Positions 1 through 64,000 of a stretch of 64,000 nucleotides of DNA are shown here, piece after piece. The stretch's first letter is position 1. Every line of letters starts with the position of its first letter. The notes below the pieces were generated by a model. It did no database searches, was not told the origin of the DNA, and worked only from the letters and a program-made list of their open reading frames with translations. The stretch covers positions 100,045 to 164,044 of the forward strand of contig JAUCBJ010008050.1 in NCBI GenBank assembly GCA_032718475.1. The letters run 5' to 3'. Position numbers and translations under genes: made by a program. This stretch comes from Nemertoderma westbladi (Eukaryota; Animalia; Xenacoelomorpha).

Positions 1-1810
1 TCGGGAGGTAGAAGTTTGAAGCACTAGCTCTGGTACTGTAAGAGTGTGTATCGCGTACTCTGTTGAATTTTTGTTTTAGGTAATTGGGACATTTACCATT
101 ATACACTGTATGCACATGGTTAAGGCGTAGCTGCTTAACTCTAGGGGCCTACTATCTAAGTTAAGTAGTCCAGATTCAGAAAAGTCATCTGGAGTTAGGT
201 GGTGCCTAGGTTTGTAGTCTTTAATAAATCGTACTACTTTATTCTGAGCAACTTGTAATTTACATTTAAGCTGTTTGGTTAAGCCTTCATACCAAGAAGA
301 GCACATATAGTCCATGTGAGACTGTATTAAAGAAGAGCAAAGTAACTTGCGGTAACTTGCGGCAAAGTAACTATTTATATTTCTATATAGAAACCTAAGC
401 CTACTGTTAACTTTCAAGAAAATATTTTTCACTGTACTTTCTCTTGATAAGCAGTTATCCAATGTGACGCCTTTATATTTAACTTCCTGTTTATTTTCAA
501 TCTTATGTCCATTGCTAGTGACTTCAAACTTAGTTACCTTCTTTAACTTCCTTTTGGAACCAAACAAAATACTTTCAGTCTTACCGTAGTGAATGGATAG
601 CTTATTATCAACCAACCACTCATTAACAGGATTCTAGAACTGCACTTAACTATTGGGAAATGTGGATAGGATCTTTATGAGAGAAAATAAGAGCACTGTC
701 GTCGGCATATAAAATGAGTTTAATATCGGGATCTATACTACTTATCATATCATTTACATAGCATACAAAAAGCAGAGGACCTAATATACTACCTGGCGGT
801 ACACCACAGGTAATCTCTTGTACAGTAGACTGTGATTTGCTAATGACTACAGTTTGACCTCTGTCTGACAGGTAGGACTTGAACCAGTCTATAGAACCTA
901 CACCCATCAGGCCTAACTTACCAAGCAGAATTTCATGATCTACAATATCGAACGCCTTTTGTAGGTCCAACATTACCATACCAGTATATAAACCCTTTGC
1001 GTTATTACATCTAATTGTATCAGTTAACTTAATAAGGCAGGTGTCTGTAGAATATGATTTACGAAAACCGGACTGAAGTTCATAGATCAGATTTAGCCTA
1101 CTAAGATGTGCCTTCAGCTGTAGATAAACAGAACGTTCTAGAATTTTAGATACAATACTTAAGATACTAACAGGTCTGTAATTACAGGGTTCTACTTTAC
1201 TATTCTTTTTATACAGAGGAACAACCTTAGCTAATTTCAGTTCGTCTGGTACTACATTATCTGGTACTACAGAAAACGGGCAGGTATTAGGTCTAAACCG
1301 GTACTTTTTGAGGCTGATAGGCTAAGTAGATTTTGAAAAACGAAATCCTCAGAAACGGGTTTTAAAAATAACTTTTCTGAATTTTGTAACTTTTCTAAAT
1401 AAAAATTATTTAGAGTTTCGGACCCTATACTATATTTAATACTTGATAACGGTAACTTCTTAACTAAATTAGAGGCAACCTTAGTAAAATAATTATTAAA
1501 TAAATTACTAACTAGAGTATGATCATGAATCAGCTCACCGTTATCTTGCAGAACAATATTCGATTTAGATTTAAGGTTTTTATAACCTAAATATTTTAGG
1601 GTAGACCATAGACTTTTAGGATTATCTTTATTCTCACTTATTTTGTTGTACAAATATTCAGATTTAGCTTTTTTTATTTCCCGTTGGACAAGGTTTCTAT
1701 ATTTGCAGTAATTATTATAATCATCTAAAACACGGTATTTCCTAAATTCATACAAATAGTTATCTCTTTCTCTGATATTACTAAGAATACCCGAGGTCAT
1801 CCAGGGTATA
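1..1810 (-). mobile_element. Degenerate 5'-truncated L2/CR1-type LINE (reverse transcriptase and C-terminal region), in an intron of the TSP1 gene
   Basis: Minus-strand ORF pieces 1267-1800, 650-979 and 76-615 and the sequence between them give [57 protein letters not shown] and YKGVTLD, interrupted by stops/frameshifts. Confidence 0.9.
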
Positions 1811-1853
1811 AATGTTCTGATTATATTTTACATTTCTCAACAATTTTCCCTAC

Positions 1854-2045
1854 CTTTCTCGCATTTGTTATCATCCTCTATTAAACATCGCTTAGACTCA
1901 GAGAGTAACTCATGATGACAGAATCCACCATTGACTGCTCCAACTAGGACATCCCGAGTGCGATTGGAGTAACCAGAGCATGGGTTCATATCTGTTACAC
2001 AATCACTCCACCCCGTCCACGAACTCAGTACACAGTCAAGAGGTT
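1854..2045 (-). CDS. TSP1 exon 7 of the secreted TSP1-repeat gene
   Basis: 192-nt phase 1-1 exon, PLDCVLSSWTGWSDCVTDMNPCSGYSNRTRDVLVGAVNGGFC; tag acceptor, gtaggg donor. Confidence 0.85.
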
Positions 2046-5000
2046 CTATTCAAAAAAGAAACATAATGTATTTATTAGTTATAAATATACCTTAAGATTA
2101 GGATTTAATATATATATTTTTTTTTATTAGAGATATTAAATTAGAACTAAATGATATAATAACAACAAACCAACGCTATGTGAATGAATATAATAAATGG
2201 TTAAAAGATGGGAAACGGAGGGAAAGAAAATCACGCCTGTGTGTGATTATATTTATCATATAATTTGCAATAATAATTTTATTATTTTACAACCCACAAA
2301 AATTAATTTACCTGGTAAACATGGGACGTCGTTGCACACTTCAGTTTGCTCTATACAAGGTGAACAAGGAACACCAAGCGGGTTGAGTTTGATGTCTCGT
2401 TTCATTTCGATTGTTCCACCACCACACATTTTGGTACATTCTCCTTGGTATTGCCATCTTTCATGGTAATCACATTCTGCATGAATGAATGAAAGATTAA
2501 AATGCTTATAAAAGCAATTCCGATTTCAATTAAAATTATACAATTTATTTTTGTACTGGCGATAGCGAAATCTGAAGAGAGTTTTGTGCCATCAATGCAA
2601 CCTAATGGATGAGGTGCACATGTATATAAAAGTTTCACAGAAATGTATACATACACTTCACAAATTCTTGTGTAATGCACGGTTTGGTGTCCAGATTACT
2701 CACCACATGCTTGTACATTGCACATCGAATACGCAAATGAAAGGCATGGGCAGCCTTAAATAGGTTTTCTAGGATTTGGAAGTCACATAGAATGAATCGG
2801 AAACTTAAGGTCCGATTATTTAGAGCAGCAGTAGTTCCAGTACTCCTCTATGGGAGTCCATTCTGGGCTCTAACTGTTGAGGACACCAAATCTCTGGATG
2901 GCACATTCAGAAGAATGCTACGCCGGCTTCACTGTGTCAAGTACAATGCACACATCTCTAACCAGACACTAGTTAACATTGGAGGTGTCTCATTGGTTCC
3001 CCGAAGCTTGACACTACAACAAAGCTGCCTCCGCTTTGCAGGACATTGCTTTTGCCATGAGGACCAACCAGTGCATACTATTGTGCTTTGGCAGCCTCAT
3101 GGAGTGAATAAGCATGGTGGACAGCCCATGACTTTCTTGAGACGCATCTTAAAGGACACTGGCCTTGAAGATGCGGACGATCTAGCAAATGTCTTGATTT
3201 TAGATGCGTCTCAAGAAAGTCATGGGCTGTCCACCATGCTTATTCACTCCAAGAGGCTGCCAAAGTACAAGATTATGCACTGGCTGGTCCTCACGGCGAA
3301 AGCAACGTCCTGCAAAGCGGAGGCGATTTTGTTCTAGTGTCAAGCTTGGGGGAACCAATGAGACACCTCCAATGTTATATAGTGTCTGGTTGGAGATGTG
3401 TGCATTGTACTTGACACAATGAACCCGGCGTAGCATTCTTGTGAATGTGCCATCCAAAGATTTGGTGTCATCAGCAGTTAGAGCCCAGCATGGACTCCCA
3501 TAGATGAGTACTGTAACTACTGCTGCTCTAAATAATCGGACCTTAAGTTTCCGATTAAGTCTCGGTGAGATAATGGGTGATAGTCTTTGTCAACAAGCCG
3601 GGACAGCATTCGTAAAAATGCAGCTGCAATGCAGCATGCCGATCCTAATAGTAGTACATTGCACAGTATGGTGTAGAGAATACTCACCACATGCTTGTGT
3701 ATTGCACGGTATGGTGTCTAGTAGATGGACTTTATCACAAGGATGACCACCGTAGTCCGCCTGATGTGTGACATAACGTTCCACTGTCTGGACACCGGTT
3801 CCACATGGTAGACTGCAACCGGTTACCTCATACCAACCAGTGAGACCGCAATCAACTAAATATTAAAATGCAAAGTAATATTTAATTTAGTGAAGTATTT
3901 TCCATGTAATTTAATTCGGTGAAACAAAAAGCTTTTTTAATTTAAGTTTTCTTAATATAATTTAAACAGTGGGTGCAGCTCGATGTAAGAGAGTATAAAT
4001 AAGTAATTTATAATTGTTTCTAAATATGAAAATTGAATCTGATCGCTTTATCATTGGGTAAATACGTTTTTCATAATGAATGGTAACAAGTTTCTTAATA
4101 ATTTACCATTAAACAACATTTAAATAATATAACTAATGTAGTACCTTATGCCTAGGAGTGGAATACTACGGTAGTGCAGTAATATTCAGCTGTTCATGCA
4201 GTCACCAGGGATGGCACGAGCTCGGGCGAGGGAAATATCGTATGTCGAGTATGGTGTGGTCCCCCAGTCACAGCCATGGGTCCCCCAGTCACGGGTCCTC
4301 CAGTCACAGCCATTGGTCCCCCAGTCACAGTCATGGGTCCCCCAGCCACAACCACGGGTCCTCCAGTCACAACCACTGGTCCCCCAGTCACAGCCATGGG
4401 TCCCCCAGTCACAGCCCATGGTCCCCCAGTCACAACCACAGGCCTCCCAGTCACAACCACGGGTCACCCAGTTACAGTCATGGGTCCCCCAGTCACAACC
4501 ACGGGTCCCCTGTCACGGTTCTTCCAGTCACAGCAATGGGTCCCCCAGTCACAGTCAAGGGTCCCCCATTTACAGTCATGGGTCCCCCTGTCACCAACAC
4601 GGTCGTGGTTCCCCCTGTCACGGGTCACCCAGTTACAACCACGGGTCCCCCAGTCACGGGACCCCCAGTCACCCATCCCCCAGTCACGGGTCCCCCAGTT
4701 ACAACCACGGGTCCCCCAGTCACGGGACCCCCAGTCACGGTTCCCCCAGTCACTGTCACAACTCCATCCATCCCAGCCATGGTGTCCCCAGGGATGGGTA
4801 TTAAATTTATGGCCCATAAAGACAAACACCCTCGGGTCAGGAAATGAGAGAGGGTGAGTTCATCAATTCACTCGGGTTCTCAAGCGCATCAATTGGGTCC
4901 TCTCTGCCAGTCTGGTCCCCAAGCCCCAATGAATCACTCCAAGGCACATCTAGTTACATGGGGAAGCATACAGTCATCCTTTGAGGAGCTTAAAGCAACC

Positions 5001-8000
5001 ATTAACCGGATCTATGACATTGTGGTTCACTGGCACTCAAACCGGGTTCTTGGTTCCTCTGGGGGCTGTGGGTCGCGATTTCATCGCCGGTTTGTCACAC
5101 TTCATAGAACTAGTGACTACTAGCAGTGTTCTGCAACAGATAGCACTTATAGAAATGATGGTAGCTCCAGCTCTGCTCCTACAGAAACAGAGTCGTTTAT
5201 CGACTATTGCAACCCACCGACGGATTCTAGAAAGGCGGCTTATTATTTGGAAGCAAGGAGACTTCGATGAGCTCCTAGTTGAGGCCTGAGCCATCCAGTT
5301 CCACCTTCCCAAGCAACGTTTCCGTTTAGGGTCCAAGAACACTGCTATTCAAAAAACTTTTGTGCGGCACATGCTGACAGGTAACATTTCAGCAGCAACG
5401 AGATGCCTGAGTTAATTAAACCATGGGAAACCGTTGAAGTTGGACTATTCATTCACCAATAAAGATGGGAATACCAAGGTGGTACAAGATGTACTTCGGG
5501 AGAAAAATCCGGCTGCTAAACCCACCAATGAGTCTATCCTCTTAAGAGAGTTTGAGGGAGCCCCAGATTCCCATAGCATCATATTTGAGCGCCTAAATGG
5601 ACAACTCATCCTGTTCAGTCTCTTCAGGATGCGAGGAAATGCAGCGGGACCTTCAGGGCTGGAGATTCAGGGATGGAAGCAATTTACTGATGAAATTCCG
5701 GAACTGGTCATCGGAACTTTGTGACAGAATCACTGATCTAGGGAAGCTTATTTCGCAGAAAGTCCTCCCTTCTGGAATTCGCACCTTGTTCCTGTCAGCC
5801 TGACTTCTAGCACTGGACAAGAACCCAGGTGTTCTTTGCTGGGTGGTTGGCAAGGCGGCAATGTCCTGTATACGGGAGTACCTCCAGGAGGCTGGTGGAT
5901 CCGTGCAGATGTGTCTGGGTCAGAAAGCTGGCATCTAGTCTGCCATTCACTCCTTGAATGATGCTTTTGAATCTGCAGATAGCAAAGCTGTCCTTCAGAT
6001 AGATGCGACCAATGCATTTAACTCTCTAAACCACCAAGCCTGCTCTCCACACCATAGTGGTAAACTGTTACAACCAGCCATCATATTTATTTGTTGGTGG
6101 GGAGAGTCTGCTATCAGAGGAAGGATCAACACAGGGAGAACCAGTGGCAATGCCGATGTTTGGATGTTGTCTAGTACCACTGCTTGTTGAGGTAGCCCAT
6201 GCATGTACTGTCATACAGAAGTGGTTCGCTGATGACGGAAACGCAAGGGGAAAACTCAAGGAACCCCGCAGGTTCTGGGATATCGTATCAGAGAGGGTGC
6301 CACTTTATTACCCAACCAACATAGGGTATTACCCAACCAAGTATTTCCTTACAATGAAGCTGGAGAAGTTGGAGGAGGCAATAACCATGTTTGCAGGAAC
6401 CGGAATGGCTGTGAACACAGTCGGCAACAAACTTATTGGAAGTTAATAAAGTTATCGGAACCGAATGTTTCCATCGTGACTTTATCAACCAGAAAGTGGA
6501 AAAGTTTGCCTCTGATGTGGTCCACCTCTCCCTTATTGCTGCAGTTGATCCCCATTGTACCTACGCCGGTCTCACTTTTGGACTGTCCTGTTGGTGGAGG
6601 TTTGTTGCGTGTGTGATGCCAGAAGTGATGGAGCAGTTTGGCAAGTTGGAGGATTCAGTGGAACGGTGTCTCTGCCAATTATTTGACAGACCATCAGTGA
6701 CACCTGAGGAGTGCCAGGTGATATATCTTCCAGTCCAAGAAGGAGGGTTAGGGATTCCCACCCCAGTTGATCTACAGCCCCAATACGAGAACTCTCGGAT
6801 GATCTGTGAGCCATTCAACTCCTTGGAGGGTGAGCTGATGGCAGTAGTAAGGGAGGAGCAGATGCACCTCGCCAAGCTAGTAACAGCATCCTCCTTCAGT
6901 GTAGCAAAATTGAAGAAGGAGGATGTGCTCGACTCTTTAACGCAAGACCAGTTAAAGCTGCATACATTAACCACAGAGAAATGTGCATCAGCCTAGCTAA
7001 ATGCTAAACCCCTAACTCTGCACGACACTCACCTTTCCAAGGAGGAGTTCAGGAACGCGGTGTGTCTTCATTACGGTTGGACGACGAGAAATCTACAATC
7101 CATTTCGCCAACCCATTTTCTGTCGTGTCCCACTGGAGGGTTCCCCTCCATAAGACACAACGAGATACGAGATTTCGTTGCCACCTCCCTGACTGAGGAG
7201 GTGCGCAACGTGGCTGTTGAGCCCATGCTCCTGCCACTAACCAGGGAGTCTTTCCCCCTTCGGTCCACCTCGACAGATCAGCAGGCAAGACTCGATGTGT
7301 TGGTGAGTGGATTCTGGGGCAACTGCTTCCAGAAGATGTTCATCGATGTGTTGGTGTTTAACCTGCTGGCTGGGTCAAATGCCACTATGACGCTGGAGAC
7401 ACACCACCTCTATCATGAGGGATGGAAGATCCGAAAGTACGAGGAGAGGATTCGTGAGGTGTAACACTCCACTTTCACCCCTCTGATTTTCAGTGGAATG
7501 GTGCCGACTCGACTGCTCACCAGTTCATTAAACGTCTGGCATCAAAACTGGCAGAGAAGTGGATGGTCCCCTACTCTGAGTCGGTCTCCTGGGTGCAATG
7601 ACGCATCAACTTTTCATTGCTGAGATCGTCCCTGATGTGTTTCCGTGGGTTCCAGTCAGCTACCAGATGACCAGTGAGGGTGGCAGTTGATGACGCATCT
7701 ATCGTGTTGGCGAACTGCAGACATGTTTGCATGAGGGACTATTGCTGCTGTACTGTAGAATTAATTAAACTATCATATGCACTGTGGTAAATAGCCAGCA
7801 GGTTATAAATTTGTGTTTATATGGTTGCTAGTTGAGAGGTTTTGTCAGCTGGTGGCGGGTTTTATTTAAAATACTCTTAGTTCAAATTCTTTTGAGCAAC
7901 AAAAAAGTACATATTTAAGAATAAAATTACGTAATACATTTAAACAACCAGTGGGAAGTGAAGTAATTTGTAGAAATATAACAAACTACTAATTACATGC

Positions 8001-10017
8001 AGTTGAACTGTATACAATTAACCACGAATTTATCGAGTTGGACTTACACTACAATAAGATGATTTTCCAAATTACAAATTATAGTCTATCAAAATACCTG
8101 GGCAGTAGTGCTCATTGCAGGATTGTGTGGAAGTGGTATCATCACAGGTAATCCCGCCAAGGTTTTCTATGACAGTCCTGGTAAATTGCTGAACTCCCCC
8201 ACCACATGACGTGCTGCACTCTGTCTGTGGTGTATATTCGCTGTACACGCAAGCTAAGTGATTAAATAATTACATCATCACGATCATCACGGACTCCAAC
8301 TTAAGAAATACATGTCACAAAAGTAAACTACTAAGTAAGCTACTTATCACAAAGTGATATAAACACTTAATGTATTCTAGAAAATGGCCCTAATTCTAGA
8401 CTACATTATAATAATCTAACTTAGGCCTACTAAAAAAGTCTACAATACTTACGTATTTCGCATGCCAGATTGCTAACAGTCTCACTATGTATGAGCTGAC
8501 CCGGACCAGCTGTACCTCCCAACAACAGCCTCTTTATGGGCAGCAAACTCTTATCTTCCACGACAACAATCTCCGTACACACATCCGGACTCTCATGGCA
8601 GACCGCTTGTCCATTCTTGTAGGAGAAGAAGTCATGCGATTGGCCCAGATTGTCTTCCCAACAGACATCATTGCTGGATACTTCTTTGCTAAGCAAAGTG
8701 ATGGTCTGTGTACAGCTGTCAGCTGCATCCACCAAGTCCTGCATCATTCTATAAGCACATTTTTTGTAATAAATATGTAGGCCACTACAGTCATTATTTT
8801 ATCAATTAAATATCATTATAATATTTAATTATAACAAATAGTAACCATAAATACTATTATATTATTAACTTATAGTTATTATAACCAATAAATTTTCATC
8901 ACTGTTTAAAAGATACATGAGCCATCATGCAGAACACGACCATTATTGAACATGAGCCTACCAACCAGTCAGGAAATCATCAGCTGGTGATTCCACCATT
9001 TCCCTGGAAGTTGATTGGCTATTACTTTCAGTGCGAAGTTTAATTTTATACAATGCCAGAGCAGATTTTCTACCATCTGCGGTATTGGTGACAGCAATCT
9101 GCTCAATGACTAACTCCCATTGAGATCGAGTTCTATAAATTCAAGCTGACGATTATGATGCCATCTTGCTGCTGCTATATAGTAGTTACACGTTTCCAGA
9201 ACCTATAAACCTGTGGGATTCAGCAAGTAGCTTCATACTTACTGGTCATTATGCGGATATGTTACATCTATGGCATATTGGCAGGGGGCAATGTTTCCCT
9301 GCACTTCTTCGCTGGTGAATGTGGCGGTAATTGTAGTTAGCTCACCAAAAGAGCGGTAGACTAACTCAACTGCAATAAAACCATTAATAATTAAAATCAA
9401 AAGAATACATTAACAATTAATTTCGATAGATAATATTGATAAGAAGTCAGAATTGGAATCAATGACATAGAATTTCGGAAAAAAAATTATTCAATTATTT
9501 TATGTATTTAATTGTCAATAGACAAACCACCATACAGGTTGGAGTGTATAAAGACAGAAAAATAAAAAATAAACCACTGAATGACATAAATATGTAATAT
9601 TAGACATTCTGCACTTGCGTATTGAATTTTGAACTTGAAGGCATTTTCAGCACGCGATTCGCTTGTGCTAAAAAAACAGCCAAATAGGCAAAAATCAAGG
9701 ATAATTGAATTTCGGTCAATTAAAATTAGTGTCAAAAAGTGTTTATTGGATAATTTTTTTAATTGAAAAATATTACTTTACTTAGTTCTTACAAATAATT
9801 AAATACTGCAAATATTTAATGATAATGATATTATTAACAAACAATAGATAGAATATTAATATTAGAATATTAAAAGTAGTATTGATAACTAGTATATATA
9901 ACAATCATAATATTAAATTATTATTAATACTTTAATGATATTAGCCGATTTTATAAATTTAATTCGCTCACCAATTATAATACAGGCACAAAGCAATCGT
10001 TGTCCTTTTATCCCCAT
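1854..10017 (-). CDS. Spliced gene for a secreted protein: signal peptide + CASPR/neurexin-IV-type fibrinogen/COLFI-like domain + at least 4 TSP1 repeats; 3' end lies outside the window
   Basis: Exons 9972-10017, 9243-9369, 8453-8748, 8098-8253, 3688-3855, 2312-2476 and 1854-2045 all have AG/GT boundaries and join in frame (intron phases 1,2,1,1,1,1). Translation: MGIKGQRLLCACIIIVELVYRSFG...YPHNDQMMQDLVDAADSCTQTI...KSLLPIKRLLLGG...NLACEIPCVYSEY..CSTSCGGG..HYCPVDCGLTGW..CSLPCGTG..CTKMCGGG..DCVLSSWTGWSDC. Confidence 0.85.
2312..2476 (-). CDS. TSP1 exon 6
   Basis: 165-nt phase 1-1 exon, CDYHERWQYQGECTKMCGGGTIEMKRDIKLNPLGVPCSPCIEQTEVCNDVPCLP; cag acceptor, gtaaat donor. Confidence 0.85.
2725..3653 (+). 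mobile_element. 5'-truncated RTE-like LINE with an internal inverted duplication, 12-bp TSD
   Basis: C-terminal RTE-type peptide (LKVRLFRAAVVPVLLYG..W..LRFAGHCF). TSD gtacattgcaca at 2713-2724 and 3654-3665; short tagta tail. Confidence 0.8.
2795..3557. repeat. Long inverted repeat (~355-bp arms, ~50-bp loop) from the RTE fragment
   Basis: ~2795-3150 is the reverse complement of ~3200-3557; ORFs 2792(+) and 3200-3457(-) encode near-identical peptides. Confidence 0.92.
3688..3855 (-). CDS. TSP1 exon 5 (spondin-type)
   Basis: 168-nt phase 1-1 exon, VDCGLTGWYEVTGCSLPCGTGVQTVERYVTHQADYGGHPC...PCNTQAC; gtgagt donor. Confidence 0.88.
4256..4758 (+). repeat. GC-rich minisatellite, core GGTCCCCCAGTCAC, mostly 15- and 21-nt units (GPPVT[xx] if translated)
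   Basis: Direct reading: more than 20 tandem copies with variable short linkers (g, agccatg, aaccacg). Confidence 0.95.
4900..7745 (+). mobile_element. Degenerate CRE-clade non-LTR retrotransposon (RT + restriction-like endonuclease)
   Basis: Fragmented ORFs with VVHW..N.FLVP.G..G..FI, PALLLQK, LERRL..W..GD, AAGPSG, IDATNAFNSL, EEGSTQGEP, WFADD, GGLG, and the RLE signature HFLSCPTGG..IRHNEIRD...RLDV...FIDV...HE..K..KY. Many stops and frameshifts; ends approximate. Confidence 0.85.
8098..8253 (-). CDS. TSP1 exon 4
   Basis: 156-nt phase 1-1 exon, CVYSEYTPQTECSTSCGGGVQQFTRTVIENLGGITCDDTTSTQSCNEHYCP. Confidence 0.88.
8453..8748 (-). CDS. Exon 3, CASPR/COLFI-like domain
   Basis: tag acceptor, gtaagt donor. 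QMMQDLVDAADSCTQTI...EDKSLLPIKRLLLGGTAGPG...VSNLAC resembles the CASPR/neurexin IV 'Q..ALI..S..C.Q...K..LPV.....GD......LGPL.C' region. Confidence 0.8.
9243..9369 (-). CDS. Exon 2 of the secreted TSP1-repeat gene
   Basis: cag acceptor, gtaagt donor, 127 nt phase 1-2; joins exon 3 in frame (CA|A = Gln). Confidence 0.8.
9972..10017 (-). CDS. First coding exon (signal peptide)
   Basis: ATG GGG ATA AAA... MGIKGQRLLCACIII then gtgagc donor in phase 1, matching exon 2. Confidence 0.72.
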
Positions 10018-12093
10018 GACAACGATTAAACAGCTTTGTCCTGAGGGTTATCCAGCGGTATTGATTAACAATCGTTGAATTTGATAGTTGTTAACAAACT
10101 TTTAGTAAAAAATTTAATTTTTAAAGCCTACATGTACAACATACAAACTATAGTTTATACCGTCAAAAATTAATTATTTTATGTTTCTTTTATACAATCA
10201 ATGATGATTATACAAAATCTGCAGATAATTTATTGACAGTGGAGGGATGATACGTAGTGGTTTTCGAAGTAGTTATCATTCGTTGATAAAATATTGATTG
10301 TAATAAGTAGTTCCCCATTATACCCAGATATGGAGAACTTTAAAATTTATACCTATCTAAGGGAAAATCGACTAAAATAACAGCTTATCCCAAAAATTAA
10401 CCTGTAACCTCTCTAACTGACTTTCGTTTAATATTTTGTTTATGATAATGTGCCTCTGTAACCTGCTCCTTTTCATTATTTGATAATTTAACATTGACAA
10501 GAGATATTTACTCTCTGAGATTTGATTTTCGTAGAGTTTCCCCCCACATGTTTTTCCCATCGCTATGGTAGTGGATGCAACAAATGTTATATAATAATTA
10601 ATTAGTTATAACTTTACAATTTGTTCTTGTAAGTCTTGTTATTAGTAAACGGGAGCAAGGAATGAAGGGGGATTAACATAACATGGTTGGAATGGAGAAA
10701 TATCGAATTACAGCAATGTTAACACGAGAAGGTCTTATATTGATTTTGCAAACATGTGCGAAACACACAGTTATTGTTATAACTAACTAACTGGATAACA
10801 TATTTTCCTTCATTGCCTTCAAACATTTAGAGCGAGCTTGTCAATTCATGAAGGTATATGGGAGATAGGTGGGGGGGGGGGGGGGATGGACGCAAAACCC
10901 GCCTTGGCGAATTCATATCCCGCCTCAATGTTAAATTCTCAATTTAGGGAAAGGAGCAGGTTACAGTGGCACGTTGTTTTAACCAAAACAATAAACTAAA
11001 CACAATAGCCTGGAAAGGGATGAATTTTTATTGCGTCCAGATTTGCCCCCTATCTGAAATATGGGGCCGTTATGGTTGAGAATGGGACATTCAAGTATTA
11101 ACTAATTCATTTCGTTATTATATTTTAATATAATTTTAATGTAACTCGAAAATAATTAATCCTTTTCTTATTATATTTCGCCCACTGTATAACATTATTA
11201 ACAGTGAAGGTAACACTAACTACTTGCATGATAACCACATAGAGTTAAAAAGAAGACTGGACTTCGTCGTGTTTATTACGAGTTTATTTGACGCAGTCCG
11301 TCACTTCGGTTAGATTTGGACTCACCGCCGTTGTTCTCGGGTTTACTTTTAATCCATGTTTATGTTCAACAGAGCATTCTTTTCGACTTGAATGCCATAC
11401 CGTTAAGACCGTAGACCGTACACATCGTAATGATAATGATGAAGTTTAATCGGAATCGTTCATCTGCTCAGATGAGTAGGCTAGTCTAGTACCGGTACAA
11501 AGCAGTGCAATCTGCTGAATTACTGGCTGAATTGTTATCAATTCTGGAATTTAAAAATTCCTCTCAGATTTACATAGCAAACGGATATATGTAGTTAATT
11601 ATGACGTTTAAATTTGAATTTTGGTTGAAAAAATATAGCGAACCACTGTTTTCTGCCTTATTCTGGGTAACTCTAGGAGTTTCCGTCCTTAAAACTAGGT
11701 GGTTCTATCTGGTGAGAAGTGTTTCTAGCTGCTTCCAGGTGTTTTCACGTTTTAGTAGGTACCCTGGGAAAAGAGGTTTGAAGAAGAGATAAAACTCACT
11801 TGATTGTCACTTCGTTTTATAATATAATTTTCAGTACCGGTATATGGTAGTAAGCACTGTACTGGACCAATGTTATGGTTTGTACAGTATTTGCAGCAGA
11901 TACGAAGCGCATCTCTCTCTCCACTGGGTACCAACTGAACCTCACTACTACTGGTGGTATTTGAGTTATTTGTGTTTTACTGGCACTGATTAACAGGTGT
12001 GAATCAATGCATGCATCAATAATGGCGCTCGAAGCATTTATATTTATTGCCTTTGTATTTTGTATTTTGGGTGCCAGCAAGAATTTCTTAATT

Positions 12094-12162
12094 CATTGGC
12101 TGCCAATATTCTCGCCAATATTTTACAATTGGCCTCCAGTCTTTCTCTAATGGGGGCGGGCG
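12094..12162. promoter_or_regulatory. Putative promoter (clustered CCAAT boxes + GC box), possibly of the minus-strand TSP1 gene
   Basis: attggc/gccaat four times and gggggcgggcg within 70 bp; minus-strand gtgagt donor-like sites near 11795 and 11322 could mark 5' UTR exons. Confidence 0.35.
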
Positions 12163-14234
12163 ATTAGTAGACCCAATTAGTAGACCACAATTCAACACAG
12201 TTGCTCAAATGCAATGGAGTTCATAATTTAAACACAAAAGCAGATTAATTGATGCAATAATACACAGAAACAAAATGGCATTTTACAGAATTTGATAAGA
12301 CACTAAAAATAGCAGAGATATCGTTTTTTTCAGTTTATAAAATATTCGAAATATCGCTGTGATGTATGTGTAATTTAATATAATTTGATATACAGGAGTA
12401 AATAATATTTGGTATAGTGAGTGAGTCAGTTGGTTGTCAGTTTGTGACTTAGATAGTAAGTGAATTGTTCAGTCAGTGAGTCAGTCTCAGTAGAAGGTCA
12501 TTCAGTAAGATGAGTAGTAGGTTTGTCAGTCAGTGGAACAGACACTCAATGAATTTGTCAGTGATTTCGTTTGCCAGTGAGTGTATAATGTTTCAAGTGA
12601 ACTAAAACAAATTTTATTTTGGCTGTTACGCAAAGCATTATTCACAAAGTCTGATGATTTATTGCCAGTGCATTCAATGCAGAACTATACTCCCCAGAGG
12701 ACTTTCTCTATACTCAACAGAGGAATTTTGTACTGGTTTAGCTACCACTCAACCCTAGGGTTTGACTTTTGAGCGTAGGCGTAGCACCCCTGGTTTTAAA
12801 GTAATTTTGGTGTCATGAAAAATACCGTAAAATCTGTGACTGCCAGCTCTTATATAATGGCCTGCATAGCAAAAAAAAATTTTTTTTAATACTTTATCGA
12901 GCTCCTTTATTTAACACCTAAAAATGTGTTCTAGAAAATTTTGTTAATAATAATAATATAATAATGGTCTTTTATTCCTTAACTTGTGGATTTATCTAAA
13001 TAAATTGCACAAGGCAGCCTTGGCAGCGGAATGCTAGACTGATGGTTGGAATAGGCGTCATTTTGCGAGTGGCGGATCAGCCGTCGCCATCTTATTGTAC
13101 TGTACAGTATTACAGTAGAACACAAAGTTGATTAACAATACATACATACCGGTATAACTAAATATAATTAAATGAAATATACAACAATACACCATGTTCT
13201 GGAATATAGTGTCGTTATTCAGGTACCTGGACCCCCCCCCCCCCCCCAAAAAAAAAAAATTTGTTCTACAAATCTTAATGAGATTGCATGAAGTTTAAAA
13301 TAGTGGAGTGATAGTTCCACCTCCCTCCTCCTTCGTGGGTGAGCCAGAATTTTTATTTTTGCTTTCAATCTTTAGCTACAAGCGTTTAAAAAAGGTGTCT
13401 CCGGTGATATTTCACCAGTTACAACGCAGTTATTCTTTAACCTTATAGTGATTTGTTGGTACTGATTGAAAGCTGGCCATGTAAGGATTCAAAATATGTA
13501 ACATAATCTAAATTTCGTTGAAAAATAGCTGAGACATGAGCGTTAAACATTTGCATGGTTTGCATCTGCATGAGGCTATTTTATTCTATTAAATAAAAAT
13601 GCCATATTCTAGAACATTATACGTAACAGTAATAGTAATACACAACAGTAATACTAACCACTAACACTAATATACTCTATCCTCATTTCATTATATAATT
13701 ATGTAACAGTATTATTAGTATGCTATATGCTGTATTTCACTTCTTATATTGTAAAAGGTTTTTGCGGACATAATAAGTCATTTTACGCAATGCGCTAAAT
13801 ACTCTAAAGGGACTTATAATTGTACAACTACGCGCCTGTCAAGAAACACAGAGTTGGGACATGACGAAATCTACCTGCTGTTTCTTTGTGTGAGAATATT
13901 CTTTGTTGACATATATTTTCAGCCAATCAGAGCGATCTCCCCTTTTTGTTTACAGCAGCCTACGGGAGATGACACAATAGGCAGTTTTTCCTAGAATCCT
14001 ACTTCATTCAGGATTCATTCGGAAGTTCTGACGTTTCAGACTTTGCCCTAAACATCAGAGGCTAGAGTCATAAGAACGCAAATCTATTAACATAACACTG
14101 CATACCGCACCTACTGACTGACTGACCTGAACAATTCACTGACTCTTTTCACCGCACTGCCTTAATGCTGTTTTATATTGTTGTTAATTGCTGTTTATAT
14201 TGATGGATGTTATATTCGGAGAATACTGATAAAT

Positions 14235-16099
14235 GTTGAGAGGAGTTGTAACATCAGACCCAACCCCCCACAGTTATATGGCAACCCGAAGATGCATAAA
14301 ACTGACAACCCCATGCGACCAATCACAGCGGCAACAGGATCAGCCATTGAAAAACCAGCCCGGTTTTGCTGCCAGATACTCAGCCAACTGGTAGAACTCA
14401 TCCCGGGACGGTTAAAAAACTCTATCGACTTCATGGATAGGGTTAAACGACTACCCCCGTTAGACCCAGGCGACATTTTGTTCAGCCTGGATATAGTGGC
14501 TATGTACACTAACATCCCGGTGGATGACACGGTTGAAATAGTAACTGAATTCCTTTCAATACACCACACCAAAATTAATATGTTTGGGATCACCGTACCA
14601 GAGTTTTACGGGCTATTTAAATTATGTACTGAATTTTATTATTTTCAGTTTGATGGGAATTTTTATAGACAGCTATCGCGATTAGGCATGGGGGATAGGT
14701 TAGCAGCACCGTGCTCACAAATTTTTATACACGCGAAGGAAACAAAATTTCTAGCTAGTTATTTTCTGCAGCCGGAGTGCTGGATGCGATATTACGATGA
14801 CGGTTGGTCGCAGTGGAAGCACAGGGAACCGAACTGAGTAACTTTCTAGAATTCCTTGAACACTTGCCACCCGACCATCAAATATACGATGGAATTTTCA
14901 TTTGACCGATTGCCATTTCTTCACGTCGTCACCACTATTAACAACAGTGGGAACATTGTTTTCGAGCTATACACAAAACCCTTGAATGTTGGAGTGATGA
15001 TAAACTTTAACAGCCACCACCCGAAAAGCGCGATTTTTAACACCGCTCGCAGCGCACTACAGCGAGCCTTATCGCGGGGTAGCACACCGGAAGGGAAGGC
15101 GAGGGGTAGTAACAAAATTAGGGAAACTCTAATTAACAACGACTTCCCTTTAGAGGTGGTCAGCAAACTTACCAAGCAAGTGGAGCAGGGGAGGAACTCT
15201 CGCGCTAACCCAGCTAGAAATAGCAAATTAACACCGGTGGTCCTGCCCTATATTAATGAGCAGGTACTATGTAGGGTTAAGCAAGCGGTACAAGAGTCAC
15301 CATTCGCTAGCACGGTTAGAGTAGTCTCATCTACGGGATCCAAACTTCGTAACATTTTAATAAAAACTAACATTGACCCCCCAACATGCCCAGCACCTAA
15401 GAACGCGGAATGCTACACCTGTGGGCACGGCGTCCATAAGTGCACCACCAGAAATGTGGTCTACAAGGTGGCCTGACCAGTTGTGGTGCGGACTACATTG
15501 GAGAGTCATATGACTGAGTGCGTGGGCGGGTAATGTCCCATAGGAATGCAATCCGTAACGGGAACCCTAAGAACGAAAGTGGCGTAGGCGCACACTTTGT
15601 TACACATCACCCTGACTTAGCACAAACCCAACACCCAGTAACAGTATCCATAGTCAAGAAAGCAAGAGACTACATTGACCGAAAACTCACTGAGAAAGTA
15701 CACATAGCACACAACACACCAACCATGAATACGCAGCACTTTAGGGAACACGACGCAGGGTGGTGAACGATTGATTACTGATTATGGTGCAATTAATTTA
15801 GTGTTTGGAATATTTGCAATTTATTTGTAACTTTGTAGATTATGGTGTAGTTTATTGGGTATAGGAACTACCTACAGTAGATGCCCGCCGCAGCCCCAAC
15901 ACACAATGGAGCAACTACTGTAGCTAGGCCTAGACCTTGGATCATACGGTACAGCCTTCAGTACATACATACCGGTTGTGTTTCTGTATTGTTTGTTACT
16001 CGAGACCTATCAACGAGCTAGTAAAAGGCCTGTGGCCGAAATATTGCTCAATTTGTCAATTTTGGTTACTTGACGGTCAGTCTCCCCTTATCTATTATT
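14235..16099 (+). mobile_element. 5'-truncated, degenerate Penelope-like element (RT + GIY-YIG endonuclease), 13-bp TSD
   Basis: PQLYGNPKMHK, PMRPI, SLDIVAMYTNIP, GMG, RYYDD, LPFL, LPY, NVVYK..(frameshift)..YIGES, R..SH. TSD aatactgataaat at 14222-14234 and 16100-16112. Confidence 0.92.
16015..16049 (+). ncRNA. Minimal hammerhead-ribozyme-like motif (non-canonical core) in the Penelope 3' pseudo-LTR
   Basis: gagc-tagtaaaa-ggcc(tgt)ggcc-gaaa-tatt-gctc: stem I, stem II, GAAA and palindromic aatatt as in PLE minimal hammerheads; the CUGANGA box is altered. Confidence 0.5.
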
Positions 16100-16686
16100 A
16101 ATACTGATAAATAATCGTAAACCCCTCAACTTTCTTAATTACTGAGGTAAGCAGAAGGGTGTACCATTACTAATTGTGGGCTCAATTTATAGTGGTTTTG
16201 GTGTGAAATAAATGCTATTTCATAATACCTACATATGTCAGTTGCAACCCTCCTTATATATGATCAAAATCAGTGACAGTCGGAAAATCAGTGCGTATTA
16301 GTGTGAATTAGTGTGAAGTAGTGTGAAGGTTAATAAAGCATTCCTAAAGAATGCGCCATTTGCGATACCTTATAGCTTCTAGTTGTAATTAATGTAAGTC
16401 ATAACTATGTTTGATACTTAAAGCACCACGTCCAAAAGGAACTGTTAATATTTCCCCAAAAGTAAATATAGTTGTTGGAGATTATATAGCAGCGATCAAT
16501 CTGATAATACAAAGTAGCCTACTGCAATAACTTTCTCTATAACCGAATCCAGTCTCCCACACTGTGGGTCATACGCCGCGCATAGACTGGTATCAACTGA
16601 TGTCAATTGGCAAGGGCAATAGTCGATTCAGGAGACACTTAAATTAGCAGGTTAAACTGTTAAGGTCTAAAAGCGCGAACATTAAT

Positions 16687-17860
16687 TGTAAAAGCTTTTG
16701 CGTAATTAACCGGTTATTCTCCCGTAAAGTACTCTGTAGTTGGTTTACCAGGCAGAAAAAGGCCGTGTCCTTACTGTACTGGTGTTTTAGAGGACATAAA
16801 AGTCATTTCTTCTGTATTTGTACTTTAGAGGACATAATCCGCAATCTCGTGACGCAATAAGCTAGATCCTCTTGAAAACAGTGTCGCTACCATGACGACG
16901 GCTAACAGCTGATATTGCCACGTCGACATTTCTTTGTTTCTTTGTTCTCTCGTTGCTCGGTCGACCAATCAGAGCGTTTTTTGTCTCTGTGTTGGAGTTG
17001 GATACAGAAACTCAGTAGTTCAGTGTTATCTTTTTGCCCAGAGCCTAAGAACGTCGGCTTTTGGCACCTCCGTGTTTCAGTCTTTAGCTTAACATTAGTA
17101 GGCTTAATTATAGAACGTATATCCGTTATCTTACTCAACAAACCGAGTTATCATACAAAAACTCAGTTAACTCACTTAATAATCATTCATACCTTAACTT
17201 TACTGCTTTTACTGTCGGTTATTCATTATATTGGTTGATGAAATATTATATCGGAATACTGATCAATAGTCAGACACCCCACCTTCTTGATATACTAAAG
17301 GTTAGAGAGACCGGTTACAGATAAACGATTGCGACCTATGTTAAGTGGTTTGAAGTGAATCTAATGCTGTTTCATAGGCCCGACATAAATTGTATGTTGC
17401 TCTCTTTATACGTGACTAAATTTAGTGAAGGTCGGCAGATTAGTGTGCAGTATTGTGCAGCATTGTGTATGATTGTAACTGATAACAAAGCATCTCCTAA
17501 AGAATGCGCCATATACGTGAATCTATAGCCTTTTCGTTGTGTCTAGTTTAAGTCATAACTCTGTTTACATATTTAGAGCGCCACGTCCTAAAGGAACTGT
17601 TAATATTTCCCGAAAGTGAATAATATTTGTCAGAGATTATATATAACGATCAGTCGAATAATACGGTAGGCTTACACCATCAATCATTAAGCTTCCGAAT
17701 TCAGTTTCCCGGGTATATCCAGCGGGTGAATGATTGCGCATAGACTGGCTTCGGCTAATGTAGTGTATCAAATACTCGTCATAGGCTAAAGACTATATAT
17801 CATCTAAAAGACATCCTAATTTGGCAGGTTAAACTGTCAAAGGTCTTAAAAGCGCAAACA
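16687..17860 (+). repeat. 5' LTR of BEL/Pao copy 1 (1174 bp)
   Basis: Direct repeat of 34158-35350; differs by a 19-bp indel and about 4 substitutions seen by eye. Confidence 0.96.
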
Positions 17861-18159
17861 ATAACAGATATTGCTTCTGGATTGCGGCGTATGCAATTAA
17901 GTCTAAAGTACCGGTACCGGTCGAACGGTAACCTGTACTGCTGTAACCAGTAGGCCTGACTGCCTGATCATCCGAACCGGTACTTACAGTACAGGTACAG
18001 CAGTATTATTCGATTTGATTATTATATACCGGTAGGTCTTAATAATTAATCGGGGACGCCTGGTTTTTATTGGGATTTTACTTAGGCCTATTTCTGTCAG
18101 TTTTATTTATTTGTAAGCCAGTATTGAGCAGAAGGCGTGTAAGCCTGCTCAGATTGTAC

Positions 18160-18740
18160 AGATAATTTGTAGGCTTGACTGTTGTCTAACTGTTGTTAAG
18201 TCTGAACGGATTGCAGTGTGTGTAGAGCATCTGTCCGATGAAGTGCTAGTTAGGAAAGTAGGGGCTTCAAGTGCTGTGAGGTAAACCCCCTGTGAAAGAA
18301 TAAGTCGTACTACTGGGTTAGAACGCATACTAACTAATCATTTCGGAGTCTGCATATACTGTAGTGTATTTGGGCTTGATAGTAGTCTGCCATCGTTTGG
18401 TCTGTACTTTGTTTGTGTAGTCTGTACGGGTAGCGTATAATTTTATTTAGATAATTTGTAGGCTGGATAGTTGTCTGGCTGTTGTTGGGTTTGAGGAAAT
18501 TTCGGTGTGTGTAGAGCATCTGTCCGATAAAGTGCTAAGTTAGGAAAGTAGGGGCTTCAAGTGCTGTGAGGTAAACCCCCTGTGAAAGAATAAGTCGTAC
18601 TACTGGGTTAGAACGCATACTAACTAATCATTTCGGAGTCTGCATATACCGTAGTTTGTTTAGGCTTGATAGTAGCCTGTCAGTATTTGGTCTGCATTTT
18701 GTTTGAGTAGTTTGTACGCGTAGCGTAATATTTATTATTC
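18160..18740 (+). repeat. Two tandem ~291-bp units in the 5' leader of copy 1
   Basis: ataatttgtaggct starts at 18162 and 18452; central ~110 bp identical. Homologous doublet at ~49020-49580 in copy 2. Confidence 0.9.
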
Positions 18741-20072
18741 AGAGTTTATGCGATTATTCGCAACATTCATATCCCCAAGTTTATTCCTACAGTAATTGTG
18801 TTTGTTATACATACCGTTATAGTTAAACTAACCCCGGTACTACATCAGGGCTGCTCGGCGTAGGTAAAGACTGGAGATTTTATGCTTTGGTCACTCCGGC
18901 AGATACCGTGGTTCTTTTAGCTGTTCAAGTATTTTTAACTACTGATTATTTGTTGTACAAGTACTTGTACCTAATTTAGGGTTTAGTGTACAGTACTTTC
19001 CGAGGGTGATTAGTGTGTAGGCAGTATATTTGTGTTGTAAAGTGGTTAATAGGCACGTTGGTTCTGGTAGACCGCGGTAATTAACTTCTGGGTAGGAACA
19101 CTCCGTGATACATAACGTAGTACCTATAGCGATACGGCTATAGGTCGTCAGACGGTGGTATTTTCCTATCTGGACAGCGCAGTATACTTACTACTACTTA
19201 TTATTTTCAAATACCGTAGTAACCTGTCCGTTGTAATAACCAGATATTCTAACCCTTTGTTAGGCTGGTTAGTAGACTTCTTGTAAAATTACCCTAAAAA
19301 ATTCGTATTTGTGTATTTGTAATTAAATTTTTGTGTTTATTTAGAGATTGTAATCTCAACCCGAATTGTACGTAATTTGTAGTATTAAGTAACTTAGGTA
19401 AATTAGAATTATTTGTTTTAGTGTCTAACAAGTAGCACTCCACTGAGAGCGCACAGCTTATGTGTAGTGACTCCCCCAGAAATAATAACATTTATTTCAA
19501 ACATTGACAAAACCCATTAAACGGGTATATATATATTATAAATCAACTCAAACGATTTATAAATAGTAGGCCTGCCATATAACAATTAGGTCTCAATATC
19601 AGTTGGACTACTGCTTAAATAACGGCGATAAAGTAAGTTAAAGTAACCAAGTAGCCCTTAAAATTCAGAAATTCAATTATTCTAAAATAATTGATATACC
19701 GGTATTTACAATAGGCTTATTATTTTATTTTATAAATATAGGATGAAATCATACCGGTATTCTGTAATTAATTCTAGTTAATAATTATACTTATATATAC
19801 TATAAGTGTAAACTGCATACCGGTATCCACGATAGGCCTATTATATATTTATATATATTTGTGCTAAAATTATATACCGGTATTCTGTGAAAAACCTAGT
19901 CTGTAATAATACTTATATATACCATAAGCATACCGGTATTCTAATATTATATATATCACGCTACACTGAGTAGCAGTATCGGTAATTAATTACTAGGCTA
20001 GCAGTTAATGCTGAATTACTAGACTTGCTTAGACTGTAATATAGCAGTAGGCATTCAACTGTGCAAACAAAC

Positions 20073-23000
20073 ATGTCTGATACTAAGCAGAACCTGTCAG
20101 ACAGTTTATTAGATGTAACTATCTGCGACTCAGATAAGGGTGTAGAACCGTCTACACCTAAGTTCAGTTCACCTCCCACTGTGAGGAAGGTCATCCCTCC
20201 AGTAGTAATAACAGAACCGAGGCTGGTCCAACATCGTAGGTCTATCATAGGCACTCGAGCTCAGGTCAAGCGGGACCAAGACGCAGCGGAACAGCAACAA
20301 CCCGCGAGCCAAGAACTTATTTCTCAGCGGCCCGACAGCTCCAGTAGTGAGGATACTGTAGAGCTGACACCCGAGCGCGGAGCAAGGATGACGGATGCGG
20401 TTTATTCGGATCCCCTTCTCATCCTTCCTGCAGCCGTACTCACTAGGTTATTGATTGCGGTGGAAGAACACCAGATCGATTGGGCGAGAAGTAAGCGATC
20501 AACTAAAGATAGTTATGAGGGATACACAAGGGAAGAACTGAAGTCTATGGTCGAGTCGCAATGGAACTTCCCCGGACCCGGACTCCCGTTTGATTTATCA
20601 GAAGCTGCCTGGGAAGACATACACCGGATGGGAGTAGCCAAGGAAACCATCGATCCAGCTGTGTGGAAGAGGTCCGCAGCCGGATACGCACAGGGATTCT
20701 TCAGCTCTATGGAGCGAGTAAAAGAACAACTGTTTCAACAACCTCAAGGACCTCAAGAGCAGGGACAACTGCTTTATCAAGTTAGAGAAAGAATTCTGCG
20801 AATTAGGCTAATCTTATCGGCCTTTGAGGAGGCTTCTAAAAGAAGACAAGACACGTCGTTGCAAGTTGCCGTAAAGACTTGGTTTCAACGGGTGAGTCTC
20901 CAAGTTCAAGGAACGGCTCAGTGGAAAGCTCAGCTGGAGGAGCGCTCAACCCATGGAGAATCAACAGACGCTACTTTTTCCCAAGTGGAAAGTGAAGCGA
21001 CGGCAGAGAACCCGCATAAGAGGGATGCCATTGATATCTATCTGTCAGACTATCAACGTTTCTTAGGTGATGAAGAGTTGAGGAGAAGGTTGGATGGACT
21101 TAACCCTAATAGTGAAGGAGCACAGCGTGTGCTTGACGCCATCGACGTGGATAGGTTAGCGGCGAACCAAGCTAAATTCGATGAACAACTCCGCATCGCT
21201 AGAGACCAAGAAGAAAAGGTGAAGAAAAAACGCATAGAAGACAGAAAGAAAGCAGCAGTAGCAGCTGCAGAAGCCGAAAGGAAAGCAGCCGAAGAGGAAA
21301 GTAAAGCAGCCGAAATGGAAAGAAAAGCGGCAGCGGCAGCGGCAGAGGCAGAAGCGAAAAGAAAAGCGGCAGCGGCAGAGGCAGAAGCGAAAAGAAAAGC
21401 AGCCGAAATGGAAAGAAAAGCGGCAATGGCAGCGGCAGAAGCAGAGCGGATAGCGGCTGAAGAGATCGCCCAATTAGAATTGGAAAATATTCAGGAGAAT
21501 CAAGACTGCATAAATAAACAGTTAACAGCTAGTAATATGCAGATGATGAATCGATCTACTCCCAAAAGACAGGGATATACATCATCTGAGGAAGGCGATA
21601 CAACAGATCCTGAAGGCGGAGGAAATAGATCTCGTTCCAGTAGGCGTAGAAGAACGCCCCACCGTCAGAAATTGCCTAATTTGCCCCCAGCTGTGAGAAG
21701 GCAACTAGCTAGCACAGACTTAGGTAGTACAGAACCCACAGACCAAATTATTAGAGTAGAAAGACTCCCTACTATAGTAGATGAGCCTGAAATAATTAGG
21801 CCTGTTCTCGAAGCCACCCCTTCTGTGATAGAGACCCCTGTACTTCCAGAACCTAACTCTAAATTCCCTTTACACAGTACTAAACTACCTGTATCCAGTA
21901 GGACAGTTCCTCAGTCAACTCCGGTCCTGGATGCCGAGCGAGACATTAACAATTTGTCACCCGTCGTCCCTCGTCTACCCGCTACTATGTTGGCGGCTCC
22001 CGCTTCGGCGGTAGAGTGGGTGGATGAGCGACCGCGGGGGATGGATATTCTCCTCGGGCAGATGGAGGAGAATCAGGCACGCTCCTCCCAGCAGGTCCGA
22101 GAGTTGGAGGGGACTGTTCAACAGTTAAGGGGAACAGTAAGAGAGAGTAGGTTAGAATTGCAGGAAGTGCAGCAGAGTATCGCGTTAGAACGCGATAAGT
22201 TAGTAAATCTACAAAAGGGTATACCACCACCCTCTGTAACAATGTGTCAACCTGTTAGGTCTGAAGTATTTCATGCGCAAGGTGTGGAGCCTACACGCAT
22301 CTATACTGCTAGTGAAGTAGAAACTCCTATAGTAAACCCTATTAAGGGTAATTATAAACCTGTTGACAATGATATTCCATATAGACCTGATCATAATCCG
22401 AGAAATTTATATACCGATAACTCGATATTAAATAACACGATGGCCCAAGAAAGTTTTACGCGTCAAATGGCTAGAACCGAAGCCCGTCAAGCGGTAAAGG
22501 TGAGAGAGATTGTCAAGTTCAACGGAGATGAGATGAAATGGTTACCTTTTAATGAATATTATAAAGATAACATACAGAACTCTGTGCTATCTAACGGAGA
22601 GAAACTTAGATTCCTCATCGAGTGCTTGGAAGGATCTCCCAAGTTAATGGCGTTAAAGTTTATTGGACATCCAGATGGATTAAGACAAGTTTGGGATTCA
22701 CTAAACATCAGGTATGGTAATAGGAATAACATAGCTAAGTATTTGTATGCGAAATTGGTAGCGCCCCGAAAGTTTCTTAGCACCGGGATTATAGAATTTT
22801 CCGATGAGATCCAGGAGATTTGTAGACAATTAGATTGGCTAGGTAAGTCTCATGAGTATCAGAGTTCTATGGTTATTGGAGCTGTAGCATCTACCTTGCC
22901 AAAGGGTGGAGTGGGTACTCATTGGGACAAAAGAGTTCTGTATATGATGGAACAACAACGAAGATACCCTACCATGGCTGATCTCCTGTCATTCTTAGAT

Positions 23001-25232
23001 GGAGAGGTAAAATTACAGCTCCTAAAGCAGTCCAGAGAGAAGACACCGGAAAATAAGGTAAGTGAGAAACCCGTTTCTAGGAGAAAGGTAACACCAGTGT
23101 GTTATACAGACGACGGCGAAAGCCAGGCCTCTCAAGAGGAGAACAACGGGAAAGACACCGAAAGATCTTACTATGTCAACAAAGCGCCTAAGGACGTAAG
23201 TAAATTTAAGTCTCGAACTAGTGACAGGAGAGAACAGGTAACAAAAACTCCTCCTACGTCTCCCAAGAGAATTCAGGTGAGAAAGCCCGAAGAAAAAACA
23301 AGTGTGCACAATGTTACGCAAAATAAGGTAAGTAACATCAAACCGAAATGTGCGCTATGTGATGGGACCCATCGCTTGAATATGTGTGATGAATTCCTAA
23401 AGAAATCATTAACTGAGAGACGTGAAGTCATGTGGGATAAGCGGTTGTGTTATAATTGCCTCAGACAAGGACACCAATGGCGAACCTGTTACTCTAACAC
23501 AAGATGTGCCAAGTGCGGTGCGAAACATCATATCTTGTTGCACACTGAATTCGAGCGAAATAGTGCGAGTCAGGTAAGTGATTCCGAATTACATGTCCAA
23601 TTCAGTGATGTGAACGACACTGATCAATCTGAGATGGAAGGATTCTATACGGACGAGTTCTCCGACGAAAACGAATCCTGTTACACGATAAATACCACAG
23701 TGTATCGAGCACTCACGTATGAAAAGGATATGGACAGCGACCTCACCCTAACTACTTCTGATCAACAACCATTTTGGAAAGCGCCAACTTCCAATGTAGG
23801 GATTAGAGAATTTCCTGTGGTACAGGTAAGGGTCCACGGACCAAAAAGGAGTTATGTAGTGAACGCCCTCCTTGACTCCGGTAGTACAGGAACATTCATC
23901 GACAAAGAGCTAGCCGAAGACATATTCGCTGGACAACCCAAGTTCCGAACTAAGCTAAACATGTCAGGAATTATGCAGGTTTGGAAATCTACAGTAACAG
24001 CGGATTATTATGTAGGTGCGTTGTCCACCCCCCAGGACGAACTAGGAGAACATAGCATAAGATCAGTGAAAATGGTGGCTATAAAGAACTTCGCTACTAC
24101 TCAAGCAGACCTTTATAATTGGGACGAGGATGAGAGCATCCAACATCTTAAGATACCTCGATTCCAGACTGATTATCCTGGAGTGCAAATACTCATCGGC
24201 CAAAACGCGCATGAGGCGCTCGAGACATTGGAGAAACGGCCTGCTCAACCGCAGCCACTACAAACCTATGCGGTAAGAACTAGAGTAGGTTGGTACTTTA
24301 CTGGCCCTTCCCGTAGAACTCTCATGGAAAGATTACCGAAAGATCAGGTATATCAAGTGCGAGAATGGGAAGTTGAGAACAGTGAGTTTGACGATCCAGC
24401 TGAGGGAACTCCATACTCCTCAGACAACGACGATATACATCAACTCTTCGATGAGGAGAATGCCATCGATCTCCTTGAGGAAAGCGAGACTTGGCAAAAT
24501 CAAGTGAACTTATGTCAACTCCTTCTCCCATCCGAGCGAGACGACTATAACGACGAGCTTAATGACGTCATTGAACGTTATAATGCCAAGACTCGGGATG
24601 AACACGCCGTAAGATTCTTTACTCAAGAGGTTGTAGAGCCCAACTCCTACGATAAGGCCCTATCGGTGGAGGAAGAAAGAGCCAAGCAGATCCAAGCGAC
24701 AACTACTCGTTTTCTTAAAGATCAAGGTAGATATGAGATCGGACTTCCTTTCCGAAAGCGAGAACCAAAGTTCATTAACAACAGACCTTTGGCAGAGAAA
24801 AGAATTGCTCAACTACATCGACGTCTTACGGCAAATTCTTCAGCTAAAGAAATGTATCAAACGCAGTTGAAGAAGTTTATTAGCAAGGGATATGCGGAGC
24901 TAGTACCGGAAGAAACACCTATAACTGAGAGAACGTATTATTTAACTCACCATTACGTTCCCAAACCCGGTAAACCCCATGAAGTACGAGTGGTGTTTGA
25001 CGGTTCCGCCCTTTATATGGGCCAATCTCTTAATTCTGAATTGTTACCCGGACCCAACTTACTCCAATCCTTGTTGGGAATACTATTAAGATTAAGACAA
25101 TACTCCATTGCTTTCGCCTCAGATATAGAAGGCATGTTCTTACAAGTCAAAGCGCTGGGTAGGGATCGAGATAGCCTACGATTTTTGTGGTGGCCTGAAG
25201 GAGACCTCAATAAGAAACCTGTGGAGTACTGA
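20073..25232 (+). CDS. gag-pol: BEL/Pao Gag-protease-RT N-terminal polyprotein, ending at a premature TGA
   Basis: ATG at 20073 (conserved in copy 2), long coiled-coil N-terminus, DUF1759-like capsid (FNGD..KW..F...LSNGEKL.FL), three zinc knuckles (CALCDGTH..C, CYNCLRQGH..C, CAKCGAKHHILLH), protease ALLDSGS, RT start (RVVFDGS, LNSELLPGP, DIEGMFLQV). Confidence 0.92.
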   Translation: MSDTKQNLSDSLLDVTICDSDKGVEPSTPKFSSPPTVRKVIPPVVITEPRLVQHRRSIIGTRAQVKRDQDAAEQQQPASQELISQRPDSSSSEDTVELTPERGARMTDAVYSDPLLILPAAVLTRLLIAVEEHQIDWARSKRSTKDSYEGYTREELKSMVESQWNFPGPGLPFDLSEAAWEDIHRMGVAKETIDPAVWKRSAAGYAQGFFSSMERVKEQLFQQPQGPQEQGQLLYQVRERILRIRLILSAFEEASKRRQDTSLQVAVKTWFQRVSLQVQGTAQWKAQLEERSTHGESTDATFSQVESEATAENPHKRDAIDIYLSDYQRFLGDEELRRRLDGLNPNSEGAQRVLDAIDVDRLAANQAKFDEQLRIARDQEEKVKKKRIEDRKKAAVAAAEAERKAAEEESKAAEMERKAAAAAAEAEAKRKAAAAEAEAKRKAAEMERKAAMAAAEAERIAAEEIAQLELENIQENQDCINKQLTASNMQMMNRSTPKRQGYTSSEEGDTTDPEGGGNRSRSSRRRRTPHRQKLPNLPPAVRRQLASTDLGSTEPTDQIIRVERLPTIVDEPEIIRPVLEATPSVIETPVLPEPNSKFPLHSTKLPVSSRTVPQSTPVLDAERDINNLSPVVPRLPATMLAAPASAVEWVDERPRGMDILLGQMEENQARSSQQVRELEGTVQQLRGTVRESRLELQEVQQSIALERDKLVNLQKGIPPPSVTMCQPVRSEVFHAQGVEPTRIYTASEVETPIVNPIKGNYKPVDNDIPYRPDHNPRNLYTDNSILNNTMAQESFTRQMARTEARQAVKVREIVKFNGDEMKWLPFNEYYKDNIQNSVLSNGEKLRFLIECLEGSPKLMALKFIGHPDGLRQVWDSLNIRYGNRNNIAKYLYAKLVAPRKFLSTGIIEFSDEIQEICRQLDWLGKSHEYQSSMVIGAVASTLPKGGVGTHWDKRVLYMMEQQRRYPTMADLLSFLDGEVKLQLLKQSREKTPENKVSEKPVSRRKVTPVCYTDDGESQASQEENNGKDTERSYYVNKAPKDVSKFKSRTSDRREQVTKTPPTSPKRIQVRKPEEKTSVHNVTQNKVSNIKPKCALCDGTHRLNMCDEFLKKSLTERREVMWDKRLCYNCLRQGHQWRTCYSNTRCAKCGAKHHILLHTEFERNSASQVSDSELHVQFSDVNDTDQSEMEGFYTDEFSDENESCYTINTTVYRALTYEKDMDSDLTLTTSDQQPFWKAPTSNVGIREFPVVQVRVHGPKRSYVVNALLDSGSTGTFIDKELAEDIFAGQPKFRTKLNMSGIMQVWKSTVTADYYVGALSTPQDELGEHSIRSVKMVAIKNFATTQADLYNWDEDESIQHLKIPRFQTDYPGVQILIGQNAHEALETLEKRPAQPQPLQTYAVRTRVGWYFTGPSRRTLMERLPKDQVYQVREWEVENSEFDDPAEGTPYSSDNDDIHQLFDEENAIDLLEESETWQNQVNLCQLLLPSERDDYNDELNDVIERYNAKTRDEHAVRFFTQEVVEPNSYDKALSVEEERAKQIQATTTRFLKDQGRYEIGLPFRKREPKFINNRPLAEKRIAQLHRRLTANSSAKEMYQTQLKKFISKGYAELVPEETPITERTYYLTHHYVPKPGKPHEVRVVFDGSALYMGQSLNSELLPGPNLLQSLLGILLRLRQYSIAFASDIEGMFLQVKALGRDRDSLRFLWWPEGDLNKKPVEY

Positions 25233-26675
25233 ATGACCATCCAAGCCTTTGGGATAATCTCGAGCCCTTCAAACGCCTGTTCCGTGGTGCGCACTACTGC
25301 GGATGACAACCGAGACGCCTTCTCTAAAGAGGTGATCGAGGAGGTCGCTAAAGGAACGGTAGAATGCTTAAAGAAAGGTGGATTTCGACTAACTAAATTC
25401 ACTAGCAACTCCCGTGAGTTTCTGGAGTCGATCCCGGTAGAAGATCGAGGAACAAAAGACCTAGATCTAATAAAGGATGATCTCCCAGAAACTAAGACCC
25501 TTGGTTTGAAATGGGACACAGAAAGAGATATCCTGTTTTTCCAATTAAAACAGCGAGATAATCCAGTTCGGACTAAACGGATTTGTTTAAGTATCCTGAG
25601 CACTTATTTCGATCCATTGGGATTTATTAGCCCAGTTATATTGATTGCTCGGAGTTTAGTACAACAAATGTGGCTTGAAAACCACTCATGGGACGATCCA
25701 CTTAAGGGAGAATTATTATTAAAGAAGTGGATGAAATGGGAAGATTCTCTACCAGCCATCGAAAACTTTATAATTTCCCATTCATATTTTGGTCATGTTC
25801 TCCCTACATATTCATATCAACTCCATGTGTTTGGAGACGCCAGCGATATGGGAATAGGTATAGTAGCCTACCTAAGGGTGGAAACTCCGGACGGAATCAA
25901 AGTCGCCTTGGTTACCTCTAAGGCATTGATAAACAACAAGTTGAAAGTTCCTCGAGCGGAGTTAAAAGCGGCTCTATACGCTACAGCCATCGGCCGGAAT
26001 GTAACAGAACAGATCGACTATCCCCTGGAGAAAACTGTCTATTGGACCGACGCTTTACTCGTGTTGGAGTATATAACCAATGAAGTCTGTCAGTTCAGCG
26101 TCTTCGTTACCAACAGAGTAGCTATTATACTCAGTCGCACGACGATGGATCAATGGAGACATTGCCCCGGAACGATTAATCCAGCGGACATCGCTTCCAG
26201 GGGAGCAACTCCACAAGAACTGGTAGATACTCCAGACTGGTTAGGTGGACCCGACTTCCTCTACAAAGAAGAAGAAGAATGGCCTCCTCATCTTACTACA
26301 GCAGAGATTAGACAGGCCAAGGGAGCGGAGAAAGTCAAACCTAAAACTCAGGCGAGTAAATCGAAGTTATTCAAACCCACAGTAGATCTGTCTGTACTAC
26401 ATACTTCCGGAGACGACGCTTTGGATCAGAAACCCACAGCTACAAATAAACCCGTTGTGGAAATCCGTGATAAGGATTGGAAATCTGGCATACCAGACAT
26501 CTCGCAAGGACTCTCACCTCTTCTGCAGAGAGCGATGCATCACTACAGTTCCTGGAATCGGCTTTGTAAGGCCGTGACATATTTAAAGAGATGTTTTCAC
26601 CATCACTACTCTGGGTTGAAAACAAAGGGTGATACCGCTCGCTCCAATCACATCAGTGCAGGTCCATGTTATTAA
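25233..26675 (+). pseudogene. pol: BEL/Pao pol segment: RT C-terminus lacking YVDD, plus RNase H-like (Peptidase_A17) domain
   Basis: In frame with the upstream ORF across TGA (EY*M, probably CGA>TGA). AFG..SSP is followed by GGFRLTKF with no YVDD; FDPLG, LHVFGDAS, PRAEL, YWTD and NPADIASRG are present. Confidence 0.88.
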
Positions 26676-28185
26676 AGACCCTCCCAGATATAAGATACCC
26701 GACAGGTTTCTGAAGGAGAAGATCAGTTATCAGGAGCATGAAGAAACCAACAAACAGATGCTGAGACTCTTACAATGCGATGAGGATTCCGATAAGTATT
26801 TCCTGTTGTTGAGAAATCCACAGATGCGCTTAAGGGATCGCTTCTCTAGCACAATGATAGATGGGTTGATACGTGTTGGAGGAAGATTAACGAATGCCCC
26901 ATTATCCTTTGATACTAAGTTCCCCATACTCATTAGAAATCTTGAAATACAAGTCAAGATGATTGTAGATGTTCACAGCAAACTTTATCATGCTGGTAGA
27001 GAACGAGTTCTTAGCGAAATTCGAACTCGCTATTATTTTTATAAACCCCGTAGAGCTCTGAACCAAGTTCTTAGGAACTGTATACCCTGTAGGAAAGCAT
27101 TCAGTAGGCCTTTAACACAGAGAGAGGCAGAATTACCTAGGGAACGAGTAAGCTTTTATGAACCACCCTTTACTAATACCGGTGTGGATTTATTTGGCCC
27201 TATCGAAGTATATCGTGCTAGGACTATAGTCAAGAGATGGTGTGTAATCTTTGTTTGTATGACTTGTAGAGCCATCCATCTCGATATGGTGAACGATTTA
27301 TCTACCAACAGCTTTTTATTAAGCTTGCGACGACAGATCGCTCGCTTTGGCACTAGTAACACGATGAGATCTGATAAGGGAACAAATTTCATTGGTGCCA
27401 ACAATGAAATCAAAGCTTACGTCAAAGATTGGAACCAAAGACAGGTGGACGACCAACTACGAGTAACAGCGTCTAGTTGGACCTTCAACGCCGCCGACGC
27501 CCCTTGGTGGGGAGGAAGTTGGGAGAGATTAATAAGAAGTGTGAAGACAGCATTTCATTTTATAGTGCCTTGCCGCGCTTATCTCACCGACGAACTTTTG
27601 CGGACGTTAATGGAAGAAATTGCCGCCTATCTCAACGAGAGACCGCTTATGCCAGTCTCATCGAGTCCCGATTCCCTGGAGGCGCTAACACCCGCGCACT
27701 TCCTACTGAAGAAACCTGTAGCCATGCTCCCACAATCGGAAATCACAGACGGAGACGAATACTGCCGACAAACTTGGCAACTCATGCAGTTGTTATCCCG
27801 TCGTTTCGCTGACCATTTCGAAAAACATTATCTGCCCACGCTACAACTTCGAACTAAGTGGTTTGCGCAGCAAGAAAACGTCAGTGCTGGAGACATGGTT
27901 CTTATTGTGGATGTGGATCTTCCACGTAAGCGGTGGCAGACAGGTCGTATAATCGAGACGCACATCTCGGATGACGGTTTGGTGCGATCGGTAGAACTCG
28001 TCGTCATGCGACGTAACTTTAAGAAACCGGGAATTGTCTTTGAGACGCAGCAGCTCAATCGCCCAGTTGGTCGCTTATGTTTACTGGAAAGAGACAGAGA
28101 ACTCTCCGGAAACTATGGGAGACAAGATACTCTTCCCACGACCACCTCCCTAATCCAACAAACATCTAGGGACTCCCCAACTTAA
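26629..28185 (+). CDS. pol: BEL/Pao integrase, frameshifted relative to upstream pol
   Basis: IRVGGRL, HHCC zinc motif (H...HAG...CIPC), DDE core GVDLFGP / SDKGTNF / GGSWERLI, LNERPL, LTPAHFL, terminal RPVGRL. Confidence 0.9.
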   Translation: MIPLAPITSVQVHVIKDPPRYKIPDRFLKEKISYQEHEETNKQMLRLLQCDEDSDKYFLLLRNPQMRLRDRFSSTMIDGLIRVGGRLTNAPLSFDTKFPILIRNLEIQVKMIVDVHSKLYHAGRERVLSEIRTRYYFYKPRRALNQVLRNCIPCRKAFSRPLTQREAELPRERVSFYEPPFTNTGVDLFGPIEVYRARTIVKRWCVIFVCMTCRAIHLDMVNDLSTNSFLLSLRRQIARFGTSNTMRSDKGTNFIGANNEIKAYVKDWNQRQVDDQLRVTASSWTFNAADAPWWGGSWERLIRSVKTAFHFIVPCRAYLTDELLRTLMEEIAAYLNERPLMPVSSSPDSLEALTPAHFLLKKPVAMLPQSEITDGDEYCRQTWQLMQLLSRRFADHFEKHYLPTLQLRTKWFAQQENVSAGDMVLIVDVDLPRKRWQTGRIIETHISDDGLVRSVELVVMRRNFKKPGIVFETQQLNRPVGRLCLLERDRELSGNYGRQDTLPTTTSLIQQTSRDSPT

Positions 28186-28736
28186 AAACGGCTGGAGTGG
28201 GTGTGTGACCATATTATTTTATATTTGTATTTGTTTTATTTTTATATTTATGTATGTGTTATTATGTAATTTTATTTTAATCGTTTTATTTAATTTTATT
28301 TAGTAACATGTTATTTTAGCGAGCATTTAGTAGATTAGTGCAATATATTCGCATTTATTACGTAATTACTTATATTATATATTTAGTGCGACGGCGAGAA
28401 ATAATTCTTTTTCTCCTTCCTTACTGCCCGTATTACATTATAAATACGTGACTACAGTAAGATGAAATGTCCGTACTTATTAAAGTACAATAAAGCCACT
28501 ACTATATTCAAATATTATTGGTAGGCAGAGTATTAGGAATGCAAAGTTCAGATCCTCGTGTCTCGGCTAAACCAAGCTCTGGGTAGACCTTGGAAACGAC
28601 TTGCCTCTTCACACTGACATTGCTTCGTGCGATATTGCTCTCATACCGTATATTAAATAATACATATAGTAGCGTGATGTCCCTTTAACAGTAGCGTATA
28701 ACGCAAAATAAATCTGTTAAACCCTTTGACCATCTG

Positions 28737-29065
28737 TAATTCTAGTCGATTAAGATATCGCGGCACCCACCGATATACTTGAAAGACAAAATTCTAGAAT
28801 TAGTGGTTAACGTCCCCAGACAAGTTCTGGAATAAACTGGTGCCCATCCTAAATATTAATTATTAATATTTACAAAATTCTGTCAAATATCAGATCCTTT
28901 AAAATTCTAGTCGATTAAGATATCGTAGCACTTACCGATACTCTTAAAAGGACAAAATTCCTAGAATCAAGGATCCCAGTCCCCAGACACGTTCTGGAAT
29001 AAAATTGTGTCTATTTAACGTTAAATAATAAAATTTACGGGAATAAGTTTAAATTCAGATATTTC
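28737..29065 (+). repeat. Two tandem ~165-bp units in the pol-ORF2 spacer
   Basis: aattctagtcgattaagatatcg...gtccccagaca.gttctggaataaa at ~28738 and ~28903; also duplicated in copy 2 (~42580-42910). Confidence 0.85.
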
Positions 29066-29321
29066 AACGAATTTAATAAATTGTCATTTTATACAATTTA
29101 TAACATTCCCAAAATTCCATTAATTAATAGATCATGGGAGCGGAGATTCACTCTATTAAGTGTATTTGTGTGCGAGAATCTCCAATGTATAGTCAATAGC
29201 CGATAAAATTCATGGAATCATGTATAAAGGGGATATTGACCATTAAAGAATTACTATTAAATAGCATCCCAGATCTGTATGCATGAGAGTTACCCTAATT
29301 CTACCGCTAGCTTTCCATAAT

Positions 29322-29335
29322 GTCACCATGGCAAC
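29322..29335 (+). promoter_or_regulatory. RFX X-box in a putative internal promoter of the extra ORF
   Basis: GTCACCATGGCAAC ~490 bp upstream of the ORF2 ATG; identical in copy 2 (42317-42330). Confidence 0.6.
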
Positions 29336-29825
29336 AACCACGCTAGAATTAGAAGTGAGTTAAAAGAACAATAGAAGGTATGCCCCATTGAATAGCATAG
29401 GGAATAAATAGCGCACTGCTAGTATCCAAGGTTACATAATAAATACAGTGACATTCTGGAAGGTACTGACTAACGGACAAATGGCCCGAATGTGTGCAGT
29501 TTGTTGCAGTTGTGTTGAATTTGTGCGTTTGTAGGTGAATGTTACTACTAAGGTGTGTTTACAGTAGCGAGTCGCAATTGTGAAAGTAACCCTAACTCTC
29601 CAAGAAGAACCTGCAGTACATCTAAGCCTTTGGGACGGACAGTGAAGTGACTTGTGCCGGTTATCGTTGTCGTTGTGTAGCTACATCGTTGGCGAAAGCA
29701 CAGCGACGACGGTACATCGGCGCTGAGGATCTTACACTGTCCGGGGGCAAAAGAGGGGTAGGCAGCGACGCCCGCTAGCCTAATATATATAAACTCATTA
29801 TAATATTGATAAACTCATAGCAGAT

Positions 29826-32800
29826 ATGACTGAATTGATAGAAGATGATCTTGGTATCAGGGAGCGATATACTCTACCTTTACAAGCGTTTGTCGATAGC
29901 CTGATACGCGGCGACGCTGGTCCAACTACTACGGAGGATGATGGTCGTTATATCGAACCGCCAATGTCCCCGGAGCAACTTACGCGTGAATTGGATTATA
30001 GAAAGTTCACCGCTCGCTATACGCATCGTAATGGTACGTATATGGACTTCTTAACTACCGGTCATCCTATCGATTTACACGACACGGACGATGTGGATAC
30101 CGAAAGGGAAATGGTTTTATTTAAATATCATACCCAGCGGAATCGGAACGATAAGCCAAGAATAGAACACGAGAACTCTATTCGAAACAGACTCGAAAGA
30201 GAAGACGTTGAAGAGCCGGATAAACGCAACGACTTCAACGATTATCTGGAATTCTTGAGAGAAACATACCTCAATATTGCCAGTCAACAAAATCTCGAAA
30301 CTCGATATCCTCAAGGTATACATCATGATCCTATGATAGAACTCAAACGACTCTATTTCACTATGATGTATCTTACCGCCGATCGACCGCTACCTGTTGT
30401 CCCAGATAGCTTCGAACAGATGGAGGAATATTGTAAAACTGGAGAACGATCACCCGCGTTTCCTCTGCAGGACGTGCGTCTTTGGTATTACTGCGACGAA
30501 TGCCCTAGACCCAATCAGCAAACGGAAAGACATAAACATCCGCGGAGACGTTGCGCTAAACACAGTTTTACACGATATACTTATGGGAGTTTCGAGCGAA
30601 ACCTTTTCGACGTGTCCCCTGCGGTCGCTCGACTCAAGCGATCCTTGAACAAACCGATGATCAGAGTTCCGGAATACTCGGTCAGACCTCCGCATTCCTT
30701 AGTCAGACCTCAAACTCTTGACCCTAATAGTATCACGGATCCTCCCGAACTGTACTCACTGTTCAAAGATCTAGTGTTACCCGAACAGTTGATCGGTGGC
30801 ACTCCAATAGTAGGCTCACGGGACATTCGCCAACCCTACCTAGCTGGATTGGGACGTGGTCATCTAATATCGCCGTTTAACCCATACAACCGTCCCGGCT
30901 TCACCTCTATCCAACCCGTTACGGAAGTCGAAGAGAGCGTCGTACGAAACGCATTAGATGCTATTCGGCAGAAAATCGGAAAGGGAACGTACGATTGTTT
31001 GGAGAAGCGTAAATTGCAGCAACAAGTCCAAGCGGTGAAGGAATTAGCTTTACCCCAGTTCGATAGAGAAATACAAAATCTCGAGGAGGACATCGAACGT
31101 GGACGAACCTACTCTTTACAAGAGTTTCTAGATGAGCGTCTACAACAACAAGCGGAGGAGAATCAGCTCGAGGAGAGACATATAGAACTGGATGAGAGAG
31201 AAGAAGCGGTTTTAGCTCAACCCGAAGCGCAAATCCTTATGACGGATCTCTACTCTAAAACCATTCTTCATCCCTCGATGGTTCCCCATTTCGGAGACAA
31301 GCTTTTTGCGACGGCACAACCCCAACCGGTTGATATCAACCTAAGATCTCGAGATCTTATCGCCGACGCTCCTCTGTTGCAGCGTCCGCCCATCGAATCC
31401 GCTCGTGTCGATGGTATACTCGTTGAACCTCCGGACAATAGAGCAGATCTTGTCCGTCGCATGGTACACGATGTAAACATACGCGCTAGACCTTTACCGG
31501 ACTCGTTTTACGGGATCAAAGATCACCCTTATTACGTCAATCTAAAACAATATTACATGGTAAAACCGGAAGATCCTACACATAGTCTGAAGTTTCTACC
31601 GCTAATAAATCCTCTCGATCTTGTCGAACTCGAACAACTGCAGAAACATCTGGATCAGTTAGTTAAAGTAAACTCATTTCGAAAACCATATAATGTTTCC
31701 AGAATAGAGAAAGAAACAATACCTCCGTATAATCTTGATGGATTCATCAAAACTCGTTTAGTGCACTGGAATCTTGATGTGTTATTCGAGGAGGAAAGAA
31801 TACAACGATATGGAGATGAGGAAACACATACCACACAATATTTAAAGTATAAAGACCTGCCTAATGCTAGCGAATGCGCTACCTTGTGGCATCCTGTAGG
31901 AATGACACTAGAAAACGCCACAAAGGAGTGGAACGAAACTCTTAACGTTATCGAGATGTATGGAGTTGTCACTTACGATAACGAAGGTAGCGTTCCGGTT
32001 GGAGAACTTGGAACTACGCGGATGATACACATACGAGGACTCGCTGGTTCTACCCACGTATTTACTCGAGCGTGTTCCGACGTGATTGATTATTCTTTTG
32101 AAACTCTTACTGAGACACAAAAGAAACTCCGACATGGACAATTTGAACTCGCGCAGCGTTACGTCACCGACACCGAGCGCAAACCGGCCATGGGTATCGA
32201 TGGATCGATGTTACCCCAACCCGTGCTCGAGATGTTGTTTAACGAAAGAATCCTTAAAATCGGCTCAGCTGTTTATGGAGACCTACAGAACGACTTTCGG
32301 AATATGGAGAACATTCCATACCCCTTCGTTGATACTCAGCTGATTGCTCCTTGGGCAGAAGGCCGAGGTTTCTTCCGCACTATGTATGCCAATACACCCA
32401 GCGGAATTACTAAAGTACAACGAACCTCCATCGGACATCTTGCCTTTCAAGCATACGGATGGAATTTCAAGGTTGGAAATCCTATAAATTACCAACAAGT
32501 ATACGGAGATCATTATTCTCGTTTATACTTTGATGGACCATTGACCGCACCTGGCGCCGTGTATAGCTTTATGAGTGTTCCACTTCGTCCCTCCTTAGCT
32601 ATATACACGATCTTTGAAAACGCAGCACTTGCCGGTTGGCTAGCCGATGTGTGCAGTCGTACCATACGCGCCCATCCCTTAATACTCGGAACCAAACTCG
32701 CCAAGTTAGATGAACACAATAAATTCATCCGCTTTGAATGTTTCAGGCGCTTTCTGACTCCGTTCCGTAACGTTGATAGTCAGTTCAAGGACCGCGCTCT

Positions 32801-34079
32801 GACCAAACTCAGCCTGAGAGACTCAGCGGCGGAGAAGCTAAACAGCGCGGGATTTGCCCTTTTTCAGGACGTTTGTATACAGAACTTACATTCATCTGTT
32901 ATACAAAGACCCCGAATACCCACGGGTTATTCTGTCGTCGAAGTTCAGACAGTGGGTCCGCTTGCGGAGACAGCCGCACCTACCTCAGCTATGCAATTGG
33001 AAGACGAACCAATATGCTTAGAAGCTGAAGCGATTCAGCCTACAGCGCCCCGGAGCAGCGATAACGACTACGTCTTAGAGTGGTATCAAGGTCCACAATG
33101 TCTCACCGCATACGATTATCGACACGCTAACTATGTTTCTCGAAAACGTTGTCGATTATGCGCATCGAGAGACCATTTCACCCCTATGGACTCAGACGTA
33201 CCCTGCTCCTATTTCCACGAACAACCGATGATGGAGATATATTGTGCGTATTGCAGACTTAATAACTCTCATATTTTTGCAGTCTGCCCCCAATTTATGA
33301 CTCAATGCCACCACTGTCAACTTAAAGGACATGCCAGTTATAATTGCCCCTTTAATCACGATTTAGAGAGCGTAGATGAAATGATTACCCTGCGCTACAT
33401 CCGAGCTTGGGAAGCGAACGCGGATTTACATTGTGAGTCCCGTCATCGATACTACCCTGGACGCTCTTACGAGGGAGTTTACGCGTTCCATCCTTATTTA
33501 TTAGCGTCTGTGGAACAAAAAACACGCATACCGAGTTACGAGCTAATGAAGCGTGTTGGTGAGTGTATTTCCACTAAATTTGTTCGAAGATACCTTAGGA
33601 ACGTCATTCCTAACGATATTACTTCATACCATTTGATCAATTATATCCGTCAAGACCCTGAGTATGGCGATTTATTTATCAACTCGCACCCTGAGTTACA
33701 GGAAGTATCTCGACGGCCCTACGAATATCGAGCCCGAGAACGCGAGCTGGAAAGAACTATTAAACCAAGGAAGTTTCTCACCACTCACGGTCCACCTACC
33801 GCCGTTGTCCAGACGACCCGTCAAGGACCAGTAGGAGCTGCTGTCCTAAGACGCGCCTTAAAGGCCGTTAGACCTCGCTCCGCTGAAGTTGATATCGATC
33901 AACCAGGTACCTCGACCGGCGGATACACCGATCGCAATCCGAAACCTTCTGATGCAATTGTATTGCACCCTTCACCCAGGAGTTACAGCCCTCCTAGTAA
34001 AGTGGCTCGCCCCAAAGAGAAAAGGACTCTTGCTAGCCTCAAAAAACTGCGTAAACGCCGTCCGCGTAAGAAAGACTAA
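29826..34079 (+). CDS. Retrotransposon accessory ORF2 (1417 aa): DEDDy-type 3'-5' exonuclease domain + zinc knuckles + basic C-terminus
   Basis: Intact ORF between integrase and PPT. ExoI VVTYDNEG; LPQPVLEMLFNERILKIGSAVYGD (ExoII); FVDTQ; SIGHLA...YG; PL....IYTIFE (ExoIII-like). Knuckles CRLC...H, CAYC..H..C, CHHCQLKGHASYNC; C-terminal KKLRKRRPRKK. No signal peptide or TM segment. Confidence 0.85.
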   Translation: MTELIEDDLGIRERYTLPLQAFVDSLIRGDAGPTTTEDDGRYIEPPMSPEQLTRELDYRKFTARYTHRNGTYMDFLTTGHPIDLHDTDDVDTEREMVLFKYHTQRNRNDKPRIEHENSIRNRLEREDVEEPDKRNDFNDYLEFLRETYLNIASQQNLETRYPQGIHHDPMIELKRLYFTMMYLTADRPLPVVPDSFEQMEEYCKTGERSPAFPLQDVRLWYYCDECPRPNQQTERHKHPRRRCAKHSFTRYTYGSFERNLFDVSPAVARLKRSLNKPMIRVPEYSVRPPHSLVRPQTLDPNSITDPPELYSLFKDLVLPEQLIGGTPIVGSRDIRQPYLAGLGRGHLISPFNPYNRPGFTSIQPVTEVEESVVRNALDAIRQKIGKGTYDCLEKRKLQQQVQAVKELALPQFDREIQNLEEDIERGRTYSLQEFLDERLQQQAEENQLEERHIELDEREEAVLAQPEAQILMTDLYSKTILHPSMVPHFGDKLFATAQPQPVDINLRSRDLIADAPLLQRPPIESARVDGILVEPPDNRADLVRRMVHDVNIRARPLPDSFYGIKDHPYYVNLKQYYMVKPEDPTHSLKFLPLINPLDLVELEQLQKHLDQLVKVNSFRKPYNVSRIEKETIPPYNLDGFIKTRLVHWNLDVLFEEERIQRYGDEETHTTQYLKYKDLPNASECATLWHPVGMTLENATKEWNETLNVIEMYGVVTYDNEGSVPVGELGTTRMIHIRGLAGSTHVFTRACSDVIDYSFETLTETQKKLRHGQFELAQRYVTDTERKPAMGIDGSMLPQPVLEMLFNERILKIGSAVYGDLQNDFRNMENIPYPFVDTQLIAPWAEGRGFFRTMYANTPSGITKVQRTSIGHLAFQAYGWNFKVGNPINYQQVYGDHYSRLYFDGPLTAPGAVYSFMSVPLRPSLAIYTIFENAALAGWLADVCSRTIRAHPLILGTKLAKLDEHNKFIRFECFRRFLTPFRNVDSQFKDRALTKLSLRDSAAEKLNSAGFALFQDVCIQNLHSSVIQRPRIPTGYSVVEVQTVGPLAETAAPTSAMQLEDEPICLEAEAIQPTAPRSSDNDYVLEWYQGPQCLTAYDYRHANYVSRKRCRLCASRDHFTPMDSDVPCSYFHEQPMMEIYCAYCRLNNSHIFAVCPQFMTQCHHCQLKGHASYNCPFNHDLESVDEMITLRYIRAWEANADLHCESRHRYYPGRSYEGVYAFHPYLLASVEQKTRIPSYELMKRVGECISTKFVRRYLRNVIPNDITSYHLINYIRQDPEYGDLFINSHPELQEVSRRPYEYRARERELERTIKPRKFLTTHGPPTAVVQTTRQGPVGAAVLRRALKAVRPRSAEVDIDQPGTSTGGYTDRNPKPSDAIVLHPSPRSYSPPSKVARPKEKRTLASLKKLRKRRPRKKD

Positions 34080-34157
34080 CTGTTTAGAGTATTTTTATAT
34101 TTTAGAAACTGTGATTTGTTATATTTTATAGACTTAAATCCCATTTTCTGGGAGCGG

Positions 34158-35350
34158 TGTAAAAGCTTTTGCGTAATTAACCGGTTATTCTCCCGTAAAG
34201 TACTCTGTAGTTGGTTTACCAGGCAGAAAAAGGCCGTGTCCTTACTGTACTGGTGTTTTAGAGGACATAAAAGTCATTTCTTCTGTATTTGTACTTTAGA
34301 GGACATAATCCGCAATCTCGTGACGCAATAAGCTAGATCCTCTTGAAAACAGTGTCGCTACCATGACGACGGCTAACAGCTGATATTGCCACGTCGACAT
34401 TTCTTTGTTTCTTTGTTCTCTCGTTGCTCGGTCGACCAATCAGAGCGTTTTTTGTCTCTGTGTTGGAGTTGGATACAGAAACTCAGTAGTTCAGTGTTAT
34501 CTTTTTGCCCAGAGCCTAAGAACATCGGCTTTTGGCACCTCCGTGTTTCAGTCTTTAGTTTAACATTAGTAGGCTTAATTATAGAACGTATATCTGTTAT
34601 CGAATCATACCAAACTTATCTTACTCAACAAACCGAGTTATCATACAAAAACTCAGTTAACTCACTTAATAATCATTCATACCTTAACTTTACTGCTTTT
34701 ACTGTCGGTTATTCATTATATTGGTTGATGAAATATTATATCGGAATACTGATCAATAGTCAGACACCCCACCTTCTTGATATACTAAAGGTTAGAGAGA
34801 CCGGTTACAGATAAACGATTGCGACCTATGTTAAGTGGTTTGAAGTGAATCTAATGCTGTTTCATAGGCCCGACATAAATTGTATGTTGCTCTCTTTATA
34901 CGTGACTAAATTTAGTGAAGGTCGGCAGATTAGTGTGCAGTATTGTGCAGCATTGTGTATGATTGTAACTGATAACAAAGCATCTCCTAAAGAATGCGCC
35001 ATATACGTGAATCTATAGCCTTTTCGTTGTGTCTAGTTTAAGTCATAACTCTGTTTACATATTTAGAGCGCCACGTCCTAAAGGAACTGTTAATATTTCC
35101 CGAAAGTGAATAATATTTGTCAGAGATTATATATAACGATCAGTCGAATAATACGGTAGGCTTACACCATCAATCATTAAGCTTCCGAATTCAGTCTCCC
35201 GGGTATATCCAGCGGGTGAATGATTGCGCATAGACTGGCTTCGGCTAATGTAGTGTATCAAATACTCGTCATAGGCTAAAGACTATATATCATCTAAAAG
35301 ACATCCTAATTTGGCAGGTTAAACTGTCAAAGGTCTTAAAAGCGCAAACA
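34158..35350 (+). repeat. 3' LTR of BEL/Pao copy 1 (1193 bp)
   Basis: TGTAAAAGC...GCGCAAACA, preceded by a polypurine tract. Confidence 0.96.
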
Positions 35351-36269
35351 GGGGGGGGGGGGGGGGGGGGTTTGTTGGGTTAAAACATCCGGTCATGTAA
35401 CAGGTTACATCGTAAGTAAAAGTAAATTATAGATTATTAAGAGTGATTAATTATAAATTCATAATGACAATGGTTGGTGTTGGCAATACCACCTTCTGGC
35501 TCCAGGAGTCGAGGAAATCCAGCCAAGCACTGATCTAGACTTTGCTGAAGACTTAGAAGCATTCTCAGTATCACTAGAGGGAGACCAACAGCTTCTCGGT
35601 TCATTATAACAGGCTGCGTCTAGTGTTGGTTATACAGTTACACAGTTAATACAGTTAAAACAGTAATACAGTAAGTTATACAGTTAATTTCGAAAGTCCT
35701 CAGGAAAAATATCTAGTAAGTGTATGAGCATAATCAATTTCAAATGAATGCGCATGTTTGAGCATGTGGACGACTTTATGTTACCTGGAATCATGGATCA
35801 GGTGAAGGAGGACGTGACACCCCCCCCCCCCCCCCCCCCCCCCCCTCTAAGATCTACAACTTTTATCGAAAACGTCGAATTTTTTGTAGATTTCATTAGT
35901 CTGAATCAGAACGAGAAAAACAATTTTCGAAAAATTGACTGAGGTGGTTATTTTGCAGTACCAAAATTTCAATCGGTGAACAATAATTTTCTAAAAATTG
36001 AAAGTTTCAATTTTCGGCTAATCGTTTTTCAATACAGGTTTTTCCGGGGCGCAAAATCCATTGGAAAATATTTAAAAATTATTTGATTATTATAAATGGC
36101 AGTTTAAGTCATCTACGTTGGCAAAAAAAATAAAAAACAAGAAACCAGGACTTTTCAGTTTGAACACGAAAATTTCAATTGACTTATACGATGTAATAAA
36201 TTCAAATTTTTAGGTTTTCTGGGGCGTTGATACATTTCTAATTTTTCAGATCATTGCTAGTCGTATTTT

Positions 36270-37065
36270 TCGACGTAATATGGTAAACTGTGTTGTAGCA
36301 CAAGTTTGAGATGTCCAGCGCCGTTTTTTATTAATTACATCGGATTCAGGACCATCCTATCCCGTATAACGCAAGAAACAAGATGATACTATCTATTAAT
36401 CAATTTGCATAATTTCAAAAATTTGGTGCTGGCACAAAAAGTTTCACCCAACGCCGAAAGATACAGTTTGAGAACTCTTATGCAATTTACTTATTCCATT
36501 GAATTCAGAGCCCTCACAAACACGTATAACGCAAGAAACAAGGTGACACAATCATTTGATATATTTGATGGTTTTCAAAATTTGGTGCTGCACCAAATTT
36601 TGCACCCACATCCGAAAAATACAAGTTTGAGAAATCTAGTTAGATAATTATTTATTACATTGCATTTAGAACCGCCATAAACCTCTAAAACGCGAGAAAT
36701 AAGTTGCCACAAATCAATTTAACTATTGAATGGATTTTCAAATTTCGTGCGGCTTCAAATTTTCCACACAGTCACCGAAAATTACAAGTTTGATATGTCT
36801 GGTGCAACTCGTATATATACCATCGAAACAGTTCCAGAACCCCAAAAAACCCCTATTGCGCAAAAACAGGTTCAAACAATCAATTTACAAAATTTACATA
36901 TTTAAAAATTTGGTGCTGGCACCAACATTCGGCACCCGCCGAAAAATACAAGTTTGAATTTCTAGATTATTGTATATGAATATCATCTAATTGCGAACAC
37001 CAAAAAACTGATCTAATTAAAAAATAAAGATGTTACAAATCATATTTCATGAAATATAATTTTCA
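36270..37065 (+). repeat. Diverged ~160-bp tandem repeat (about 5 units), probably inside a non-autonomous DNA element
   Basis: aaaatttggtgctg..c at ~36418, 36578, 36740 (variant) and 36905, each followed by ccgaaa.atacaagtttga and cgcaagaaacaag-like blocks. Confidence 0.75.
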
Positions 37066-37659
37066 AAAAACATCGCAAAAAAAGTGCCAAAAGTAGGGTT
37101 AAAAATGGTACTAAAACTCGAAAACTTCGTAATATTTTTAAAAACCGTTTTCATTATTAGGAAGACAATAGAGTTTTTAGGAAAATTCATAAAATTTTAG
37201 AATCCCAACTGCGTTTGTTTTAGAGTAAACTCTACAAAAATAACAACATTTAGAAATAAAAAAAACAAAAAAAACAGAAGTAATATTATGCCAACTCGGA
37301 TCCCATAACAGGTCGGATAATTCCAGATCATTTTGATTTTTCTTTGTATGGAGGCTATTCCGTCCGCAGTTCTCTAGTGGCAGTCTATGTGGTAGAAAGT
37401 CTGAAAGTAAAAACCTTTTTCCATTTCGCTATTTATGATCCGTTCAAGTTCAAATTTGGCAGTTATACTAGACCACAGGCTGTGTGATTGGGGCTACGCT
37501 GATCGGTCAGCAATTCGTCAGGAACCTGAACTTTTCAAAATGAGGGGAAAACTCAACACAAATCCCCTCTTAACGAATTCATATCTCTCTTCATATACAA
37601 ATACAAATTTGTCCTGCCCTGTACCGTGATCACACCTAAGACGCACGAACCGGTAAAGG

Positions 37660-38563
37660 TTTAATAGGAGGACTGAATGTATGGTACTAGATGACCTTGC
37701 ATATGGTACTAGATTATACCACGAACTATATTCTTGCACACAGTCTCGTAATAATAAAAGCGATGATTTATCTCGGTTGAGGATTATTGTCAATACATCA
37801 GATAAGACGCGTCTAATTACCTATAGAAGTATTAATCTAACTTTATCTGTACACAAGTTATACTCCACATGTCTTATAGACATGTATAGACTAGCCTGTT
37901 CCAGGTTAGGGCTATCTTCGCATTGGCTGTGTGTGGAGACAGGGAGGTGGTCCCGTACCCCTAGGGAACGGCGTACTTGGAGTTGCATGGTTGGTGGGTT
38001 GCAGGATGAGGCACATGCACTCTTTCTGTGCGATTACACGCGCGCGGTTCGACTGCGCTACAATCCGCAGTTCCAATCCGTGTCAGATATGTTTGCCTCA
38101 GACAATTTCGACGTGGGCGGGTTTATCTTTAACTGTTTAAAGGAATTTGAGAAATAGGTAGAGCCTAGTGCTTGTGGGTAATATAATATAGGCCATATCA
38201 ATAAATTATTTAAATATATGTTTGTTTTACTGTAACTAATATTTATATTTTGTTTGAGTTTATAAGTTTATTGTATAATATTGTGATGTTTATGGTGTAT
38301 TATGATATTCTTGTATAGCCTGTTTATTACGTTTATTGTAACTTGAATTGAATATATATCATTGTGTTGTTGCGATTTACTTTAATATAGGTACTATAGT
38401 TTAGTCTGGCTGCTTAATTTCTGTTTTGTATATTATTGTTTACGTTATGATTGTATTGATCTTTATTTTTGGACAAGTAGATGATTTATTTACAACATGT
38501 GCAGTGCATTGTGTCAAGTCATTGTGTCAAATACTTGTCAATAAACTAACTAACTAACTAACT
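37660..38563 (+). mobile_element. 3' fragment of an L2/CR1-like LINE with (AACT)n tail
   Basis: ORF 37681-38157 with RL..SSHWL.VETGRW...R.C..C....DE.H.LF.C-like C-terminal motif, AT-rich 3' UTR, aataaa then (acta)5 at ~38543-38563. Confidence 0.75.
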
Positions 38564-38624
38564 ATAGAATATATATAGAGTATATTATATAGAATAAAAA
38601 TAATATAGAATATATATATACAAT

Positions 38625-38940
38625 ACAAGGTACACAATTCTATGCCACCATCCCATTTCCAAGACCTAACATAACCCTGCAATCTGCCTCCTGCAGTTTG
38701 CTGGGCACTGTTTCCACAGGCAAGATCAACCCACAGTTATAGGCTACCTTAGGATATGGCAGACTGCTGTGAGAATAATAGAGATGCTAGACCGCAAAGA
38801 CATTCCACAGACGCCTGCTCAAGGACACCGAACTTGAGAGCATTCATGAACTAGGAAAGTTTATGGCTGACCATGAGATCTTGGGCGTTATGTTTCTGTG
38901 TCTGCCATGACTGGAAGCCGATCAACATCATCACCAATCT
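38625..38940 (+). mobile_element. Old RTE-like LINE 3' remnant
   Basis: Encodes LQFAGHCFHRQDQP, homologous to LRFAGHCFCHEDQP of the RTE fragment at ~3030; ends in a catcat-like tail. Confidence 0.6.
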
Positions 38941-39072
38941 CCATATAAGGTACCGGAGGGAAAGAAGTAGGTTAAAGTGGCGGACTTTTCTGCCCAAAAC
39001 AAGAAAATAAATTTAGTTTACTGTAAAAAATTTACTGGAAGATCTGTACCTTTTTCCCTTAACTACCATGAC

Positions 39073-40305
39073 TGTTCGCGCTTTTGAAGACCTTTAGCAG
39101 TTTAACCTGCCAAAATTTATATGTCTTTTAGTTAATTAACACACCTTTAGCATACGACAATATTTTATGCTAATACGCAAAACATTAGCCGAAGCCAGCC
39201 CATGCGCGATCATTCACCCGATGGATCTACACCCGGGAGGCTGAATTCGGATGCTTAGATTTTATTATTGCAGTGTAAGGTTGCAGTGTAAACCTATTGT
39301 ATTATTCGATAGATCACTAATATGTAATTTCTGACAGATATTATTAACTTTCGGGAAATATTAACAGTTCCTTTAGGACGTGGCGCTCTATCTATTTAAA
39401 CAGAGCTAGGACTTATACTAAACGCAACGATAAGGCTTATGATTAAAGTATAAGTCGCATTCTTTAGGAAATGCTTTGTTACCAGTCACATCACACTCAC
39501 AATCATGCACACTATTCTGCCGACAGTCAGTATATTTGATCACACATAAAGAGAACAGCAATTGACTCAGGTAGTGTCTACTAAATAACATTAGATTCAA
39601 TACACACCACATTGATATAAATCGCAATTGTTATATATAGCCCGCCTCTCTAACCTGTAGTGTATCAAGAAAATTGGGAATTTTGGGTGATTTATCCGTA
39701 TTCTCCAAAGAGCAATATTTCCATCAACAAATAGATACAATTAATAACTGACGGTAAATAGCAGTACAAACAATATGATTAGTGCAGTTAAATTAAGTGA
39801 GGTAACACCGCCGGTAACAGTTATACTTTCTATAATCTAAGCAGTTTACTAGAGTTCTTCCCAAAAAGCCGGTGTTTCTGGCTTAGACAGCAATAACAAC
39901 AAAGTATCAAGTAAGGCAGTAAGACTGAACACTCTCCTTATGATCGGCTGAAAAGCTACACGTCGACAGGAAAAATCGCTCTGATTGGCTCAAGCCAAAC
40001 AAAGAACCATGCATCCAATGGCTGTTTCCATGTCAGCAACCAGCTGTTAGATGTCGTAATATGAATCATCACGGCTAAGCTGTGAAAGGTAGTTGGTGCA
40101 TTACAGGTTTTTTGCCTTACCATGTCCGCCAAAACACGTATATAGCAGAATGACTTTTATGTCCGTTAAAACACCTGTAACGGTACCTTGCGGGCGAGGG
40201 GAATATATATACAGTTAGAGAACCTTTTTAGAGTATTCCAGCGCCTGGGGGGAAACTGGATTGCGAAGCAAAAGGGGCCAGTTATATCCCACAGAAGCTT
40301 TTACA
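39073..40305 (-). repeat. 3' LTR of copy 2
   Basis: Direct repeat of 50025-51257; TGTAAAAGC...GCGCGAACA on the minus strand. Confidence 0.96.
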
Positions 40306-40383
40306 CCGCTCCCAGAAAATGGGATTTAAGTCTATAAAATATACAAAATCACAGTTTCTCAAATACGAAAATACTCTAAACAG

Positions 40384-41833
40384 TTAGTCTTTCATGCGCG
40401 GACGGCGTTTACGCAGTTTTTTAAAGCTAGCCAGAGTCTTTTTCTCTTTGGGGCGAGCCACTTTACAAGGAGGGCTATAACTCCTGGGTGAAGGGTGCAA
40501 CATGATTGCATCAGAGGGTATAGGATTATGGTCGGTGTATCCGCCAGTCGAAGTGCCGAGTTGATTGACATCAACGTCGGGGGAGAGGGGTCTAACGGCT
40601 TTGAGAGCTCGTTTCAAGACAGCCGCTCTTACGGGTCCTTTACGAGTGGTCTGAATGAGGGCCGTGGGTGGACCATAGGCAGTTAGAAACTTCCTTGGTT
40701 TAATGGTTCTTTCCAACTCGCGTTCGCGGGCTCGGTATTCGTAAGGCCGTCGATATACTTCCTGTAACTCAGGGTGTGAGTTAACAAACAATTCTCCATA
40801 GTCCGGATCCTGACGGATATGATTGATTAAGTTATAGGAATGAAGGTCGCTAGGATTAACACTCCTGAGAAATTTGCGTACGAATTTGGTTGAAATACAT
40901 TCTCCGACGCGCTTCAGTAGCTCGTAACTTGATATGCGTGATTTCTGTTCAACCGAAGCGAATAGATAAGGATGTAACGCATAAACTCCTTCGTAAGCGC
41001 GTCCGGGATAATAGCGATGGCGCGAATCACAATATAAATCAGTGTTCGCTTCCCAAGCTCTAATGTAACGTAGTGTGATCATTTCATCTACGCTTTCCAA
41101 ATCGCGATTAAAAGGGCAATCGAAACTGGCGTGTCCCTTTAGTGGACAGTGGTGACATTGAGTCATAAATTGAGGGCAAACCGCAAAAATATGCAAATTA
41201 TTAAATCTGCAATACGCTCAATAAATTTCCATCGCCGGTTGTTCGTGGAAATAGGAACAGCGGACGTTTGTGTCCATGGGCGTAACATGGTCTCTCGATG
41301 CGCATAACCGACAACGTTGCCGAGAAACATAGTTGGCATGGCGATAATCGTACGCAGTGAGACACTGTGGACCTTGATACCATTCTAGGATGTAATCGTT
41401 GTCGCTGTTCCGAGCGCGATAGGCTGAATCTCCTCAGATTCTAGGCATATTGGTTCGTCTTCCCAGTCTGTTACGAATAGAATTTTCGTGATCTATTCTC
41501 GGTTTATCGTTACGACTCCGCTGGGTATGATATTTAAATAGAACCATTTCCCTTTAGGGTGTCTACATCGTCCGTATCATGTAAATCGATAGGATGGCCG
41601 GTAGTTAAGAAGTCCATATACGTACCATTACGATGCGTATAGCGAGCGGTTAATTTTCGATAGTCCAATTCACGCGTAAGTTGCTCTTGGGACATCGGCG
41701 GTTCGATATAACGACCATCGTCCTCCGTAATAGTCGGATCGGCTTCACCGCGTATCAAGCTATCCACAAACGCTTGTAAAGGTAGAGTATATCGCTCTCT
41801 AATACCAAGGTCATCTTCTATTAATTCCGTCAT
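40384..41833 (-). pseudogene. Deleted, frameshifted copy of accessory ORF2
   Basis: N-terminus MTELIEDDLG.. (41534-41833) and C-terminus ..KKLRKRRPR (40384-41196) match ORF2. At ~41465 ENSIRNRL is joined to EDEPICLE, a ~2.8-kb deletion that removes the exonuclease. Confidence 0.92.
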
Positions 41834-43445
41834 ATCTGCTATCTGAGTTTATTAATATTAGTATGAGTCAATATTTAGGCAAGCGGGCGTCGCTGCCTAC
41901 TAGTCTTTGACCCCGGACAGTGGGTTTCTCAGCGCCGATGTACCGTTGTCGCGGTGTTTGCGCCAACATGTAGCAACAGCACGACAACGATAATCGACAC
42001 AAGTCCCACCACTGTCCGTCCCAAAGGCTTGAATCCACTTGAGGTTATCTCGGTAGAGTTAGGCTACTTTACAATTGCGATTAGCTACTGTAAACACACT
42101 TTAGTAGTATCATTCACCTATAAACTCACAAATTCCATACAATCATTACTTACTGCACACATGCAAGCCATTTTGTCCGTTAGTCATTGTCTTCCAGAAT
42201 GTCACGTTATTACTATGTATCCTTGGATACTAATAGTGCGCTAGGTATACTCTTATGCTACGCAATGGGGCAAGCTTTTATTTGTCCTTTAACTTGTTTC
42301 TAATTCTAGCGTGGGTGTTGCCATGGTGACATTATGGAAAACTAGCGGTAGAATTAGGGTAATTCTCATGCATACAGATCTGGGATGTTATTTAATAGTA
42401 ATTCTTTAATTGTCAATATCCTCTTTATGCATGATTTTATAAATTTTATCGGCTATTGACTATATATTGGAGATTCTCGCACTCTAGTACACTCAATATG
42501 AATCTCCGCTCCCATGATCTATTAATTACTGGAATTTTGGGAATGTTGTAAATTGCACAAAATGACAATTTATGAAATTCATTCGAATATGAATTTAAAT
42601 TTATTCCCGTGAATTTTATTATTTGATGTTAAATTTGACACAATTTGATTCCAGAGCAGGTCTGGGGACATAGGATCCTTAATTCTATGAAATTTGTCTT
42701 TTAAGAGTATCAGTAAGTGCTACGATATCTTAATCGACTAGAATTGTTAACGGATCTGAATTTTACAGATTTTAATAAATATTAAATTAATATTTAAGAT
42801 GGGCACCGATTTATTCCAGAGCTTGTCTGGGGACGTTAACCACTGATTCTAGAATTTGTCTTTCAAGTATATCGGTGGGTGCCGCGATATCTTAATCGAC
42901 TAGAATTACAGATGGTCAAAAGGTTTAACAGATTTATTTGCGTTTTACGCTACTGTTAGAGGGACATCACGCTACTATATGTATTATTTGTTATAAGGTA
43001 GAAGAGCAATATCGCACGAAGCAATGTCAGTGTGAAGAGGCAAGTCGTTTCCAAGGTCTACCCAGAGCTTGGTTTAGCCGAGACACGAGGATCTGAACTT
43101 TGCATTCCTAATACTCTGCCTACCAATAATACTTAAACATAGTAGTGGCTTTATTGTACTTTAATAAGTACGGACATGTCATCTTACTATAGTCTCGCAT
43201 TTATAATATAATACGGACAGTAAGGAAAGAGAAAAGAATTATTTCTCGCCGTCGCACTAGATATATTATGTAATTACGTAATAAACACTAATATATTGCA
43301 CTAATCTACTAAATATTCTAAAATAACATTTTACTAAATAAAATTAAATAAAACGATTATAATAAAATTACATAATAATACATACATAAATATAAAATAA
43401 AAACAAATATAAAACGATATAGTCACACGCCCACTCCACATGCTA

Positions 43446-46400
43446 TCACGTTATGGAGTCCCTAGATATTTGCCGGATTAGGGAAGTAGTCGTAGGAAGA
43501 GTATCTTGCCTTCCATAGTTTTCGGACAGTTTTCGGTCTCTTTCCAGTAAACATAAACGACTAGCTGGGCGATTGAGTTGTTGTGTTACTTTCTCCGCTC
43601 CCTTGGCCTGTCTAATTTCTGCCGTGGTAAGATGAGGAGGCCATTCTTCTTCTTCTTTACTTAAGGAGTCGGATCCACCTAACCAGCCTGGAGTATCTAT
43701 CAGTTCTTGAGGAGTTGCTCCTCTGGAAGCGATGTCGGCTGGATTAATCGTCCCAAGGCAATGTCTCCATTGATCTACATTGGAGTTAATATCGTCATTA
43801 TCTGAGGAGTATGGTGTTCCCTCGGTTGGATCGTCCACATCACTGCTCTCCACTTCCCATTCCTTTACTTGGTATACCTGTTGTTGAGGTAATCTCTCTT
43901 TGAGAGTTCTACGGGAAGGGCCAGTGAAGTACCAACCTACTCTAGTTCTTACCGCATAAGTTTGTAATGGCTGTGGTTGAGCAGGCCGTTTCTCCAATGT
44001 CTCTAGCGCCTCATGCGCGTTTTGGCCGATGAGTATTTGCACTCCAGGATAATCTGTCTGGAATCGAGGTATCTTAAGATGTTGGATGCTCTCATCCTCG
44101 TCCCAATTATAAAGGTCTGCTTGGGTAGTAGCGAAGTTCTTTATAGCCACCATTTTTACTGACCTTATACTTTGTGCTCCTAATTTATCCTGGGGGGTGG
44201 ACAACGCACCTACATAGTAATCTGCCGTTATGGTAGATTTCCAAACCTGTATAATTCCTGACATATTCAATTTAGTCCGGAACTTGGGTTGTCCAGCAAA
44301 GATATCTTCGGCTAGTTCTTGATCGATGAATGTTCCTGTGCTGCCGGAGTCAAGTAGGGCGTTCACTATGTAACTCTTGTTGAGACCATGAACTCGAACT
44401 TGCACTACAGGAAATTCTCTTATTCCTATGTTGGAAGTTGGAACTTTCCAAGATGGTTGTTTGTCAAAAGGAGTTGGAGTAAACTCGTCAGTGTCCTTTT
44501 CATCCGTAAGTGCTCGATACACTGTGGTATTTATTAGATAACAGGATTCGTTGGCATCGGAGAATTCGTCTGTATAGAATCCTTCCCACTCAGAACCTTG
44601 GTCAGTGTCGTTCACATCACTGAATTGGACATGTAGTTCGGGCTCACTTACCTGACTCGGGTTGTCTCGTTCGAACTCACTGTGTAACAAAATGTGATGT
44701 TTCGCGCCACACTTTGCACACTTTGCGTCGGAGTAACAGGTTCGCCGTTGGTGTCCTGATCTGAGGCAATTATAGCATAGCCGCTTATTCCACAGGACTG
44801 TACGTCTTTCTACAGGGGATTTCTTTAGAAATTCAGCACACGCACTCAAACGGTGGGGCCCGTCGCACAGCGCACATTTTGGTTTGATGTTACTCACCTT
44901 ACCTTGGGTAACGTTATGCACTCTCGTTCTTTCTTCGGGCTTTCTTCCGTGAATTCTCTTAGGAGACGTAGGAGGAGTTGTTGTTACCTGTTCTCTCCTG
45001 TCACTGGTTCGAGACTTGTATTTACTTACGTCTTTATAGGTCTTGTTGTCATAGTAAGACTTTGCTGTGTCTTTCCCGCTGTCCTCTTCTTGAGAAGCTT
45101 GGCTCTCGCCGTCGTCAGTGTAACACACTGGTATTATCCTTCTCCTAGAAACGGGTTTCTCACTTACCTTATTTTCCGATGTTTTCTCTCTGGCCTGCTT
45201 GATGAGTTGTAGTTTTACCTCACCATCTAAGAAGGACATGAGATCAGCCATGGTAGGACTTCGTCGTTGTTGTTCATTCATGTACAACACTTTCTTGTCC
45301 CAGCGTGTACATACTCCACCCTTTGGTAAAGTAGAGACTACGGCTCCAATAACCATGGAACTCTGGTATTCATGCGACTTACCTAACCAGTCCAGTTGTC
45401 TACAGATCTCTTGAATTTCATCGGAAAACTCTATAATCCCACTACTAAGGAAGTGTCGGGGGGCTACTAATTTTGCATACAAATACTTAGCTATGTTATC
45501 TTTGTTACCATACCTGATGTTTAATGTATCCCAAACTTGTCTTAATCCATCTGGATGTCCAATAAACTTTAACGCCATTAACTTGGGAGGTCCTTCCAAA
45601 CACTTGATGAGGAATCTAAGTTTCTCTCCGTTAGATAGTACAGAATTCTGTATGCTATCTTTGTAATATTCGTTGAAAGGTAACCATTTCATCTCATCTC
45701 CATTGAATTTGACGATCTCTCCCACTTTGACCGCTTGGCGGGCTTCGGTTCTAGCCATCTGACGCGTAAAGCTTTCTTGGGCCATCGTGTTATTTAATAT
45801 CGAATTATCGGTATATAAATTTCTCGGATCATTATCAGGTCTATAGGGAATATCATTAATAACAGGTCTATAATCACCCTTAATAGGGTTTGCTATAGGG
45901 GTTTCAACTTCACTAGCAGTATAGATGCGTGTAGGCTCCACACCTTGCGCATGTAATACTTCAGACCTAACGGGTTGACACAATGTTACAGGGGGCATTG
46001 GTATGCCTTTTTGTATATTGACTAATTTGTCGCGTTCTAGCGCGATACTTTGCTGCACTTCTTGCAACTCTGCTCTACCTTCCCTCACTGTTCCCTTAAG
46101 TTGGTGGACAGTCTCCTGCATCTGTCCTAGCAGGAGATTCATCCCCCGCCGTCCCTCTTCCACCCACTCAACCGCCGAAGCGGGAGTCGCCAACATAGTA
46201 GCGGGCTGACGCGGGACGACGGGAGACAAATTATTGATTTCTCTCTCTGCTATCTGGACAGGGGTATTTGCATGGACTGTTCCACCGGGTACAGGCAGTG
46301 TAGTGCTATGTAAAGGGAATTTAGAGTTAAGCTCTGGAAGTGTAGGGGTCTCTAGCACAGAAGTGACTTTGGGAACTACAGGCCTAATTATTTCAGGTTC

Positions 46401-47693
46401 ATCGACTATAGTAGGGAGTCTTTTGACCTGGATAAATTGTTCTATGGGTTCTGCACTACCTAAATCTGTGCTAGTTAGCTGTCTTTTAACAGCGGGGGGC
46501 AAATCAGGCAGTTTATGACGGTGAGATGTTTTTCTACGCCTGCTTAGACGAGATCTATTTCCTCCGCCTTCAGGATCGGTGGTCTCGCCTTCCTCCGATG
46601 ATGTGTATCCTTGGCGCTTGGGAGTAGATCGACTCATCATCTGCATTTGATTAGCAGTAAACTGTTTATTTATACTGTCTTGCGTCTCTTGCAGATTTTC
46701 CAACTCCAATTGGATAGTCTGCTCAGAGGCTCTCCGTTCTGCTTCGGCCACTGCCCTTTCCGCCTTTGCTTCTGCCGCCGCTGCCTTTCCTTTTGCTTCT
46801 GCTTCTGCCGCTGCTGCCCTTCCTTTTGCTTCTGCTTCTGCCGCTGCTGCCCTTGCTGCTATTCTTTCTGCTTCTACTTCTGCCATAGCCGCCGCCTTTG
46901 CTGCTTTTCTTTCTGCTTCTGCATCTGCCATAGCCGCCGCCTTTTGTTCCTCTATCCTTCTTTTCTTTATTTGTTCTTCTCGGACTCTAATGAGGCGGAG
47001 TTTTTCATCACATTCAGCTTGGTTTGCAGCTAACATTTCGGCATCGATTGCGTCCAACACAAGCTTGGTTCCTTCACTATTAGGGGAAAGTCCAGACAGC
47101 CGTCTCCTCAACTCTTCGTCTCCTAGGAATCGCTGATAGTCGGACAAATAAATGTCGATAGCGTCTCTAGTTCGCGGCTTCTCTGCTGATGTTAATTCGC
47201 TTTCCACTTCGCTTTCCACCTCGCTTTCCACTTCGCTTTCCACCTCACTTTTCACTTCGCTTTCCACCTCACTTTCCACTTGAGAAGAAGTGGCGTCGGT
47301 TGATTCCCCACAGGCTGGCCGCCCATCATAAACCGTATCCGCCATCTTCGCTCCGCGTTCTGGCGTCCGCTCAACAGTATCCGAACTACTGGAGCTATCG
47401 GACCGCTGAGGACCCGGTTCTTGGCTAGGAGGTTGCTGCTGTTTTATAGCTTCTTCTTGATCCCGCTTGACTTGGGCCCGAGTGCCTATGGCAGACCAAC
47501 GGCGCTTCACTAACTTCGCAAATTGCGAAATCTTTTCTACCAACCTAGGTTCTGTCACAACCACTGCAGGGGTTGCCCTTCTTACAGTATGAGGGGTTTC
47601 AGACCTCGGTCTGGGATTCTCTACACTTTGATCTGAGAAACAGGCTGTTGTTTCTAGGAGACTATCTGACAGAGTTTGCCTTGTGTCAGCCAT
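43446..47693 (-). CDS. gag: Gag-protease ORF of copy 2 (1415 aa) with in-frame loss of RT, most of RNase H and integrase
   Basis: Collinear with copy 1 Gag/PR (capsid, 3 knuckles, ALLDSGS), then jumps SSDNDDIN>DQWRHC and KGAEKV>TQQLNRP, ending at the native pol stop. Confidence 0.92.
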   Translation of the reverse strand: MADTRQTLSDSLLETTACFSDQSVENPRPRSETPHTVRRATPAVVVTEPRLVEKISQFAKLVKRRWSAIGTRAQVKRDQEEAIKQQQPPSQEPGPQRSDSSSSSDTVERTPERGAKMADTVYDGRPACGESTDATSSQVESEVESEVKSEVESEVESEVESEVESELTSAEKPRTRDAIDIYLSDYQRFLGDEELRRRLSGLSPNSEGTKLVLDAIDAEMLAANQAECDEKLRLIRVREEQIKKRRIEEQKAAAMADAEAERKAAKAAAMAEVEAERIAARAAAAEAEAKGRAAAAEAEAKGKAAAAEAKAERAVAEAERRASEQTIQLELENLQETQDSINKQFTANQMQMMSRSTPKRQGYTSSEEGETTDPEGGGNRSRLSRRRKTSHRHKLPDLPPAVKRQLTSTDLGSAEPIEQFIQVKRLPTIVDEPEIIRPVVPKVTSVLETPTLPELNSKFPLHSTTLPVPGGTVHANTPVQIAEREINNLSPVVPRQPATMLATPASAVEWVEEGRRGMNLLLGQMQETVHQLKGTVREGRAELQEVQQSIALERDKLVNIQKGIPMPPVTLCQPVRSEVLHAQGVEPTRIYTASEVETPIANPIKGDYRPVINDIPYRPDNDPRNLYTDNSILNNTMAQESFTRQMARTEARQAVKVGEIVKFNGDEMKWLPFNEYYKDSIQNSVLSNGEKLRFLIKCLEGPPKLMALKFIGHPDGLRQVWDTLNIRYGNKDNIAKYLYAKLVAPRHFLSSGIIEFSDEIQEICRQLDWLGKSHEYQSSMVIGAVVSTLPKGGVCTRWDKKVLYMNEQQRRSPTMADLMSFLDGEVKLQLIKQAREKTSENKVSEKPVSRRRIIPVCYTDDGESQASQEEDSGKDTAKSYYDNKTYKDVSKYKSRTSDRREQVTTTPPTSPKRIHGRKPEERTRVHNVTQGKVSNIKPKCALCDGPHRLSACAEFLKKSPVERRTVLWNKRLCYNCLRSGHQRRTCYSDAKCAKCGAKHHILLHSEFERDNPSQVSEPELHVQFSDVNDTDQGSEWEGFYTDEFSDANESCYLINTTVYRALTDEKDTDEFTPTPFDKQPSWKVPTSNIGIREFPVVQVRVHGLNKSYIVNALLDSGSTGTFIDQELAEDIFAGQPKFRTKLNMSGIIQVWKSTITADYYVGALSTPQDKLGAQSIRSVKMVAIKNFATTQADLYNWDEDESIQHLKIPRFQTDYPGVQILIGQNAHEALETLEKRPAQPQPLQTYAVRTRVGWYFTGPSRRTLKERLPQQQVYQVKEWEVESSDVDDPTEGTPYSSDNDDINSNVDQWRHCLGTINPADIASRGATPQELIDTPGWLGGSDSLSKEEEEWPPHLTTAEIRQAKGAEKVTQQLNRPASRLCLLERDRKLSENYGRQDTLPTTTSLIRQISRDSIT

Positions 47694-50024
47694 GTTTGAT
47701 TGTACAGTCGAATGCTTACTGCTATATTACAGTTAAAGCAAGTCTAGTAATTCAGTATCACTGTTAGCCTAATAATTAATTACCGATACTGCTACTCAGT
47801 GTAGCGTGATATATATATAATATATTAGAATACCGGTATGCTTATAATATATATATAAGTATTATTACAGACTAGATTTGTCACAGAGTACCGGTGTATA
47901 AATTTAGCACAAATATATATATAAATATATAATAGGCCTATCGTGGATACCGGTATACAGCTTACACTTATAATATATATAAAGTATAACTATGAACTAA
48001 AATTAATTACAGAATACCGGTATGATTTCAGCTCAAATTTATAGAAATAAATATAATAAGCCTATGGTAAATACAGGTATGTCAATTATTTTAGAATAAT
48101 TGAATTTCTGAATATTTAGGGTTACTTGGTTACTTTAACTTACTTTGTTACCGTTATTTAAGCAGTAGTCCAACTGATATTGAGACCTAGTTGTTGTATG
48201 GCAGGCCTACTATTTATAAATCGTTTGAGTTGATTTATAATATTTATATACCCGTTTAAAAGGGTTTTGTCAATATTTGAAATAAATGTTATTATTTCTG
48301 TGGGAGTCACTACACAGAAGGTGAACGCCTCTAAGTGAAGTGCTATTTATTTGACACTAAAACTGATAATTCTAATTTACCTAAGTTACTTAATACTACA
48401 AATTACTTACGATACGGGTGAGATTAATTCTCTAATTAAACACAACAAAATATTACGTACGAAATTTTTTAGGGTAATTTTACAGGAAGTCTACAAACCA
48501 GCCTAACAAAGGGTTAGAATTCTGGTTATTATCAACGGACAGGGTACTACGGTATTTAAATAATAAGTAGTAGTAAATATATCGTGCTGTCCAGATAGGA
48601 AAATACCACCGCCTGACGACCTATAACCGTATCGCTATAGGTACTACGTTATGTATCACGGATTGTTCCTACCCAGAAGCTAATAGAGCTAACGAATGTG
48701 CCTATCAACCACTTTACAACACAAATATACTGCCTACACTAATTACTTCGGAAAGCACTGTACACTAAACCCTAAATTAGGTACAAGTACCGGTATAACA
48801 AATAATCAGTAGTTAAATATACTTGAACAGTTAAAAGAACCACGGCATCTGCTGGAGTGACCGAAGCACAAAGTCGTCAGTCTTTACCCACGCCAAGCAA
48901 CCCGTGTAGTACCGGAGTTAATTTAACTATAACGGTATGTGTAACAAACACAATTACTGTAGGAATAAACTTGGGGACATGAATGTTGCGAATAATCGCA
49001 TAAACTCTGAATAATAAATATTACGCTACCCGTACAGAATACTCAAACAAATACAAACCAAACGCTGGCAGACTACTACCAAGCCTAAACAAACTACTGT
49101 ATGTGCAGATTCTGAAACTGTTAGTTAGTATGCGTTCTAACACGGTAGTACGACTTACTCTTTAAGAGGGGATTGACCTTACCGCTTATGGCTGCCCCAA
49201 CTTACTAACGGCACTTGATCAGACCAACTCTACACACGCAGCAATCCCTTCAGACCTAAAAATAGCTAGACAACAATCCAGCCTACAAAATATCTGAGTA
49301 ATAACTATTACGGTATCTGAACAGACCACACAAACAAACTCAGGCTAAAACACTGGCAGACTACGATCAAGCCTAGATAAACTACAGTATATGCAGACTC
49401 TGAAACTGTTAGTTAGTATGCGTTCTAACACGGTAGTACGACTTATTCTTTAAGAGGGGATTGACCTTCAGCATATGGCTGCCCCAACTTACTAACGGCA
49501 CTTTATCAGACCAACTCTACACACACCGCAATCTCTCCAAACTCAACAACAGTCAGACAGCAGCTCAGCCTACAATTATCTGAACAATCTGAGCAGGGTC
49601 ACACGCCTTCTGCTCAATATTAGCCTACTAGTAAATAAAACCGACAGAAATAAGTAGAATCTCAAATAAAAATCAGGGCGGCCGTCCCTGATTAAGTACT
49701 AAGACCTACCAGTATACAATAATCAAAATCGAATAATACTAAATGTACTTGTACAGCAGTACCGGTACCGGTGATGACAGTTAGGCCTACTGACCTACAA
49801 AGTACCGGTTCAGTTTTACCGGTCACTACGGTATTTTGCAACCTTATTGCCTACTGCAATAAGATTTTAAACTGTTACGGTTCGACAGAACAGTATTAAA
49901 CTGTATTTAATGCCTACACTTGCAACCTTATTGCCTACTGCAATAAGATTATAACTGTTACTGTTCGCCAGAACAGTATTAAACTGTATTTAATACCTAC
50001 ACTGCAATACAAGTTAACTGTTAC

Positions 50025-51257
50025 TGTTCGCGCTTTTGAAGACCTTTAGCAGTTTAACCTGCCAAAATTTATATGTCTTTTAGTTAATTAACACACCTTT
50101 AGCATACGACAATATTTTATGCTAATACGCAAAACATTAGCCGAAGCCAGCCCATGCGCGATCATTCACCCGATGGATCTACACCCGGGAGGCTGAATTC
50201 GGATGCTTAGATTTTATTATTGCAGTGTAAGGTTGCAGTGTAAACCTATTGTATTATTCGATAGATCACTAATATGTAATTTCTGACAGATATTATTAAC
50301 TTTCGGGAAATATTAACAGTTCCTTTAGGACGTGGCGCTCTATCTATTTAAACAGAGCTAGGACTTATACTAAACGCAACGATAAGGCTTATGATTAAAG
50401 TATAAGTCGCATTCTTTAGGAAATGCTTTGTTACCAGTCACATCACACTCACAATCATGCACACTATTCTGCCGACAGTCAGTATATTTGATCACACATA
50501 AAGAGAGCAGTAATTGACTCACGTAGTGTCTACTAAATAACATTAGATTCAATACACACCACATTGATATAAATCGCAATTGTTATATATAGCCCGCCTC
50601 TCTAACCTGTAGTGTATCAAGAAAATTGGGAATTTGGGGTGATTTATCCGTATTCTCCAAAGAGCAATATTTCCATCAACAAATAGATACAATTAATAAC
50701 TGACGGTAAATAGCAGTACAAACAATATGATTAGTGCAGTTAAATTAAGTGAGGTAACACCGCCGGTAACAGTTATACTTTCTATAATCTAAGCAGTTTA
50801 CTAGAGTTCTTACCAAAAAGCCGGTGTTTCTGGCTTAGACAGCAATAACAACAAAGTATCAAGTAAGGCAGTAAGACTGAACACTCTCCTTATGATCGGC
50901 TGAAAAGCTACACGTCGACAGGAAAAATCGCTCTGATTGGCTCAAGCCAAACAAAGAACCATACATCCAATGGCTGTTTCCATGTCAGCAACCAGCTGTT
51001 AGATGTCGTAATATGAATCATCACGGCTAAGCTGTGAAAGGTAGTTGGTGCATTACAAGTTTTTTGCCTTACCATGTCCGCCAAAACACGTATATAGCAG
51101 AATGATTTTTATGTCCGTTAAAACACCTGTAAAGGTACCTTGCGGGCGAGGGGAATATATATACAGTTAGAGAACCTTTTTAGAGTATTCCAGCGCCTGG
51201 GGGGAAACTGGATTGCGAAGCAAAAGGGGCCAGTTATATCCCACAGAAGCTTTTACA
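50025..51257 (-). repeat. 5' LTR of copy 2
   Basis: Direct repeat of 39073-40305. Confidence 0.96.
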
Positions 51258-51369
51258 ATGACCATCTAAGAGATGATTTTATGTTATTTTATTTCAACTA
51301 ATTTTTAACATTCCAGGTATCATACCACGTTCCCCCGTTCCAACTGATACATCTAACGTTCCATCTACA

Positions 51370-54300
51370 ATGACAACTGTAGGGGAATTGGCACAATCGC
51401 TATGGGAAGAGAGTCCACACACTAAGGTCTTCACAGCAAATCATGACAAAATAGAGGATTTCGCAAATAAATGTCTCGTTTTAGTGTCATTAGTGGCACT
51501 TGCAGGTAAATTGTTTGCATCAGAGGCCATGCAATGTGTACCTTCAGGTGAACACTTAGAAGATATAATCAACATTGAAATGAGTGATGCTATATTGGAT
51601 TACGCTAAGGACAAATGCGGAAATGTGCTATGGAATTTTGTTACACAATATCTTCCTTACATAATGATAATAGAGTCTCTTTTCCTACTTATAGTAGACA
51701 AATTTAGTTTGAAAACGTCATCTATTCGAAATACACTGGAATTATTTTACAACTTGGTTGTAGAACCATCGCTAAACTGTACTGATGCCGATTCAACTAG
51801 GAGAATCAATTCAATGGAAGAAGGTATGGCAGGAGATATATTAGTAAAGGAAAGACAATGCAAAGAAATGAGTGAGTCTTTAAAGAGAAGCAGTAAAATA
51901 TATCGAGCTTATGTTTGGAAAAGTGTATTTGAAATCATTTTTGGATTATTTATCTTTGGATTCAATATATGGATTGCTGCCGATCAAACTGCTATTCAAA
52001 ATGGTGCTCTGTGCTCCATACCATTGAACCAATTTGCTTCGACACCAAGTGCAACCAACCTAGAATTTGTATGCTCCTGCACACAAATGAATATTTACCA
52101 CTACATAAGTATAATATTGTGCGTTATCCTTGTGGTTCACATCCTTTGTAATTTGTACGCTATATTCTGGTGTTTTTCTTTACACCTTAGACCTTTTTCT
52201 CATCAATTGGCTACATACAAAAAAAATGGGATAACTTGCAGTGATAATTGGTCCATATTAACCCTTTCTAAAGCTCGTTCATATTTGCACAAAAGCTTGT
52301 TACAAATTCCTGTACGCTGCACAACAAGTTACAATAATTCTGAAAATGGGGATGTTACCAGTGGCCAAGATATACTATTTCTGCTAGACTTAGTTGCTCA
52401 CTCTTGTAAAGTTTCAGCTTCATTGAAGATTTTCACACTTCTTAATGATGAGTTCCAAGATCTATGGACTCCACAGAAAGTTACATTTTTAACAGAAGAA
52501 ATGACAGAAGAAAAAATAATTGTTAAATGGGAGCGAGCTATAATACATAATTCCACAAACATAACGTCAGCAAATCTTACAGCATACGAAGTGAGCTTAA
52601 CTCCCTCTGATAGCCACAACTCATTTCTTAGAATAGATGCAAATGGTCCTTACTTAGCATGTTTTGAAAGCTTAGAACCGGGTAAAGAGTATACAATCTC
52701 TGTGTCTTCCATCCTCAATGGAACATCAATGGCTTGTGCTTCACATTCTGAACATACATATGCAAACCAACCAATTAATATGAAAGCAGAAACAATTGGA
52801 TCAAACTTTATTGATTTGAGTTGGTGTTCTCCAAATAGAGGCGAATTTACAGATTATTTGTTAGAATATTCAAAGCAAGAAGATAGTCACCCCAGCCATT
52901 TAAATCAAATTCAAAGAAATACTCAGCAGCCTATTACAACTCATAAGTATGTCTCAGAGTCAGCGCTAATTGGTAGCAGGATAAAAAGAACAATTGATAT
53001 TTCAATTGAATTAGAAGGAAGTCATCAACTTCATCAACAAACATCAATAAATCTCGAACCTGTTGAAAATAAAGTAGTACTGAATAAAGGGCAAACATCC
53101 TACAAAGTTCAAAACCTTGCCCCAAAACGAAAATATAAATTCAAATTGACAGCTCGGAGTGGTAAAAATCTCACAATAAAGCCCAATTCTGAAGCGCTTA
53201 AAGGTACATTTATGACCAAGCGTCTTCCACCACCTGAAAATATAAGAATTCGTGATCATGATGTTACAACAATTGATGTTCAGTGGGATTTATCATCATC
53301 AGTTACTCATTATTATGTGTATCACACTCTAGCTAAATCACTTTCATATGAGATAATTAGTCGAACAATCTCCCCTAATCTGGATATATGTTTAATGCAT
53401 TGCCAATTCGCAGGTGAAGTAGATGTTAGTAAACCCACAACTGATAATTTCGATATGATATATAAAGTAGGAAGAGATGGCGACCTGGAAGAGGGGCAAT
53501 GGTATGCTATCTTCGTTGTTGCTGTGAATGGAAACGTTCAGTCTGACCCTACAATGGCCATTCATTGGACTCGGCCCGCAAAACCTACAAAATTTAGAGA
53601 ACAAATTTTGAATGATGGAGTTTCATTACTATGGAAGAAATCAACCTCGATGTTAACTAGGGGATATATTTTGAAATGTAAACCAGTAAATAAAGGTTTT
53701 AAGGGACATTTACCTACAACTGTTCTTGGTGACATTGGTAATGTTGACCATTATAAAATATATGGTTTACAGGGTGGATGCTCATACACATTTACCTTGG
53801 AGGCTCAGGCATACATTGATGACATTAAAGATGCTACTACTAGTATCCCAATAAATTTGAGCCATACCGTTAAACCAAAACCTGTAATTAAACCAAAACA
53901 TAATTCTGCCGCTGATAATATATCAGTTACTTGGGATATTCCAGAAGATACACTTATTTCTCAATTCGGTCTGCAAATTGAGGAGTTGAGAGAGAATGGC
54001 CCTGCTAAATCCCTGTGTGAACTGGATTTTCCATCAAGTAGTCATAAATTTCCCCAACTGAAGCAAGGCATGAAATATCAAATAAATATCTGGACACAGA
54101 CTGAAATTGAGAATGAAGAGAAGGAAAATAACAATCAGCCTGTCAAGAGCCCAATTGAGATAATAAAGTGCTTTACATGTCCCAGCCAGCCAGAGCAATT
54201 ATTGACAGAATCAATAAACTCACAAAATGTTAAACTTGTATGGGACAAATCTATATCATATGAAGAGGTTCACTACTTTATCATCTACACTGAGAATGAA

Positions 54301-57300
54301 ACTGGTACCAAATTTCCACCAGTGGAATGTCTTGGAAAAAATTCGTTGTTTCTTTCAAGCCTGTGGCCTGGCTATCAATATGAAGCAATTGTTTATTCAC
54401 AAATTGTAAGTGATGCTACATATAAAAGTGAAGATTCAAATACAGTTGTATTTTCTACTCTACCAGAAACTCCCCTTGGATTGGGGTCAGATGGAGATAA
54501 TATTTCGACTTCACAACATAGCATTTCATGGTCAGACCATGTTTCTGAGAAGTTTTTATGTTCAAAACAACTTTGTTATTTGCAAAGAATTGATGAAAAG
54601 AACCACAGGGACCCAGTATCAATACCTCGTAATGAAAATTGTGTAACTCTTGATGTAGAACCTGGATATGAGTATATGGTTTGGTGTAAACGTGTTGTTG
54701 AACATGATGGTCTGCCAGAAGTTTACAGTGGTGCATCGCCTGTTCACCAGTTTTCGGTTTATCCAGAGGCCCCAAAAAATATCGAAATACTACAAGACTC
54801 CATTACAGCTAGATCAGGTACAGCTTCGTGGTATTGGGCTGAACACCTAGGTAGTTACATCAGTTTTAAACTAACACTAAAGAAAAAGAATCGCCCAGAA
54901 GATATTCCTTTGGAAATAGATTGTGTAGATTGTTGGTGTAATTTAACAAATCTGCAACCTGGAACTGGTTACATCGTATCAGTAACAACAGTAGGACCTG
55001 CTGACAAATGTAGTCAAGAATCAAAAGTATGTATATTCTCTACAAAGCCTGAGGCACCAGTAGCTCTTGAAATTTTCCAAAAGGAAAATGGAGATATATG
55101 TGTGAGTTGGAAGGAATTGGATTGGGAGCCATATAAACTATTTATTGAGTATATACACTATGATGACTATATAATGCTAGGACTTATTCCAGTATGTAAT
55201 GAAGAAAAAAAGTGGCAAATTATGCCCGATAATTGTAAAATATTTAATACTAATAATCATGCAAGTGGCTTAGAAAAATGTTTAGAGATAGGCGAGGTAT
55301 ACGATGTAAGAGTATGTTGTGAGGCTCTTCAGAATGGTACCACAGATTCTTTATCGAATGCTACAGCCTGTTCTATTCCAAAAAAATATAAATGCCCACC
55401 TCCACCTCCATTTGACATTGAAGTATCTGAAGATAATAGTAATATTCGTGTATCATGGTCTTTCAGCTCTAAAATAACTACATTTAAGTTAAATTGTCAT
55501 GAACTGTTGATGGATGTTTCAAAAGTTATTGTCATTGATGAAGATATTAGAGAATGCACATATGTATATCACAGTAAACCCTCAACATGCTATCGTGTTA
55601 CTGTAGCATCCTATGTTGAAGATAAAGAATTTGATAATGCTATCATAACAAGTCAAGGTATAGAACATGTATTTATGTCTTCCCCATTGTTTGTTAAAGA
55701 TTTAATAGTTATTTCTAAAAAGGGAATATCTGAAGCCAATTTAAAGTGGGTCACCCCAGATTGTGAAATTTCATACTACAATATTTATCATGGTTCTAAG
55801 GGAAAAAATTTCCAAATTATCCGTGACGGGTCAAGGTTGTCCAGTGATGCTACAACATTTACTTACAGAGATGCCCCATGTGGAACTATATCAATATATA
55901 GGGTTGAAACGGTATATAGGACTAATGGATTAGAAAAGAGTAAGTATTGTGACATCGAGTTTATTGAGGAACCACCAGTTCCCAAAGAACTGCGGCTTAG
56001 TTTAATTCCATCCAATGTAATTAAGTTAGAATGGCAGAAACCAGATGATGTTAAGAAATCCTACTATTCCAACTTCAATGTCTATGTTTGCAAGCTTCTT
56101 GAAGAACAATATCAAACTCCTATCAAACAAGAACCAACTCGTCAACCGGAAAAGTCGGAAACTAAATGCGAAATAAGCATATCTCAATTTGACCCTGGTT
56201 ACTGTTACAAAGTTGGTATTTCATGTTTGGCAAGGTATGCAGAGAATTACATGAAAGAAGGACAGCTGGTTACTAATATTATTACAATTCCACCTGCCCC
56301 CCTTGATAATGTAGTTGATTGTGACCGTAATCCGAACTCTTGTAACATTCTTTGGGAATATGGTAATGGGTATTATAAAGAGGTTAATATAGAAATTGCT
56401 GGGCAGGAAAAAAATATACACATTACATTCCCTTCTAGGTCATATTCATTAGTAAACCTTCAACCAGGTACTAAATATACAGTTAAATTAATTCCTGTTG
56501 GAGAAAAAGAGGTAAAGGGCTCAACTGTAACGTATAAGTTTATAACAAAGCCCAGTCAACCGGAATGTTTTAAAATTGTTGAAGAAGATGGGAACGTTTT
56601 TGCAAAATGGGAAAAATCGACATGGGTTGTTGTTGAATACAAACTGCAGTACCGTTCACAGGGTGCCTTAGACTGGATAGATATCCCTGTAAGAATTGCA
56701 TCTAATAAATGTAAAACCACACATCTTAATGAATACTTTGATGACTATGACACTGAATATGAGGCACAACTTGGTTATAGTAATGGAAATGAAATTGCAT
56801 ATGCAATCGATGATCTATTTGTCAGAGAAGTACCATGTCCATACGATATAATTGTAAATGAACACAACAATCATGATGGTGAACAAATGGCAACAATTTT
56901 ATGTCAAACCAAGTGCAGATCTCAATTATCAGTAAATATTACCAATAGAGCTGAAGTCAAGTTTCTCACTAACAATACCGAAGTAAAAAATGTAGTTAAC
57001 ATTGCAAGTGACCAAATCTCGTTTATAACTGAACCATCACATATATACGATATAAATATACGTGCATACAACAAAGTTATTGATAAGTTCAGCAAGAACA
57101 CTTTCCATCAATTTCTTTCCAAACCACTAAAACCGTCTGGATTAAATATGCAGGATCTGTCTCAAGATAAATTACTCCTAAGTTGGGTTAAACCGGATTG
57201 CGAAGTTAGTTATTATAAAATTGCTCAGTCCAAATCTCCTTTTAAGAATCCAAATTTTGATAAAACTTCGACAGATACGTCTTTAGAGATCCCGATTGAT

Positions 57301-58305
57301 TTCGAGGTGGAAATGATGCGTTTCTATGTAAAATCCCTAATGACCTCCTCCTTGCAATGTGTTCCTGAATCTGAGAGTGATCCCGCAGTAATTAATGTTG
57401 TGCAATATCCCGATCCACCCCAAAACCTGCAATGCACAGTATTAAATTCTACAGATATAGAATTGTCATGGGAACCAGCAGAGAATTCTAATGAATTTGA
57501 GTTGATAGTCAAGGACATCACAACATGTAAATCTATAACTAAAACTTTACAGCAACAGGAGTTGAATCATACTCTCACTGATAATATTCCAGGTGCAGAA
57601 TACAGTATATCAACCAAATCAATACCGCACTTTACATCTAATGATGATTGTCACTGGATAAAAAATAACAAAAGAGACCTCAAAAAAGTAACTATGCCAC
57701 CTGAACCTCCTGTTTCTTTACGTTTTGAAGCTGGTGTAACATCTGTCGAAGTTTGGATAGAAGGGCCTACAACAAGATTCACAGGGTATGAGATCCAATT
57801 AATTTACAACGATTTAAAACGTGATAAAAATGTGTTCAAAAAGAGGTACAATCGTACAATCGAAAATAAATATACTATTGATAATCTGGAGCCATCAACA
57901 TCATATTGTTTGAGATGTTACACAACGTCTAATGAAAAAATAAGTGACAATTATGCAGAAAATGAAATAGAAACTCTTAGTAAGTCAGTAACCATTGAAT
58001 ACTTTTGGAATTCACCCAGAGAAATTTCTCTATCTGCAAACTATGTTGATAAACCGAAGGAAGTAAAAGTGTCATTCTTTAATGACAATGGTAAACCTGC
58101 GAATATCGAAGAAACAGCGTTAAAATTATCATGGTATTCAAAGAAAGCATCATCCGACTCTATTATTATAAATAACTTTCTCCCAAAGTTTGTTGCAAAA
58201 ATTGATGCTAAAGCAAATGCTGAATCAATAATTCGAACAGATGTAGTGGAAATATTGAGGAATCTTCACTTAAATAAGAAAAATCCCCAAACCATAATTA
58301 AATAG
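51370..58305 (+). CDS. LRRC8/pannexin-like 4-TM channel domain fused to ~19-20 fibronectin type III repeats (2311 aa, single coding exon)
   Basis: N-terminal ~370 aa parallels LRRC8: MTTVGEL (MIPVTEL), TM1 then QCVP, DKC...FVTQYLPYIMIIESLFL (FAKYFPYLVL), IYRAYVWK, DILFLLDLV (DFAFMLHLI), LWTPQKV (EWTLDKL). Four hydrophobic helices with paired loop cysteines. Then repeated P.N.....I.V.W......Y......L.PG..Y.V.V units. Acceptor ttccag at 51311-51316. Confidence 0.88.
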   Translation: MTTVGELAQSLWEESPHTKVFTANHDKIEDFANKCLVLVSLVALAGKLFASEAMQCVPSGEHLEDIINIEMSDAILDYAKDKCGNVLWNFVTQYLPYIMIIESLFLLIVDKFSLKTSSIRNTLELFYNLVVEPSLNCTDADSTRRINSMEEGMAGDILVKERQCKEMSESLKRSSKIYRAYVWKSVFEIIFGLFIFGFNIWIAADQTAIQNGALCSIPLNQFASTPSATNLEFVCSCTQMNIYHYISIILCVILVVHILCNLYAIFWCFSLHLRPFSHQLATYKKNGITCSDNWSILTLSKARSYLHKSLLQIPVRCTTSYNNSENGDVTSGQDILFLLDLVAHSCKVSASLKIFTLLNDEFQDLWTPQKVTFLTEEMTEEKIIVKWERAIIHNSTNITSANLTAYEVSLTPSDSHNSFLRIDANGPYLACFESLEPGKEYTISVSSILNGTSMACASHSEHTYANQPINMKAETIGSNFIDLSWCSPNRGEFTDYLLEYSKQEDSHPSHLNQIQRNTQQPITTHKYVSESALIGSRIKRTIDISIELEGSHQLHQQTSINLEPVENKVVLNKGQTSYKVQNLAPKRKYKFKLTARSGKNLTIKPNSEALKGTFMTKRLPPPENIRIRDHDVTTIDVQWDLSSSVTHYYVYHTLAKSLSYEIISRTISPNLDICLMHCQFAGEVDVSKPTTDNFDMIYKVGRDGDLEEGQWYAIFVVAVNGNVQSDPTMAIHWTRPAKPTKFREQILNDGVSLLWKKSTSMLTRGYILKCKPVNKGFKGHLPTTVLGDIGNVDHYKIYGLQGGCSYTFTLEAQAYIDDIKDATTSIPINLSHTVKPKPVIKPKHNSAADNISVTWDIPEDTLISQFGLQIEELRENGPAKSLCELDFPSSSHKFPQLKQGMKYQINIWTQTEIENEEKENNNQPVKSPIEIIKCFTCPSQPEQLLTESINSQNVKLVWDKSISYEEVHYFIIYTENETGTKFPPVECLGKNSLFLSSLWPGYQYEAIVYSQIVSDATYKSEDSNTVVFSTLPETPLGLGSDGDNISTSQHSISWSDHVSEKFLCSKQLCYLQRIDEKNHRDPVSIPRNENCVTLDVEPGYEYMVWCKRVVEHDGLPEVYSGASPVHQFSVYPEAPKNIEILQDSITARSGTASWYWAEHLGSYISFKLTLKKKNRPEDIPLEIDCVDCWCNLTNLQPGTGYIVSVTTVGPADKCSQESKVCIFSTKPEAPVALEIFQKENGDICVSWKELDWEPYKLFIEYIHYDDYIMLGLIPVCNEEKKWQIMPDNCKIFNTNNHASGLEKCLEIGEVYDVRVCCEALQNGTTDSLSNATACSIPKKYKCPPPPPFDIEVSEDNSNIRVSWSFSSKITTFKLNCHELLMDVSKVIVIDEDIRECTYVYHSKPSTCYRVTVASYVEDKEFDNAIITSQGIEHVFMSSPLFVKDLIVISKKGISEANLKWVTPDCEISYYNIYHGSKGKNFQIIRDGSRLSSDATTFTYRDAPCGTISIYRVETVYRTNGLEKSKYCDIEFIEEPPVPKELRLSLIPSNVIKLEWQKPDDVKKSYYSNFNVYVCKLLEEQYQTPIKQEPTRQPEKSETKCEISISQFDPGYCYKVGISCLARYAENYMKEGQLVTNIITIPPAPLDNVVDCDRNPNSCNILWEYGNGYYKEVNIEIAGQEKNIHITFPSRSYSLVNLQPGTKYTVKLIPVGEKEVKGSTVTYKFITKPSQPECFKIVEEDGNVFAKWEKSTWVVVEYKLQYRSQGALDWIDIPVRIASNKCKTTHLNEYFDDYDTEYEAQLGYSNGNEIAYAIDDLFVREVPCPYDIIVNEHNNHDGEQMATILCQTKCRSQLSVNITNRAEVKFLTNNTEVKNVVNIASDQISFITEPSHIYDINIRAYNKVIDKFSKNTFHQFLSKPLKPSGLNMQDLSQDKLLLSWVKPDCEVSYYKIAQSKSPFKNPNFDKTSTDTSLEIPIDFEVEMMRFYVKSLMTSSLQCVPESESDPAVINVVQYPDPPQNLQCTVLNSTDIELSWEPAENSNEFELIVKDITTCKSITKTLQQQELNHTLTDNIPGAEYSISTKSIPHFTSNDDCHWIKNNKRDLKKVTMPPEPPVSLRFEAGVTSVEVWIEGPTTRFTGYEIQLIYNDLKRDKNVFKKRYNRTIENKYTIDNLEPSTSYCLRCYTTSNEKISDNYAENEIETLSKSVTIEYFWNSPREISLSANYVDKPKEVKVSFFNDNGKPANIEETALKLSWYSKKASSDSIIINNFLPKFVAKIDAKANAESIIRTDVVEILRNLHLNKKNPQTIIK

Positions 58306-58550
58306 CATGAGTTGAGTATGCCGTACATAGTGGCTATGTCTCATGAACACGGAACTGAAAGGTGATGCCGAAATTAAATATTTAGTTGATATGCTTAACT
58401 CATGCGTATTTATTGTAAAGTAAAAATTCGTATCACATGACGACAGACGATTGCTACAAGAATTCTAGAACATTTCCGTAATAAGAAAAGACCAAAAGTA
58501 ATACAGACACTGTCTAAAATTGCTTAGCTTACCTTAATATACTGTATAAT

Positions 58551-58792
58551 GGTCTTGGGACGTTAGTGCCCGTGAGACATTAGTGCCCGCGGCCACTAAT
58601 GTTTCAGTACCTTTCGTGCCGCGGTCACTTAGTCGCCTTATCGCGGGCACTAATGTCACATAGGACGTTAGTGCCCGCGAGACATTAGTGCCCTCCTACC
58701 AACTAGCAGACAATGTCCTCGGGCACTAAGGACTCGCGGGCACTAAAGTCTTACTCGCAGACATGGTTTCCGGGCACTAAAGTCCCCCAATC
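58551..58792. mobile_element. Palindromic MITE built from ~20-nt subrepeats, 8-9-bp TSD (Mutator-like)
   Basis: Left end gggacgttagtgcccg, right end cgggcactaaagtccc; internal ttagtgccc/gggcactaa copies in both orientations; ctgtataat at 58542-58550 and 58792-58800. Confidence 0.75.
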
Positions 58793-59604
58793 TGTATAAT
58801 TGCTTAGCTTACATTATTTATGAATTAAATTGCTTAGTATGCATGACAGTACCTCAAAACATAAAGTTATCTCCAAACCTGCGGAAAAGGACGCCGTTTA
58901 ATTTCCTCATTGGGACAACCATTTTATGAATGACAACAAACTTGTGAATTTAAATTGTGACTTTCCTCCTTTTCGATCTTTCCCTATTATTAGTGTAGAT
59001 TTCATACACGCTACACCCGGTAATGCAATGTATTGTATTGTATACTTCATTATTATATTCCTCCAAACAACGGAAATAATAAATATATTTGAAAAAAATT
59101 GTTCTTCCGCACTCAAATGTTATAAAACACTAAAATATTAATAAATTTTCTCGTATATTATTACCCCAACTTTATCAAATTTAAATACCTACACCCAATA
59201 TTCTACACCAAACTAAACGCGAGGAGCTAGATTATAAAAATAAATAAATATATTTAAGTAAAACTGTTCCGGTAGACAAGATAAAAACCAAAAGACAGTA
59301 GGCATCACTTACTTACTAAACAACAGCCACTAACTAGTACTATAGGCCTACTAACTACTGTACTGTTGTTGTTTGATAAATCATTTGGTTTATTCATTGG
59401 TGCCGTTTAACTTTATTACAGTATATAGCTACTATTATGGATTTATTTGTTTATGAATACAGTTTATTAATAAATAATATGCATTAGCCATTAAATATAT
59501 AATCGGTACGCAATAAACTTCGCCCGCGATAGGCAAACGCCTCCAATCTTTGCCCAATAAATAATTATGTTACTTTGTATCAGATTATGAAACTGTGACC
59601 TGCA

Positions 59605-60024
59605 CCCATGTGAAGAATACCAGGTTTTCACTTTTCGGTCAGATTATATTGAAATTATAAATATGAAGAATCTGTATTATTTTAAATTTGATTGATAATT
59701 ATATTATTTATTGTCAATCAAGTTAAGTAAAAAATCTTACCGGTAGGTACAGTATGCAAGGAACAGAGTATGTTAAAAACTAAAAAGCAACTGGACCTAG
59801 GCGCATGAAATCAGTGATCAGCTGACCGAAGGTAAGGTTTTTTGCTTGACTTGCTTGACAATAAATAATATAATTATTAATTAACATTAATTTTTCAACA
59901 GTTTAGTAGCACTTATATCTATTTTATAACCTGTACATATACTAATTCGTTTATTGTTTTGGTTAGATTAAGCGGTTCTGTAACATGCTCTTTTTAGAGA
60001 AAAACCTGGTATTCTTCACATGGG
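59605..60024. mobile_element. MITE-like element with 24-bp perfect terminal inverted repeats
   Basis: cccatgtgaagaataccaggtttt (59605-59628) and aaaacctggtattcttcacatggg (60001-60024); no clear TSD. Confidence 0.7.
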
Positions 60025-60623
60025 GGTAAACTGAAAAGTGAAATATAGCAGCATAAAAGAGTTGTATACTCCACATGTGCTATGACCTGTGCTATGACAC
60101 CCGTTTATTGTTTTGGTTAGAATTACGCGTAACTCTAACGAAAATTCTCTAAGTTTTCTAAGTACCATAAAAATATAATAATATACACCTGTAGACTGTA
60201 GACCAATTAAATAGAGATATATATTCCATATTCCGTAGTATTTCGTTTAAAATGTAAAAATACCGATATATGACTGATATGGATATTCGACTTCAATGGT
60301 GTTACATTACAAACTTAATATCCGCTGTTGACATTCCATCACATTATAATATGTTAGGAATCACTAATAATATAAATGTACTAAGTCATTAACGGTAGCG
60401 AATTCGGCAACATCCTTTAATGATATTATTTAATGATTTTAATTGAAGTGCAAACCTATTGTTCTTGCAATCATGTACAAAGTTATTGTCCTCCACACTG
60501 TAACTCCAAGGCCTACACGCGCGATTACATTATTGCATTATGCACTGTGACCTTCGCACAATAAAGGGGAACCTGTCGTTAGGGTACCGGTAATACATTT
60601 CTTGGCACTAATAGTTGATGGTG

Positions 60624-60637
60624 GTTGCCCAGGTAAC
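60624..60637 (+). promoter_or_regulatory. RFX X-box upstream of the EFCAB12-like gene
   Basis: GTTGCC-CA-GGTAAC matches the X-box consensus; lies in a locally CpG-richer patch ~1.45 kb upstream of the ATG. Confidence 0.55.
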
Positions 60638-62091
60638 CAAACGTTACGCGATACAGAGCTAGTAATTAAACTGAGTTGTTAAAAGTTGTTGGTTATAATT
60701 TAACAACCTGTTTGTGATGCTGTGGTTATATTACCTGTCGTAATTTTATGAATAATAAAAAAGTCATTATAATATTTTGATAAATTATTTATTACCGGCG
60801 GTAAAGGGGCATTATGAAATATTTTTCTCAAAATTGAGAATTCTTAAGAACATTTTATTGAGCATTTGAGCAACAAAGCTACAATAATAATATTGACGGA
60901 TCAGCATGCCTCTCACCCATTTTTAAGAATACAGTCTTATTTTTTCACTTTTCCGTCAAATTTAATCTAAATTTTATATATTTTTTAAACTGACTCTAAT
61001 AACTTCACTATATTAATTTAATATGAAATGGAATTTATAGAATAAGCAGATATAAACATCAATTATTAATAAAAAATTATATTTTAAATCATATTTTTTG
61101 TATAGACAATAATTCGTTTGTTGTTTTGGTTAGATTCACCAAATCCGAAACCAGAATTTTAGTAAAAATCTAGTATTCCCATTGACCATAGCTAACTTCA
61201 ACACTCAAGATACCATCACATAGTTGATTGGTTGGTCTGATTTTGAAGGTTAATACCATACTTAGTGCTGTTCCTGTTGGATACAGATGGGTGATTGATT
61301 CTGCTATATCCACATAAGCTTAAGGTGCACACCCCACCCCCATACTGATGCAGATTATCCAGACATACCATTAAGTCATAAGCCATATGAAGTACCCTTA
61401 GAAATACTGCTATTATATTAACCTAATTATTATATATAATATATTTATTATTATTATTCATCACATATATATATATACTTATTTATGATTATTTTTATCT
61501 AAATAATTAATAATTTATAAATTAATTATTAATTATTAATTTTTTAATGATGTATATATTTTTTACATGGAAACAAAAAAACTTCGCAAAGTCAACTAAA
61601 TACATCAAGGCTATTAATTAATCAAAGAGACCCTTTTTCACGGGGTCATAAGGGAGAATCATTTTGTTTCTCATACATGTATAATAAATAAATAATACTT
61701 CCGGTAGATAGTTAAAAGTAATTTTTTCTTTAATGTCCAACGTATTCTTCCCATGTAATACGGAAGTTAATTTTTTTATATACTAATTCATATATATATT
61801 ATTAATTTAAAAAATTAATTTTTTTGCTTTATTGTTTTATTATTATTAATTTAAAAATATCGATAGAAATACTTTTTAACAATAAAATCAGCATTATAAA
61901 ATTTATATCTCACTAAACTAATGAAATAATGTAATTCAAGGTAGCGAAGGTATTTATAACGAATTTTTAGTGATATAATTTATTTTTAAGATAGAATATT
62001 TAAGTTAAAGGGTAATTGCTAAAGAAGGAAAGTTGTGAAAATATTATGAAATCAATAATTTGTTGATATTGTTCGTAAACTAACATACGAT

Positions 62092-64000
62092 ATGAGTTTA
62101 GAGAGACGTTTATCCGAGGACTATGAACTACGACAGCTGTTTGACCCCACATTCATAGAGCACCTACCCATAAGCGAGCAGCTCAGTTACTACAAACAAC
62201 GCAACCTACTCAAAGCCAAGAAATATACAGACGACATCCACAAATATGGGAGCAGAACGCATGAGCGAGTCCGACAAATGGAGGCTCCCATGGGGCAGGT
62301 CTACCCGAAATACGATAATGTAAATAAACAACAGGCCAACAGGAGATCACACAGTAAGATTTCTGGAGATCTGGATGATTCGGTAGATGATGTTGACAAA
62401 CCAGTCGAGAAATCGAGCGATCTTGAATTCAAAGAATGGTTTAATAGAAGGAAGAAAATGAGGGGGGATCTTGAGACAATGGGAGATCTCGAGAAATGGT
62501 TTGCTGGGAAGCCTGATATTACGGCTTTAGAAAGGAGAGTTTTCATGAAGCATTTAGCAGATAAATATCCGATGGTTAAACCTCCGATATTGGAACCGGA
62601 TTTCCGACCGAGATCGGATGGCACCTTGGATTCTTTACCTGGGATTAAACGTCCTACTCCTATCGGTTTAGCTAAGATAGAGAGTTACTTACAGCAGGTC
62701 CACTGGAGATTACTGGATCTATTCGCGGACATGGATAAGGATAAAAACTGGAGGGTCACGAAGAATGAGTTCCGGAATATTGTACGTTGGGCGGAGATTC
62801 CAATTGAGGATAAAGACCTCGATGATCTAATACAAACTCTTGATAACGATAACAAGGGTTACATTTCGTACAAGCAGCTGGTCCATGGGATTGAACTTTA
62901 CAGACTGGAAGAGCGCGATCGGTTGCACGATGAGATGGTTCGAGCTGGTGTTATAGATCCATCGGATCCTTACGGTACTCGAAATCTTGGACGTCGAATG
63001 CGTTTCCGGGACCAACAGCGTGGAAAGGTGCGTATAAAAGATGGACCAAATCCTCTGGAAGGGGTGTTCTCTTTAGAACAAGGTGGTGCATCATTGAAAC
63101 GTATGACTTACTTCTCAAAACGGCGATCTGCCACTCCTGTACCACTTGTCGACAAATCTGAGATCTCCTTTTTCACTTACAGTGATGATGATGACAATGA
63201 CGTTGAAGACTCTGTTTCTACTCCCCAACCTGTAGTTACCCTATTAGTAGACATGCCTAAGGCTAACATTAACTTAAAGTCCGAACGACCGAAAACTACA
63301 CCAAACCTCACATCTCACAATCAACAACCCCACCAAGGAGAAATTATATCAGAAATTCTGGCCCAGGATGACAACAATGGGCTTACAAAGGGCGATATAA
63401 CGTCGACTGATGGTATATTAAAGTCAGTAGCTAGAAAGAAATTGCAATCAGCACCTCCAAAAGTTTCCTTTGAAAAAGAGGTAAAGGGAATAATTGGAAC
63501 TGTAAATGATGATACTGATGAAATTACAGAATTGCTTGAAAATGATGCTGAATTTCAATCTCAAAAGAAGTCGAGCAATAGACCAGGAAGTTCGGTGGGA
63601 AAATCAACGACCTCTTCTGGTAGATCTACTAGTTTATCTGATCGGCCACCGAGTTCAACCGGGACATTCCGAACACCATCGACGCCAGCAACATATCGAG
63701 CCTCTAGCCCGGCACACCTGGAACCGCCTCCTATAGACACATCGGAGTTCGTCGGGCTGGAAGAGGACGTCGCGGTGGAGAAAGCAAAGCGATTCCGACA
63801 CCATCGACGCATCGTCAGGAACGACCTGTGGGAAGAAGTGGCCCAATCCAGACGCGTCCTCTCGGGCTATCAGCCAATAGACGACCACTGTAGGTATTCC
63901 AGCCTCAACGAAACAAACCAATCAGAATCGATCAATAGGTACAGAGAGCAACTACTTAAAGAGTATCTAAAGATTATGGAGATTTGCAAATCAAGGGGTT
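62092..64000 (+). CDS. EFCAB12: EF-hand calcium-binding domain protein 12-like, running off the window (absent from the ORF track)
   Basis: Manually translated open frame of 636 codons from ATG 62092 with no stop: YKQRNL..EAPM, WFNRRKKMRGDLETMGDLEKWFAGKPDITALERRV, EF-hand pair DKDKNWRVTKNE / DNDNKGYISYKQ, DDHCRYSSL...NRYREQLLKEYLKIMEIC. Confidence 0.78.
   Translation, partial: MSLERRLSEDYELRQLFDPTFIEHLPISEQLSYYKQRNLLKAKKYTDDIHKYGSRTHERVRQMEAPMGQVYPKYDNVNKQQANRRSHSKISGDLDDSVDDVDKPVEKSSDLEFKEWFNRRKKMRGDLETMGDLEKWFAGKPDITALERRVFMKHLADKYPMVKPPILEPDFRPRSDGTLDSLPGIKRPTPIGLAKIESYLQQVHWRLLDLFADMDKDKNWRVTKNEFRNIVRWAEIPIEDKDLDDLIQTLDNDNKGYISYKQLVHGIELYRLEERDRLHDEMVRAGVIDPSDPYGTRNLGRRMRFRDQQRGKVRIKDGPNPLEGVFSLEQGGASLKRMTYFSKRRSATPVPLVDKSEISFFTYSDDDDNDVEDSVSTPQPVVTLLVDMPKANINLKSERPKTTPNLTSHNQQPHQGEIISEILAQDDNNGLTKGDITSTDGILKSVARKKLQSAPPKVSFEKEVKGIIGTVNDDTDEITELLENDAEFQSQKKSSNRPGSSVGKSTTSSGRSTSLSDRPPSSTGTFRTPSTPATYRASSPAHLEPPPIDTSEFVGLEEDVAVEKAKRFRHHRRIVRNDLWEEVAQSRRVLSGYQPIDDHCRYSSLNETNQSESINRYREQLLKEYLKIMEICKSRG

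Follow-up and report, generated by a model that had tools for sequence, protein, structure and literature searches.

Two elements of one retrotransposon family in the window

The window analysed here is a stretch of 64,000 nt from Nemertoderma westbladi (contig JAUCBJ010008050.1, positions 100,045-164,044, forward strand), which contains a BEL/Pao retrotransposon and an internally deleted relative on the opposite strand (Table 1). Element 1 spans 18,665 bp from LTR to LTR, with 98% identity between the LTRs across 1193 columns, and presents the Belpaoviridae features of flanking LTRs, gag, the order PR-RT-RH-IN, PF05380, DUF1759 and DUF5641. The best BEL/Pao relatives of its integrase are 34-43% identical, and none of four window proteins has an exact match in the protein collection. 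Element 1 is not intact and its pol is broken, since the first ORF terminates at a premature stop inside RT (around 25230), no YxDD-type motif was found in the RT frame and a frameshift lies upstream of the integrase ORF. No matching target-site duplication was found for element 1 (TTAAT vs a G run). In element 2, the LTRs are 99.3% identical and flanked by a 5-bp target-site duplication, ATGAC. The 8-nt PPT-like tract is identical in the two elements, while a TGG-led primer-binding site was found within 15 nt of neither 5' LTR, this stretch being different between the copies, and no tRNA genes were detected within the 64-kb window.

Table 1. Features of elements 1 and 2, with positions in the window
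Feature	Position	Strand	Remarks
5' LTR, element 1	16687..17860	+	TG...CA
gag-protease-partial RT ORF	20073..25232	+	BEL/Pao type; DUF1759, two zinc knuckles, LLDSG protease motif
Remaining RT and RNase H	25233..26675	+	PF05380, E 1e-33
Integrase ORF	26758..28185	+	Different frame; PF17921 (integrase zinc-binding), DUF5641
ORF3, accessory protein	29826..34079	+	1417 aa; intact, no internal stop, purifying selection
ORF3 N-terminal ~685 aa	29826..31880	+	No family match
Putative RNase D-like (DEDDy-type) domain	31908..32660	+	aa ~695-945; insertion of ~40 aa at aa ~749-788
Candidate acidic/catalytic residues	31977, 31983, 32280, 32604, 32616		D718, E720, D819, Y927, E931
ExoII block	32217..32351	+	aa 798-842; statistically secure RNase D match
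Three CCHC-type zinc knuckles	33150..33347	+	aa 1109-1174
Module 3' of the knuckles	33348..33620	+	Conserved with P0121, twice in P0122
Basic NLS-like tail	34038..34076	+	Also in copy 2
Purine-rich, PPT-like tract	34150..34157	+	8 nt, adjoins 3' LTR
3' LTR, element 1	34158..35351	+
Element 2, internally deleted relative	39073..51257	-	Most of RT/RNase H/integrase missing
ORF3 remnant of element 2	40384..41833	-	Keeps aa 1-125 and ~1058-1417; frameshifted

Downstream of the integrase and inside the LTRs, element 1 contains the uninterrupted ORF3 that had been noticed in a sequence-only reading of this DNA, ending 78 nt upstream of the 3' LTR. The N-terminal part of the protein presents one Cys/His cluster (aa 223-246) and an acidic Gln/Glu-rich stretch (around aa 400-470), and the three Cys/His knuckles and the closing NLS-like basic stretch of that reading are both there. 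Comparison of the two window copies revealed strong purifying selection, with a dN/dS of 0.048-0.15 over three blocks (each p<1e-4) that are common to both copies; the gag-protease value is 0.25. The copy-2 homologue on which the sequence-only reading relied does exist, but only as a frameshifted remnant from which the whole proposed nuclease region has been deleted, and copy 2 therefore gives no support for this domain. The nuclease domain is nonetheless present family-wide, as seen in contigs from the sequencing run. Of 129 variants of this region in these contigs, 40 are listed; 34 of them are synonymous and not one of the 40 alters a candidate catalytic residue. These contigs, together with the purifying selection, support the membership of ORF3 in the BEL/Pao element family. 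A chance ORF is rejected on the basis of this selection, and a freshly captured host passenger by the fact that ORF3 is intronless, family-wide and constrained. An env or viral fusogen identity, already denied in the earlier reading, is rejected as well, since Kyte-Doolittle means over 19 residues peak at 1.19, where the usual threshold is about 1.6, and so reveal no transmembrane segment; moreover, no fusogen family appears among the Pfam matches.

The RNase D-like domain and its relatives

The motifs from which an exonuclease had been proposed were all found in ORF3 (VVTYDNEG at aa 714, FVDTQ at 834, SIGHLA at 868 and YTIFE at 927), and KIGSAVYGD is located at aa 811. The assignment of aa ~695-945 to an RNase D-like, PF01612-type domain is supported by the agreement of three tests. 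In the ESM Atlas, PF01612 clusters account for 25 of the 30 matches to aa 660-990, the best scoring 0.93 with 175 of 256 features in common. A blind NCBIfam scan returned two families, both of them RNase D (E 0.0035 and 0.022). Furthermore, an HMM built from 20 bacterial RNase D domains matched aa 798-842 with 16.7 bits (single-sequence E of 2e-7), a score reached by none of 500 block shuffles, the maximum of which was 1.8. The RNase D matches of ORF3 score far under the curated cut-offs.

Other searches gave no match. Pfam PF01612 did not match the domain alone, for which no Pfam family was found, and PDB sequence searches with ORF3 or with the ORF3/P0121 pair profile returned nothing significant, RNase D being top-ranked for the latter with E=1. 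Word-based homologue searches found none among 1876 candidates of near length (aa 640-1000) and none among 4451 shorter proteins (aa 560-1300). The profiles of WRN-like and PolA domains were not significant, being matched by 10 and 34 of 500 shuffles, the NrnC profile did not match ORF3, and neither an HRDC nor a helicase domain was detected in it. With regard to structure, single-sequence AlphaFold gave no usable fold for the domain (pLDDT 31.6). A model seeded with RNase D rows reached a mean pLDDT of 62 and serves as a compatibility check only; its matches to DEDD structures, Egalitarian being among the neighbours, are partly circular because of this seeding.

Among the Exo motifs, only ExoII is statistically secure, the ExoI (D718/E720) and ExoIII (Y927/E931) segments being putative and individually not significant. 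An alignment of 41 sequences is invariant at D718, E720 and D819, although the ExoI segment alone is matched by 1522 of 2000 shuffles, and D718/E720 lie in a confident strand of the model seeded with RNase D rows. A second D-T-E, at aa 783-785, is too near ExoII and is located inside the low-confidence insertion. At ExoIII, ORF3 and P0121 present YxxxE where the canonical motif is Y-x3-D, and the domain is therefore filed as DEDDy-like; of the DEDDy claim, the RNase D/EXD-type fold is supported and ExoII is secure, but canonical membership is not upheld. The choice of YTIFE as ExoIII held only in part: it is favoured by the nearest homologue (21 vs -3 for the rival register), but the MAFFT alignment with bacterial enzymes picks Y913/S917 (YxxxS), where no acidic residue lies four positions downstream of the tyrosine. 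The bacterial enzymes do not separate the two registers (1.4 vs 0.1). A literature search found no paper on how the Klenow fragment is affected when the ExoIII D is replaced by E.

A distant homologue of ORF3, P0121, located on a contig of 9.4 kb, was identified with E 3.9e-7 among 1.84 billion proteins. At ~30% identity, it shares with ORF3 the predicted exonuclease, the ExoIII D-to-E change, the three CCHC knuckles and a helical module after them, so that ORF3 belongs to a small family. A pooled profile matches P0121, with its D-x-E ExoI, from ExoI to ExoII (E 3e-6). The top ESM Atlas match of P0121 is a kinetoplastid RNase D and CCHC cluster (0.86), taken as a lead only, and its matches also include retroviral nucleocapsid, through the knuckles. 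In a further relative, P0122, the exonuclease is degenerate, with most motifs lost, while the post-knuckle module is kept and duplicated. Locus searches found none in viral contigs with ORF3, P0121, P0122 or the pair alignment, and none in metagenome contigs with ORF3; a phage tblastn gave one chance match (E=5). Among the 120 nearest BEL/Pao polyproteins, searched over their polyprotein sequences, none was matched by the ORF3/P0121 profile.

Possible roles of ORF3

The reading that we favour, with a rough probability of 0.36, is that ORF3 is a conserved accessory gene which joins an RNase D-like domain to zinc knuckles and encodes a 3'-5' RNA-trimming nuclease that acts in trans and blunts host silencing. 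The domain would form a two-metal active site from D718, E720, D819 and E931 with Y927, the knuckles would capture RNA by analogy with the trypanosome enzyme TbRND, and the basic tail may mediate nuclear import. The substrate could speculatively be host small RNAs or their precursors, whose trimming by the protein would weaken the RNA silencing that the host directs at the element. An action in trans is suggested by element 2, a recent insertion with a clean duplication but no nuclease of its own. The LTR elements Juno and Vesta and the Penelope-like Terminons, which are mechanistically different, are both described as carrying DEDDy ORFs (PMC5408684), which would fit an advantage that does not depend on how an element replicates. 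A role against host silencing is made less likely by the low dN/dS, which would not be expected if ORF3 were engaged in an arms race. The 3' 2'-O-methyl group of mature piRNAs, which makes them resistant to such enzymes, also counts against this role. In rotifers, DEDDy ORFs are described as having no clear link to copy number (PMC5408684), a further point against it. The degenerate exonuclease of P0122 and the glutamate at ExoIII would count against an active nuclease. A more specific version, in which a lineage of giant animal BEL/Pao elements encodes a TbRND-like DEDE-y exonuclease that is steered by its knuckles, destroys or over-trims host piRNA or siRNA precursors in trans, and thereby suppresses small-RNA silencing enzymatically, the gene being a mobile module that distant elements share (P0121, P0122), seems unlikely.

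Another explanation, which we hold to be rather unlikely, is that the RNase D fold is kept but is catalytically weak or dead, ORF3 being an RNA-binding adaptor or decoy that localises or shields the element RNA, in the manner of EXD1, Maelstrom or Egalitarian. EXD1 and Maelstrom are described as inactive DEDD derivatives (PMC5408684). A non-canonical ExoIII (YxxxE, or YxxxS in the rival register), the 40-aa insertion between ExoI and ExoII, the retention and duplication of the knuckle module in P0122, most exonuclease motifs of which are gone, and the proximity of Egalitarian to the model seeded with RNase D rows are all consistent with an adaptor. On the other hand, dead DEDD copies usually lose several catalytic acids, whereas D718, E720 and D819 are kept and ExoIII is acidic in both ORF3 and P0121 at ~30% identity.

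Alternatively, and with a rather low likelihood as well, an active nuclease could serve the replication of the element itself, by trimming of its RNA, by processing of a primer that is not of the standard type, or by proofreading or trimming at the cDNA ends, a role already proposed for the rotifer ORFs (PMC5408684). The element is 18.7 kb long, against a Belpaoviridae genome range of 4.2-10 kb that is descriptive and not a membership criterion (PMC8742986), so its RNA is about twice the usual length. The lack of a conserved TGG-led primer-binding site next to either 5' LTR, the strong purifying selection, which fits a core step, and the resemblance of the knuckles to retroviral nucleocapsid, seen in the P0121 matches, also argue for such a role. 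Nevertheless, the domain was found in none of the 120 nearest polyproteins, ORF3 is separate from pol and has an NLS-like tail, with no sign of packaging into particles, and small rotifer elements carry similar nucleases. Finally, coincidental motifs in an unrelated accessory or env-like protein are highly improbable, since the failure of Pfam, PDB sequences, both word-based searches and single-sequence AlphaFold to reveal a domain is opposed by three tests independent of the seeded model and by P0121, all pointing to RNase D/PF01612, and by the lack of a transmembrane segment.

Should the putative ORF3 enzyme act on small RNAs, as the favoured reading holds, a retrotransposon would be countering animal silencing directly and by enzymatic means. 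No functional study of retroelement DEDDy nucleases was found in the literature after their description in 2017 (PMC5408684). The ORF3 core is a compact fragment, suited to expression and assay.

Comparison with known systems

Searches of the literature found no report of a DEDDy ORF3 in BEL/Pao or of the ORF3 architecture; the family tables of PMC3118150 and the Repbase entries could contain BEL elements with a similar ORF. One BEL/Pao survey is described as retaining, where calls were in conflict, elements with a length of 2-15 kb, so that elements of 18.7 kb may be under-sampled (PMC3118150). In comparison with Belpaoviridae (PMC8742986), element 1 shares the LTRs, gag, PR-RT-RH-IN order and PPT, and its LTR is near the upper end of the 0.2-1.2 kb range given there; it differs in its size, in a third gene that is nuclease-like and not env-like, and in that no canonical primer-binding site was seen.

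Within the PF01612 enzymes (RNase D, EXD1, EXD2, Mut-7/Nibbler, WRN and Rrp6), the likeness lies in the ExoII block and the predicted overall fold, whereas ORF3 differs in the D to E change at ExoIII, the 40-aa insertion and the lack of a detected HRDC or helicase domain. The Trypanosoma brucei RNase D, TbRND (PDB 7C42/7C45), likewise has tandem CCHC knuckles behind an exonuclease of RNase D type, and its zinc fingers are reported to increase both the binding and the cleavage of RNA (PMC7797062). The trypanosome protein, however, is a cellular enzyme that trims guide-RNA U tails, is shorter than 400 aa and has its four knuckles near the domain, while ORF3 is a retroelement protein with three knuckles ~165 aa downstream of the domain; the PDB searches gave no significant sequence match.

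The closest precedent is found in bdelloid rotifers, the sequence-only reading having already pointed to rotifer elements, and DEDDy ORF3s with a predicted activity were published in 2017 for the Juno, Vesta and Athena/Terminon elements (PMC5408684). A nematode precedent, named alongside, was not found there, the word 'nematode' being absent from the main text. Like ORF3, the Juno and Vesta proteins are encoded by a third ORF that follows pol, is separate from it and is not an env gene; they have an RNase D-like exonuclease, lack a transmembrane domain and have a non-canonical acid pattern. This pattern is reported as DEED in the rotifers and is DEDE in the BEL/Pao ORF3; their host elements are not BEL/Pao, and ORF3 differs in its 1417 aa, its N-terminus of ~685 aa, its three CCHC knuckles and its post-knuckle module. 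Non-env nuclease ORF3s in retrotransposons were thus already known from rotifers, and a BEL/Pao host appears to be new. ORF3 extends these nucleases to BEL/Pao and defines a new protein family with an exonuclease-like domain, a triple knuckle and a conserved module.

Selection on the accessory gene of element 1

Element 1, the plus-strand BEL/Pao element, is assigned to this class by Pfam (PF05380, E 1e-33; DUF1759; DUF5641), with an integrase that shows 34-43% identity to the best 120 relatives listed. It spans 18,665 bp with LTRs of 98% identity, and had been described as giant from the sequence-only reading; it is large but below the 20-kb internal region that serves as the criterion in the available text of PMC6431247. 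The element is defective, with a stop in pol at about 25230 and a frameshift 5' of the integrase, and neither a YxDD-type motif in the RT frame nor a target-site duplication around it was found.

Its third gene, ORF3, lies 3' of the integrase ORF and 5' of the purine tract and 3' LTR. In element 2, a deleted relative, the greater part of RT, RNase H and integrase is missing, as is ORF3 aa ~124-1057 with the entire proposed nuclease. The homologue previously noted at the same position in this copy therefore backs the two ends of ORF3, but not the nuclease region. In the blocks common to both copies, dN/dS is 0.057 (aa 1-92), 0.048 (aa 94-123) and 0.112 (aa 1076-1417; halves 0.094 and 0.151), compared with a higher value of 0.247 for gag-protease. 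With regard to the nuclease region, contigs of four public sequencing runs were aligned on 31930-32680, where all 29 bins are covered in each run and no indels appear among the contigs at a 30% threshold. Of the best-supported 40 of 129 variants, 34 are synonymous, against 32% expected from transitions alone, and none changes D718, E720, D819, Y927 or E931. ORF3 is a selected gene, and the proposal of a real and constrained accessory ORF holds in its 1417 open codons, its dN/dS and its synonymous variants.

The sequences flanking element 1 may reflect elements lying in tandem, a recombination or an artefact of assembly. The gag 5' leader (~2.2 kb) and the 5' untranslated stretch of ORF3 (~1.6 kb) are both long, with kept repeats shared with element 2; the gag region is also unusually long, and the repeat in its N-terminal extension is probably a coiled-coil. 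No TGG-led primer-binding site adjoins the 5' LTR of element 1 (17861-17905) or element 2 (49836-50022). The first ~45 nt 3' of this LTR differ between the elements, and in element 2 a ~90-nt duplication here repeats the LTR end.

Features of the elements and their surroundings
Feature	Coordinates	Strand	Remarks
ORF3	29826-34079	+	no stop inside
Tandem-like repeats	18160-18743, 19696-19928, 28738-29038		units about 290, 120, 165 nt; untranslated regions; also in element 2
gag N-terminal extension	21245-21466		21-nt repeat rich in Ala/Glu/Lys
Related LTR end, 5' of element 1	16191-16686		70-74% identity
G run, 3' of element 1	35352-35371		about 20 G
Element 2	39073-51257	-	LTRs 99.3% identical; 5-bp target-site duplication
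Nuclease-region deletion 1	30194-32999		joint in contigs of runs X4 and X5; same as element 2
Nuclease-region deletion 2	31187-33945		joint in contigs of runs X1 and X3
Open frame, 2311 aa	51370-58305		pannexin-like/LRRC8-type transmembrane region, many fibronectin type III repeats; starts 113 nt beyond element 2 5' LTR
EF-hand protein	62092-64000		runs off window end
Self-complementary stretch	2783-3568		~790 nt, 89% identity
Tandem array	4257-4789		21-nt unit
Repeat region	36300-37008		~160-nt period

The RNase D-like domain and its homologues

The nuclease region has no match in Pfam, PDB sequences or two word-based homologue searches, AlphaFold on the single sequence gives no usable model of it, and the N-terminal ~685 aa of ORF3 match no Pfam or NCBIfam family. 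By ESM Atlas features, 25 of 30 matches to aa 660-990 are PF01612 clusters (best 0.93, 175 of 256 features common) and the top match (0.94) is a cluster without a name, 0.9 being reached by 4-10 of 100 shuffled proteins, a figure not calibrated for protein parts. Of 18,950 NCBIfam families scanned, two match, each of them an RNase D family, at E 0.0035 and 0.022 and far under the cut-off. Compared directly with E. coli RNase D, ORF3 matches at E 0.001. For custom profiles, 80 bacterial PF01612 domains served as input, 20 in each group. ORF3 scores 16.7 bits with the RNase D profile, over aa 798-842, and 7.7 bits with the pooled one; none of 500 block shuffles reached either value. The WRN-like, NrnC and PolA profiles are not significant against ORF3. 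The NCBIfam and custom-profile results share one basis, the ExoII block. Of the DEDDy-type domain first proposed, the RNase D-like character is supported. Scored on their own, neither ExoI nor ExoIII reaches significance.

A phmmer search with ORF3 aa 640-1225 against 1.84 billion representatives found two homologues, each an unnamed singleton cluster. P0121 (648 aa, E 3.9e-7) shows 30% identity over ORF3 aa 796-942 and a second aligned stretch over the knuckles. Its ExoI reads D-x-E, the pooled profile spans its ExoI to ExoII (E 3e-6), and its ExoIII, W-x-x-P-L...Q-L-Y-Y-x-x-x-E, shares the D-to-E change with ORF3. P0122 (633 aa, E 3.9e-4) carries the knuckle-plus-helix module twice, and its exonuclease is degenerate. 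Its single-exon gene (124-2070) ends ~30 nt 5' of a GGGGA-TG junction like a PPT/LTR border, and another ORF (3384-3685) starts 1.3 kb past it; the arrangement is suggestive of a retroelement, and the 3.7-kb contig carries no pol. None of the 120 nearest BEL polyproteins has a domain of the ORF3/P0121 type.

D718, E720 and D819 occupy invariant columns of a 41-row alignment. For ExoIII there are two candidate registers with identical P-L-x6-Y spacing, MAFFT placing Y913 with Ser at +4. Against P0121, the nearest homologue, the ungapped score is 21 for Y927/E931 and -3 for its rival; bacterial RNase D gives 1.4 vs 0.1, too close to tell the two apart. Y927/E931 is taken as the likelier register. 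An AlphaFold model seeded with the alignment has a mean pLDDT of 62 (about 80-92 around ExoI and ExoII, <50 for most of aa ~749-788); in it, aa 733-747 form strands 2 and 3, which the alignment had placed elsewhere. Foldseek matched it to EXD2 (E 4.9e-4), RNase D, WRN, Nibbler, Egalitarian and Trypanosoma brucei RNase D (TbRND) in the PDB, and in BFVD to 3'-5' exonucleases of giant viruses and phages, but these matches indicate compatibility only, because the model was seeded.

Possible roles of ORF3

In ORF3 the RNase D-like core is joined by three CCHC knuckles, which a conserved module follows, and by a basic tail; there is no membrane segment. By analogy with TbRND, whose zinc fingers raise RNA binding and cleavage according to the available text of PMC7797062, ORF3 may act as a metal-dependent 3'-5' nuclease whose knuckles would hold RNA. 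The top Atlas match of P0121 is a kinetoplastid cluster (0.86), a lead only.

A host-facing role against RNA silencing is tentatively favoured (probability about 0.36), since unrelated retroelement classes share such nucleases. Two rivals come close to it and are only somewhat less probable: a dead adaptor that binds RNA, and a part in processing RNA, primer or cDNA for the element itself. Element 2 has transposed recently although the nuclease domain is absent from it, so that the domain is not required in cis. Run contigs cover all 30 bins of element 1 in all four runs and contain two distinct deletions, each removing the nuclease region, pointing to non-autonomous subfamilies.

Comparison with known nuclease ORF3s

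As an accessory gene ORF3 is real and under constraint; it joins an RNase D-like domain to knuckles and offers a compact fragment open to assay. The ICTV profile of Belpaoviridae (PMC8742986) gives genomes of 4.2-10 kb, against 18,665 bp here, and only env-like third genes, whereas that of element 1 is RNase D-like. The main text of a BEL/Pao survey (PMC3118150) does not contain the word 'exonuclease', and no report of an exonuclease ORF in BEL/Pao was found among the papers listed by literature searches. DEDDy ORF3s with a DEED pattern and predicted activity are described, in the available text of PMC5408684, for the rotifer Juno and Vesta elements and Terminons, and such rotifer elements are also covered in the accessible parts of two reviews (PMC6431247, PMC5718144). 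Compared with these known nuclease ORF3s, the present one is new in its host family, size and architecture.

Follow-up and report, generated by a model that had tools for sequence, protein, structure and literature searches.

The window analysed here, a stretch of 64,000 nucleotides of the Nemertoderma westbladi genome that contains no N, carries a gene with a single open reading frame encoding a protein of 2311 aa (Table 1). The start methionine aligns with the N-termini of copepod relatives, the frame has no internal stop and the other two forward frames over the same interval have 162 and 263 stops. GC3 is similar along the whole gene (0.24-0.31). An assembly chimera or a fusion of two genes was considered and is ruled out by the single frame, the lack of N, the similar GC3 and a junction that is colinear with that of the relatives. 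The analysis confirms an intact gene in which an LRRC8-type pore domain is joined to ~18 FN3 units in place of the LRRs. A candidate 3' splice site 53 bases 5' of the ATG, recognised from its sequence, would imply an upstream exon.

Table 1. Features of the gene and of its upstream region (positions in the window)
Feature	Residues (aa)	Position	Strand	Remarks
Target-site duplication		39068-39072 and 51258-51262		ATGAC, flanking the LTR element
BEL/Pao-type LTR element		39073..51257	-	LTRs 39073-40305 and 50025-51257
Candidate 3' splice site		51298..51316	+	CTAAT, pyrimidine tract, CAG
Open reading frame	1-2311	51370..58305	+	
LRRC8-type pore domain	1-366	51370..52467	+	N-terminal helix, TM1-4, two outer loops, inner loop, post-TM4 helices
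TM1	~30-53	51457..51528	+	hydropathy, AlphaFold2 model
TM2	~90-114	51637..51711	+	hydropathy, AlphaFold2 model
TM3	~180-209	51907..51996	+	hydropathy, AlphaFold2 model
TM4	~240-269	52087..52176	+	hydropathy, AlphaFold2 model
Post-TM4 helices	333-366	52366..52467	+	LRRC8 IL2 equivalent; family motif D.LFL.DL.AH
FN3 unit 1	366-463	52465..52758	+	family-wide; at the LRR start position of LRRC8
FN3 unit 2	464-617	52759..53220	+	W..P.GEFT.Y motif and long internal insertion
FN3 units 3-8	618-1225	53221..55044	+	divergent
FN3 units 9-13	1226-1725	55045..56544	+	five-unit block, first copy
FN3 units 14-18	1726-2211	56545..58002	+	five-unit block, second copy
C-terminal 100 aa		58003..58305	+	possibly a degenerate 19th beta-sandwich plus end helix

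A gap of 113 bases separates the ATG from the 12-kb LTR element, which had escaped the initial annotation; the candidate splice acceptor lies 59 bases beyond the element, which is oriented so that it points away from the gene. It is young, with 9 differences in 1235 bases between its two LTR copies. Because such a young element adjoins the candidate acceptor, the Nemertoderma allele may be poorly expressed.

The N-terminal part of the protein had been annotated as an LRRC8-like domain with four TM segments, an assignment that is borne out by both profile and predicted fold. Pfam Pannexin_like (PF12534) matches aa 1-370 with 33.9 bits and the whole protein with 24.5 bits (cut-off 25). A profile of the family, compared with solved chains, finds LRRC8C with an E-value of 3e-29 and LRRC8A with 1.5e-27. 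In an AlphaFold2 model covering aa 1-463 (pLDDT 85.7) the four long helices are present; LRRC8 occupies all top rows of a Foldseek search with this model, and VIA-align superimposes it onto LRRC8A with Z 18.3 and rmsd 4.0 over 282 aligned residues. LRRC8A-E, the subunits of VRAC (PDB 8dr8, 7xzh, 9ezc), are thus the best match on either measure. Pannexins 1-3 (PDB 6vd7, 8gyq) belong to the same fold family (PANX2 Z 14.4, PANX1 Z 13.3) and likewise have two cysteines in each outer loop, but their profile match is much weaker (E 3e-6 or worse), and pannexins are not known to carry a folded repeat tail. The innexin INX-6 (PDB 5h1q) also shares the fold (Z 11.6, rmsd 5.5, 290 aligned); however, Innexin PF00876 does not match aa 1-370 at E-values up to 1, and no innexin is found among the 57 solved-chain matches listed for the family profile. 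Neighbours by features in the Atlas carry PF00876, which is a lead only. Profile and model comparisons hence place the pore domain nearer to LRRC8 than to either pannexins or innexins.

Like LRRC8, the predicted pore domain combines four TM segments with an N-terminal helix, cysteine-tied outer loops and helices following TM4, after which a large repeat domain begins at the same point. TM2 contains a YLPY motif that aligns with YFPY of LRRC8C, and the outer-loop cysteines (Cys56, Cys83, Cys215 and Cys235) fall in the columns of the LRRC8C loop cysteines. Unlike LRRC8, the pore is followed by FN3 units from aa 366 to ~2211, and Pfam finds no LRR family in the protein. By structural alignment the pore domain is ~12-15% identical to LRRC8, and the KPWWD motif that precedes TM1 in LRRC8C (PWWD in one-FN3 relatives) is replaced by TANHD, in which only the aspartate is retained. 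The position of the outer filter corresponds to Ile75 in a Tyr-anchored alignment; as in LRRC8C (Leu105) and LRRC8E this residue is uncharged rather than arginine, and strong anion selectivity would not be predicted from this ring. Neither outer loop of the Nemertoderma protein contains an N-glycosylation sequon. A prediction of a two-copy complex of aa 1-463, run without an alignment, scored 0.00 and speaks neither for nor against assembly.

The switch from pore to FN3 is direct and occurs where the LRRs of LRRC8 start, just as the initial annotation had it, with aa 15-365 aligning with residues 15-401 of LRRC8A and aa 366-463 with a fibronectin FN3. The proposed boundary motif, LWTPQKV, is correctly placed, but the family does not keep its tryptophan; the proline that comes after it is conserved and opens FN3 unit 1. 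The tail is a long tandem array, as had been noted, and Pfam fn3 matches it with an E-value of 1e-68 in nine passing stretches; the estimate of ~20 units has to be lowered to 18 plus an end of 100 residues, for which pLDDT is ~50 at best and no fn3 match is obtained (a single-sequence fold of aa 1918-2311 has a pLDDT of 37). In a leave-one-out profile test 16 of the 18 units beat all 200 shuffles, unit 9 being reached by one shuffle and unit 15 by 17. The units are divergent, with a mean identity among each other of 15% and a best of 23%. The four hydrophobic segments give an even TM count, and no 19-residue window after aa 273 reaches a mean hydropathy of 1.3. Because no membrane segment follows the four TM segments, a cytosolic tail is predicted, in line with the original topology; an odd TM count that would place the tail outside the cell is excluded by hydropathy, the helices of the AlphaFold2 model and the structural alignment. 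The tail has 17 N-glycosylation sequons compared with 18.9 in shuffled sequences and is hence not enriched, its FN3 units contain no RGD, and neither an anchoring domain nor an anchoring motif was found at the C-terminus.

The FN3 units resemble those of fibronectin and tenascin rather than those of titin. Among solved structures the tail matches fibronectin (E 2.5e-11) and tenascin (E 1.6e-10) best, and the predicted fold of unit 1 superimposes onto fibronectin with Z 12.1 and rmsd 2.1 over 86 residues. Titin follows at E 0.007, so the description of the array as titin-type has to be given up, and FN3 of the titin or myosin-binding kind are not its closest matches. Fibronectin and tenascin are secreted whereas the units here are predicted to be cytosolic, and their being nearer to extracellular FN3 than to any cytosolic FN3 counts against the channel reading preferred below. 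A wholesale graft from a receptor-phosphatase ectodomain was also considered and is unsupported, since PTP sequences give weak matches (E 2e-4 to 8e-3) and units 1 and 2 are family-specific. The long tail grew partly by duplication of a block of five units, which came to light in an alignment of overlapping tail pieces: the native order of the units is the best of 120 orders, units 11 and 16 match with z = 11, and a lag-5 permutation gives p = 0.013. A similar block match between units 4-8 and either units 9-13 or units 14-18 was looked for and not found, and BLASTP of the protein against itself returns no internal repeat.

A full HMMER scan found 58 relatives of the pore domain, of which 40 carry Pannexin_like, 16 carry fn3 and 12 carry both; among the families listed, none of the 58 has an LRR. 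Proteins of the copepods Tigriopus (TCALIF_00641-PA), Caligus (QQP57419.1) and Eurytemora (LOC111706757, XP_023335453.1) consist of the same pore followed by ~five FN3 (786-929 aa), and Eurytemora LOC111709704 represents relatives with a single FN3; all are uncharacterised. Identity to the copepod proteins is about 22-30%, and the two FN3 next to their pore correspond in position to units 1 and 2. Unit 1 scores 38 bits on a profile of the relatives' first FN3, on which other units reach at most 5, and unit 2, whose motif and insertion both recur in the second FN3 of copepods, scores 45 bits on the corresponding profile (other units at most 19). BLASTP aligns aa 1-620 colinearly with Caligus P0071 (E 2e-43, 24% identity); P0071 derives from a Trinity-assembled transcript, so that in a relative a single mRNA encodes both pore and FN3. 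The four loop cysteines are kept in 14 of the 15 relatives that have both loops. The pore domain, the D.LFL.DL.AH helix and the family-specific first FN3 are thus found in one chain in Nemertoderma as in the copepod-type family, which the initial annotation had not noticed. The pore and FN3 design is that of a multi-member family and not a one-off.

Two quick, unrooted trees (37 rows, and 24 rows after removal of three long branches and gappy rows) divide the family into several paralog groups. They tentatively place the Nemertoderma protein outside both the five-FN3 group (SH-aLRT 96-99) and the one-FN3 group, but on a long branch of 1.35-1.48 changes per column of the pore domain, and FN3 unit 2 is shared with the five-FN3 group. 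There is no paralog within the window and no close orthologue was found. Word-indexed searches returned none of 1242 candidates of 1271-4045 aa and none of 4307 of 30-1270 aa with aa 1-370 as query, and none of 3953 of 1011-2885 aa with alignment A1, by a method that missed the 58 HMMER relatives. The 18-unit tail occurs in no other protein found, the word-indexed part of this search being weak, and the Atlas gave no usable match for aa 1-733. The architecture had not been recognised as a described one, and no description of it appears in the literature searched by title and abstract, from which subscription journals were mostly absent.

LRRC8 proteins and pannexins assemble into rings with both termini in the cytosol, through which ions and small molecules pass. 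The Nemertoderma protein probably, though not strongly so, forms part of a large-pore channel of six or seven subunits, the predicted cytosolic FN3 tail of which would take over the regulating and scaffolding role of the LRRs. The pore subunits would assemble into a ring of this size in the membrane, the first one or two conserved FN3 may lie beneath the pore and be coupled to its gate as LRRs are, and the distal FN3 would act as a spacer and a binding scaffold specific to the lineage. These distal units number none, ~3 or ~16 across the family. In LRRC8, according to one account, movement of the LRRs, which are cytosolic like both termini, accompanies gating, and activity is altered by C-terminal tags or LRR-binding nanobodies (PMC12182595). 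Speaking against a channel are the low identity of the pore to LRRC8 and the loss of KPWWD, as well as the lack of any long-tailed relative among the proteins found and the young LTR element near the candidate acceptor. A more far-reaching reading, which we consider rather unlikely, regards the pore of an unrecognised invertebrate branch of LRRC8-type channels as a modular chassis in which 1 to 18 FN3 replace the LRRs and the array acts as a tension or ligand sensor reaching tens of nanometres into the cell, so that the pore is gated by its tether.

The initial annotation had proposed a tethered mechano- or volume-sensing channel, in which the FN3 chain is anchored distally to the cytoskeleton and opens the pore upon stretch or swelling. 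The tail does occupy the place of the mobile, gating-linked LRR domain, eighteen tandem FN3 domains of ~3.5-4 nm each would span tens of nanometres, and the five-unit block duplication is reminiscent of the super-repeats of titin. Yet the proposal finds no direct support and is improbable, given that relatives make do with one or ~five FN3 so that tail length is not conserved, that the long array was found in no other protein, that the units are fibronectin-like and that the C-terminus has no identified anchor. Slightly less credence is given to an immune or danger pore, whose fast-diverging FN3 would bind cytosolic ligands of pathogens or damage and whose pore would release ATP or cyclic dinucleotides or kill the cell: the high divergence of the units and the several paralog groups would suit such a function, but the window contains no paralog and the protein no immune domain that was found. 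LRRC8 channels do transport cGAMP in immune cells, as stated in the same account (PMC12182595). An equally doubtful alternative is a non-conducting anchor in which the pore domain oligomerises and holds a cytosolic FN3 scaffold, for instance at a junctional plaque or muscle attachment. FN3 units make up 84% of the chain, and the pore domain sits on a long branch and has lost motifs that its relatives keep, but it retains everything expected of a complete large-pore subunit: the N-terminal helix, both cysteine-tied outer loops and the helices after TM4.

It is highly unlikely that two rings dock across neighbouring cells to form an innexin-like junction. Loop glycans block docking in pannexins and both outer loops are free of sequons here, but 13 of the 15 relatives with both loops have at least one, and the pore is nearer to LRRC8 than to INX-6. 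Some animal groups are electrically coupled without connexins or innexins (PMC6391747). Just as far from probable is a recently silenced allele, in which the frame would be intact only because the LTR insertion, with its nearly identical LTRs so close to the ATG, is young; a candidate branch point and acceptor downstream of the insertion look intact, the element is directed away from the gene, and silencing would leave the former nature of the protein unchanged.

Suspicion falls above all on the LRR domain as the part of VRAC that senses swelling. LRRC8 is thought to derive from a pannexin fused with LRRs (PMC12182595). A natural family of LRRC8-type pores with FN3 shows that this pore lineage can do without LRRs, and it supplies natural domain swaps between FN3 and LRR modules. 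With five FN3, the copepod versions are small enough for cloning, and copepod hosts are studied for their salinity tolerance. Because clonable versions thus come from such animals, the family is a source of candidate invertebrate channels for osmolytes or for the release of ATP.

The N-terminal 366 residues of the protein encoded by the channel gene form a LRRC8-type pore domain. Residues 1-370 score 33.9 bits with the Pfam family Pannexin_like, above the cut-off of 25 bits, and on their own match LRRC8C best among solved chains (E 8e-5). A pore family profile built from the query and 29 of its 58 relatives finds LRRC8C (E 3e-29), LRRC8A (1.5e-27) and LRRC8D (4e-20) among solved chains, with pannexins at E 3e-6 at best and innexins absent from the 57 sequences listed; nor is the query a PF00876 innexin or pannexin. 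An AlphaFold2 model of residues 1-463 (pLDDT 85.7, pTM 0.83, alignment depth 51 sequences) returns LRRC8 in every row listed by Foldseek, and a VIA-align fold comparison against 48161 chains places LRRC8A on top (Z 18.3, rmsd 4.0, 282 aligned, residues 15-365 on chain 15-401), with PANX2 (Z 14.4), PANX1 (13.3), connexin-50 (13.1) and INX-6 (11.6) below it. Helices after TM4, the last membrane helix, join it to the LRRs in LRRC8 (PMC12182595), and the span of the alignment indicates that the LRRC8-like part of the query extends through these helices. They are followed without a gap by residues 366-463, which match a fibronectin FN3 domain (Z 12.1). The initial annotation is thus upheld both in its LRRC8-like N-terminus and in the direct switch to FN3 at the LRR position. 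Because no LRRs are found, the query is not a member of LRRC8 itself.

The hydropathy scan detects four segments long enough to span the membrane (about aa 30-53, 90-114, 180-209 and 240-270) and none beyond aa 270, as anticipated for a four-TM domain without later TM segments. Since the N- and C-terminus of LRRC8 are both cytosolic (PMC12182595), the FN3 tail is predicted by analogy to lie in the cytosol, where it had been placed before. Four loop cysteines are present in the query and in 14 of the 15 relatives that have both loops, and the LRRC8 motif KPWWD preceding TM1 is replaced by TANHD. Unlike LRRC8A, the query has no Arg at the outer filter position, which is occupied by Ile75 (anchored on a conserved Tyr) or Asp73 (counting from Cys); the corresponding residues are given as Arg103 in LRRC8A and Leu105 in LRRC8C (PMC12182595).

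Across the frame of the channel gene the remaining two plus-strand frames contain 162 and 263 stops, and the window contains no N. The start Met is aligned with the N-termini of relatives, and the candidate splice acceptor before the ATG implies that a 5' exon probably exists. Two stretches richer in GC (37900-38160 and 38700-38960), to the left of the inserted LTR element, are, by eye only, candidates for a missing 5' exon or promoter.

Features of the window, with strand and supporting detail
Feature	Position	Strand	Detail
Reverse-transcriptase ORF fragments	76-1827	-	RVT_1 on 653-1321
Second BEL/Pao-type element, same family, longer	16687-35350	+	LTR copies 98% identical
Extra 1417-aa ORF between integrase and 3' LTR of second element	29826-34079	+	
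BEL/Pao-type LTR element, young	39073-51257	-	LTRs, target-site copy ATGAC (5-base duplication)
Candidate splice acceptor	53 bases upstream of ATG 51370	+	sequence
Channel gene	51370 (ATG) to 58305 (stop)	+	one frame, 2311 aa
EF-hand-pair open frame	62059-64000	+	at least 647 codons, continues past window end

The tail matches Pfam fn3 at E 1e-68 with nine stretches passing. The array is indeed one of tandem FN3 repeats, of which 18 rather than the proposed 20 or so lie between aa 366 and 2211 when anchored on the strand-B Trp, absent from unit 15. In a leave-one-out profile test with 200 shuffles per piece, 16 of the 18 units beat all shuffles (unit 4 by a narrow margin), and the real score is reached by one shuffle for unit 9, 17 for unit 15 and six for the C-terminal piece. 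Pairwise identity averages 15% (maximum 23%), which makes the array an old one. Aligned with each other, units 9-13 and units 14-18 score highest in their native order among 120 orders, with a z of 11 for unit 11 against unit 16 and a best lag of five units (permutation p = 0.013); the same block match failed on units 4-8. The proposed titin-type character is not borne out, with titin at E 0.007 and receptor phosphatases at 2e-4 to 8e-3 versus fibronectin at 2.5e-11 and tenascin-R at 1.6e-10 as the best solved chains. Sequons are not enriched in the tail (17 observed, 18.9 expected) and it contains no RGD. For the final 100 residues Pfam yields no meaningful match, and a low-confidence model shows strands and an end helix.

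A full HMMER scan with the pore domain recovers 58 relatives (best E 4e-26, identity 21-38%), with Pannexin_like in 40, fn3 in 16 and both in 12 at E up to 0.01; many are fragments, and no LRR family is among the Pfam families listed for them. Among the 30 of 58 clusters looked up, four have an organism name, in each case that of a copepod (Eurytemora carolleeae twice, Tigriopus californicus and Caligus rogercresseyi once each), and these four are labelled uncharacterised, 'fibronectin type-III domain-containing' or 'similar to COL7A1'. Full-length relatives have 786-929 aa and about five FN3. A single alignment (E 2e-43) joins aa 1-620 of the query to the Caligus relative P0071, whose record derives from a Trinity transcript. 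A profile of the relatives' first FN3 gives 38 bits for unit 1 and at most 5 for other units, that of the second 45 bits for unit 2 and at most 19 elsewhere, while those of the third to fifth single out no unit clearly. A metagenome scan with a closer alignment adds 22 pore plus FN3 loci out of 441 pattern matches; the longest (L001, L002, L004) have a single open frame of 851-891 codons over the match, whereas the gene is broken into several pieces in L011-L013, L017 and L018, and some unbroken loci may be transcript assemblies. A LRRC8-type pore carrying FN3 instead of LRRs is a solid finding at the level of the family.

In a sister group (P0024, P0029, P0034, P0037, P0038, P0043, P0051) the pore is followed by about one FN3, and P0034 and P0051 may have a second; PWWD is retained in most members whose N-terminus is intact, and Eurytemora has both the one-FN3 and the five-FN3 type. 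Two quick trees, both unrooted, place the query between these groups and give it a long branch, suggesting a separate lineage. No further long-tailed members were found in searches that are insensitive for this protein. The 64-kb window contains no paralog. No description of a pannexin-like plus FN3 protein was found in the literature searched, in agreement with the earlier impression that the architecture is not a described one, and the copepod accessions are absent from the main texts searched. The combination itself is real. Standard Pfam scans pick it up in public copepod proteins, so it is present in databases, yet appears undescribed.

The young element differs between its LTRs at 9 of 1235 bases, stops 59 bases short of the candidate splice acceptor and is oriented away from the channel gene; it keeps a 1426-codon gag-type ORF, and much of its neighbour's internal region is missing. 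The second element has matches to gag, protease, Peptidase_A17 and integrase, and what comes after it is a poly-G run instead of a clear target-site copy. Its extra ORF has Cys/His knuckle-like motifs and no Pfam match, and its middle stretch, which by eye we take to resemble a DEDD 3'-5' exonuclease, matches no solved structure. GC3 is 0.42 in the EF-hand frame versus 0.27 for the channel gene. In non-coding DNA of the window, the palindromes TACCGGTA and TAGGCCTA exceed a Markov expectation about 15-fold and may be a host-lineage signature; TACCGGTA does not occur in the 22 related loci.

Several other roles can be envisaged for the protein. A tethered mechanosensor is unsupported and unlikely, and an immune or danger pore or a non-conducting anchor slightly more so. 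It is quite improbable that the protein is a junction subunit, for which the absence of outer-loop sequons in the query would speak, but such sequons are present in 13 of 15 relatives with both loops; an equally slim chance attaches to a recently silenced allele.

In the reading that we lean towards, the protein is one subunit in the ring of a large-pore channel, with assembly, conduction and gating extrapolated from homology; the mode of action of LRRC8 and pannexin subunits would then be common to the query. LRRC8 opening is accompanied by LRR rearrangement, and C-terminal tags or nanobodies alter its activity (PMC12182595). FN3 units 1-2 are conserved across the family and the number of distal units is variable. 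Directly beneath the pore, units 1-2 may replace the LRRs as a cytosolic gate-coupling module, and the distal units would act as spacer and scaffold.
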